In this document: piece after piece, positions 1 through 24,530 of the stretch | How the letters are laid out: each line of letters starts with the position of its first letter | Numbering within the stretch: the first letter of the stretch is position 1 | Source of the DNA: a bacterium | GTDB taxonomy: Bacteria; Zhuqueibacterota; Zhuqueibacteria; Oceanimicrobiales; Oceanimicrobiaceae | Assembly (NCBI GenBank): GCA_046757025.1 | Contig: JBHHXN010000072.1 | Span: forward strand, 1-24,530 | DNA length: 24,530 bases | Direction: 5' to 3' | The notes under the pieces: model-generated | The model's input: only the letters and a program-made list of their open reading frames with translations | Told to the model about the DNA's origin: nothing | Databases searched by the model: none | Position numbers and translations under genes: made by a program

Positions 1-68
1 TCCCCCCCCTCGCAAAGGCGGACTTGAGACTCTTTCCCCCCTTTCACAAAGGGGGGTCAGGGGGGATT
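1..68 (-). repeat. REP-like palindromic element of the CCCCCCTTT-N3-AAAGGGGGG type, truncated by the window edge
   Basis: Perfect 9-bp stem cccccctttcacaaagggggg at 36-56, followed by tcaggggggatt. A degenerate second hairpin lies at 2-21. The element overlaps the stop codon of the 57..1079 ORF. Confidence 0.7.
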
Positions 69-1079
69 GGACGCCGTCACCGAACTTCTTGCTTCCAGCA
101 ATTTTTCAGAACAGAACCAGACCGCATAATCCAGCCAGCGGTGATCGCCCAGTGGGGTTTTGTGAGCTGAGACAAATCCCATGTGTCCACCGCTGCGGGT
201 GAGGTGCACTTGCAGGTGCGAATTTACCGGCAACCCTTTAAAAGATTTCACTGGTACGAATGGATCATCGTCGCTGGCCAGCAAAATGGTGGGCACCGTG
301 ATATTCTGCAGAAATTGTTTGGCGCTGCACCTGGTGTAATAATCTTCAGCCGACTCAAAATGGTTGAGCGGCGCGGTGTAAAATTCGTCAAACATGCGCA
401 CGGTCGTGTTCCACGGAAAACGATAAACGGGAAAATCAGGAAAATGCGCCTGGCGCTCTTTGATGGCTTCTTTTAGCAGCCGCACAAACCGGTGATCGTA
501 AATTCGATTACGTATCTTACACAACGCCACAGAACACAATGACAGATCGATGGGCGGGGTGACGGCCATGGCGCCGCTCAATTCATCCGGGTAGGGATGC
601 ATTTGCTCCCCAAGCAATTTCAGTAGGGCGTTGCCGCTGAGCGAAAATCCCACTGCCACCAGCGGCAGTCGGGGATGCAATTCGGCGAGATAATTCAATA
701 CCGCGCTGACGTCGTCGCTGCGGCCGGAATGATAGAGATTGCGGGCCAGTCCGGCGCCCGCTCCGCAGCCGCGGTGGTTCATGCGAAAAGTCAGCCAGCC
801 GCGCTCACTGAATAGTTTGGCCATGCGCATCATGTAGGGCGACTCTTCGTGACCGCCAAGCCCGTGCATAAACAGCGCGGCCCCTTTTGGTGCAGATTCC
901 CAATTACTTGCGTTTTCACAGACCGCTACTCTATCGCCTTCTGACACCGGCACCTGATGGACTCTATCCGGCTTGATTTCTTTGGGTCCCGGTAGGTAGT
1001 AACCGACAACGGTTTGCAGATGCCCCCCCGGCAGCAAGGGGTGGCGTTGAAAAGGCATGAAGCCATCTAATTGCGACAT
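57..1079 (-). CDS. YheT-like (ABHD1-3 type) alpha/beta hydrolase
   Basis: N-terminal HPLLPGGHLQT, HGLGG oxyanion region, NHRGCG, YHSGRSDD, nucleophile elbow GFSLSG, acid DDPFV and catalytic GGHMGF. Confidence 0.9.
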   Translation of the reverse strand: MSQLDGFMPFQRHPLLPGGHLQTVVGYYLPGPKEIKPDRVHQVPVSEGDRVAVCENASNWESAPKGAALFMHGLGGHEESPYMMRMAKLFSERGWLTFRMNHRGCGAGAGLARNLYHSGRSDDVSAVLNYLAELHPRLPLVAVGFSLSGNALLKLLGEQMHPYPDELSGAMAVTPPIDLSLCSVALCKIRNRIYDHRFVRLLKEAIKERQAHFPDFPVYRFPWNTTVRMFDEFYTAPLNHFESAEDYYTRCSAKQFLQNITVPTILLASDDDPFVPVKSFKGLPVNSHLQVHLTRSGGHMGFVSAHKTPLGDHRWLDYAVWFCSEKLLEARSSVTASNPP

Positions 1080-1210
1080 TTTCGATCCCGTTAATTGTTC
1101 AAATTGTTAAAGTGGGTAATTTAATATATTTTTGGAATTTTCAAAAATAAATGTAACTATTCAGTTCTGAAGGCAAAATTATTTTATGTCAAAATGATTT
1201 AAAATTCAGG

Positions 1211-1469
1211 CTAAGGCAGAATCGCTTTGAAATTGATACTACCCTAGTCAAAATTGCGCCATTGCATCGCCTTTAAGCACGCGAACCGAATTCAGCGGCA
1301 AAGAGCTTGCTCGAAAATTTTTCGTCTTTCGTTATCAATGAAATCTTGAAAGCAGCCTCCGTATGGATTATGGGAACTTTTGCCTGCCAGGAAAAGCGCC
1401 ACATTATTCGCGATGAATGGAGCAGGCCAATCCCATGATCACGTAATCAAGTAAACGAAAATCTTCATG
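1211..1469 (-). pseudogene. Decayed, internally deleted remnant resembling the long form of GxxExxY proteins
   Basis: Manual minus-strand translation across frameshifts gives HEDFRLLDYVIMGLACSIHRE*, then GRQK/VPIIHTEAAFKISLITKDEK, then FEQALCR*IRFACLKAMQWRNFD*GSINFKAILP*. These resemble the N- and C-termini of extended GxxExxY proteins as I recall them; not confirmed by search. Confidence 0.55.
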
Positions 1470-1470
1470 C

Positions 1471-1512
1471 GAGATGGCTTCATCCCGCACACACCGCGGG
1501 ACTCGCAACGAC
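1471..1512 (-). repeat. Half copy of the GTCATTGCGAG REP-like element
   Basis: Revcomp gtcgttgcgagtcccgcggtgtgtgcgggatgaagccatctc matches 15449-15490 at 36/42 positions. Confidence 0.85.
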
Positions 1513-1844
1513 AGCCCGGATTACTTTTTACGAGATACTCATAAACCATTTTACATTTAGCACGTTACTATTTGAGTTTTGATTTTTTGCTAATCATTTT
1601 GTCTAATAAAAGCTTGGCCCATTGTACAGCGTTTTGGAACGGTTCAGCCTTTCACCCTGCAATTGCGTGATCTTTTTTAAGTCGGAGAGTCTGTTGGCCA
1701 AACAAAGAAGAGCTAAACAACAAACAAGCTCCCCCTACGGGAAGACAATTCAAGGCTGTCCATGAGAGGTCTGGCTTCGCGTCCGCAAAAAGACCTTTAC
1801 GAAGGTAAGTCATTTTTATTTGATAAAAATTGCGAATTATTTTA

Positions 1845-1873
1845 TTGACTCTTAGCGAGAAAATCCTTATCAT
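1845..1873 (+). promoter_or_regulatory. Sigma70-like promoter for 1903..2268
   Basis: TTGACT (1845-1850), 17-nt spacer, TATCAT (1868-1873). An AT palindrome atttttat-ttg-ataaaaat sits just upstream at 1812-1830. Confidence 0.55.
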
Positions 1874-1902
1874 GGCGGGCGAAAGGGGTTGAGCGAAAGG
1901 CC

Positions 1903-2268
1903 ATGTATTTAAACAAAAAACCCATTTTAGAAACCGAGCTGGTGCTCATTTACATTGATGACGAGCCGGCATTTTATGCGCGTGTGGAAAAAATCACTGC
2001 GGACGTCAAACCGAAGTGGTGGCGCGTGAAATTGCTGATATTGACTTTTCCGGCCAAACTGACCACCTGGATCATCGACGACGAACAGATCCGAGGAGCG
2101 GATTTCACCATGGGGGGTACGCCGCTCCGCATCGAAAAAGTGAGCGTACCCGAAACAGGGCAACTGAGCGAGCAGGACACCGGCGAATCCCCGCAAGAAA
2201 AAAAACGCACCCCGGCGCGCGTGGTTTCCATGCCCATTAAGAATCCGGTCAAAAAAACCACTAAATGA
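1903..2268 (+). CDS. Conserved hypothetical protein (small beta-rich domain plus charged tail)
   Basis: 121 aa with a globular part (LVLIYIDDEPAFYARVEKITADVKPKWWRVKLLIL...TWII...FTMGG) that resembles hypotheticals I recall from deltaproteobacteria. A promoter lies upstream. Confidence 0.75.
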   Translation: MYLNKKPILETELVLIYIDDEPAFYARVEKITADVKPKWWRVKLLILTFPAKLTTWIIDDEQIRGADFTMGGTPLRIEKVSVPETGQLSEQDTGESPQEKKRTPARVVSMPIKNPVKKTTK

Positions 2269-2280
2269 CTTTTTTAAAAC

Positions 2281-2309
2281 TTGACTTTTTTTGAAAAAAT
2301 ATTTATATA
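2281..2309 (+). promoter_or_regulatory. Possible promoter of the act-cox operon
   Basis: TTGACT (2281-2286), 17 nt, TATATA (2304-2309). The -10 is imperfect. Confidence 0.3.
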
Positions 2310-2481
2310 CCAATCTTTTGAAAAACTAATTAAATAACCAATAATAAAACAATAAGGAAATTGCTCAAAATCTGGTTACTGCTTTCATTTTTCTCCTCGG
2401 TTTGTGTATTAGACAAACGACTTCTGCAAACGACCGCCAAAAGCAAAATCCTTTATTTCATATTGGATTCAAGCTTCATTA

Positions 2482-3132
2482 ATGTCTCAAATTTTTCATC
2501 CTAGTACGAATACCTTTTCAAAGGTGACCATCTTTGGAACGATGTTTTTTCTGGCCGCTCTGGGCTGGATCGTTCTGGCTATCGAACGCTCCTCTTATGT
2601 GACCCAAGCCAGCGTAGTTCGCGAACAACCGGTGCCGTTCAGCCACCGACACCATGTCTCGGACCTGGGCATCGACTGTCGCTACTGCCACACTTCAGTG
2701 GAAGAAAGCCCATTTGCGGGCATCCCACCCACCAAAACGTGCATGACCTGTCATTCCCAGATTCACAACACAGCCGAGATGTTGGAACCGGTGCGAGAAA
2801 GCTGGCGCACCGGTAAATCTCTGGAATGGGTCCGTGTGCACGATTTACCGGATTTTGTGTATTTCAACCACAGCATCCACCTGAAAAAAGGTGTGGGGTG
2901 TGAGACTTGTCACGGGCCTGTGGGCGATATGGCCCTGACCTGGAAACAGAATTCCTTGAACATGGAATGGTGCCTGGAGTGCCATCGGGCGCCGGAAAAA
3001 TTTGTGCGACCACGGGAGAACGTTTTTAACCTCCACTGGCAACCGCAAATCGAGCAGGAAATCCTGGGGGCGCAACTGTTAGAAAAATACCACATCAAGA
3101 GTGAAACCAATTGTTCAATTTGCCATAGATGA
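2482..3132 (+). CDS. actA: Alternative complex III pentaheme cytochrome c subunit
   Basis: N-terminal TM helix, QPVPFSHRHH and five CxxCH motifs (CRYCH, CMTCH, CETCH, CLECH, CSICH). First gene of the act cluster. Confidence 0.95.
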   Translation: MSQIFHPSTNTFSKVTIFGTMFFLAALGWIVLAIERSSYVTQASVVREQPVPFSHRHHVSDLGIDCRYCHTSVEESPFAGIPPTKTCMTCHSQIHNTAEMLEPVRESWRTGKSLEWVRVHDLPDFVYFNHSIHLKKGVGCETCHGPVGDMALTWKQNSLNMEWCLECHRAPEKFVRPRENVFNLHWQPQIEQEILGAQLLEKYHIKSETNCSICHR

Positions 3133-6100
3133 AAAAATCACACGAATTAGGAAATAACACCGATATTTCAGCCATTCGCGCTAAATTGCAAAATCTGCGA
3201 GGAAAGGCGTACTGGCGCAGCCTGGAAGAGCTGGCGGAAACGGAAGAATTTCAGCGGCTGGTAGAAAACGAGTTTCCACAAAGCCCCATGGTATGGGAAA
3301 AACCGTTCAGCCGCCGCAAATTCATGCAGCTCATGGGGGCTTCGCTGGCGCTGGCGGGTTTAACCGCGTGCACCCGGCAGCCTCTTGAAAAAATCGTTCC
3401 GTACGTGAAAGCGCCGGAAGAGATCGTTCCCGGCAAACCGCTCTTCTTTGCCTCAGCCTTCACATTGAACGGCTACGCCAGCGGTATTCTGGTGGAAAGC
3501 CACATGGGACGACCGACTAAAATCGAGGGGAATCCGCAGCACCCGGCCAGTCTGGGTGCCACCAGCGTACTGGCGCAGGCCTCGATTCTGGACCTCTACG
3601 ATCCGGACCGAGCACAAGTGGTGACCAATATCGGCAGCATCAGCACCTGGGAAAATTTTGTCACCGTGCTCAATCAGCAACTGGACAGCCAGCGACTCAC
3701 CGACGGCGCCGGCATTCGCATTTTAACCGAAACCGTAACCTCGCCGACGCTGACCGATCAAATCCAGTCTATCCTGCAAAAATTTCCCCTGGCCAAATGG
3801 CATCAATATGAGCCGTGTAATGGCGACAATCTGAAGAAAGGAGCGCAACTGGCGTTTGGTGAATTCGTGGACTGCCGCTACGATTACGAAGCTGCTGACT
3901 ATATCCTGACCCTGGATGCGGATTTTCTGGCGGCCGGTCCTGGCCAGTTAAAATATGCTCGTCAATTTACAGCCAGAAGAAAAAGCACAGAAAACCAGCC
4001 GGACATGAATCGGCTTTATGCGGTGGAGAGCACCCCTTCCCTGACCGGCGCCATGGCGGATCATCGGCTGCCGCTGCAGACGAGTGAAATCGTCGATTTA
4101 GCCATAGCTCTATCGCGTGAGCTGGAAGTCCTGGAAGCACTTGATTTACAAATTGCAGAAGGTTACTCTCCACCCGCTTCGGAAAGGTCCTGGCGCAACT
4201 GGATGAAGGCAGCCGCCAAAGACTTACGCCGCCATCCCGGAAAAAGTCTGATCGTTGTTGGCGAATCGCAGCCGCCACCGGTGCATTTGCTGGCCCATGT
4301 CCTGAATCGGGCGCTCGGCAACGTCGGCAAAACCGTGTTCTATTCCGAGCCAGTCGAATCGAATCCGACAATTCAGTTGGATTCGCTGCGGCAGCTCAAC
4401 GATGAGATGGCCAACGGCGCCGTGGAAGTGCTCCTCATTTTGGGCGGTAATCCGGTTTTGACCGCACCTGCCGATTTCAACATTACTGAGCAGATGGCGA
4501 AAGTCAAGTTCAGCGTGCATTTGAGTCAGCAGGAAGATGAGACTTCCCACTGGTGCCACTGGCACATTCCACAGACACACTACCTGGAGAACTGGAGCGA
4601 CGTCCGGGCTTTTGACGGCACGGTGACCATTCAGCAACCGTTGATTGCGCCGCTGTATGGCGGCATTTCTGAACACGAGCTGCTGGCGGTGCTCACGGGT
4701 CAGACCGGTAAATCCGCGCACGACATCGTCAAGGATACCTGGCGCGCCCGCATGGCTTTGCCCGAATTTGAAAATTTCTGGCGGACTTCACTTCACGACG
4801 GTGTGGTTGCGGGCACCGCCGTCGAGCCGAAATCCGTGCCGCTACGCATCCAAAACAAAACTCTGGAAATCGAATCGATTTCGAAAAGCATGTCCACAGA
4901 TTCAGACTTTGAAATGGTTTTCAAACCAGATCCAAACATCCACGACGGCCGATTTGCCAACAATCCCTGGCTGCAGGAATTGCCGAAACCGCTGACAAAG
5001 CTGACCTGGGACAACGCCGCTCTCATCAGTCCGGCGGACGCGGAACGCCGGCGACTGAGCAACGGCGATGTGGTGGAGCTACAAGCGGGTGAACATAAGC
5101 TGAAGGCGCCCGTGTGGATTCTGCCCGGACAAGCTGAACGATCCATCACCCTGCATTTTGGATATGGCAGAAAACGCGCCGGCATGATTGGGTCGGCCGT
5201 GGGAGTCGATGTTTTTAAGCTGCGCACCTCTTCTGCAACCTGGTTTGCCACCGGCGTGAAAATGCAAAAGACCCACGACAAAGTAAAACTCGCCAGCACC
5301 CAGATGCATCACAACATGGAAAACCGCCACCTGGTGAGAAGCGCAAATCTGCATGAATTTATTGAACAGCCAGAACTATTTCATGAGATGGGTCATGATC
5401 CCGACCCGGATTTAACCCTCTATCCGGATTACGAATACGAAGGCAACTCCTGGGGCATGGTGGTGGATTTGAATAGCTGTATCGGCTGCAACGCCTGCAC
5501 AGTCGCCTGTCAATCTGAAAACAACATTCCGGTAGTGGGGAAAGATGAAGTCCTGAGGGGACGGGAAATGCACTGGATTCGCATCGACCGCTATTTCGAA
5601 GGGGAGCTTGAAAATCCAGCGGTGCACCACCAACCGGTCATGTGCATGCACTGTGAAAACGCCCCGTGCGAGGTGGTGTGTCCGGTGGCGGCCACTGTGC
5701 ACAGCGACGAAGGTCTCAACGAAATGGTTTACAATCGGTGTGTGGGAACACGATACTGCTCCAACAATTGTCCGTACAAAGTACGGCGATTTAATTTTTT
5801 TCTTTACGCGGACCTGGAAACACCGACTCTCAAATTGCAAAGGAATCCCGATGTGACCGTTCGAACTCGCGGGATTATGGAAAAATGTACTTACTGCGTC
5901 CAAAGGATCAATTCAGCCCGCATCGAAGCGAAAAAAGAGGAACGAGATATTCGCGACGGCGAAATCATCACAGCCTGTCAACAGGTATGTCCCACAGACG
6001 CGATTGTGTTCGGAAATATCAACGACCCGGAAAGTCGTGTTGCCCAGCTCAAAGCGGATAAACGAAATTACGGCATTTTAACCGATTTGAATACCCGACC

Positions 6101-6158
6101 GAGAACCAGTTATTTAGGGAAGCTAAAAAACCCGAATCCGGAGCTCGAGGAAAGCTGA
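3129..6158 (+). CDS. actB: Alternative complex III ActB (molybdopterin oxidoreductase-like domain fused to Fe-S domain; extended Tat signal, lipobox)
   Basis: YWRSLEEL extension, SRRKFMQL Tat motif and LTAC lipobox; GRPTKIEGNP. C-terminal Fe-S motifs CIGCNACTVAC, CMHCENAPCEVVCP, CVGTRYCSNNCP and CTYC...CQQVCP. ATGA overlap with actA. Confidence 0.96.
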   Translation: MKKSHELGNNTDISAIRAKLQNLRGKAYWRSLEELAETEEFQRLVENEFPQSPMVWEKPFSRRKFMQLMGASLALAGLTACTRQPLEKIVPYVKAPEEIVPGKPLFFASAFTLNGYASGILVESHMGRPTKIEGNPQHPASLGATSVLAQASILDLYDPDRAQVVTNIGSISTWENFVTVLNQQLDSQRLTDGAGIRILTETVTSPTLTDQIQSILQKFPLAKWHQYEPCNGDNLKKGAQLAFGEFVDCRYDYEAADYILTLDADFLAAGPGQLKYARQFTARRKSTENQPDMNRLYAVESTPSLTGAMADHRLPLQTSEIVDLAIALSRELEVLEALDLQIAEGYSPPASERSWRNWMKAAAKDLRRHPGKSLIVVGESQPPPVHLLAHVLNRALGNVGKTVFYSEPVESNPTIQLDSLRQLNDEMANGAVEVLLILGGNPVLTAPADFNITEQMAKVKFSVHLSQQEDETSHWCHWHIPQTHYLENWSDVRAFDGTVTIQQPLIAPLYGGISEHELLAVLTGQTGKSAHDIVKDTWRARMALPEFENFWRTSLHDGVVAGTAVEPKSVPLRIQNKTLEIESISKSMSTDSDFEMVFKPDPNIHDGRFANNPWLQELPKPLTKLTWDNAALISPADAERRRLSNGDVVELQAGEHKLKAPVWILPGQAERSITLHFGYGRKRAGMIGSAVGVDVFKLRTSSATWFATGVKMQKTHDKVKLASTQMHHNMENRHLVRSANLHEFIEQPELFHEMGHDPDPDLTLYPDYEYEGNSWGMVVDLNSCIGCNACTVACQSENNIPVVGKDEVLRGREMHWIRIDRYFEGELENPAVHHQPVMCMHCENAPCEVVCPVAATVHSDEGLNEMVYNRCVGTRYCSNNCPYKVRRFNFFLYADLETPTLKLQRNPDVTVRTRGIMEKCTYCVQRINSARIEAKKEERDIRDGEIITACQQVCPTDAIVFGNINDPESRVAQLKADKRNYGILTDLNTRPRTSYLGKLKNPNPELEES

Positions 6159-7534
6159 TGTCAGCAGATGATTTAAAAAAGAAAAAGTCATCCGTAAAAG
6201 AAGCGCCGTTCATCGAGCCGGGACACACTTATGCTTCGATCACGGACAAGATCAGCTCCATCGTGCTCACCCGCAAAACACCGCTGGGTTGGTTTGTGGG
6301 ATTTGGTCTGGCGTTTTCCCTGCTGATGCTGCTGCTGGTGGCGGTGACTTATTTGTTCATCAAAGGCGTGGGTATTTGGGGCATCAACATTCCTGTGGGG
6401 TGGGGATTTGCCATCATCAACTTTGTCTGGTGGATCGGAATCGGTCATGCCGGCACGCTTATTTCCGCCATTCTTTTGCTTCTGCGGCAGGAGTGGCGTA
6501 CCTCCATCAACCGCTTTGCCGAAGCCATGACCCTGTTTGCCGTGGCTGCGGCCGGCATTTTTCCGCTCATCCACATGGGAAGACCGTGGCTGTTTTATTG
6601 GCTGATGCCCTACCCCAACACCATGTCGTTGTGGCCGCAATTCCGCAGTCCCCTGGTGTGGGATGTGTTCGCCGTGAGTACGTACGCCACGGTTTCGCTG
6701 CTGTTCTGGTATGTGGGGCTGGTGCCGGATTTTGCCACGTTGCGTGACCGCACAAAGAGTCGATTTTCCCAGATCGTTTACGGGGTGCTGGCCATGGGCT
6801 GGCGCGGCTCCGCCATCCACTGGTACCGCTATGAAACCGCTTATCTGCTTTTGGCTGGTCTAGCCACGCCGCTGGTGATTTCGGTACACACAGTGGTGAG
6901 TTTTGACTTTGCCATGTCCATCGTACCGGGTTGGCATGCTACAATCTTTCCGCCCTATTTTGTGGCGGGAGCGATTTATGCCGGCTTCGCCATGGTGCTG
7001 ACCCTTTCCATCCCGCTGCGAAAAATCTTTGGCCTGGAAGACTTTATCACCATGCGGCACCTGAAGAACATGGCCAAAGTGATGCTGGCCACCGGCCTCA
7101 TCGTGGGGTACGGATACATGATGGAAGCCTTCACCGCCTGGTACAGCGGCAGCGAATACGAAGAGTTCATGATCTTGAATCGCATGACCGGGCCGTATGC
7201 GGTATTTTTCTGGGCGTTGATTTTTTGCAACGTGGTGGTACCGCAATTTCTCTGGTTTGAAAGATTTCAAAACAACGTGGTCGCGCTTTTTGCCATCGCC
7301 ATGGTGGTGAACGTCGGTATGTGGCTGGAGCGGTTTATCATCGTCGTTACCAGTCTGCATCGAGATTTTTTACCGTCGTCATGGGATATGTATGCGGGTA
7401 CTTTTTGGGATTGGGCAACGTTTCTCGGCACCATCGGACTTTTCTTCGCGCTGATGTTTTTATTCCTGCGGTTGATTCCAGCCATTTCAATTTTTGAAAT
7501 GCGCACGCTGGTGACCGAAAAAGAAACAAAATAA
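6158..7534 (+). CDS. actC: Alternative complex III quinol-binding membrane subunit (NrfD/PsrC family)
   Basis: NFVWWIGIGHAGTLISAIL, WRTSINRFAEAMT, HMGRPW, FRSPLVWDVFAVSTY; polytopic. TGATG overlap with actB. Confidence 0.96.
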   Translation: MSADDLKKKKSSVKEAPFIEPGHTYASITDKISSIVLTRKTPLGWFVGFGLAFSLLMLLLVAVTYLFIKGVGIWGINIPVGWGFAIINFVWWIGIGHAGTLISAILLLLRQEWRTSINRFAEAMTLFAVAAAGIFPLIHMGRPWLFYWLMPYPNTMSLWPQFRSPLVWDVFAVSTYATVSLLFWYVGLVPDFATLRDRTKSRFSQIVYGVLAMGWRGSAIHWYRYETAYLLLAGLATPLVISVHTVVSFDFAMSIVPGWHATIFPPYFVAGAIYAGFAMVLTLSIPLRKIFGLEDFITMRHLKNMAKVMLATGLIVGYGYMMEAFTAWYSGSEYEEFMILNRMTGPYAVFFWALIFCNVVVPQFLWFERFQNNVVALFAIAMVVNVGMWLERFIIVVTSLHRDFLPSSWDMYAGTFWDWATFLGTIGLFFALMFLFLRLIPAISIFEMRTLVTEKETK

Positions 7535-7569
7535 CCAAAGCTCTAATTGAAAATTGAAATTAAAGTACC

Positions 7570-8311
7570 GCCACTGATATTCACGGATTGAACACGGATA
7601 AAATGAGTTTAGAATTTGAAGATATTACAGAAGCAATAATTGGGGCTGCCTTTGAAGTCTATAATATTCTCGGCTATGGTTTTTTAGAGAAAGTATATCA
7701 AAAAGCATTACAGGTTGAACTGTTACGCCGGGGACATTCTGCAGAACTAGAACATGCTATAAAAGTGAAGTTTAAAGGTGTCATAGTCGGTGATTATGAA
7801 GCGGATCTGTTTGTGGATGGCAAAGTATTAGTGGAAATTAAAGTTGCAAAAAAATATAATCCGAAAGATGAGCCACAGTTGCTGAATGAATTGAAAGCAA
7901 CAAAAATAAGAGTCGGGCTACTCATTAATTTCGGCAAGCAAAAACTAGAATTCAAACGATTCAGTTATGGGTAAAAATCCGTGTGTAATCTGTACTACAA
8001 GCCGACAACATGGTGTTTTTTAGCAAAGTTTTGGACGCTTCAGAACCTATTTTAGCCACGGATTTACACTGATAAAACACAGATTTTAAAATATAAAGTA
8101 TTTGAAATGAACTTTTATCTTCAAGAACCTGTTGTTGATTGATTGTGAAATTAATAAGTAAGCTCAAGTACAAAAGTTTAAATAGTGGAACGAATAATCA
8201 TTTTGTTTTCATATACTAACGGTACTTAAAGGTATTTATCCGTGTCAATCGGTGTTAATCGGTGGCTAAATTATTGGGTTGCGGCTCTACAGTGCTGAGT
8301 GCATCTGTGGC
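7570..8311. mobile_element. Nested cassette with ~10-mer tandem-repeat inverted arms (CACGGAT-type) between actC and actD
   Basis: Left arm gccactgatattcacggattgaacacggata (7570-7600). Right-arm pieces aatccgtgtgtaatctgt (7976-7993) and gtgcatctgtggc (8299-8311). Inner pair tttagccacggatttacactgataaaacacagattt (8051-8086) and tttatccgtgtcaatcggtgttaatcggtggctaaa (8235-8270). Mobility is inferred. Confidence 0.7.
7603..7974 (+). CDS. GxxExxY protein (PD-(D/E)XK nuclease-like)
   Basis: GFLEKVY matches GxxExxY; ADLFVDGKVLVEIK is a D...ExK motif; QLLNEL and GLLINFG are typical. Visibly AT-richer than the flanking act genes. ATG at 7603, alternative TTG at 7588. Confidence 0.93.
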   Translation: MSLEFEDITEAIIGAAFEVYNILGYGFLEKVYQKALQVELLRRGHSAELEHAIKVKFKGVIVGDYEADLFVDGKVLVEIKVAKKYNPKDEPQLLNELKATKIRVGLLINFGKQKLEFKRFSYG

Positions 8312-8370
8312 TGTAACACTAAAAAATGAGTTTTTTATCAACACTGATCTATTCAGATCCCAAAAATATC

Positions 8371-8910
8371 ATGAATAAAGAACGCGAAATCTACGGTTTA
8401 TTAGCGGAATTTGAAAATCCCGAACAACTAATCGAGGCGGCAACGAAGGCGCGTGAGCACGGCTTTCAAAAAATGGACGCCTATACACCGTTTCCTGTGG
8501 AAGAGCTGCCGCAAGCAGTGGGCTTCAAAAAACCGATGCTGCCGCTCATCGTGCTCATTGGCGGCATCGTCGGGGCGCTGCTGGGATTTGGCATGCAATA
8601 TTACGCTTCGGTCATTTCGTACCCACTGAATGTGGGCGGCCGACCGCTGAATAGCTGGCCGTCGTTCATTCCCATAACCTTCGAAATGACGATTTTGGTA
8701 GCGGCCTTTTCTGCGGTACTCGGCATGTTTGCTTTGAACAAGCTGCCCATGCCGTACCATCCGGTATTTAACGTACCGCGTTTCAAACTGGCGTCGCGCG
8801 ACCGCTTCTTTCTGTGTATCGAAAGCAAAGACCCGCAATTCTATTTAAAACAAACCGCGGAGTTTTTAAAATCGCTGCATGCGGTGGAGGTATTTGAGGT
8901 GGAGCCGTGA
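8371..8910 (+). CDS. actD: Alternative complex III ActD (DUF3341)
   Basis: YGLLAEF, MDAYTPFPV, YPLNVGGRPLNSWPSFIPITFE, ASRDRFFL; two TM helices. An in-frame upstream ATG exists at 8326. Confidence 0.93.
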   Translation: MNKEREIYGLLAEFENPEQLIEAATKAREHGFQKMDAYTPFPVEELPQAVGFKKPMLPLIVLIGGIVGALLGFGMQYYASVISYPLNVGGRPLNSWPSFIPITFEMTILVAAFSAVLGMFALNKLPMPYHPVFNVPRFKLASRDRFFLCIESKDPQFYLKQTAEFLKSLHAVEVFEVEP

Positions 8911-8918
8911 TTTTATTT

Positions 8919-8960
8919 GAGGATAGAAAATAGAGAATAGAGGTTTGAAAATAGAAAATA
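8919..8960 (+). repeat. Heptamer tandem array (GAAAATA-like x6), left arm
   Basis: gaggata gaaaata gagaata gaggttt gaaaata gaaaata. Confidence 0.85.
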
Positions 8961-8964
8961 AATT

Positions 8965-9218
8965 TAGCCTGAACTATTCAAAAAAATATTAACGCAGAGT
9001 TCGCCGAGGACGCTGAGTTACACAGAGAAAATCCTAAGGATTTAAGACCATGAGAGTCAGGCATTGACCTGGAAGTGTTGCATAAAGCAATCGCCTTTCT
9101 CTGCGTCCTTTGCGAACTCTGCGTTTAGAAACTTGTTTTAACGTCAGACAATTACTTAACATGTATATATTAATCGCTTTAAGGCTTTCTCAAACAGATT
9201 TTGGAATAACCCAGGTTA
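8965..9218. mobile_element. MITE-like element with imperfect ~21-bp terminal inverted repeats, containing an inner 9-mer-armed inverted repeat
   Basis: Ends: tagcctgaactattcaaaaaa (8965-8985) vs revcomp of 9198-9218, taacctgggttattccaaaat. Inner arms: aacgcagagttcgccgaggacgctgagttacacagagaaa (8991-9030) vs revcomp of 9096-9127, taaacgcagagttcgcaaaggacgcagagaaa (14-bp exact core). Confidence 0.65.
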
Positions 9219-9286
9219 GGAATTAGGATTTTAAAAATCGTTGTGATAAATAGCTTTTTATCAGATAAATCCTCGATACGCGGGAT

Positions 9287-9346
9287 TTCATGGTTCGACT
9301 CCGCTCACCATGAAGAAGTTAGCTTCACCTGGAGCAGTCGAGGGGT
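9287..9346. repeat. REP-like TTCGAC...GCTC hairpin plus degenerate inverted partner
   Basis: ttcatggt-tcgactccgctc-accatgaa (8-bp stem, 9287-9314). gagcagtcga (9332-9341) is the revcomp of tcgactccgctc with a 2-nt deletion. Confidence 0.6.
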
Positions 9347-9383
9347 GCCGACTGATTTATCTCGACTTTCCAGCCAGACTTCC

Positions 9384-9515
9384 GGGCGTTTGTATAAAGC
9401 CGCGTTCATGAACAAAATCAACGAAGCCCTGGGAGAAGCCTGGCAGCACATCGGCGCCATGCTGAACAAAATGATCCAACGAGCAGATAGTTTTTGTCAA
9501 ACTAATATTAAATAG
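9384..9515 (+). pseudogene. Four-helix-bundle protein (TIGR02436 / 23S rRNA IVP-like) C-terminal remnant with internal deletion
   Basis: GRLYKAAFMNKINEALGEA|WQHIGAMLNKMIQRADSFC follows the family pattern RRY.AAF..KL..A.GEA...I..ML.KMI. The N-terminus and the ETQxWL segment are missing. Confidence 0.7.
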
Positions 9516-9525
9516 GGAAAATTAA

Positions 9526-10194
9526 GTGGCATTCATAAAAATCAATTTTCGATTTTCCATCTTCCATCATCTATCTTCTATCTTCAATCTTTTTATTTAT
9601 TTGAAAAATATTCGAAGATGGACAAACTATAAAATTATTTTATTAGCAGTCACAATAATCAACACAACCGCCTGCCGGCAGGACATGCACGATCAGCCCA
9701 AATTACAGCCGTTGGAAGCCAGTGATTTTTTCAAGGACGGCCGGGCTTCCCGGTCGCTGATCGAGGGCACCGTGGCACGCGGCCATTTAAACAATGACCC
9801 ACATTTATATCAGGGGAGAGTTGACGGAGAGCTGGTCTGGACGTTTCCTTTCCCGATCACCAAAGAAGTTTTGCGGCGCGGCGAAGAACGCTACAACATT
9901 TTCTGTTCGCCCTGCCACGATCAGCTTGGATATGGACGGGGAATGATTGTCCAGCGCGGTTTTCGACAGCCGCCCTCGTTTCACATCGACCGGCTGCGCA
10001 ATGCGCCAGCCGGACATCTTTTTGACGTCATCTCCAACGGTCTGGGCGCCATGTTTGATTATGCTGAACGCATTCCGGTCCACGACCGCTGGGCCATCGT
10101 GGCGTATATTCGCGTGCTGCAGTTGAGTCAAAACGCCACCATGGACGATGTGCCAGAAGAATTGCGACAACCGTTAATGGAAAACAATAAATGA
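9526..10194 (+). CDS. actE: Alternative complex III monoheme cytochrome c lipoprotein
   Basis: AC-RQDMHDQPK lipoprotein N-terminus, GTVARG, a single CSPCH, DRWAIVAYIRVLQLSQ. Start is uncertain: GTG 9526 (agggaa upstream) or TTG 9601. Confidence 0.92.
   Translation: MAFIKINFRFSIFHHLSSIFNLFIYLKNIRRWTNYKIILLAVTIINTTACRQDMHDQPKLQPLEASDFFKDGRASRSLIEGTVARGHLNNDPHLYQGRVDGELVWTFPFPITKEVLRRGEERYNIFCSPCHDQLGYGRGMIVQRGFRQPPSFHIDRLRNAPAGHLFDVISNGLGAMFDYAERIPVHDRWAIVAYIRVLQLSQNATMDDVPEELRQPLMENNK
9544..9592 (-). repeat. Heptamer tandem array (x7), right arm, inverted relative to 8919-8960
   Basis: aattttc gattttc catcttc catcatc tatcttc tatcttc aatcttt; revcomp units are gaaaatt, gaaaatc, gaagata and similar. 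Confidence 0.85.
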
Positions 10195-11363
10195 ACGATT
10201 TTGAGTCCACCAAACCGGTATTGAGTCAAGTCCAGCTCCGCGTCTTTATTTTCGGACTGGCGGGAATGGCCATTTGTGCTGCGGGCGCCTTTTACAATGC
10301 CGAGCAGTTTTTTCAATCCTACCTGCTGGGCTACGTCTTCTGGATCGGCATCGCACTCGGCAGCCTGGCTCTGCTGGCTTTACACCACCTTGTGGGCGGC
10401 GGCTGGGGATTCTCCATTCAGCGCGTTTTAGAAGCTGGCACACGTACTCTGCCCTTATTTGTGCTGCTATTTTTGCCGTTGCTTTTCAATATGCCGAAAC
10501 TCTACATTTGGGCGCAGCCGGAAAAGGTTGCCATGGACACCGTGCTGCAGCACAAAAGCGTTTATCTCAATGTACCCTTTTTCGGTGTACGGACCGGCAT
10601 TTATTTTGTCATCTGGGGAATTTTAATCTATTTATTGAACAAGTGGTCGCTGGCACTGGATCGAGCAAAGAACGCGCCTCTGCTCAGCCGCATTCAAAAA
10701 ATCTGCGGACCCGCCATCCTGCTGTACGTGCTCACGGTGACCTTTTCATCCATCGACTGGGTGATGTCGCTGGATCCGCACTGGTTTTCCACGATTTTCG
10801 GATTCGTGTTCGTCATCGGTCAGGCGCTGCTCACCCTGGCTTTTGCCATCATCTGGACGGGCAAACTCGCTAAATTCAGTCCTCTGGCGGAAGTCATTCA
10901 AAAGAAACATTTTCATGATCTGGGCAATTTGCTGCTGGCGTTCGTCATGCTCTGGGCCTACATCTCGCTGTCACAATTTCTCATCATCTGGTCTGGTAAT
11001 TTGCCGGAAGAGATCCCCTGGTATCTGCATCGTTTGCACGGCGGCTGGCAGTGGCTGGCTTTTGCGGTGGTGATTTTTCATTTCACTCTGCCGTTTGTGG
11101 TGCTGCTATCCCGGCGCAGTAAACGCCGGGTGGAAATTCTCACCCGGGTAGCATACCTGATTATCATCATGCGCCTGTTGGATTTGTTCTGGTTCGTGGC
11201 GCCTAATTTTCATGCAGAAAATATCCGCGTACATTGGCTGAACATTCTGGTTCCGCTGGCCATGGGCGGCGTATGGTTGGCCTTTTTTATCCAGCAACTC
11301 AAAACAAGGGCGCTGTTGCCCCTGCACGATCCCCGAATGAAAGAGGCATTTCATCATGAGTGA
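10191..11363 (+). CDS. actF: Alternative complex III membrane subunit ActF
   Basis: Polytopic; HHLVGGGWG, YLNVPFF, DWVMSLDPHWFSTIFG, HFHDLGNLL, SQFLIIWSGNLPEE. ATGA overlap with actE. Confidence 0.93.
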   Translation: MNDFESTKPVLSQVQLRVFIFGLAGMAICAAGAFYNAEQFFQSYLLGYVFWIGIALGSLALLALHHLVGGGWGFSIQRVLEAGTRTLPLFVLLFLPLLFNMPKLYIWAQPEKVAMDTVLQHKSVYLNVPFFGVRTGIYFVIWGILIYLLNKWSLALDRAKNAPLLSRIQKICGPAILLYVLTVTFSSIDWVMSLDPHWFSTIFGFVFVIGQALLTLAFAIIWTGKLAKFSPLAEVIQKKHFHDLGNLLLAFVMLWAYISLSQFLIIWSGNLPEEIPWYLHRLHGGWQWLAFAVVIFHFTLPFVVLLSRRSKRRVEILTRVAYLIIIMRLLDLFWFVAPNFHAENIRVHWLNILVPLAMGGVWLAFFIQQLKTRALLPLHDPRMKEAFHHE

Positions 11364-11787
11364 GAAGAAAAGAGAAGCCGTGAAAAAAAATCATTCTAAC
11401 TACGAACGCAGCGATGCAAAAATCCGTGCCATCACTTGGTCGGGAATAAGCTTGCTCGCGCTGATCTTTCTCATTTTTGTTGTCATATTTGGGGTGTTTC
11501 ATTTACTCAAAGAGAAGAGACAAAAATCCTTGCCCGTTCCATCGCCGCTGGCCGGTGCAAAGCAGCAGAAAGTCATCGAGTCACAGTTGTTGGTGCAACC
11601 GGCCATGGAGCTGGTAAAATTTCGGGCGCTGCAAGACTCCTTGAAATCCCATTATGGTTGGGTGGTGAAAGAAGCCGGCGTGGTGCGCATCCCTGTCGAT
11701 CGTGCGATGGAGCTCATGCTGCAGCGCGGTTTACCCGTGCGGCAAAATTTGTCAGTACAACCTCATGGGGAAGAAAGAATAAAATGA
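11356..11787 (+). CDS. actG: ActG-like single-TM subunit
   Basis: YERSD, one TM helix, YGWV...GVVRIPVDRAMELMLQRGLP. Position after actF. Confidence 0.75.
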   Translation: MSEKKREAVKKNHSNYERSDAKIRAITWSGISLLALIFLIFVVIFGVFHLLKEKRQKSLPVPSPLAGAKQQKVIESQLLVQPAMELVKFRALQDSLKSHYGWVVKEAGVVRIPVDRAMELMLQRGLPVRQNLSVQPHGEERIK

Positions 11788-11912
11788 GTTTGTCTGTCCA
11801 GTTAACTCGGAAACCGGTAGTTCTGAGAAGTTCTGTGACAAGGCGCAGAATGACAATAAAATTAAAATTTACCGGATAAAATGGAGAATCCTAAACAGTG
11901 AGGATTTATGCC

Positions 11913-12776
11913 ATGAAAAAAAAGAATTGTTTTCACCATTTTTTAAACGCATACGCGATTTTACTGCTGGTCGCGGTAGCCTGCCTGTGGACCCCGGCGG
12001 CTTCTCTTCTGGCGCAGGAAATCAAAGCCAGTCAGCAAATCGATGTGTTGGAAGAAGTGGGAATCGACCAAAAACTCAACGAGCAAATTCCTTTGAATTG
12101 GTTTTTCACCGACGCCGGCGGGCGTTCCGTGCAATTGCAGGAATATTTCAATGAAAAACCCGTGATCCTGGCTTTTGTCTATTATGAATGCCCCATGCTT
12201 TGCACCATGGTGCTCAACGGCTTGCTGCAAAGCATCAACACATTGAATTTTAACGTGGGCAGTCATTATGAGATCGTTACCGTCAGTTTCGATCCAGGAG
12301 AAACGCCCAAATTGGCGGCAGGGAAAAAAACCACTTATGTGAACAAATATGGCCGACGGGGCGCTGCAGATGGTTGGCATTTTCTCACCGGCGATGAAGC
12401 CGCCATCAAGGCGTTGACTCAGGCTGCGGGTTTCAAATACAAATACGATCCCGAAACCGACCAGTATATTCATGCCAGCGGGGTGATGGTGCTGACGCCG
12501 GAGGGCCGGCTTTCGCGTTATTTTTACGGTGTGGAATACTCCGCCCGCGATCTCAAGCTGGCGCTCATGGAAGCTTCAAAAAACAAAATCGGGTCGGCTG
12601 TCGATCAAATTTTGCTGTACTGCTATCACTACGATCCCACAACAGGAAAATACGGAGTGGCCATCATGCGCATCATTCGCGTGCTGGGCAGCGCCACCGT
12701 GATCATCATAGTAGCATTTATGCTCATCATGTTTCGCCGCGACAGGCGGGCAAAACGAGCCGCCATAACACATTAA
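11913..12776 (+). CDS. SCO1/SenC family copper chaperone
   Basis: Signal peptide, VGIDQKL, YYECPMLC (CxxxC), YIHASG, YCYHYDP and a C-terminal TM helix. ATG 11913 follows gagg; alternative GTG at 11898. Confidence 0.92.
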   Translation: MKKKNCFHHFLNAYAILLLVAVACLWTPAASLLAQEIKASQQIDVLEEVGIDQKLNEQIPLNWFFTDAGGRSVQLQEYFNEKPVILAFVYYECPMLCTMVLNGLLQSINTLNFNVGSHYEIVTVSFDPGETPKLAAGKKTTYVNKYGRRGAADGWHFLTGDEAAIKALTQAAGFKYKYDPETDQYIHASGVMVLTPEGRLSRYFYGVEYSARDLKLALMEASKNKIGSAVDQILLYCYHYDPTTGKYGVAIMRIIRVLGSATVIIIVAFMLIMFRRDRRAKRAAITH

Positions 12777-12792
12777 ATTTTGAGATTTCATC

Positions 12793-13737
12793 ATGGACAA
12801 AGGATTTAAATTATTACCGGAGCAAGCTTCCACCCTGGCAGGAAAAATCGATCTTCTCTATTTTTTTCTGGTGCTGGTGAGCCTCTTTTTTGCGGCGCTG
12901 ATATTTTTTCTCATCTATATTTTCGTGGTAAAATATCGCCGGCGTTCGGAAGACGAAGTCCCCAAAGAATTACCCGGACTGTTGAAACTGGAGCTGCTCT
13001 GGACCATCATCCCGCTGATTCTGGTGCTAGTGGTATTTGCCTGGGGCGCCTCGTTGTATTTTACCAGCTACTCGCCACCCGAAGATGTGCTGGAAATTTT
13101 TGTGGTGGGCAAACAATGGATGTGGTATGTGCAGCATCCCACTGGCCAGCGCGAAATTAATGAATTGCACGTTCCCATAGACCGAGCCGTGAAGTTGACC
13201 ATGGCCACCGAAGACGTCATCCACAGCTTTTACATTCCGGCATTTAGAATCAAAAAAGACGTGGTGCCGGGAAGATACACCACCATGTGGTTCGAAGCTA
13301 CCAAACCCGGCGAGTATCATTTGTTTTGTGCTGAATATTGCGGCACCAAACACTCTGAAATGAGAGGTCGGGTGGTGGTGATGGAACCCAATGATTACCA
13401 GAACTGGCTGAGCGGTGGGGCTGGCACGGAACCGATGAAAGTTTCGGGTGAGAAAAAATTTCAACAACTGGCCTGCCACACCTGTCACAAAGAGGTGCCC
13501 GGCGCCCGCGGCCCCTCGCTGGTCGGCATATTCGGACAGCCCGTGCTGCTGGAAAGCGGGCAAACAATGCTGGTTAACGAAGATTACATTCGAGAGTCCA
13601 TTCTCACCCCGAATGCCAAGATCAAAGCGGGCTTCAAACCGGTCATGCCGACTTTCAAAGGCCAGATCGACGAAATCAGCTTGCTGCAGATTACGGCTTA
13701 TATTAAATCTTTATCAAAAGATAGGAGCAATGATTGA
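12793..13737 (+). CDS. coxB: Cytochrome c oxidase subunit II with fused cytochrome c (caa3 type)
   Basis: Two TM helices, [20 protein letters not shown], CuA motif [12 protein letters not shown] and C-terminal CHTCH...MP. Confidence 0.96.
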
Positions 13738-15410
13738 TGAGCACCGCCGTTTTTAAACATCGCAGTTCCCAGTTGTCTGATGATCAAAATGGCTCTGAAA
13801 GAAATTACCTGAACGCCGGTTTCAGCGCCAAATCGTGGCTGCTAACCGTGGATCACAAGCGCATCGCCATTTTATATCTCATCGCCATCACGCTGTTTTT
13901 CTTTTTAGGCGGGATGTTTGCAGTGCTGATTCGGCTAGAGCTGCTCACACCGCAGGGCGATCTCATGCAGTCGGAAACCTACAACAAAATGTTTACCATG
14001 CACGGCATCATCATGATCTTCTTTTTTCTGATCCCGTCGATTCCGGCTGTGCTCGGAAACTTTCTCATTCCACTCATGATCGGCGCCCGCGACCTGGCGT
14101 TTCCGCGCATCAATCTGTTGAGCTGGTACGTTTACGTGGTTGGCGGCCTGTTTACGTTTGCCGCCATCGTCTTCGGTGGGGTGGATACCGGCTGGACGTT
14201 TTATACGCCCTACAGCAGCACGTACGCCAACACCAATGTGATTCTGGCGGCCATCGGTGTGTTTGTCACCGGTTTTTCGTCGATTTTAACTGGATTGAAT
14301 TTTCTGGTTACCATCCACAAAATGCGTGCTCCCGGGCTGACCTGGTTTCGACTGCCGCTGTTTGTGTGGGCGCATTATGCCACCAGCATCATTCAAATTT
14401 TGGGCACCCCGGTCGTGGCCATCGCCATCGTGCTGGTGGGCCTGGAAAGGCTGTTTCAGATCGGCATCTTCGATCCCAACCTGGGCGGCGATCCGCTGTT
14501 GTTTCAGCACCTGTTCTGGTTCTACTCACACCCGGCCGTGTATATCATGATTTTGCCGGGCATGGGCGTGATCAGCGAGATCATCACCTGCTTTGCAAAA
14601 AAGAAAATTTTTGGTTATCAATTCATCGCCTTCTCCAGCATCGCCATCGCGGTTATGGGCTTTTTAGTCTGGGGACACCACATGTTCACCAGCGGCCAAT
14701 CCATGTATGCCAGTCTGGTGTTTTCGATTTTGACGTTTCTGGTTGCAATTCCTTCGGCCATCAAAGTCTTCAACTGGACCGCCACGCTTTACAAAGGCTC
14801 GGTTTCTTATGAAGCGCCCATGCTGTACGCCCTCGGTTTTATCGGCTTGTTCACCGTGGGCGGGTTGACCGGCATTTTCCTCGGCACCCTGGCGGTGGAT
14901 GTACACGTACACGACACCTACTTTGTGGTGGCGCATTTTCATTACATCATGGTGGGCGGCGCCATCATGGCTTACTTGAGCGGCATTCATTTCTGGTGGC
15001 CGAAAATGACCGGCCGCCTCTATCCGGAAGGCTGGGCGCGTTTTTCCGCGCTGGTCATTTTCATCGGCTTCCACCTGACCTTTTTCCCGCAGTTCATCGT
15101 GGGCTACCTCGGCATGCCGCGGCGCTATCATGCTTATCCAGAAGAATTTCAAATCCTGAATGTGCTCTCCTCGGCTGGCGCCACCATACTCGGGGTGGGT
15201 TATTTGATCCCGTTGATATATTTTATCTGGTCCCTGCGCTACGGCAAAAAAGCCAGCGCCAATCCCTGGAACGCCAAAGGTCTGGAATGGGAACGGGTGC
15301 CTTCCCCGCCTACAACGCATAATTACGAAAACATACCGGTGGTGACGGAAGAAGCTTATGAATATACTGCACAGCAGTCGAAGGAAGTTTTACAAAATGA
15401 AAAAATCTAA
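13737..15410 (+). CDS. coxA: Cytochrome c oxidase subunit I (A2 type)
   Basis: [24 protein letters not shown] (YS motif of A2 enzymes), [26 protein letters not shown] aggag at 13723-13727. Confidence 0.97.
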
Positions 15411-15448
15411 TTTAGCCATACAATTCTTAATTGACATCGCAGCCATTA

Positions 15449-15555
15449 GTCATTGCGAGTCCCGCGTTTTTTGCGAGACGAAGCCATCTCTTAACTTTCA
15501 TAAAATCAGGGGATTGCCTCGTCATCCCGCTTTTGGCGGGATTCCTCGCAATGAC
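15449..15555. repeat. Complete REP/RPE-like palindromic element GTCATTGCGAG...CTCGCAATGAC
   Basis: Perfect 11-bp terminal inverted repeat. Internal gaagccatctc / ggggattgcctc pair and side hairpins tcccgc..gcgaga and atcccgc-ttttg-gcgggat. Confidence 0.9.
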
Positions 15556-15625
15556 AATTTAATTGGTAAACTAATTTCCAAATCAAGACACTAGTTTATA
15601 AAACTGAAATTAACGGAGAGTAAAC

Positions 15626-16270
15626 TTGTCTGAAAAACCCGGCGCATTAGCCCATCATTTTGAAGATATGGAGCAGCAATTCGAAGCCTCCACACTGGGT
15701 ATGTGGGCGTTTTTGGTAACGGAAATTTTGTTTTTCGGCGGCTTGTTTGCGGGTTATCTGGTGTACCGCACCAAGTATCCACAGGCGTTTGATCTGGGCA
15801 GCCACGAGCTGGACATCGTTCTGGGCGCCATCAACACCGCCGTGCTGATTCTCAGCAGCCTGACCATGGCGTTAGCCGTGCACTGGGGGCAAAAAGGCCA
15901 GAGCAAAAGAATCGTGCTGTTTCTCATTTTCACCATGATTTTAGGCGCGACCTTTCTCGGCATCAAGGCCGTGGAATATGCGCACAAAGCCCACGAACAT
16001 CTGGTACCCAGCACCGGCTTCCTTTTCGAGGGAGCGCACGCGGATCAGGTGCGCATTTTCTTCTCCTTCTATTTTGCCATGACCGGCATGCACGCCTTTC
16101 ACATGATCATCGGTCTGGGGCTGCTGGCTTACCTGGTAATTCAAGCATGGAAAGGCAAGTACACCGCCAAATACAACACCCCCATCGACTTAATTGGACT
16201 TTACTGGCATTTTGTGGATATTGTCTGGATTTTTCTGTTTCCACTGCTTTATTTAATAGGAAGAAATTAA
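15626..16270 (+). CDS. coxC: Cytochrome c oxidase subunit III
   Basis: GMWAFLVTEILFFGGLF, NTAVLILSS, TGMHAFH, GLYWHFVDIVWIFLFPLLY. TTG start after ggagag. Confidence 0.95.
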   Translation: MSEKPGALAHHFEDMEQQFEASTLGMWAFLVTEILFFGGLFAGYLVYRTKYPQAFDLGSHELDIVLGAINTAVLILSSLTMALAVHWGQKGQSKRIVLFLIFTMILGATFLGIKAVEYAHKAHEHLVPSTGFLFEGAHADQVRIFFSFYFAMTGMHAFHMIIGLGLLAYLVIQAWKGKYTAKYNTPIDLIGLYWHFVDIVWIFLFPLLYLIGRN

Positions 16271-16272
16271 AA

Positions 16273-16575
16273 ATGTCACAACATATCGTACCGCAAAGAG
16301 TCTATTTTCTGATCTTTTTTATCTTGATCGTTTTAACCGCCATGACGGTGTGGGTGGCGTTTCTGGATTTAGGCCCCATCAACGACGTGCTGGCGCTGTC
16401 CATCGCCAGCGTCAAAGCCATGCTGGTGATCCTCTATTTCATGCACGTACGCTACAGCAGCAAGCTCATCGGAATTTTCGTGGGCGCGGGCTTTTTGTTT
16501 TTGCTGATTCTGCTGGTGTTTACCATGAGCGATATCCTGACACGGGGCTGGGGGACGCCGGCGGTGGGATGGTAG
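16273..16575 (+). CDS. coxD: Cytochrome c oxidase subunit IV (COX4_pro family)
   Basis: ATG 2 nt after the coxC stop; three TM helices; IASVKAMLVILYFMHVRY. Confidence 0.92.
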   Translation: MSQHIVPQRVYFLIFFILIVLTAMTVWVAFLDLGPINDVLALSIASVKAMLVILYFMHVRYSSKLIGIFVGAGFLFLLILLVFTMSDILTRGWGTPAVGW

Positions 16576-16598
16576 AAGTAGATTCAAACCGTCTACTT
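16576..16598 (+). terminator. Weak hairpin after coxD
   Basis: aagtaga-ttcaaaccg-tctactt followed by an AT-rich run; poor U-tract. Confidence 0.25.
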
Positions 16599-16645
16599 TA
16601 ATTTAACCTTATTTTTTCTCCATTCACCTGCAAGAAAAGCTCTAA

Positions 16646-17008
16646 TCAATCATCATTTTGTGGATGGAATCCAATTCGTCTTTTTGTTTTGGCATCCGGC
16701 GCCATGAGCTGTCGAATGGCTTCAAACACAACCCGGAACTGTTTATCGTATTTTTTCTCCAGCTCATCGAGCCTGCGAGCCAAATCTTTATGAGAGGTGA
16801 GCATTTGACGCAGGCGCACAAAAGCTCGCATGATTTGGCAGTTGACCCGAATAGCTTGTTCACTCCTCAACACACTCGAAAGCATGGCCACACCCTGCTC
16901 GGTAAACACCCAGGGCAGCTTGCGCCGGCCGCCTCTACCAGTTTTTGATATCACAGTTTGTGATATCAAAGCCTCGAACTTTTTCAGGGGGAGCTAAAAC
17001 ATGAACTT
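16646..17008 (-). pseudogene. ORF6N (KilA-N-like) domain protein, 5'-truncated with a nonsense codon
   Basis: In-frame reading [66 protein letters not shown]...KRRIGF. TAG sits where the family has FMFQL, and the N-terminus is absent. Confidence 0.85.
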
Positions 17009-17385
17009 TTTGGAGAAGAGGTCACAAATTGTGACCGGTTTCACTTGAATCTTCAAAAACGATTACCTAAATTGCTTATTGATATTTCGAAATTCAAATT
17101 GTCGATTCTCAAAAATTAGAATAATCTTGTGGCAATTTCCTAAATATGAGAATTTCTCAGTTTGTTTAAAGGAAGAATTCACTGTAAAAAATACCAAGCT
17201 GCTTAAAATCAACTATTTAAGTCTGGTCTAAATTGAAATTGTTGAATGAACCCTGGCATTAAATTTGTTTATATAAATGCGCGTTCAATCAAGCTTCTTC
17301 GCTAAATTTCAACAAAGTTAACTGCCGTAGCCAAATTGGCATTCCTTGAAAACGCAATCGCAAAAATTGAGGAGAAGAAAATATC

Positions 17386-18780
17386 ATGAGCCATCGCATT
17401 GAAAAAGATACCATGGGAACCATCGAGGTGCCCGCGGACAAGTACTGGGGCGCGCAGACCCAGCGCTCGTTAGGCAATTTCAAAATCGGCGGACAGCGCA
17501 TGCCCATCGAAATTATCCACGCTTTTGCCATACTCAAAAAAGCCGCCGCCCTCACCAATTTCGAGGCCGGCATCCTGCCCGAAGACAAAGCGCAGATCAT
17601 CGCGCAGGTATGCGGTGAGATTTTGGCGGGTAATTTGGACGAGCACTTTCCGCTGGTGGTGTGGCAAACCGGCTCCGGCACCCAGTCCAACATGAACGTC
17701 AACGAAGTGATCTCCAATCGCGCCATCGAGTTGCTGGGCGGTGAAATGGGCTCGAAAAATCCCATCCATCCCAACGACGACGTCAACAAGTCGCAATCTT
17801 CAAACGACACCTTTCCAACCGCCATGCATATCGCCGCCTACAAATTGCTCACGGAAAACACCTTGCCGAAACTCCAGGCTTTGCACGACACGTTGGCTGC
17901 GAAAGCCAAAGATTTCATATCCATCGTCAAAATTGGCCGCACGCATTTGATGGATGCCACGCCCCTCACGCTCGGTCAGGAATTTTCTGGATACGCATCG
18001 CAATTAAAGCACGGCATGCAGGCCATCAAGAATACTTTGCCGCATTTGTCCGAGCTGGCGCTGGGTGGCACCGCCGTGGGCACGGGCATCAACACGCCGC
18101 CGGGATTTGCTGAAAACGTGGCGAAAAAAATTGCCGAATTGACTGGCTTGCCGTTTGTGACCGCGGAGAACAAATTCGAATCCCTGGCCGCACACGATGC
18201 CATTGCCGAATCGCACGGAGCGTTAAAAACCGTGGCCGTGAGTTTGATGAAAATCGCCAACGATATTCGATTGCTCGCTTCCGGACCCCGCTGCGGCATC
18301 GGTGAGATCATGTTACCAGCCAACGAGCCCGGCTCCTCCATCATGCCCGGCAAAGTCAATCCCACACAGGCCGAAGCGCTGACCATGGTGGCGGCGCAGG
18401 TCATGGGCAACGACGTGGCCATCAACGTCGGCGGCATGAACGGACATTTTGAGCTGAACGTGTTCAAACCGGTGATGATCTACAATCTGCTCATGTCAGC
18501 AAGACTGATCGGAGACGCCTCCGAGTCGTTCAATAAAAATTGTGCAGTTGGCATCGAACCCAATCACGAAGCTATCAAAAAGAATCTGGAGAATTCGCTT
18601 ATGCTGGTCACCGCATTAAATCCCGTCATCGGCTACGACAAAGCGGCGGCGGTGGCGAAGAAAGCGCACCAGGAGGGCAGTACGTTGCGAGAGGCGGTAG
18701 TCAGCCTGGGGTATCTCACTGCAGAAGATTTCGATAAGCACGTGGTGCCGGAAAAAATGGTGGGCGAGCTGCCGAAATAA
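17386..18780 (+). CDS. fumC: Class II fumarate hydratase
   Basis: [59 protein letters not shown] and signature [16 protein letters not shown] gaggag. Confidence 0.98.
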
Positions 18781-18789
18781 TCGTCTTTG

Positions 18790-18825
18790 AATCCCCGGTG
18801 ATCATTATTTCACCGGGGATTTTTT
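18790..18825 (+). terminator. Rho-independent terminator of fumC
   Basis: aatccccggtga-tcattatt-tcaccggggatt (12-bp stem) ending in a T-run, 9 nt after the stop. Confidence 0.9.
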
Positions 18826-19163
18826 CATTCTCACAAATCTATCTTGTTTTTACAAAACTTTCTACTTTAAAATGATGCTCTGTTCTCAAAAGTGAGAAAA
18901 AAGTGCTCTGTGTTCCTCTGATCTACACACATTGAGAGAGGAACCAGAATTCCAATTTCAAAAATTTCGTTTTTTTGTTGTAAAAGTATATGTTCAATAT
19001 TTTTATATAATTAGACTTAGTACTGGTCAATTATTTCGACTTTCATCCTAACCTATGCGGTCAATCACACACAATGGAATAAAAATTGCTTAATTAACCC
19101 AAACCCGAAATATCCGGCACATAACCGACGTTTTGAATATGGAAGCTGAAAAGGAGACTAATT

Positions 19164-19412
19164 GTGAATGACCAGGACGATTTCTTGAATAAGCCATTCC
19201 ACCAGCCTGCCGAATCCCAAAGCCACTCTTGTTTTGCTGTTCGCGATGGCGATTGGATTATTTTTCGCTGCTCCATCTGTGCAGATTACGAACGCAGAAT
19301 CAACTGGCGAACCGGTAAAATGAAGGTGCACAGTAAAAATTCCGCTCAAATTCGTCACAATGGCGTGTACCTGCCGAACGAATACAAAGAAGTCTATATG
19401 AATAGCAATTAA
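19164..19412 (+). CDS. Small hypothetical protein, possible Zn-binding (H-x-C...CxxC...H)
   Basis: Strong RBS aaggag (19151-19156) before GTG; HSC...DGDWIIFRCSICADYERRINWRTGKMK...RH. Confidence 0.7.
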   Translation: MNDQDDFLNKPFHQPAESQSHSCFAVRDGDWIIFRCSICADYERRINWRTGKMKVHSKNSAQIRHNGVYLPNEYKEVYMNSN

Positions 19413-19507
19413 TAGACTTGTACTTTATCGTTTAGTAAAAATCCAGTCCGCTTCAGGTAGGTGCCTCACATCTCATGCGCCCACCCAATCCAACTCCTGC
19501 CTGCGAA

Positions 19508-19815
19508 CAACTTTTTGAAAAAAGTTGCATGACCTCTTCCTTCGACTGCACTTCGAAGAAAAGCTCTTTTTTTGGGTTTTCAAACTTTAGGCTTGTGTGA
19601 AAAGTCAAACTCAGGGGTATTTGTCATTCCACACCTTGCGGGACTGGCAGGAGGCCTCTTTTTTTATTCGACGTAATGTGCTGTTTATTAAAAAGATTCT
19701 TCCAGAATGACTGTAGTGGCGAACTTGGTATTTAGTTGATGTTATGATTTTTCACACAGTCTCTACACTCAGAATGAAATTGGTAACAAAATTACCTTAC
19801 TCTGCGCAGGATGCT
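19508..19815. repeat. Cluster of degenerate palindromic/REP-like pieces with a nested inverted-repeat element
   Basis: Hairpin caacttttt-ga-aaaaagttg (19508-19527) and ccttcgactgcac (19539). Inverted repeat tgtgtgaaaagtca (19594-19607) / tgatttttcacaca (19745-19758) encloses gtcattc (19623) ... agattcttccagaatgac (19694-19711). ctcagaatga follows at 19768. Confidence 0.55.
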
Positions 19816-19880
19816 GTCACGCCCAAAATTCTCTTTTTTACTGAAATTCAAAGCCAAAACTTCTCTCACTCAAAATAGAT

Positions 19881-20843
19881 TCAATACACATTCAGAAACC
19901 CCACCTCCAGGTATTCATCCTCCGGGGTCGGGCCATTGCCTTCCTGACTGAACGACACGGCTGCTTCCAGAAGATAGGTGCCGATTTCCTGCAAAGCGAT
20001 GGCGCGGGTTTTCACGGGCACCATTTTAGCAGAAGGCAAAATCTCCTTGCTTTGCCCAACAATTTGTTTGGTACCCCCGGCCAGGCGTTTAGCATAAATT
20101 CTTACTGCCACATCGACCAGCTCTTCTGCAGTTAACTTCAAATCAGAAAGATCCATTTGGAACTGAATTTCAAAAGGCTGCTCCTGATGCAGCATGTTGC
20201 TGGGTTTGCGCGAACTTTCTGGCAGGATGACCACGTCCCGCAATCGTGAAACTTGCTGTGGTTTCCCCTCCCCTTCCAGCGCCTCCATTTCAGGCAAACT
20301 TTCTTTACCCACCTCTGACGTTTCCGCTTGTGTTTGCGAAGATTGAAAATTCACAGCTTCGTCTGGTAACTGCGGCAGGTGGTTGGAAATGAATTCAATG
20401 ATAACCTGTTCATCCAGACTTCCAAAGGCCTTTTTGTCTTTCGATAGCGGGTGTTTAATTCTACCCTGGTATTGTCCCTGGCGGGGATAAATATCGATTT
20501 GAAAAGTTGATTTGGAGGAGGAAATTTCCTTATCGATCAATTCCGTTTCGGTTTCCTGAGCCTGCTGGATTTCCAGTTTGTTCAGCTTGGCATTTAACTC
20601 CTCAAATTCATTTTGCAGATGCTGCCGTTGGCGTTCTGCCTCCCGTTGTTCAAGCCGGGACTCTTCAAGCTGTTTTTGTATTTCATCTATATTAGCGTTG
20701 GATTTTTGCAATGCTTTTGCATTTGCCACCAACTCAGATTCCAGCTTATCAATGGTTTTATTAGCCTCAAGCAATTCTTGCTGCAACTGGGCTTTGGTTT
20801 TACCATTTTGTTTTGCCGACGTTCCTTTTCCTGAAGCATTCAT
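19881..20843 (-). CDS. Hypothetical protein: N-terminal coiled coil, small alpha/beta domain, C-terminal beta-sandwich-like domain
   Basis: RBS cgaggt. Residues ~17-100 are a Q/E/K/L heptad-rich stretch; middle STFQIDIYPRQGQYQGRIKHPLS..KAF..LD...IEFI; C-terminal ...QPFEIQF...RIYAKRL...GTYLLEAAVSF...LNVY. Confidence 0.85.
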   Translation of the reverse strand: MNASGKGTSAKQNGKTKAQLQQELLEANKTIDKLESELVANAKALQKSNANIDEIQKQLEESRLEQREAERQRQHLQNEFEELNAKLNKLEIQQAQETETELIDKEISSSKSTFQIDIYPRQGQYQGRIKHPLSKDKKAFGSLDEQVIIEFISNHLPQLPDEAVNFQSSQTQAETSEVGKESLPEMEALEGEGKPQQVSRLRDVVILPESSRKPSNMLHQEQPFEIQFQMDLSDLKLTAEELVDVAVRIYAKRLAGGTKQIVGQSKEILPSAKMVPVKTRAIALQEIGTYLLEAAVSFSQEGNGPTPEDEYLEVGFLNVY

Positions 20844-20993
20844 GAAAGAACCTCGCTAATTTATTTTTTAAACGAAAATTGTTTAATCGGAATCATTCAG
20901 ATCCCCAAAAACAAAAAGCACAAATTCTGGTTTCATTAATTTATATGAGAACGGACAATTTTTTGACTCATTCACTGCAAAAACTTTAAATTC

Positions 20994-21028
20994 ATTTTGT
21001 CCTTTGTCCTTTGTCCCTTGTCCTTTGT
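20994..21028. repeat. Heptamer tandem array (CCTTTGT x4-5)
   Basis: attttgt cctttgt cctttgt cccttgt cctttgt. Confidence 0.85.
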
Positions 21029-21074
21029 ACTGATGGGTGCTGCGATGAAAATAGATTTCCCTTTCAGGCATAAT

Positions 21075-21116
21075 AAATCACGAAGGAGCCGAAACCAACC
21101 TGCTCCTTCGTGATTT
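21075..21116 (-). terminator. Strong hairpin downstream of 21215..21781 (terminator or processing/stability element)
   Basis: aaatcacgaaggagc, 12-nt loop, gctccttcgtgattt: a perfect 15-bp stem, T-rich on both exits. Confidence 0.7.
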
Positions 21117-21214
21117 TTGCTTTCATCAACATTTGTACTTTTTCCAAATCTGATGGAAAATTAAATCTCGCATCAATGTTAGAGAAAAGAATTCTACAAA
21201 TGGCAATTAAAAGA

Positions 21215-21781
21215 TTATGCTTTGTAGAACTGAACCAACCCGAAATCGGCAAATGCCGCGATGGGGGCTGGCTTGCCCGTGGGCCCGGCAAAAGTCAGGG
21301 TAGCCACCAGTCGGTAAACTCCCGGGTCGGTTACGGTATTTGCAGGAATGCTGACCGTATGTGAATAATCATGATTTTTCCCTGTAAAGGCCGAACCGCC
21401 GATCTCAAATTTGACTTTGCTTGGTGCCGGCAGCAGGCTGTCATCAAACTCTCCTTTACCCATTTGTTCCAGGTAAATTCTGGGCGTGTAGTTGCCGGAA
21501 ATCAGCGGGCAGAAATCGCCTTCATCAGTCCATTTAAAATCCACAGTCCATGGCTGATCGAGCTGAATCGCTTTGCTGTCGCGGTAAGCCCATTGAGAAT
21601 AGTACTTTGTAAATTCGCCCGTAGGTACCGAAGTTTTCTTTTTGGGATCCCATTTATATTGTTCATAGGCACTCCCTTCTTTGCCTTCGGCAAACCCAGC
21701 CGAAGAAGCGCCTTCAGATAAAGCAGCCGCACCGGCGAGACCAAAATGAGGCAACGAGTCCTCTAATTTAAAAGAAGCCAT
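21215..21781 (-). CDS. Hypothetical protein with a beta-sandwich-like domain
   Basis: RBS aaggag (21788-21793). IQLDQPWTVDFKW...RIYLEQMG...SIPANTVTDPGVYRLVATLTF...FADFGLVQFY. No clear signal peptide. Confidence 0.88.
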   Translation of the reverse strand: MASFKLEDSLPHFGLAGAAALSEGASSAGFAEGKEGSAYEQYKWDPKKKTSVPTGEFTKYYSQWAYRDSKAIQLDQPWTVDFKWTDEGDFCPLISGNYTPRIYLEQMGKGEFDDSLLPAPSKVKFEIGGSAFTGKNHDYSHTVSIPANTVTDPGVYRLVATLTFAGPTGKPAPIAAFADFGLVQFYKA

Positions 21782-21914
21782 ATCTTACTCCTTTATATAA
21801 ATATCTTTCGGGAACCAGTTCACCCCAAGCTATTTTATTTAGCTTTAGTTCCCAAAGATGTTTGTATGAATGAAATGAATTAAAATCTCCCGAGAGGAAT
21901 GTGAACGTAGCTCA

Positions 21915-21968
21915 AATATAAAGAAAAAAATTTAACCGGCGCTTAAAAGGCACTTAATTTGCACTTAA
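21915..21968 (-). promoter_or_regulatory. Putative SARP-type operator: four direct repeats with 11-bp period followed by a -10 box
   Basis: Minus strand reads TTAAGTGcaaa TTAAGTGcctt TTAAGCGccgg TTAAATT, 8 nt, TATATT (21920-21915). TTAA occurs at 21965, 21954, 21943 and 21932. No good -35. Confidence 0.7.
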
Positions 21969-23296
21969 AACAATTCCGCATTGACATTATCTTTTTTGAT
22001 TTGTTCATACAATTTCAGCGTGGTTTGTGTCGGGCTGACTTCCAGCTCCGATTCCAGGATTTCCGTACATTTCCGAAACTGCTTGATGGCTTTGTCTCTT
22101 TGTCCCAGGCGATAAAAGCACCACATGAGCCGGCGATGAATATCTTCCCGACAATTGTCTTTGAACAAAATATGCTCACACAGGTGGATGGCCGTGTCGG
22201 GTTTACCGTCCAGGCTGTAGTGCCGGCTGAGTCGATCCAAAATGACCAGATAAATTTCCTTGAGATTCTCCCGATCCAGCGTGGGCCAGTTTTCATACAG
22301 CTCTTCCTGCATGAAATCGGCGTTGTACAGCGCCGCTGCCAGCTCGTACTCGCTCAGGGCAGCCTGGGTATTTTTCTCTCTTTCAATGCTTTGCGCCACT
22401 TTCCAATGAAGAAGAAATTCTTCTACATCCAGCCAGATTTCAACCTCGGGATTCAAATAATAACATTCTTCTTTGAAAAGGATGTACTCGTGCAGCGGGT
22501 CACGCACCTGAAAGGTCTGACGCAATCCGTGCAAAGCCACATTCAGGCAATTGCGCGCGGAATCCGGTGTGGAGTCCGGCCAGAATTTGTCCATGAGGAT
22601 ATCCCGATAAATCCGCCTTTTATGATTGAAAGCCAGATAGGCAAAGATGGATCGCCCTTTTCGGCTGGGCCACGTTTGAATTTCGCTGGTCTTCAGAAAT
22701 GTGCGGAAGTTACCCAGAAAATGAACTTGCATTTTGGGCAGATTGACAATCACTGTGCAAGGCTGCTTTTCCGGTTTGTCAAAGCCAAGGCTTTTAAAGC
22801 GCCATTGCAGGAACTGTGCCAAACGCATCAGCCAGGATGGGTTGCCCGCGCTGTTCCCGCGTGCTGCCAGAATGTGCCAATTACTCGGTCTACCATTTTT
22901 TACCTTTTGATCGTTCAATTGTGGGTGAGGTTTATTTACCTCCAGCAGGCGTTTAACTCGGTCACACAGGATTTCTGGTTCGAGGGGTTTTTCGATGAAA
23001 TCTTTTGCGCCACTGCGAAATGCTTTGATGATGATCTCTTTCGTCGGTGCCGCAGCGACAAAAATGATTGGCAGCTCTGGCGCCACCCGATGCAATTTCT
23101 TCAACACCTCCAGGCCATCTTTATTTGGCAGGCAACGTGCAATGATCGCCAGCGTGATTTTATTTTTTTTCGCTAGCGCCACCGCCCTTTGTCCGCTGGG
23201 TACCCACAGCAACTGAACTTGACCGTCGAATTCCCTGGCCAGCAGTTGCATTGTCAGCTCATCTTCATCAATAACGAGAATTGATCGACCGTCCAT
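21965..23296 (-). CDS. Transcriptional regulator: atypical receiver + OmpR-type wHTH + BTAD (SARP family)
   Basis: REC fold (ILVIDED...LPNKDG...PIIFV...GAKDFIEKP). wHTH: VHFLGNF...WPSRKGRSIFAYL...RDILMDKFWPD...ARNCLNVALHGLR. BTAD: WLDVEEF...DNCREDIHRRLMWCF...G.R..A..QF..C...L..EL.V.P...T..LY. Confidence 0.93.
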   Translation of the reverse strand: MDGRSILVIDEDELTMQLLAREFDGQVQLLWVPSGQRAVALAKKNKITLAIIARCLPNKDGLEVLKKLHRVAPELPIIFVAAAPTKEIIIKAFRSGAKDFIEKPLEPEILCDRVKRLLEVNKPHPQLNDQKVKNGRPSNWHILAARGNSAGNPSWLMRLAQFLQWRFKSLGFDKPEKQPCTVIVNLPKMQVHFLGNFRTFLKTSEIQTWPSRKGRSIFAYLAFNHKRRIYRDILMDKFWPDSTPDSARNCLNVALHGLRQTFQVRDPLHEYILFKEECYYLNPEVEIWLDVEEFLLHWKVAQSIEREKNTQAALSEYELAAALYNADFMQEELYENWPTLDRENLKEIYLVILDRLSRHYSLDGKPDTAIHLCEHILFKDNCREDIHRRLMWCFYRLGQRDKAIKQFRKCTEILESELEVSPTQTTLKLYEQIKKDNVNAELF

Positions 23297-24144
23297 GACG
23301 TTTCCTGAACTTGAAAAATGAAAAATTTAATTGACCGCTTTTCAAAAACACTAAAACGATTTCCTACAAAGCGGATTTTCAGCTAATACGCAGATGTTTG
23401 ATTTCGTGAATGAAAAAAAATCACAAAGGGAAGAGACGTCTTTCTACTCTTCAAAACATTCCGAAGCCACTCAAAAACTTTTGACTTCAGGAAAGTGATT
23501 GCTCCCCAAACTGAAAAATAGCAATCAGGTAAAAAGAGGGCACTGCATGGAGGATAATTTAGAATGTTGATCTATATGAAAAAGAATTTCTCCTTCAAAC
23601 AGGAAAAATCTTATTTTTGCCCTGAAAAGACTTTGCACAAATATGCTGGCTTAACAATTAATTCTAATTTTACTTTTACACGGTTAAACTAGATAGCTTT
23701 CTTTGAAATTTTCAGACCGCAACAGGCATCGACAGACCATTCTCCCCGAGATGAGTTCACGATTTGATGAAAAATGGCAGGAAGGATATTCGAATGGTGA
23801 AAACAAAGAAATGCAAATCTTCAAATTTCAAGTAAATAATATAAAACGATTCTGCAAAAAGCAAGGATTTTTTAAAAATAAGTTTAAATGAACGGCTGTT
23901 AGGAAACCATACCCAATCATACATTTTGTGTGAGCAGTTCGTGCTTAAAGAAAGAAATCCTGAAAAACTGGCACACTCATCAGCAAATTAGAATCCGAAA
24001 AAAGGACTTTGATTTAAACCACTAAATTGTAACAATTCGTTTCAAACCTAAAAATATTTTGCATTTCAGTCATTTAATTCGTAGTTTTTTCATCTCACAA
24101 ATTTAATATAGTTCACAAAAATTCAACGTAAACCAGGTGGGCAT

Positions 24145-24530
24145 TTGTCCGGAATCAGAAACAATTGCACAGTGCTTGTGACACTTTTGATCTTGGGATT
24201 TGATGGTCAGATTTTTGCGGGAAAACACGGCGAAGATTCAAAAGACCAGACCAAACCCTATGTGCCGATGGTGGAGGCGATCAAAGTCGAGAAAGCGCCG
24301 GTCATCGATGGAGAGATTCTCCGCGAAGAAGTCTGGCAAGCTGCCAAACCAGTGACGCAGTTCTGGCAAACCACACCGAATGAAGGTGAAAAGGCTTCTG
24401 AGAAGACGGAAGTGCGGGTCATTTACACAACCGAAAACCTTTATTTTGGCGTCTATTGTTACGACAAAAATCCCAAGGGCATCATCGTTTCCGATAGCCG
24501 GCGGGATGCGTCACTCAATGAAACCGACTG
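24145..24530 (+). CDS. Secreted CBM9-like / DUF5916-type protein, truncated by the window end
   Basis: Not in the ORF track. TTG after aggtgg, a signal-like N-terminus, then APVIDGEI...VWQAA...FWQTTPNEGEKASEKTEVRVIY..ENLYFGVYCYD..P..I....RRD, open to the edge. Confidence 0.82.
   Translation, partial: MSGIRNNCTVLVTLLILGFDGQIFAGKHGEDSKDQTKPYVPMVEAIKVEKAPVIDGEILREEVWQAAKPVTQFWQTTPNEGEKASEKTEVRVIYTTENLYFGVYCYDKNPKGIIVSDSRRDASLNETD

Follow-up and report, generated by a model that had tools for sequence, protein, structure and literature searches.

Genes of two small protein families, GxxExxY and the four-helix bundles, are often enclosed by inverted repeat arms, and comparison among loci indicates that arm sequence tracks protein family and clade. 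The window, which is the whole stretch of DNA analysed (24,530 nucleotides), holds five such arm pairs: one with an intact gene, two with dead cargo genes and two without a gene. We consider the chances about even that these structures are selfish mini-cassettes, in which one small gene lies between arms that its product would recognise, with propagation chiefly through recombination into related junctions of other genomes. The features are as follows (strand is given where one was assigned).

1153..1164, plus strand: IS66-type terminal repeat GTAACTATTCAG, with 66 genome copies that form 14 inward and 0 outward pairs at distances up to 3 kb
1172..1200, plus strand: left arm belonging to the long-GxxExxY cassette, with two CAAAAT units at a spacing of 15-16 bp, read from the sequence
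1217..1493, minus strand: dead long GxxExxY gene (~270 aa type), middle deleted, several stops, found by tblastn against intact relatives
1471..1512: half copy of a REP-like palindrome family in or at the long-GxxExxY remnant, with more than 35 genome matches, including window positions 15449-15490
1577..1603, minus strand: decayed right arm of the long-GxxExxY cassette, one good unit and one decayed unit behind the REP-like insert
7570..7601, plus strand: left arm of the intact GxxExxY gene, three CACGGAT units of ~10-11 bp, 35 bp past the actC stop
7603..7974, plus strand: intact GxxExxY gene, 123 aa, PD-(D/E)XK fold predicted from profile, alignment and structure model
7975..7993, minus strand: right arm of the intact GxxExxY gene, truncated, two units, read from the sequence
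7988..8031: small dispersed repeat interrupting that right arm, with 84% matches at contigs C102 and C274
8048..8273: CACGGAT pair without a gene, whose arms (8048-8090, 8232-8273) enclose an AT-rich spacer, from arm complementarity
8915..8962, plus strand: left heptamer arm, GATAGAA type, immediately past the actD stop; relatives share the arm type at the actD/actE junction
8989..9127: gene-less ACGCAGAG pair inside the four-helix-bundle cassette, with the arm type of a GxxExxY subtype
9285..9345: REP-like insert inside the dead four-helix-bundle gene, ~50 genome matches
9387..9515, plus strand: C-terminal remnant of a four-helix-bundle gene (TIGR02436/PF05635), 5' half lost, from homology to an intact protein at locus L062
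9538..9593, minus strand: right heptamer arm, just 5' of the probable actE start

The actE start is probably a TTG near 9601, as judged from the lipoprotein signal. An earlier note, made from the sequence alone, had described four arm types built as short tandem arrays, each with its own cargo. The arms are present, and the cargo reduces to two protein families. Tandem Repeats Finder (TRF) picks up the heptamer arrays (8923-8960, 5.4 copies; 9555-9591, 5.3 copies) and one 10-mer arm, so the description as arrays holds for these, while the remaining arms consist of just two or three degenerate units. The heptamer arms around the four-helix-bundle remnant (8919-9592) and the ~10-mer CACGGAT arms, both around intact GxxExxY (7570-7993) and as an empty pair (8051-8270), were found at the places described, with the right arm of the intact gene cut short. 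At 1172-1603 the dead gene and its arms are there, and in place of the proposed ~12-mer array there are the two CAAAAT units. The ACGCAGAG 9-mer pair at 8991-9127 is gene-less here, as had been noted, and is not a cargo-less type: elsewhere (G000:C30) it encloses a GxxExxY pseudogene. Complementarity is 89% over 27 nt for the pair 8991-9017/9099-9125 and 85% over 26 nt for 8048-8073/8248-8273. When one partner arm was shuffled, the observed score was reached in 1, 7, 0, 0 and 1 of 1000 trials for the pairs at 1172, 7570, 8051, 8991 and 8919, counts that are optimistic because the windows were picked around the arms. Predicted arm duplexes range from -22 to -43 kcal/mol for three pairs, with -13 for the decayed first pair; the gene-less CACGGAT pair gives a predicted RNA hairpin of -54 kcal/mol, a value calculated without a shuffle control.

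The protein encoded at 7603..7974 scores 128 bits against TIGR04256 (cut-off 35) and 126.7 against PF13366 (cut-off 22). Residues E29, D68, E78, K80 and Q92 are invariant (D68, E78 and K80 across 57 sequences). The alignment-based model has a pLDDT of 96, and its structural matches include Cas4 SSO0001 (Foldseek, E 5.7e-5), Hjc and restriction enzymes; the VIA matches gave Z 8.2 (rmsd 3.4, 98 aligned), Z 8.2 (2.3, 85) and Z 8.0 (4.2, 101). The modelling thus places the protein in the PD-(D/E)XK superfamily with its D...(D/E)xK core intact and a predicted nuclease fold, in agreement with the fold that the earlier note gave for this family. In the dead long GxxExxY gene, the minus-strand pieces 1493-1407 (N-terminus) and 1342-1217 (C-terminus) match a 272-aa long GxxExxY protein (E 2e-5 and 3e-5), and dead paralogues lie at C13, C23, C123 and C195. 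Positions 9387-9494 align to residues 49-111 of the intact four-helix-bundle protein of L062, in an alignment interrupted by a gap of 27 aa (E 2e-13), and that protein scores 92.7 against PF05635 (cut-off 33.8). We know of no nuclease or recombinase site in four-helix-bundle proteins. The cargo, made up of the PF13366 and PF05635 families, has no DDE, HUH, Ser or Tyr transposase of its own. The window was said to be free of transposase and integrase genes; none of the listed ORFs was recognised as a transposase, with 8 distinct window ORFs scanned against family libraries. Cargo genes are under purifying selection, with median dN/dS values of 0.16 (15 pairs) and 0.09 (52 pairs), and members of both families were found in 21 of the 21 genomes searched from the host's family. 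Cargo paralogues within the genome are only 35-44% identical, which argues against a recent burst.

The association of arms with these genes was measured in 150-bp flanks. The genes compared were the best-scoring subset of the listed genes together with loci from an 80-locus homologue set, from which 11 partial matches and 3 more loci with short flanks had been dropped; genes without 150-bp flanks were also removed (12/96 four-helix-bundle and 9/135 GxxExxY genes). An inverted score above 26 was obtained for 59 of 84 four-helix-bundle genes and 85 of 126 GxxExxY genes, compared with 6 of 506 control ORFs, an enrichment around both families. A chance origin of the arms was rejected on the basis of these controls. 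Direct-orientation similarity was likewise raised (24/84 and 38/126, respectively). The repeat unit measures 7-8 bp in the arms of four-helix-bundle genes and 9-11 bp in those of short GxxExxY genes. When the upstream arm of one element was compared with the downstream arm of another, a score of at least 24 was reached by 79% of 221 close GxxExxY pairs and 1% of 4588 distant ones, and by 66% of 56 close and 0% of 3037 distant four-helix-bundle pairs. By arm motifs derived from the same data, 38 GxxExxY loci carry the same motif on both sides, 32 on one side, 56 on neither and 0 carry two different motifs, and the GxxExxY arm motifs occur at 0 of 84 four-helix-bundle loci. The predicted association between arm type and cargo was therefore borne out at the level of both family and clade. 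The CACGGAT arm type of 7570..7601 also flanks close GxxExxY homologues in many phyla; same-arm homologues with 64-88% identity come from records titled KSB1, Calditrichota, Planctomycetota, Nitrospirota, Verrucomicrobia, Spirochaetales and Cytophagia. Genome-wide, the CACCAAG and CACGAAT motifs were not enriched, and CACTGAA formed 6 inward and 4 outward pairs.

All cassettes of the window lie between protein-coding genes, none of them in an rRNA helix, and those at act sit exactly between operon genes and are co-oriented with them. Presence/absence polymorphism had been predicted for the act junctions, and many relatives have an empty junction at each of the two sites occupied in the window. 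Of 15 relatives in which actD|actE could be measured, 3 have a bundle and 6 are essentially empty; at actC|actD, one of 18 has an unrelated GxxExxY gene and 11 have 105 bp or less (the value for genome G016 was left out as an artefact). One pair of loci, L347 and L352, is 99.3% identical in actD and 97.9% in actE and only 75.7% in the cassette gene, a difference that, on the sequence evidence, amounts to a swap of a ~600-bp cassette. The cassette gene in this comparison is 92% identical to that of L349/L350, though their actE is just 84% identical. The swap extends into actE and may be ordinary homologous recombination. Each allele is present in at least two records, which counts against metagenome chimerism without excluding it. 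Among genome matches to the bundle at 67% or more, 9 of 9 sit just 5' of actE; among metagenome loci at 62% or more, 10 of 19 have no act gene. In broad terms the bundle at actD|actE follows ActE (rho 0.61), a pattern compatible with long vertical residence accompanied by losses.

A precise filled/empty allele pair was found at none of the 337 cargo matches, where usable loci were those with 600-bp flanks at least 90% alike; apart from the L347/L352 swap, the screen yielded just a single 166-bp difference in length. No excision joint of a cassette was seen in four DNA runs from one study. Read joints across 7602-7976 carry intervening letters and derive, most probably, from other loci or organisms, and a 164-bp contig in X4 shows 8 differences over the ACGCAGAG pair, for which allele and paralogue are indistinguishable. 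Target duplication at the arm ends amounts at most to a TA-like match of 2-3 bp, which may belong to the inverted repeat or to a shared MITE flank. An assembly artefact was rejected, as contigs of three runs cover 500-8079, wholly or for the most part, and show few differences. Intrinsic terminators were also rejected, the arms being 80-600 bp apart, mid-operon and linked to cargo clade, and phages as main carriers are unsupported, with only 2 GxxExxY loci in the viral contigs searched.

Could the cassettes instead be passive passengers, moved only in trans by IS-ended MITEs, general recombination or transformation, with arms that are hairpin relics and cargo unrelated to movement? Pairs of the IS66-type, GTAA-starting ends have a perfect 8-bp target duplication in 5 of 15 cases and one mismatch in 3 of 15. 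GTAAC ends with this duplication enclose a bundle cassette at C51 (8/8) and a long-GxxExxY cassette at C123 (7/8), and the same ends occur on an IS66 transposase locus (L157) in a genome of the same family. The IS66 transposase was not found in the host's own genome (94.8% complete), both ends are present at one of 30 IS66 loci in relatives, and a partner for the end at 1153..1164 was not recognisable in the window. The ACGCAGAG hairpin is present in 8 of 12 units bounded by CTCAAGTTTCGCA, and a further two units overlap CACGGAT hairpins; 15 of 18 ACGCAGAG pairs have the flanks of one shared MITE. A segment similar to the dispersed repeat at 7988..8031 adjoins GxxExxY in L075. Most empty hairpins of the host genome lie inside IS-ended MITEs and multiplied as their passengers, and the hairpin copy number is consequently no evidence for autonomous movement. 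The earlier view of mobile elements with full, decayed and empty forms is retained for the forms and for the junction polymorphism, not for most of the empty copies. As an account of the cassettes themselves, passive carriage is rather unlikely: GTAAC ends lie within 260 bp on both sides at just one of the 84 bundle genes and at none of the 126 GxxExxY genes, and the clade-specific match of the two arms and the purifying selection are left unexplained.

We regard as still less probable that the cassettes are domesticated post-transcriptional regulators, in which the protein would bind the mRNA arms (in a TRAP/Hfq-like manner for a pentameric bundle) and the stem would be an element for RNase III processing or stoichiometry, for example in act. 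Their placement between co-oriented operon genes, the stable predicted duplexes and the persistence of one bundle clade at actD|actE across two families are consistent with such a role, as is the cutting of the Coxiella intervening-sequence stem by RNase III, reported in the accessible text of PMC4990558. However, the same junctions are empty or hold unrelated inserts in many relatives, even within one genus, many cassette copies are pseudogenes, including two of the three in the window, and the same bundle clade is found at the non-act sites L354, L355 and L357. RNA-mediated retro-mobility, in which the bundle as a relative of Avd would package stem-looped cassette RNA for a reverse transcriptase (RT) in trans, is very improbable: the bundle matches bAvd weakly (E 1e-6, under the cut-off) and the only RT found in the genome adjoins an Avd-like ORF, but that RT has a DGR-like arrangement, the GxxExxY cassettes are not covered and the arm ends lack target duplication beyond a TA-like dinucleotide.

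Of the precedents located, those that come closest are the ORF-bearing 23S rRNA intervening sequences of Coxiella burnetii and Leptospira (S23p/PF05635/TIGR02436), which, as far as the accessible text describes them, have a four-helix-bundle ORF between complementary termini with upstream tandem heptamers and are sporadic, horizontally acquired and subject to ORF decay (PMC4990558). The arms at 8915-8962/9538-9593 are likewise complementary heptamer termini around an S23p-type ORF, and the cassettes share the sporadic, decaying character. They differ in lying between protein-coding genes, in a second, nuclease-fold cargo with 9-11-bp (and ~15-bp) arms, and in clade-specific arms, allele swap and MITE carriage. 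Intergenic heptamers in Xanthomonas and Nostoc, often arranged as convergent inverted pairs (two Xanthomonas genomes have 70 and 75 such cases), were discussed as G-quadruplex repeats by Rehm et al. 2015 (PMC4692102); the parts of that paper available to us mention no cargo gene and call the origin of bacterial heptamer repeats unstudied. A GxxExxY gene is merely noted beside an RT in the accessible part of 10.1101/2021.01.26.428298, and PMC10907252, whose accessible text concerns MITEs, was set aside as not relevant. In the literature searched, which covered a minority of subscription papers, no description of repeat-armed cassettes outside rRNA was found. The allele swap and the carriage by IS ends appear to be additions of the present analysis.

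Several other systems bear comparison. Cyanobacterial STRR are similar intergenic heptamer arrays. REP/REPIN-RAYT elements are also small and single-gene, with inverted repeats that co-vary with the protein and many gene-less hairpins. RAYT proteins belong to the HUH transposases, and a REP is a palindrome bearing a GTAG/CGTC foot, whereas the cassettes have tandem arrays as arms and encode PD-(D/E)XK or four-helix-bundle proteins, without HUH (Y1) cargo. Outer GTAACTRTTCAG ends with the 8-bp duplication match the L157 locus and recall IS66-family MITEs, but they form only an occasional outer layer and most cassettes lack them. Homing endonuclease genes and the Rpn/YhgA PD-(D/E)XK recombination-promoting nucleases are small nuclease-fold genes that spread via recombination at a fixed site with flank co-conversion. 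The cassettes resemble them in that a small gene with a nuclease fold would spread by promoting recombination; they differ in having no intron or intein, in arms on both sides, in a cleavage that is only putative and in a bundle type without nuclease. A possible preprint on tandem inverted repeats with associated four-helix-bundle proteins (TIR/TarP) was not found; if it exists, the bundle half of the cassette story would have been described before.

Under the reading as selfish mini-cassettes, GxxExxY would bind its own 9-11-bp units along one face of duplex DNA, and a pentameric bundle would read 7-nt units as single strand or RNA. A nick or break made by GxxExxY at arm cruciforms, or the arm-bound bundle, may then promote copying, through host recombination, into a junction that bears arms or is empty. 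The arm stem would loop the cassette out of the operon mRNA, like the stem of an rRNA intervening sequence, and we propose that insertion costs little for this reason. Copies would decay by internal deletion to empty hairpins, which other small elements may invade and transport. A wider reading, which we hold only tentatively, is that transposase-free homing cassettes occur across many phyla, with tiny PD-(D/E)XK or pentameric bundle proteins that read clade-specific tandem-repeat arms and cause themselves to be copied into gene junctions; on this view the rRNA intervening sequences form a special case, and intergenic heptamer and 9-11-mer repeats would be decayed footprints.

The clade-matched pairs of protein and arms make a direct test possible, in which each protein is presented with its own and with a foreign arm, and the swap at a fixed junction offers a starting point for a homing assay. 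Should the cargo prove to drive movement, these cassettes would represent a new and very small DNA-insertion chemistry, and their products a natural family of repeat-reading proteins with a ready-made specificity code.

The window is contig C72 of the source genome (5.96 Mb, 94.8% complete), and its positions 2482-16575 form one operon for alternative complex III (act) and a heme-copper oxidase. The identity of ActD was confirmed, and the other genes are named after the families to which they presumably belong. The cassettes, small cargo genes between inverted tandem-repeat arms, are found at the two junctions actC|actD and actD|actE and in the gap that precedes 1903. The closest homologues of the cargo were in records titled KSB1 and Calditrichota. 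All five arm pairs claimed in the earlier note were present and scored better than shuffled sequences (matched by 1, 7, 0, 0 and 1 of 1000 shuffles for the pairs at 1172, 7570, 8051, 8991 and 8919, in intervals picked by the analyst around the arms, which makes these counts optimistic). A profile search confirmed that the intact gene at 7603-7974 is GxxExxY, and the claimed remnants were indeed dead genes: one, on the minus strand, is a long GxxExxY, and the other is a four-helix bundle (hereafter bundle) that has lost the 5' half and, internally, 27 codons. REP-like repeats have inserted in both dead cassettes. The units of the first arm type, described as a 12-mer, are spaced 15-16 bp, and the ACGCAGAG type, described as cargo-less, surrounds a GxxExxY pseudogene elsewhere in the source genome. 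The cargo thus belongs to two protein families, not four; GxxExxY is present as three subtypes and the bundle as one, and each subtype is paired with an arm. Other features of the window are as follows.

1153: a GTAACTRTTCAG end
1471-1512, 9285-9345 and 15449-15553: two abundant REP-like palindrome families (>35 and ~50 matches); one lies between coxA and coxC
1633-1770: decayed member of a MITE family of ~125 bp with GTAAC ends, 74-83% to those on contigs C136, C10, C65, C20 and C6
8272-8300: GGTTGCGGC...-type motif, recurring in the source genome beside several arm types
16646-16969, minus strand: partial ORF6N-domain gene directly after coxD, with a 15-bp duplication in front
19881-23296, minus strand: coiled-coil ORF, unknown 188-aa ORF and response regulator, its C-terminus presumably SARP/BTAD-like
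20996-21028: solo TTTGTCC heptamer array; TTTGTCC also flanks bundle genes at contigs C166 and C298

The source genome holds 6 GxxExxY and 10 bundle matches above the cut-off, most with visible inverted arrays of differing units. Enrichment of arms around both families, as proposed, was borne out by comparisons with shuffles and control ORFs. The 99th percentile of shuffles was exceeded by 54 of 66 close GxxExxY homologues and, in the larger set, by 66/84 bundle and 85/126 GxxExxY genes; at a common threshold, the values were 59/84 and 85/126 versus 6/506 ordinary ORFs with intergenic flanks. Among detected arrays, the period was 7 in 37/44 upstream and 44/53 downstream bundle flanks (the remainder mostly 8), and 9-11 in 49/51 upstream and 39/43 downstream GxxExxY flanks. 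Coupling was measured between the upstream arm of one element and the downstream arm of another, which sidesteps simple flank homology. The predicted association of arm type with cargo was found, and arm similarity dropped steeply with protein distance: the arms were similar in 79% of close pairs (n=221) and 1% of distant pairs (n=4588) for GxxExxY, and in 66% (n=56) and 0% (n=3037) for the bundle; between the families this share was 0.5%. Because kin are not independent, the corresponding Mantel values (-0.45 and -0.09) serve as description only. A motif scan of GxxExxY loci never found differing motifs on the two arms of one gene. Purifying selection acts on the cargo, with median dN/dS of 0.16 and 0.09, despite which many copies are broken.

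Two other arrangements were seen around GxxExxY genes in the collected loci. In L070, L071, L074, L084 and L102, the CACGGAT arms are nested and have between them an inverted GG(C/T)TCTATGT(C/T)G... motif that may be a third IS end. Direct repeats of arm or hairpin blocks flank the genes in L082, L088, L091, L113 and L123, as would be expected from single-crossover integration into a hairpin.

We give an even chance to the cassettes being selfish elements whose proteins recognise their own arms and promote recombination into junctions. What the analysis demonstrates is the architecture, the arm/cargo coupling, the selection on the cargo, the polymorphism, a single swap and carriage in MITEs. 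In the proposed mechanism, the cargo protein would bind its own arm type and would cut, and the cassette would home into junctions by recombination and would loop out of mRNA. The predicted GxxExxY structure (pLDDT 96) matched Cas4, Hjc resolvases, exonucleases and restriction enzymes in structure comparison, and E29, D68, E78, K80 and Q92 are invariant in the 57-sequence alignment used. The model predicts a nuclease fold, which does not reveal the cutting target. For the bundle family, PMC4990558, citing Lin 2006, describes a ring of five identical subunits. The match of this family to the bAvd profile was weak.

Presence/absence polymorphism among relatives, anticipated in the earlier note, was found at both act junctions. 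The actC|actD junction was at most 105 bp in 11/18 relatives, and in 1/18 it held a different GxxExxY (33% identity) with other arms. At actD|actE, 6 of 15 relatives were essentially empty, 3 carried the same bundle subtype and the remainder had other inserts; two further genomes had the bundle at contig ends. Within one genus, this junction held the bundle in genome G020, and in G010 a different arm type together with a different small ORF; the arm directly follows the actD stop in G037 but not in G058. All 9 genome matches to the bundle of at least 67% were directly upstream of actE, and 10/19 metagenome loci of at least 62% had no visible act gene, three of these 10 being full-length with the same arm type. 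The bundle broadly tracks ActE (rho 0.61); therefore, much of its history at actD|actE has been vertical. One clear exception, an allele swap, was found: between loci L347 and L352, identity is 99.3% for actD and 97.9% for actE but only 75.7% for the bundle gene. The swapped tract spans ~600 bp; it starts with the first left-arm unit and stops where the actE signal peptide ends. L349 and L350 carry alleles 92% identical to that of L347, although their actE is 84% identical. This trace is expected of homing with co-conversion, and general recombination could leave the same one. No precise filled/empty pair was found among 337 screened cargo matches, and no cassette excision was seen in the DNA contigs of read runs. 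Arms have invaded host coding ends in L028, L338 and L339 (actD end, actE start), an arm provides the actD stop codon in G010, and in genomes G114 and G115 the right arm is in frame immediately before or inside the ActE signal peptide.

Passive carriage of the cassettes is a rather unlikely alternative to such cargo-driven homing, and some carriage does occur. Gene-less pairs of two arm types in the source genome point inward only (ACGCAGAG 18 inward, 0 outward; CACGGAT 11 and 0). By inspection, 15 of the 18 ACGCAGAG pairs have flanks in common and are part of a ~430-bp MITE with CTCAAGTTTCGCA ends; the window's own pair is outside these 15. Of 12 CTCAAGTTTCGCA-ended units, 8 carry the ACGCAGAG hairpin; in two, there is overlap with a CACGGAT hairpin, and one is hairpin-free. 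The GTAACTRTTCAG ends also form inward pairs (14, with 0 outward), and of 15 pairs, 5 had a perfect 8-bp duplication and 3 had one with a single mismatch. They surround two cassettes, that of a long GxxExxY on C123 and that of a bundle on C51, and in L157 they accompany an IS66 transposase, which was not found in the 94.8% complete source genome. Hitchhiking in IS-ended units is real, yet it is not the general route, because these ends lie near on both sides of only 1/84 bundle and 0/126 GxxExxY genes. At G000:C51:10051-11747 in the source genome, heptamer arms, an ORF of ~280 codons that is unrelated, and a bundle gene all lie inside IS66-type ends, whose 8-bp duplication is perfect. The palindrome after this ORF looks attC-like, and the whole may be a composite unit with a captured integron cassette.

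Domestication of the cassettes for mRNA regulation is more doubtful still, and movement mediated by a reverse transcriptase is very improbable, the sole such enzyme found in the source genome being DGR-like. G000:C20:1-1700 (L427), where an Avd-like ORF, a reverse transcriptase of 354 aa and a stretch resembling a template repeat lie together, is probably a diversity-generating retroelement.

The cassettes resemble REPIN-RAYT systems in their gene-plus-hairpins ecology, but they are members neither of these nor of the rRNA intervening sequences. A TIR/TarP preprint reportedly may already cover the bundle half. In their design the cassettes are like the ORF-bearing rRNA intervening sequence, as far as the available text of PMC4990558 describes it, as if shifted into mRNA operons. 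Convergent heptamer pairs have been published, in the portion available of PMC4692102 without link to a gene. No description of repeat-armed cassettes outside rRNA was found in the literature searched. If cargo-driven homing were shown, the cassettes would be categorically new.

What the first reader, a model, noticed from the sequence alone, without database searches (positions are those of the whole stretch)
8919..9592. Russian-doll nesting of four element types between actD and actE
Seen, from outside in: heptamer arms (8919-8960 / 9544-9592), a ~21-bp imperfect terminal inverted repeat element (8965-9218), and 9-mer arms (8991-9030 / 9096-9127). A TTCGAC REP-like pair (9287-9346) and the four-helix-bundle remnant also lie inside the outer arms. 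The inner element begins 4 nt after the outer arm. Inference: these elements preferentially insert into or next to each other, using earlier insertions as safe havens inside a core respiratory operon.
Basis: partly seen in the sequence, partly recalled or inferred. Interest (0 to 1): 0.7.

Follow-up and report, generated by a model that had tools for sequence, protein, structure and literature searches.

The report
Two mini-transposons inside a dying cassette
Between two respiratory genes lies an old hairpin-bracketed gene cassette, still intact at the same spot in related bacteria, whose gene has decayed here and which took in one hairpin-carrying mini-transposon and likely a second, side by side, so the 'Russian doll' is real but shallower than proposed and shows no sign of the elements seeking each other out.

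Summary
All the layers are real, but they are not four independent insertions. The heptamer arms plus four-helix-bundle (FHB) remnant are an old resident: 10 of 10 close FHB relatives sit beside actD/actE, 7 intact and under purifying selection. The '21-bp TIR element' is a 248-bp IS1380-type MITE (8968-9215, TTAG duplication). It arrived with its 9-mer arms inside: whole copies, 65-81% identical, occur at unrelated sites in relatives. The REP pair lies beside it, not inside, probably carried by an eroded IS1182-type MITE. Depth is three. In this genome independent insertions do not cluster beyond chance (8 of 23 versus 23%, p=0.15), so preferential targeting is unsupported. What holds is that IS-end MITEs often carry other classes' hairpins (18 of 33 families versus 7 of 60 controls). 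In 8 of 9 relatives the right arm is probably translated within ActE's signal peptide, which could explain the cassette's persistence. The scan noted FHB cassettes and hairpin-bearing IS1380 MITEs before on other DNA. Moderate-low interest.

The parts
8371..8910 (+). actD (alternative complex III subunit D); open frame from 8326. The stop TGA 8908-8910 overlaps a GTG (8907-8909 region, 'CCGTGA') that starts actE in one empty-site relative (L011)
   Evidence: Pfam PF11821 E 9.7e-68
8917..8965 (+). Left heptamer arm of the four-helix-bundle cassette (7-nt purine-rich units)
   Evidence: similar arm at the same site in L004, L014, L015
8964..8967 (+). Left copy of the 4-bp target-site duplication TTAG
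8968..9215 (.). 248-bp IS1380-type MITE with imperfect terminal inverted repeats (about 8968-8983 and 9200-9215); one member of a family found at unrelated sites in relatives
8991..9030 (+). Left 9-mer arm (CGCAGAG-type units), cargo of the MITE; the same arm family flanks GxxExxY genes elsewhere
9096..9127 (+). Right 9-mer arm, complementary to 8991-9017
9216..9219 (+). Right copy of the TTAG duplication
9287..9315 (+). TTCGAC-type REP-like hairpin, unit 1; identical over 29-30 nt to three other genomic copies
9323..9347 (-). Degenerate inverted partner of the REP-like doublet
9364..9381 (-). Probable surviving right end of a second, IS1182-type MITE that carried the doublet; left end not recognisable (inferred)
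9387..9515 (+). 3' remnant of the four-helix-bundle gene (TIGR02436 family in intact relatives), with an 81-nt in-frame deletion at 9440/9441; 5' ~59 codons absent. It is the end of an open frame 9243-9515
9539..9594 (+). Right heptamer arm; lies in frame inside the open 5' extension of actE
9526..10194 (+). actE (monoheme cytochrome c lipoprotein); candidate starts GTG 9526 (before the arm) and TTG 9601 (after it)

Best explanation
The spacer is an old heptamer-armed four-helix-bundle cassette, resident at the actD|actE junction across two bacterial families, whose gene has decayed in this lineage and whose loop received a 248-bp IS1380-type mini-transposon already carrying its 9-mer hairpin and, likely, a second IS1182-type mini-transposon carrying the REP doublet. 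Steps: (1) Shown: relatives hold the intact cassette at this exact site and its protein divergence tracks ActE. (2) Shown: here the gene has lost its 5' half and 27 internal codons. (3) Shown: the MITE sits in a TTAG duplication and is one of a family whose copies all have the same 9-mer cargo. Inferred: it was moved in trans by an IS1380 transposase; full-length IS1380 elements with the same ends occur in relatives, and only a fragment was found in this assembly. (4) Inferred: the REP doublet came inside an IS1182-type MITE whose left end has eroded, and this insertion or an adjacent deletion removed the gene's 5' half; the order of steps 2-4 is not known. (5) Inferred: insertions survive here because the dead loop is AT-rich (38% GC against 51% in actD) and dispensable, while the right arm is kept because actE's start and signal-peptide N-terminus probably run through it. 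The haven is passive (selection spares it), not targeted.
For: FHB relatives at 61-100% identity to the L014 protein: 10 of 10 adjacent to actD and/or actE; 0 of 20 more distant ones (41-50%) near act genes; an eleventh, frameshifted, in L015; no further member at E<=1e-38 among 167 genomes of the phylum. Seven intact copies: dN 0.03-0.31, dS above 1 or saturated; FHB identity tracks ActE identity (Spearman 0.83 over 21 non-independent pairs). MITE family: near-full-length matches in G013 (6), G016, G005, G011, G014, G009; 7 complete homologues align end to end with unrelated flanks; duplications exact in 3 of 7, 3/4 in 3 of 7, 2/4 in 1. Same ends on full-length elements L155, L164, L036, L058, L075, L079, with TTAG/TTAG at L155, L036, L075, L079; the L155 protein is NF033539, 401 bits against cut-off 180. 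REP doublets in relatives: 13 of 19 enclosed by terminal inverted repeats at p<=0.01, similar to ends of IS1182 elements L268, L270, L277. No genome-wide clustering. Right arm in actE's open frame with no start codon more than 15 codons before the lipobox cysteine downstream of it in 8 of 9 FHB-bearing relatives. GC figures.
Against: This is the only one of 3549 spacers with all four classes (expected 0.0125, p=0.0125), although it was picked for that and two of the classes arrived together. The insertion-site test has little power (n=23; 35% against 23%), and the repeat catalogue is incomplete. Some related copies do sit inside other elements: L185 inside another 9-mer element, L266 a wrapped doublet inside 9-mer arms. 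The window's own doublet has no significant enclosing pair (p=0.084), so step 4 rests on one end. Pyrimidine-rich arms rarely contain stops, so an open frame through the right arm is expected by composition; start usage is untested, and in the window a start after the arm (TTG 9601) is available. The FHB tree has no starred branch, so site-specific horizontal spread is not excluded.
Confidence: 0.8

Rival explanations
1. Active mutual targeting: each element class recognises the hairpins or ends of the others and inserts into or beside them, as some IS110-family elements target REPs.
For: The MITE sits at the inner end of the left heptamer arm, whose sequence supplies a TTAG. Nesting in other orders exists in relatives (L146, L185, L266). 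IS targeting of REPs is in print (PMC1525189, abstract). MITE interiors are hairpin-rich. TIR and 9-mer co-occur in 6 spacers against 2.2 expected (p=0.018).
Against: MITE flanks hold another repeat in 5 of 23 (40 nt), 8 of 23 (80 nt) and 8 of 23 (150 nt) against 17.5%, 23.4% and 30.2% of control sites, p=0.38, 0.15, 0.39. REPs near other classes 2 of 136 against 3.1%; heptamer arrays 1 of 118 against 3.7%; 9-mers 1 of 51 against 3.8%. The TIR/9-mer excess is explained by composite families copied as units.
Confidence: 0.1
2. The whole nest is a selected regulatory RNA structure: the long stem (for example an RNase III site, as in 23S rRNA intervening sequences) and the inner hairpins tune actE expression, and the open frame 9243-9515 keeps translation coupled to actE.
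For: The spacer folds at z -3.85 with the outer arms closing it. The intact FHB gene is conserved in relatives. The frame 9243-9515 is open through the REP doublet and the deletion is in frame; its stop lies 10 nt before GTG 9526. IVS excision by RNase III and heptamer repeats before the S23p ORF are described for a 23S IVS (PMC4990558, passages).
Against: No covariation in the 9-mer stem over 8 copies (254 of 500 shuffles reach the score). An open 48-codon stretch has probability 0.09 by composition. Seven relatives have an empty site and five other cargo, and the gene is broken in G016, G005, G018 and here. The window's MITE copy departs from the family majority at several positions. No Rfam match at E<=1. 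This rival can be true for the outer stem alone.
Confidence: 0.07
3. The layers are not transposon insertions but stem extensions made in place by inverted duplication or template switching around a hairpin.
For: All layers are inverted repeats, and many mismatches are wobble-compatible.
Against: Direct, non-palindromic 4-bp repeats flank the element here and many relatives in the genome (15 of 29 candidate pairs exact, for example GTAT, TACA, TAAT). The same 248-bp element occurs at unrelated sites and shares ends with full-length IS1380.
Confidence: 0.03

Closest known systems
IS1380-family insertion sequences (Pfam PF13701, NCBIfam NF033539) and their non-autonomous MITE derivatives
   Same: Ends match those of full-length IS1380 elements in the same bacterial family and in other phyla; 4-bp duplication; no transposase; dispersed copies. 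IS1380 members are described as capturing adjacent DNA by end misrecognition (PMC9330008, passages).
   Different: The interior shows no similarity to 6 full-length IS1380 interiors (0 hits at E<1e-3); it holds a gene-less 9-mer hairpin of the kind that flanks GxxExxY genes. Mobility was not tested.
23S rRNA intervening sequences with an S23p/four-helix-bundle ORF (PF05635, TIGR02436)
   Same: Same protein family (TIGR02436, 91 bits against cut-off 24, for the intact L014 protein), enclosed by a terminal stem, with heptamer repeats near the start codon, as described for one IVS (PMC4990558, passages).
   Different: Lies in an mRNA between actD and actE, not in rRNA (no Rfam match); fixed to one site across two families; right arm probably part of the next gene; RNase III excision not tested.
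REP dimers/BIMEs, including REP dimers set inside longer palindromes (Di Nocera et al. 2013, PMC3733652)
   Same: Short hairpin in an inverted dimer, over 150 intergenic units in the genome. That paper notes REP dimers inside 40-50 bp palindromes whose empty form was not found in two species (passage).
   Different: The TTCGAC motif is not in that paper's main text or the 4 supplements held as text (figures are not held). Here the enclosing palindromes resemble IS1182 ends, a link that the passages read do not make.
IS elements that target REPs (ISPpu9, ISPsy8, ISPa11 and others; PMC1525189) and mosaic non-autonomous elements (MICs, TIMEs; PMC4133298)
   Same: Mobile elements found inside or beside other repeats; IS ends carrying foreign cargo (abstract; passages).
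   Different: No site-specific targeting of repeats is seen for these MITEs in this genome; cargo is non-coding hairpins.
Bacterial intergenic heptamer repeats (TAACTGA repeats, PMC4679880)
   Same: Tandem 7-nt units just upstream of start codons (passages).
   Different: Different unit; here two arrays form the inverted arms of a gene cassette.

Membership tests
IS1380-type MITE (8968-9215) | Terminal inverted repeats like those of an autonomous IS1380 | tested here: met
   Same end motif on L155, L164 (same family) and L036, L058, L075, L079; L155 protein NF033539 above cut-off. The pair alone is not significant against shuffles.
IS1380-type MITE (8968-9215) | Target-site duplication | tested here: met
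   TTAG on both sides; exact in 3 of 7 and 3/4 in 3 of 7 complete homologues
IS1380-type MITE (8968-9215) | Short, no transposase, multiple dispersed copies | tested here: met
   248 bp; single copy of this subfamily in G000 but at least 6 in G013 and others in five more genomes
IS1380-type MITE (8968-9215) | Mobilised in trans by the cognate transposase | not testable with these tools
   G000 holds one IS1380 fragment above cut-off, with no matching end in its locus
IS1182-type MITE (around 9287-9381) | Paired terminal inverted repeats with a duplication | tested here: not met
   Only the right end is recognisable; enclosing pair p=0.084. 13 of 19 related doublets do have pairs.
IS1182-type MITE (around 9287-9381) | End resembles an autonomous IS1182 end | tested here: inconclusive
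   Resembles, by eye and loose pattern, the ends of L268, L270, L277, which are NF033551 above cut-off; no statistical test
Four-helix-bundle protein family (TIGR02436/PF05635) | Sequence homology to the family | tested here: met
   Intact orthologue scores 91 bits; remnant matches it at E 4e-17. The remnant alone scores nothing in Pfam or NCBIfam.
23S rRNA intervening sequence | Located in a 23S rRNA gene | tested here: not met
   Between actD and actE; no Rfam match
23S rRNA intervening sequence | Excised from RNA by RNase III | not testable with these tools
   Needs RNA data or an in vitro assay
REP (GTAG/CGTC families) | Abundant extragenic short palindrome, often in inverted dimers | tested here: met
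   157 of 160 motif matches intergenic, 1 in shuffled DNA; dimers at C224, C231
REP (GTAG/CGTC families) | GTAG or CGTC tag, or an associated RAYT | tested here: inconclusive
   No such tag on this unit by sequence; motif not found in PMC3733652 text or held supplements; Y1 transposase hits exist in the genome but their flanks were not examined
REP-targeting IS (site-specific insertion into repeats) | Insertion sites enriched in or beside repeats | tested here: not met
   8 of 23 against 23%, p=0.15; low power

The most novel reading that the evidence does not exclude
Insertion-sequence ends (IS1380, IS1182) act as general taxis for hairpin repeats that have no transposase of their own: the same REP doublet and the same 9-mer hairpin have been wrapped again and again by different IS ends and then spread as units, which implies that hairpins promote the birth or movement of MITEs. 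Separately, a four-helix-bundle cassette has been domesticated in the alternative complex III operon, with its hairpin arm translated as the N-terminus of ActE's signal peptide.
Probability: 0.3. Interest if true: 0.6.

Novelty: new variant of a known kind. Interest (0 to 1): 0.33.

Why it matters
The locus itself is a well-preserved record of ordinary processes: gene decay and MITE insertion. Two side results are worth more. First, MITEs with IS1380 ends carry hairpins far more often than intergenic DNA (18 of 33 families against 7 of 60), and one REP doublet is found inside several different IS-like end pairs. If hairpins favour wrapping, this offers a route of spread for palindromic repeats described as lacking a dedicated transposase (PMC3733652). 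Second, a four-helix-bundle gene of unknown function is tied to one site in a core respiratory operon over long evolutionary time, under purifying selection, with intact, broken and empty states in relatives. That is a natural experiment for finding out what this family and its heptamer arms do.

Tried and rejected
Other four-helix-bundle genes of the same genome (9 found) did not detect the remnant (best E 0.12); only orthologues from relatives did. A suspected FHB remnant in L012 was not confirmed (no hit at E<0.05). The IS1380 fragment in G000 (C303) has no matching end nearby. Covariation in the 9-mer stem: none. Rfam: 0 matches at E<=1 over 7400-9800. Promoter scan: 7 sigma-70-like sites against 1.9 expected and 3 terminator-like sites against 1.2; not used, as AT-rich consensus matches are not evidence of function. 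Sequencing runs: no RNA holder listed. Four DNA runs of one study showed no joint that skips the MITE or the cassette; contigs drop rare variants and one run may be the source, so this is not evidence of absence. A length-binned permutation was chosen over a uniform null because long spacers hold more of everything; it is conservative, since insertions lengthen spacers. The 9-mer pattern used is noisy (58 of 178 matches intergenic), and the heptamer scan missed the window's left arm. In one search, 6 of 29 candidate pairs were dropped before the insertion-site test (5 with under 3/4 duplication, 1 with a doubtful right end), and duplication was itself an admission criterion for the loosest partners, so the duplication counts are inflated somewhat. 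Literature: no paper held both 'four helix bundle' and 'GxxExxY' or all of MITE, IS1182, IS1380 and palindrom; 'GxxExxY' alone gave 3 papers, 2 listed, seen as listings only; some searches gave listings with nothing on this arrangement. Subscription journals and bioRxiv supplements were not searchable, so absence from print is not established. Ribosomal bypassing of the hairpin was considered and not pursued: nothing here tests it.

Full report
Setting. The window is contig C72 of a 5.96-Mb assembly in 374 contigs, held by hydrothermal-vent metagenome runs of one study. It carries an alternative complex III and cytochrome oxidase operon (Pfam). The finding covers the spacer between actD (ends 8910) and actE.

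Observation. All parts are present. The heptamer arms (8917-8965 with 9539-9587, 78% complementary) and the 9-mer arms (8991-9017 with 9099-9125, 89%) were found by the repeat finder and beat all 2000 shuffles each. The TIR pair and the REP pair do not beat shuffles alone (389 and 166 of 2000) and rest on family evidence. The TIR element runs 8968-9215 and is flanked by TTAG on both sides. The REP units are 9287-9315 and 9323-9347. The region folds as RNA at z -3.85 over 20 shuffles, closed by the outer arms.

Outer layer: an old resident. Of 61 genomes searched with ActD, 36 matched. Among the closer loci with both neighbours, the actD-actE gap is empty in L005, L008, L010, L011, L013, L020 and L021, holds other cargo in L002, L009, L012, L016 and L019, and holds a four-helix-bundle (FHB) gene between heptamer arms in L004, L014 and L018 (classed by reading the printed gaps). 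The L014 protein is TIGR02436 and matches 9387-9512 at E 4e-17, with 27 codons deleted in frame and the first ~59 missing. Searching 125 genomes of the class with it gave 32 matches in 25 genomes, 30 of them fetched as loci. All 10 at 61-100% identity adjoin actD and/or actE; none of the 20 at 41-50% is near an act gene. L015 adds an eleventh, frameshifted copy. Seven are intact, three are broken (G016, G005, G018) and one is cut by a contig end. For the seven intact genes dN is 0.03-0.31 and dS is above 1 or saturated; FHB identity tracks ActE identity (Spearman 0.83, 21 non-independent pairs), and both trees separate the two families, though the FHB tree has no starred branch. The remnant is no more diverged at non-synonymous sites (pN 0.13-0.21) than intact copies are from each other, so the loss is recent on this scale. 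The cassette is therefore best read as co-inherited with the operon and often lost; site-specific horizontal spread is not excluded.

Why it may persist. In 8 of 9 FHB-bearing relatives with actE, the right arm lies in the open frame before the lipobox cysteine, and start codons after the arm lie only 6-15 codons before it, whereas empty-site relatives have starts 18-29 codons before. The arm is thus probably translated as part of the signal-peptide N-terminus. In the window both GTG 9526 (before the arm) and TTG 9601 (after) are available. This is inference: pyrimidine-rich arms seldom contain stops, and no expression data were found.

Layers two and three: one element. The TIR motif is an IS1380 end. 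Full-length elements with it occur in the same family (L155 with TTAG on both sides, L164) and in other phyla (L036, L075, L079 with TTAG on both sides; L058); the L155 protein is NF033539. The whole 248 bp, 9-mer arms included, has near-full-length homologues in G013 (6 listed), G016, G005, G011, G014 and G009 (only 6 candidates per genome were scored, so counts are lower bounds). Seven complete ones, 65-81% identical, align end to end with unrelated flanks and have duplications exact in 3, 3/4 in 3 and 2/4 in 1. The arms were thus cargo before arrival. The same CGCAGAG arm family flanks GxxExxY genes (C30 in this genome, L245) and stands alone at many sites; 2 of 33 listed arms have an IS1380 end within 45 nt. 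The arms are more conserved than the loop (0.92 and 0.88 against 0.75) but show no covariation.

Layer four: beside, not inside. The doublet layout recurs in this genome and in 8 of 20 family genomes. Of 19 related doublets, 13 are enclosed by terminal inverted repeats of several variants that resemble the ends of IS1182 elements L268, L270 and L277. The window keeps a likely right end at 9364-9381, 5 nt before the FHB remnant, and no recognisable left end (p=0.084). I infer an eroded second MITE. The topology is cassette containing [MITE containing 9-mer hairpin] next to [eroded MITE containing REP doublet] next to the FHB remnant: depth three, about two insertions.

Is there preferential insertion? 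With a simple gene finder (4274 genes), 3549 spacers held heptamer arrays in 106, 9-mers in 49, IS1380 ends in 65 and REPs in 131. Two or more classes occur in 26 against 21.4 under length-binned permutation (p=0.15); of six class pairs only TIR with 9-mer is enriched (6 against 2.2, p=0.018, uncorrected). This spacer is the only one with all four (p=0.0125, chosen after the fact). For 23 paired MITEs, another repeat lies within 80 nt in 8, against 23.4% of 122,743 control sites (p=0.15; 40 nt p=0.38; 150 nt p=0.39). REPs, heptamer arrays and 9-mers are not enriched near each other (2 of 136, 1 of 118, 1 of 51 against 3-4%). Power is limited, but general targeting is not supported.

What does hold. 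IS1380-type MITEs collected by their ends alone (23 from this genome, 31 from the cross-phylum scan) fall into 33 families; 18 have interiors folding at z<=-3 against 7 of 60 random intergenic stretches (Fisher p=1.7e-5) and 2 of 12 subterminal windows of full IS1380; none resembles the interiors of 6 full-length elements. By eye the cargo is often another repeat class. Further IS-like ends in this genome also face REP-like hairpins (47 ends listed). Nesting is therefore a property of how MITE families are founded, not of where they land. That MITEs fold into long stem-loops is in print as a general feature (PMC3184786, passages), and REP dimers inside longer palindromes were noted in PMC3733652 (passages), which also says that CGTC REPs seem to lack a dedicated transposase.

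Comparison and verdict. Each part belongs to, or works like, a known kind: IS1380 MITE (membership met apart from mobility), REP dimer, IVS-type FHB gene with heptamers (PMC4990558, passages), heptamer repeats (PMC4679880, passages). Earlier notes of this scan describe FHB-heptamer cassettes, nested hairpin cassettes and hairpin-bearing IS1380 MITEs on other DNA; I found no note on this sequence or on an FHB cassette at actD|actE. These notes are unchecked leads, not support. New variant of known kinds; interest 0.33.

Noticed in passing
window 7568-7993 and 8053-8268: The actC|actD spacer holds an intact GxxExxY gene (7588-7974; TIGR04256, PF13366) between 9-mer arms, followed by a second, gene-less 9-mer cassette. 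Relative L010 has a different GxxExxY gene (33% identity, other arms) at the same junction, which points to independent insertion.
   Followed up: partly
window 9003-9163 in run X4: The only contig over this stretch in X4 differs by 8 substitutions and 2 gaps in 161 nt, against 1 in 771 and 1 in 1012 in the flanking contigs. At the six positions printed, X4 has the family-majority base at five and a tie at one. Either a more ancestral copy from another locus or organism, or conversion at this site; unresolved.
   Followed up: partly
window 9243-9515: A 90-codon frame stays open from a GTG through the REP doublet into the FHB remnant and stops 10 nt before GTG 9526; chance of the first 48 codons being open is 0.09.
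   Followed up: partly
L016 (actD|actE), L017 and L018 (actC|actD): Pairs of small genes fill these junctions in other relatives; they look like toxin-antitoxin pairs (label recalled, not tested). The operon's junctions are repeatedly used by small cargo.
   Followed up: no
G000 contigs C1, C6, C17, C40, C50 and others: A large family of ends of the type CTGTGTGAAAAGTC, and a smaller CTGTCCCAAAAGTC type (47 ends listed in all), face inward onto GTCATTCC-type or TTCGAC-type hairpins; the first resembles the ends of IS1182 element L270.
   Followed up: partly
L179, L230 and L231 (G013): Chimeric versions of the 248-bp MITE: its left ~240 bp is joined to a different right module; L179 and L231 end in an IS1380-type end with the site duplication kept, which suggests module swapping or capture.
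   Followed up: partly
G000 C166:1996-2878; C14:10275; C92:19901: A tandem duplication of an identical FHB cassette (C166), and FHB genes interrupted by a short perfect hairpin of another family (C14, C92).
   Followed up: no
G000 C95:17057-17573: A GIY-YIG hit directly adjoins a PD-(D/E)XK_3 hit with an internal stop.
   Followed up: no
window 16646-16969 (-) and 20991-21033: A truncated ORF6N-domain gene (PF10543 E 1.9e-5, below cut-off) after the oxidase operon, and a lone heptamer array.
   Followed up: no

Follow-up and report, generated by a model that had tools for sequence, protein, structure and literature searches.

A conserved bacterial gene module pairs a SARP-type regulator with two proteins sharing an Ig-like domain and, at some loci, with oxidative enzymes

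Introduction

In the Bacillus L-ENA endospore appendage cluster (ena3A, exsL, l-bclA), as PMC11362473 presents it, a small stand-alone beta-sandwich subunit accompanies a longer protein that has a low-identity paralogous C-terminal domain and an N-terminal part that anchors elsewhere. Ena3A and ExsL provide the precedent for a subunit with a paralogous anchor, and the cross-links of the appendage are oxidative (disulfide; PMC11362473). The locus described here resembles that cluster in combining a stand-alone protein, A, with a longer protein, B, whose C-terminal domain, D, is related to A, and in the oxidative cross-linking that we propose for it. It differs in that Ena is a DUF3992 jelly-roll, whereas A and D model as Ig-like, and in that a SARP regulator, a small gene for a CxxC protein and, at some loci, oxidases belong to it.

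Mussel DOPA glue, insect cuticle, peroxidasin-linked collagen IV and the dityrosine proteins of Bacillus spores are oxidatively hardened materials, and tyrosinases, haem peroxidases and HOBr number among the agents known to cross-link proteins, as set out in PMC8746199. Loci encoding A-family proteins share with these materials Tyr/Lys/Pro-rich repeats paired with tyrosinase, as well as haem peroxidase and HOBr chemistry. Unlike them, they combine a substrate-like gene and an enzyme in one bacterial operon, without export signals, and there is no sequence relation.

The regulator of the locus, R, recalls the Streptomyces SARPs (AfsR, ActII-ORF4, PimR), which are described as having OmpR-type and BTAD domains and operators made of heptamers with 4-nt spacers, with some 8 nt between the last repeat and the -10 box (PMC10972967, PMC11301090; spacing rule in PMC11301090). 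R differs in its N-terminal pseudo-receiver, its AT-rich heptamer and its non-actinomycete hosts, and its predicted target is a small structural-type operon rather than an antibiotic cluster.

Results and discussion

Gene content and conservation of the module

The window, the whole stretch of 24,530 nucleotides that we analysed, contains R, A and B as three minus-strand ORFs (Table 1). A sequence-only reading had described these as a three-gene module; all three were found where it had placed them, and a fourth conserved gene, C, lies beyond the interval it had covered, so the observation is borne out and the module is bigger than first noted. Regulator, A, B and C were adjacent in all seven of the loci examined first, and a neighbourhood comparison recovered the regulator-A-B order in the window's phylum, Chloroflexota and Acidobacteriota, to which most of the hosts found belong. 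Judged by distance only, and among loci with enough flank, a B-like gene or an oxidase lay within 2.6 kb of A at 20/20 loci of the window's phylum, 35/40 loci from other genomes and 36/42 from metagenomes. The three genes co-occur across phyla, as the sequence-only reading had required. We found no description of such a module in the literature searched, which included a small share of subscription journals, and no Rfam family matched within positions 18800-24530.

Table 1. Features of the module and their positions in the window
Feature	Positions	Strand	Basis
C: 82-aa protein, convergent on B	19164..19412	+	alignment of homologues
B: 320 aa; coiled coil (17-106), M (115-155), flexible linker, Ig-like D (about 197-320)	19881..20843	-	AF2
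Strong hairpin 3' of A	21075..21116	-	folding vs shuffles
A: 188 aa; single Ig-like beta-sandwich, stand-alone, with an insert rich in Tyr, Trp and Lys (residues about 24-69)	21215..21781	-	AF2
Leader hairpin of A, ending just 5' of the ribosome-binding site	21803..21859	-	folding vs shuffles
TATATT, -10-like hexamer, 8 nt 3' of the fourth repeat	21915..21920	-	sequence and upstream regions of relatives
Predicted R-binding array: four TTAAGYG-like heptamer direct repeats, 11-bp period	21929..21968	-	shuffle test
R: SARP-type regulator (receiver, OmpR-type DNA-binding, BTAD), 443 aa	21965..23296	-	Pfam

A regulator with a predicted SARP-type operator

R matched the Pfam families BTAD (E 3.9e-19, over the cut-off) and Response_reg (E 2.6e-18), and its match to Trans_reg_C fell below the cut-off (E 8e-4), with homologues reaching E 1.6e-6 and 7.9e-6; an OmpR-type DNA-binding domain followed by BTAD is the arrangement expected of a SARP. 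Canonical response regulators carry a phospho-acceptor Asp after beta-3, a position that Ala53 occupies in R. When we aligned R homologues with two ordinary receivers, this column lacked Asp in nine of ten homologues and contained it in one, and by this alignment the domain is a pseudo-receiver. Since the receiver lacks the phospho-Asp, the trigger of R is probably a ligand or protein signal.

The heptamer array had p 0.005 against 200 dinucleotide shuffles, both in the window and at 15/21 loci of its phylum, and its last repeat ends at the distance from a -10-like hexamer that is typical of SARP promoters. Within the phylum, the operator was present at 15/17 loci with a BTAD gene (2 borderline) and at 0/4 without one, and the same heptamer also occurs at BTAD loci of the Chloroflexota type. 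A de novo test for an 11-bp period gave a weak signal outside the phylum (p<=0.05 at 8/25 BTAD, 1/14 sigma-54 and 11/64 other loci), and a sigma-70 scan of the window returned chance-level matches. The conserved SARP-type operator, which goes with the BTAD gene, supports the suggestion that the module has a dedicated regulator. The broader interpretation, in which this regulator drives a major subunit and a less abundant paralog that may co-assemble, is partly supported. We expect R to recognise the array of 11-bp-period repeats and to activate A and B. Whatever the role of A, the locus carries SARP promoter logic far beyond Streptomyces.

The strong ribosome-binding site, structured leader and downstream hairpin that had been attributed to A were all recovered. 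AAGGAG precedes the start codon, the leader hairpin folds at -19.5 kcal/mol (z -3.2; equalled by 1/200 shuffles), and the hairpin 3' of A folds at -26.6 kcal/mol (z -5.1; 0/200 shuffles as good). The latter was not picked up by a simple terminator scan, whose calls were at chance level. Its likely role is to attenuate or stabilise the portion of the transcript that encodes A, and it may keep B scarce.

A and D share a predicted Ig-like fold

Pairwise BLASTP between A and B was marginal (E 0.007, covering the last two of four collinear blocks that had been aligned by eye), while profile-profile comparison recovered all four blocks in the same register. With alignments of 9 and 8 sequences, hhalign matched A to D at probability 95.5 (E 1.5e-8, 107 columns), and with deeper alignments at 98.3 (E 1.8e-14, 108 columns). 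The two domains, which had been expected to share a fold, both modelled as Ig-like beta-sandwiches (AF2 pLDDT 77.9 for A, all-beta, and 85.1 for B), and the structural matches listed for them were Ig-like. Their leading neighbours in common were Wzt-C 6o14, Brr2 Sec63 3im1 and RbmA 4be5. The C-terminal carbohydrate-binding domain of Wzt was the best match of D (Z 10.7, rmsd 2.4 over 106 residues) and among the leading ones of A (Z 8.6, rmsd 3.0 over 116 residues), at 14% identity and tied with unrelated Ig-like domains; the best match of A, at Z 9.3, was generic Ig-like. The module has no ABC transporter: A and D are stand-alone or fused to a coiled coil or helix-hairpin-helix (HhH) instead of an ABC ATPase, and neither gave a Pfam match, Wzt_C included.

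In B, the coiled coil that had been proposed is modelled as one long helix, and a third, middle domain of three strands and a helix, M, had been missed; comparing M with a family of small ORFs nearby gave no match. The N-terminus of B is exchanged between lineages, with HhH and M replacing the coiled coil and M in Chloroflexota and Acidobacteriota, and D is fused behind a haem peroxidase at two loci (L072, L137). A model of D built from the window's phylum alone detected it at 19/47 loci from other genomes. Tandem copies of A occur at six loci (L063, L104, L105, L107, L112, L013). As far as sequence features can tell, a major subunit with a rarer adaptor fits the ribosome-binding site, the hairpin between A and B, the tandem copies and the interchangeable N-termini, and A is likely the major subunit.

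The A family comprises 847 cluster representatives (50% clustering) at E<=0.001 in a full HMMER scan; word-indexed searches were nearly blind to it (1 and 13 matches). What emerges is a large unnamed family whose operon is clear, whose operator is predicted and whose chemistry is testable. It has members in Actinomycetota, Cyanobacteria and Bacteroidota as well, and Kouleothrix aurantiaca (L057) is a cultured carrier. A has no Pfam, NCBIfam, PHROG or PADLOC family, no Pfam family (the Ena core DUF3992 included) covered the A domain in about 48 relatives or D, and no solved structure was related to A by sequence (best E 0.61). A single-protein query found no relative in viral contigs and no viral fold matched at E<=0.001; a plasmid collection gave one match, in an 11.9-Mb Nonomuraea record, and none to a second query. 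By a crude check, none of 150 A-family proteins had a signal-like N-terminus (Kyte-Doolittle 12-mer above 2.0) or a Tat-like motif, and the maxima of A (1.3) and B (-0.4) agree with the earlier remark that both lack signal peptides. Many A cores contain 5-12 Cys. Ester-bond adhesins carry an HxDxxDxxQ motif; membership of A in this group, suggested by fold matches, was dropped because the motif is missing from the alignments.

Oxidases and the Tyr-rich tail of A

Oxidase genes lay 3' of A or of A-B at 33 of 147 loci and were of several types: tyrosinase (7), haem peroxidase (7), vanadium haloperoxidase-like (4), GMC (14) and FAD oxidase (1). Because the 14 GMC loci form a single clade and several loci are near-copies, locus counts overstate independence. 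All six tyrosinase loci with a visible start of A (L073 and L050 being of this type) encode an N-terminal tail with 8-18 Tyr, in Tyr/Lys/Pro-rich repeats, whereas the tails at 25 other oxidase loci have 0-1 Tyr (Tyr-rich in 0/25); sister rows without tyrosinase (L142, L082, L147, L149) have acidic, Tyr-free tails. On the A tree, which came from a quick search, the tyrosinase label needs three changes that are forced by well-supported branches, and these may represent one gain and two losses.

Since relatives of the locus often add tyrosine-oxidising enzymes, a chemically hardened protein structure is a plausible product of the module. Our preferred reading, to which we give a probability of roughly 0.45, is that A supplies the main subunit of a structure that assembles itself and is cross-linked by oxidation, and that D docks partners on A. 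A would be made in the cytoplasm as the abundant subunit of a coat, matrix or fibre. D would join the A assembly via the common fold and bring whatever is fused N-terminal to it, be it a coiled coil and M, as here, HhH and M, or a haem peroxidase. Where present, the tyrosinases, peroxidases and oxidases would act on Tyr, Cys and Lys residues of A to form the cross-links, and adjoining cell-wall hydrolases might place or release the structure.

Several observations count against a hardened structure. The window's locus has no oxidase, no counterpart of the tyrosinase, haem peroxidase or vanadium peroxidase seeds turned up when its genome (94.8% complete) was searched by tblastn, and the window's A has a single Cys. 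Oxidases occur at just 2/20 loci of the phylum, and both B and an oxidase are missing near A at 11 of the 102 loci with flank. The fold is generic Ig-like, with mostly soluble binding domains as neighbours, and no export signal was found. The most conserved positions of A (Glu7, Glu105, Gly88, Gly108, Tyr139, Tyr156, Pro173) could equally make up a ligand or metal site.

Encapsulins, like the loci of A, place a small shell-like gene beside peroxidase-type enzymes, and their shells have the HK97 fold. One rival reading has A build an intracellular scaffold or cage that houses the oxidative enzymes and, in the manner of encapsulins, keeps quinones, HOBr or radicals inside, with D as a cargo-loading tag and A not a substrate; this strikes us as unlikely. 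Such a cage would suit the reactive products of all the recurring enzymes, the two D-haem peroxidase fusions and the lack of signal peptides, but the enzyme is missing from most loci, A models as an all-beta sandwich without Pfam or PHROG matches, and no HK97 or capsid fold was among the structural matches listed. The Tyr-rich tail, moreover, goes specifically with tyrosinase, and therefore a substrate role of A suits better than a shell.

We also doubt that A and D are soluble domains that bind a ligand (glycan, lipid or metal) or act as chaperones, in the way of Wzt-C, ML/NPC2, RhoGDI or a tyrosinase caddie, with B relaying a signal to DNA or a partner via HhH/M in a sensing or enzyme-maturation unit. 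The top structural neighbours (the Wzt domain, Der f 2/NPC2, RhoGDI), the HhH of B homologues, the conserved acidic residues of A and the A-like domains appended in tandem to a caspase and to a pYEATS protein point that way. However, the structural matches are generic (Z 8-11, many ties), one chaperone for all the enzymes is unlikely because their cofactors differ (Cu, haem, vanadate, FAD), and Tyr-rich repeats and tandem A arrays would be left without explanation.

Least of all do we favour a role of the module in stress, defence or programmed lysis in bacteria of the multicellular type, with R sensing damage, A and B acting as a signalling scaffold, and oxidases and cell-wall hydrolases serving as the effectors: it would account for A-like domains on caspase, pYEATS and a TRADD-associated TM domain, for SLT, CHAP, DUF2272 and GH19 genes adjoining A or B at about 14 loci and for the patchy distribution (20/167 and 5/301 genomes in two genome sets), but such fusions number just 3 among the 150 proteins listed, the window's module is flanked by housekeeping genes, and known anti-phage systems gave no PADLOC match (nor PHROG any) for A, C or B' and one weak coiled-coil JetC match for B.

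If A is indeed a cross-linked structural subunit, it would be the bacterial counterpart, outside spore formers, of animal materials hardened by DOPA or dityrosine. Orphan tyrosinases, animal-type haem peroxidases and vanadium haloperoxidases of bacteria would then gain a physiological role, and the module would offer a compact biomaterial that is genetically encoded and comes with its own docking tag. More tentatively, the module may be a kit for sclerotised material, held in one operon by non-sporulating bacteria of several phyla: a polymerising Ig-fold subunit, a paralogous docking domain tethering DNA-binding, coiled-coil or peroxidase modules, an exchangeable cross-linking enzyme co-evolving with the subunit tail (mussel-glue-like Tyr repeats with tyrosinase), and a SARP pseudo-receiver switch.

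The small gene C

C has AAGGAG 5' of its GTG start and occurs in 33/167 genomes of the window's phylum. An alignment of eight homologues contains invariant His, Cys, CxxC and His residues, from which we take C to be, likely, a zinc-binding accessory or regulator. Profile comparison did not show homology to a small Chloroflexota gene at the same position (hhalign 11.5%), which has just that position and an H..CxxC..H pattern in common with it.

A regulator, two paralogs, and a small gene recur together

The sequence-only reading had described a three-gene module, consisting of a SARP-type (BTAD) regulator (R), a 188-aa Ig-like protein (A), and a 320-aa protein (B) whose C-terminal domain (D) is paralogous to A, and we found all three ORFs at the described places on the minus strand. 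The regulator and both paralogs co-occurred in 7/7 of the first loci, as proposed, with R divergent in two of them; the module was not complete with three genes, however, as these seven loci also carried an overlooked small gene (C) convergent on B. Neither A, C, D, nor the middle domain of B (M) belonged to a family in the libraries searched, and our search of listings of openly accessible literature found no description of the module. We consider the module new in kind as a genetic system, and its mechanism hypothetical.

Positions of module genes and other features, in the window unless a locus is named
Feature	Position	Strand	Remarks
R	21965-23296	-	SARP-type regulator
A	21215-21781	-	Ig-like protein
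B	19881-20843	-	coiled coil, M, D
C	19164-19412	+	convergent on B; invariant His, Cys, CxxC, His
Near-palindrome	about 21886-21895	-	TCTCCGGAGA-like
Tandem 7-mers	20996-21030		five, TTTGTCC-like, between A and B
Alternative complex III/cytochrome c oxidase operon, then fumarase C	2482-16575, 17386-18780		ordinary housekeeping neighbours
PD-(D/E)XK gene	7588-7974		inserted in the operon
A relative	L056:9869-10342		Nonomuraea gerenzanensis
SLT protein	L049:3372-5216		610-770 aa; also L050, L051, L055, L112, L189, L192, L199-L201
C-like genes	L188:6149-10094, L197:3733-7095, L195:4356-6286		no A or B; also L193
Microcompartment hexamer-like gene	L062:5988-6365		also L064, L069
First A copy	L013:10863		upstream units in tandem

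We compiled 147 loci (21 from the window's phylum, 46 from other genomes after one duplicate was dropped, and 80 metagenomic) and counted partner genes by distance only, wherever flanks sufficed. For these three sets, respectively, a BTAD or sigma-54 regulator lay near A in 15/18, 23/35, and 8/22 loci, and a small partner gene in 15/18, 24/34, and 13/19. B-like genes were present in 20/20, 30/40, and 23/42, counts that are partly circular since later B models were built partly from the counted loci; the non-circular figure is D, found in 19/47 other-genome loci. M and D are retained in the B proteins of Chloroflexota and Acidobacteriota, behind a helix-hairpin-helix (HhH) N-terminus; in Acidobacteriota, the regulator is a sigma-54 activator and the small gene is not the same one. 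A lone gene resembling, by eye, a bacterial-microcompartment hexamer follows the small partner gene in three Acidobacteriota loci. Several relatives have C without A or B, often beside pel genes; the neighbors of such C-like genes, some of which are shortened or doubled, include exopolysaccharide genes (pelF/pelG) and an OPT transporter, and pelF/pelG of the window's genome lie on another contig.

A and the C-terminus of B share a fold

R matched receiver, OmpR-type, and BTAD domains. For A and B, searches of Pfam, NCBIfam, PHROGs, and PADLOC gave no family, apart from coiled-coil noise with B. Direct BLASTP of A against B was marginal (E 0.007), but the family profiles aligned over 107-108 columns (probability 95.5 and 98.3) in the register proposed by eye. 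The fold expected for both domains was likewise recovered, as AlphaFold2 modeled a beta-sandwich for A (pLDDT 77.9) and for B residues 197-320 (pLDDT 85.1 overall), with a long helix at residues 17-106 and M separate at 115-155. Structural neighbors of A and D overlap (Wzt-C, Brr2 Sec63, RbmA, RhoGDI), and at Z 8-11 with many ties they fix the fold class and nothing more. The N-terminal arm of A and its conserved glutamates have no counterpart in D, and the window's A contains an insert of its own (5 Tyr, 2 Trp, 6 Lys).

A is widespread and patchy

A profile built from nine A proteins matched, at E<=0.001, 847 cluster representatives, and those listed are almost without exception stand-alone proteins of 140-170 aa. 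A occurs in 20/167 genomes of the window's phylum and, from an initial look in which few candidates were scored, 5/301 in the phylum of a Chloroflexota genome. A more distant subfamily (probability 90.8) holds the equivalent locus position in six further genomes, and unnamed ESM Atlas look-alike clusters provide leads in Actinomycetota, Cyanobacteriota, Chloroflexota, and Pseudomonadota. The window's genome has single copies of A, B, and C. The Nonomuraea relative lies on an 11.9-Mb record filed as a plasmid.

Oxidases suggest a possible structural role

In 33/147 loci, a co-oriented oxidase gene lies downstream of A or A-B (14 GMC, 7 tyrosinase, 7 animal-type heme peroxidase, 4 vanadium haloperoxidase-like, and 1 FAD oxidase), although these locus counts are not independent because the GMC loci form a single clade. 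The haloperoxidase-like protein matched a PDB bromoperoxidase at E 6e-74; in one genome its gene lies between two A copies. In L072, which has an internal stop upstream, and L137, D forms the C-terminus of a heme peroxidase. At tyrosinase loci, the N-terminal tail of A contains 8-18 tyrosines in 6/6 cases with a visible start (the seventh is cut by a contig end); at 25 other oxidase loci, not counting a GMC locus that lacked a start call, the number is 0-1. In a quick maximum-likelihood tree built from 137 A cores, well-supported branches force three changes of the tyrosinase label, and the tails of close relatives that lack tyrosinase are acidic and free of Tyr.

The simplest account of the module is structural: A would be produced in bulk, assemble, and be hardened by whichever oxidase the locus carries, with D docking B, or an enzyme, onto A. 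Tyrosinase/peroxidase-type enzymes are described as protein cross-linkers (PMC8746199), and a similar plan of subunit and paralogous anchor is described for Ena3A and ExsL (PMC11362473), although their fold differs from that of A and D. This account is weakened by the window itself, whose locus has no oxidase and whose genome matched none of three seed enzymes (tyrosinase, heme peroxidase, vanadium peroxidase), by the single Cys in its A, and by a crude check that found no export signal in sequences of the A family and B. Two rival readings, rated alike and below this account, are a scaffold confining enzymes and a soluble ligand-binding or chaperone module. Fusions of single or tandem A-like domains to pYEATS, caspase, and TRADD-associated transmembrane (CyanoTRADDas_TM) domains (P0057, P0062, P0073, P0158) would fit a defense or lysis unit, a reading we consider less probable still.

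Cell-wall hydrolase genes also adjoin the module (SLT fusions at ~11 loci; CHAP, DUF2272, and GH19 once each). The recurring SLT protein combines a conserved, unannotated N-terminal part with a C-terminal lytic transglycosylase domain, often accompanied by a second HhH plus D-like gene.

A predicted SARP-type operator precedes A

Upstream of A lie four heptamers with an 11-bp period, then 8 nt and TATATT, matching the SARP operator layout (PMC10972967, PMC11301090). When we scanned with a matrix from these four copies, 15/21 loci of the window's phylum (window included) attained the minimum p possible with 200 shuffles, with two more borderline. A BTAD gene is present at all 17 of these loci, and at none of the four negative ones within the sequence covered. 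The array remains before A where R is divergent. Judged from sequence, R is a new regulator of the SARP type, and its predicted operator is a standard one. The phospho-Asp is missing from its receiver in 9/10 homologues. Beyond the phylum, a motif-free repeat test was formally weak (8/25 BTAD loci), and by eye the same TTAA-type word recurs 22 bp apart in ~16/25 best BTAD windows versus 0/14 sigma-54 loci.

A has the good RBS that had been claimed, with significant hairpins before and after it, and we infer that A is more abundant than B. At L013, two complete repeat-plus--10 units precede the first A copy, and none was seen before the second, behind the haloperoxidase. About 20 nt past the -10-like box, A leaders of the window, L011, L046, and L053 carry the near-palindrome, possibly a second-regulator or RNA-binding site. 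The 7-mer array between A and B, not seen to be conserved, resembles short heptamer repeats known from intergenic regions.

Follow-up and report, generated by a model that had tools for sequence, protein, structure and literature searches.

The minus strand of the 24,530-nt stretch analyzed here (the window) carries four heptamers in direct repetition at the end of a regulator gene and ahead of two further genes, and the question is which protein reads them and to what effect. Read directly from the sequence, the array runs from 21968 to 21929 with an 11-bp period and 4-nt spacers: unit 1 TTAAGTG (21962..21968), caaa, unit 2 TTAAGTG (21951..21957), cctt, unit 3 TTAAGCG (21940..21946), ccgg, and unit 4 TTAAATT (21929..21935), units 1 and 4 being delimited by conserved columns as well. 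The TAA of the regulator (21967-21965) falls within unit 1, and 8 nt past unit 4 stands a predicted -10 hexamer, TATATT (21915..21920, minus strand). The first-pass annotation had the sequence, spacing and coordinates of the array exactly right. It took the array for the cognate site of the regulator and an activator-dependent promoter of the two genes, in a host outside the actinobacteria and with a motif new among SARPs, whose repeat consensus it gave as TCGAG. Comparative genomics leads us to a similar prediction, to which we assign a probability of roughly four in five: a SARP-type protein with a pseudo-receiver would use the array as its operator and activator-dependent promoter and thereby control an undescribed module of genes, present in KSB1 and in some Bacteroidota.

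How unusual is such a repeat? Four copies of TTAAGTG at period 11, with up to 7 of 28 mismatches, occur once in the 5.96-Mb genome, at the window array (3 mismatches), and the identical four-unit test at periods 8-15 returned 0-5 matches. A motif-free search (any heptamer in four copies, at least 25/28, variable spacers) found two arrays at period 11 and 9, 5, 4, and 0 at periods 9, 10, 12, and 13, that is, 20 arrays of comparable quality genome-wide over the five periods; none appeared in any of three block shuffles of the genome. The bare repeat is uncommon, not unique, and by itself no proof of function. Because the genome holds other such arrays, the weight of the case rests on conservation. 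A weight matrix built without the window site gives the window array 46.5 bits and the next-best genomic site 16.8. A genome scan had been expected to define a regulon; the mismatch scan, the matrix, and a strict pattern found no further site in this genome, and there is one site per module. By the matrix, no array that would point to autoregulation lies upstream of the regulator gene in this window. A short TTAAG run was seen by eye upstream of one regulator of genome G125.

Conservation at orthologous loci is documented by 26 tabulated arrays from 22 genomes and one metagenome contig. Array and hexamer lie at the regulator 3' end in 15 loci, 14 of which trained the matrix (G112 was excluded as near-identical to G111); loci L005, L010, and L028, which duplicate the G022 contig, entered the count a single time. 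In the matrix, the heptamer columns are conserved and most spacer columns are free. Leave-one-out scores of the arrays are 22-47 bits vs. an own-genome background of at most 16.8. Twelve of the 26 arrays are outside the training set, and three such arrays come from two genomes of the phylum Bacteroidota. Unit 2 is the best conserved (TTAAGYG in 20/26 arrays), and unit 4 mainly keeps its TTAA core. Duplicated arrangements were also seen: metagenome contig L029 carries two whole modules in tandem, and G113 has two full tandem arrays 139 nt apart (L085:11158 and 11019, minus strand), with a 616-aa gene that has no Pfam match between two copies of the small gene. Proteins from genomes of the same class are labelled KSB1/Calditrichota, so the host likely belongs to Zhuqueibacterota/KSB1, a member of the FCB group (PMC11683472, in the accessible part), and is not an actinomycete, as the first-pass annotation had surmised.

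The array also keeps company with the regulator, which backs the reading of a cognate, activator-dependent site. Among 125 genomes of the class, 21 (the own genome included) encode the regulator, patchily within genera, and the matrix finds a four-unit array in 19 of these 21. Run over the 125 whole genomes, the strict pattern matched 14 times. The 12 genomes involved all have the regulator, and every match falls inside the module; among the regulator-negative genomes 0/104 matched, and the backwards control of the pattern gave one match. Because regulator loci were the source of both pattern and matrix, and because kin genomes are dependent samples, there is some circularity in the positive counts; the informative parts are the zero in regulator-negative genomes and the lack of matches elsewhere. 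Two exceptions fit a cognate-regulator model, as judged from their sequences: in G099 the regulator is split over two frames and the array is down to three units, and G052, with a scrambled recognition helix, a long branch, and a 2.2-kb contig, yielded neither array nor target. Two further genomes count against that model. G006 retains an intact 46-bit array and only the BTAD third of the regulator. In G125, which has two regulator orthologs, no four-unit array scores above 15 bits by the matrix; the two are convergent paralogs (L006/L101), and upstream of one target TTTACCG, TTTACCG, and TTAACCG can be made out by eye at an 11-bp period. Wider sampling found the regulator in 2/251 Bacteroidota-phylum genomes. 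In a further set, 5/151 genomes gave matches at E up to 1e-45, three of them long STAND-sized proteins without an array and one cut by a contig end.

Position separates two parts of the locus that coincide in the window. Eleven of the 26 arrays overlap the regulator stop codon, seven lie 3-17 nt behind it, and eight are remote. In G096-G098 the regulator is divergent, in G294 it lies downstream, and in G019 it is 330 nt away; in all of these the array still precedes the targets, and G022 and G654 have two arrays, one before each target. Judged from these loci, the array goes with the target genes and not with the regulator stop codon. The overlap, which the first-pass annotation had singled out, is thus not a special trait, and as a designed feature it was rejected on the 15/26 arrays that lack it. 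A NAL1/trypsin-like gene was seen near the G654 module.

Where the target genes occur and no regulator ortholog was found, they have no array in any of 11 genomes. These are G092, G115, G116, and G118; G013, G075, G081, G121, and G122, which carry a longer target variant; and G536 and G666, read over 16 kb. Four ortholog-less loci combine an adjacent sigma-54 activator with a -24/-12-like box (9-10/12) upstream of the target, and scores of at least 9 for such a box occur in 6/14 regulator-less vs. 1/23 regulator-bearing upstream regions. The regulator-less modules L110, L095, L125, and L126 adjoin sigma-54 activators, three of which have PilZ or CHASE2 input. Ahead of the small gene, these modules carry TGGCA-N-TTGA boxes that resemble the -24/-12 type. 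Another recurrent neighbor, of modules lacking the regulator or of the Cys/His gene described below, is a protein of 610-770 aa that ends in an SLT transglycosylase domain and in one case weakly matches peptidase S64 (L095, L096, L097, L113, L119, L121, L125, L126).

The module itself comprises four genes. Target gene 1 (21215..21781, minus strand) encodes a 188-aa protein with a predicted Ig-like beta-sandwich, and target gene 2 (19881..20843, minus strand) a 320-aa protein in which a small domain lies between a coiled coil and a C-terminal domain; neither matched a Pfam or NCBIfam family. The structure model of the 188-aa protein (pLDDT 73) is a generic Ig-like sandwich, with a best Foldseek E of 1.3e-3 (Wzt-C) and best Z values of 10.0 (Integrator subunit) and 9.2 (Wzt-C). 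In the model, these structural neighbours are generic and point to no function. The C-terminal domain of target 2 is homologous to target 1 (hhalign A1 vs. A3, 97.2%, E 2.9e-11), so by profile comparison both targets share the Ig-like domain. In the window target 2 lacks its own array and is not preceded by a terminator-like site, and it is therefore probably co-transcribed with target 1 across the 370-nt gap. Within that gap, at about 21020-20995 (minus strand), lies a short tandem ACAAAGG-type repeat of four copies, one of them imperfect. A longer target variant stands behind four arrays (G007, G008, G033, G067); it matches A1, the family alignment of target 1, weakly (20%, E 0.001), which leaves its homology unproven. 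Unnamed look-alikes of target 1 appear in an atlas listing, as leads only, from Actinomycetota, Cyanobacteriota, Pseudomonadota, and Chloroflexota.

Most modules fetched are accompanied by a gene for a small Cys/His protein, in the window convergent and of 82 aa (19164..19412, plus strand). Its family alignment has invariant His21, Cys36, Cys39, His65, and a C-terminal Asn, a pattern that makes metal binding likely. The family occurs in 32/125 class genomes, beside the targets in most modules fetched, and in 4/401 Bacteroidota-phylum genomes; several stand-alone copies lack the Asn-ending tail. The 82-aa protein matched no family, and its structure model returned no Z of 5 or more. In G116 a homolog lies immediately upstream of a tyrosinase gene (L096:7011-9404). 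The differing flanking genes and the patchy spread within genera make the module look like a mobile or often-lost unit. Phage carriage was considered and rejected: 38 pattern matches were found on viral contigs, with scores of at most 29 bits, and none of them has module genes. Our best guess, a weakly supported one, is that the targets are a cytoplasmic Ig-domain assembly or a ligand-binding pair, induced on demand. Elsewhere in the window, the plus-strand operon at 2482-16575 is one that we take to encode alternative complex III and cytochrome c oxidase, unrelated to the module, and behind it at 17386-18780 is presumably a class II fumarase gene.

A TA---T hexamer follows 25 of the 26 arrays, at a gap of 7 nt in 16/25, 8 nt in 8/25, and 9 nt in 1/25; the 8-nt gap noted in the first-pass annotation therefore holds in the window and is the less frequent spacing elsewhere. 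At spacings of 16-18 nt, none of the 26 promoters matches TTGACA in more than 3/6 positions; the heptamers overlap the -35 region, and unit 3 occupies the -35 position. A consensus promoter scan of the window did not include the array promoter among its listed sites, since that promoter has no -35 match, in line with the model of the first-pass annotation. With TATATT placed at -12..-7, the predicted transcription start is A21908 (minus strand), and the units would begin at -60, -49, -38, and -27, covering -60..-54, -49..-43, -38..-32, and -27..-21.

Several relatives have a conserved AGGTTCRC-like leader start at the predicted +1. Predicted transcripts behind arrays share a long-range helix, GTTCRC/GYGAAC, which in the window would pair GTTCAC (21906-21901) with GTGAAC (21823-21818) in a possible 5'-terminal leader helix at 21818..21906 (minus strand). 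One pair is G-C in five and A-U in four of nine leaders, which were hand-picked for having the shared motif, and 23 of all 26 array leaders beat their own shuffled mean. In the window alone the helix is weak (11/30 shuffles are equally good), and it is absent from the minimum-energy fold of the leader (z -1.53); Rfam covariance models gave no match at E up to 1 in window positions 18800-24200. Beginning a few bases from the predicted +1, the helix lends indirect support to the placement of the start site, and it is possibly a 5' stabilizing stem.

These promoters also bear on another scenario, in which the neighboring protein binds the array and mainly represses, or blocks read-through from its own gene. 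The repeats do cover the polymerase footprint, the OmpR-type ArcA represses via 11-bp repeats (PMC4173790, accessible part), and no terminator-like site separates regulator and target. We consider repression unlikely nevertheless, because promoters that lack a -35 match in 26/26 cases would leave little basal activity to repress, the register of the array equals that of activation by AfsR, eight arrays are remote from the regulator 3' end, and an obligately activated sigma-54 arrangement replaces the regulator where it is absent.

The regulator itself (21965..23296, minus strand; 443 aa) consists, by Pfam and profiles, of a pseudo-receiver, an OmpR-type winged helix, and a BTAD. Pfam places Response_reg at residues 6-114, Trans_reg_C at 211-272 (E 8e-4, below the cut-off), and BTAD at 289-433 (E 4e-19). 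The winged helix is followed directly by the BTAD, a feature of the SARP family, and a profile of 12 orthologous C-terminal parts aligned along the entire SARP domain with both EmbR (E 4e-11) and AfsR (E 1.5e-8). Since the pseudo-receiver comes first, this domain is not N-terminal as in the small, medium, and large SARP classes, and such an architecture is not part of the SARP classification in the accessible text of PMC10972967. Ala53 occupies the phospho-Asp position (end of beta3, aligned to PleD), where 0/17 aligned orthologs have Asp, four distant ones having it one residue later. By this alignment the protein is not a canonical response regulator, and its input is likely phosphorylation-independent: a ligand or partner on the pseudo-receiver, or simply the level of activator. 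The neighbours of the regulator vary by genome, and the ORF lists, from which 30 selected neighbor and module proteins were Pfam-scanned, contain no recurrent kinase; a partner kinase could still be encoded at a distance.

As for DNA recognition, the contacts of AfsR are Q48, W74, P79, T88, R92, R94, and K95, of which W74, P79, and R94 touch the backbone and T88 and R92 read bases (PMC10936776, accessible part). The regulator has W239, P244, and R259 aligned with W74, P79, and R94, and Val253 and Gly257 where AfsR has T88 and R92. Across aligned regulators the R92 position is Gly, Gln, or His and the K95 position Gln or Arg; Q48 is not reliably aligned. A near-identical heptamer would thus need reading by other residues, a point against the activator model. 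Regulators that come with an array keep the recognition helix, AR[NK][CS]L[NH]V[AT][LIV]H, almost unchanged, and the regulators form one clade (98/95) in the tree, apart from five other BTAD proteins including the STAND-type protein of the genome.

In another scenario the neighbor would be a bystander, and the array would be read by a global OmpR/PhoB-type regulator, by the STAND-type BTAD protein of the genome, or by some alternative sigma factor. Sites of the OmpR/PhoB family have an 11-bp period in common (PMC2275107 and PMC4832192, accessible parts), G006 keeps its array without the DNA-binding domain of the regulator, and G000 also encodes a second BTAD protein. We regard another reader as quite improbable: a second site is missing from the own genome and any strict-pattern match from the 104 regulator-negative genomes, the target genes of the 11 ortholog-less genomes are array-less, and the STAND-type BTAD proteins, whose helix differs, group in a clade apart and have no array at any of their fetched loci. 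Least credible, and by sequence comparison largely refuted, is the idea that no protein reads the repeats and that they reflect chance or an AT-rich structure connected with the stop codon or with DNA bending: although the genome has 20 motif-free four-unit arrays over five periods and TTAA contains the TAA that 11/26 arrays overlap, in two phyla the heptamers are kept and the spacers vary, the TA---T hexamer follows at a fixed distance, 15/26 arrays have no stop overlap, and the viral-contig matches score at most 29 bits with no module gene beside any of the 38.

The proposed activation by the adjacent pseudo-receiver/winged-helix/BTAD protein, bound to the four repeats in the manner of a SARP, can be outlined as follows. 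Up to four protomers would line up head-to-tail along one face of the helix, units 1 and 2, taken as the best conserved, nucleating cooperative loading. Since unit 3 matches TTCAGCG in 6/7 positions in the afsS register, the protomers on units 3 and 4 (-38 and -27) may act like AfsR, taking its places at afsS and standing in for sigma region 4 at -35, with polymerase recruited via sigma R4, the beta-flap, and alphaCTD. From a promoter with a likely -10 hexamer and no -35 match, transcription would start near 21908 and proceed through the two downstream Ig-domain genes. The graded conservation of the units might give a threshold response.

The mechanism of activation is itself already known; what the locus would add concerns where, and by which protein, it is used. 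Within the literature covered, SARP activation is described for actinomycetes only, and the array predicts the same geometry, with almost the same heptamer as that of AfsR, in the FCB group. A literature search that took in few subscription journals and set supplements aside returned nothing on the regulator clade, the motif, or the module, and no BTAD operator outside actinomycetes. The array provides a predicted operator for an uncharacterized clade of pseudo-receiver/BTAD regulators and outlines a four-gene module of undescribed function with relatives, as atlas leads, reaching Actinomycetota, Chloroflexota, and Cyanobacteriota. One site per genome suggests a possible use as an orthogonal activator-promoter pair. 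A broader picture, to which we give somewhat better than even odds, is one of SARP-type sigma adaptation beyond actinomycetes. Here a KSB1/Bacteroidota clade of pseudo-receiver SARPs would use a near-AfsR heptamer and register, with a graded four-protomer array gated by a phosphorylation-independent receiver, and would switch an undescribed mobile module of four genes (two Ig-domain proteins, the Cys/His protein, and the activator) in which a sigma-54 enhancer system can take the place of the whole control.

Compared with known systems, the locus shares with SARP promoters the 11-bp heptameric direct repeats, their overlap with the -35 region, and a poor -35 element, in agreement with the SARP-like geometry first proposed. 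It differs from classical SARP loci, which control developmental or secondary-metabolite genes in actinomycetes, in that the targets belong to no Pfam or NCBIfam family and the host is not an actinomycete. By architecture, host, and targets, as far as sequence analysis goes, this is not a classical SARP. Among receiver proteins, the atypical response regulator ChxR likewise has a receiver fold, described as working without phosphorylation, joined to a winged helix; the accessible text of PMC3960148 mentions no BTAD for it, whereas the present regulator has a full SARP domain as its output. EmbR of Mycobacterium tuberculosis (PDB 2FEZ) is the best natural match of the SARP domain in the structural database (E 4e-11), but its input is a C-terminal FHA domain instead of an N-terminal pseudo-receiver. 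The small SARPs ActII-ORF4 and DnrI and the SARP-LAL PimR, as described in the accessible parts of PMC10972967 and PMC5930380, also use heptamers with 4-nt spacers and proposed cooperative binding, PimR depending on the full heptamer triplet (PMC5930380), which sets a precedent for the cooperative loading proposed here, and are cluster-situated, controlling neighboring genes only; unlike the present regulator, they have, in the reviewed cases, two or three heptamers, and they have biosynthetic-cluster targets and no receiver domain. Published repeats vary: one passage on SARPs, in its accessible part, has TCGAG/TCGAA, and a consensus CGTT(T/C)ATCGNN is given elsewhere (PMC10972967, in part).

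A close parallel is AfsR at the afs box of Streptomyces coelicolor. The excerpted PMC10936776 places the repeats of the afsS promoter 8 bp from the -10, at distances of 11 or 22 bp from one another; TTCAGC at -38..-33 is given as the -35 element, and AfsR makes contacts at T-38 and T-27. The base following TTCAGC comes from the accessible part of PMC11301090. SARP promoters are described as stringently keeping 8 bp between repeat and -10 (PMC8306873, in part), and the prevailing 7-nt gap of the arrays counts against the SARP reading. The array differs in having four units instead of two and mostly a 7-nt gap, the regulator in carrying an N-terminal pseudo-receiver instead of the C-terminal NOD and TPR of AfsR and in lacking T88 and R92, and the locus in its FCB-group host and in targets without known function rather than a regulator of secondary metabolism. 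Alike are the winged-helix/BTAD domain with the residues corresponding to W74, P79, and R94, the 11-bp direct repeats over the -35 region, and, when the gap is 8 nt, an initial T at -38 in the penultimate repeat and at -27 in the last. The motif that had been called new is in fact close to a known one, TTAAGCG of unit 3 and TTCAGCG, the upstream repeat of the afs box, being identical at 6/7 positions in the same register.
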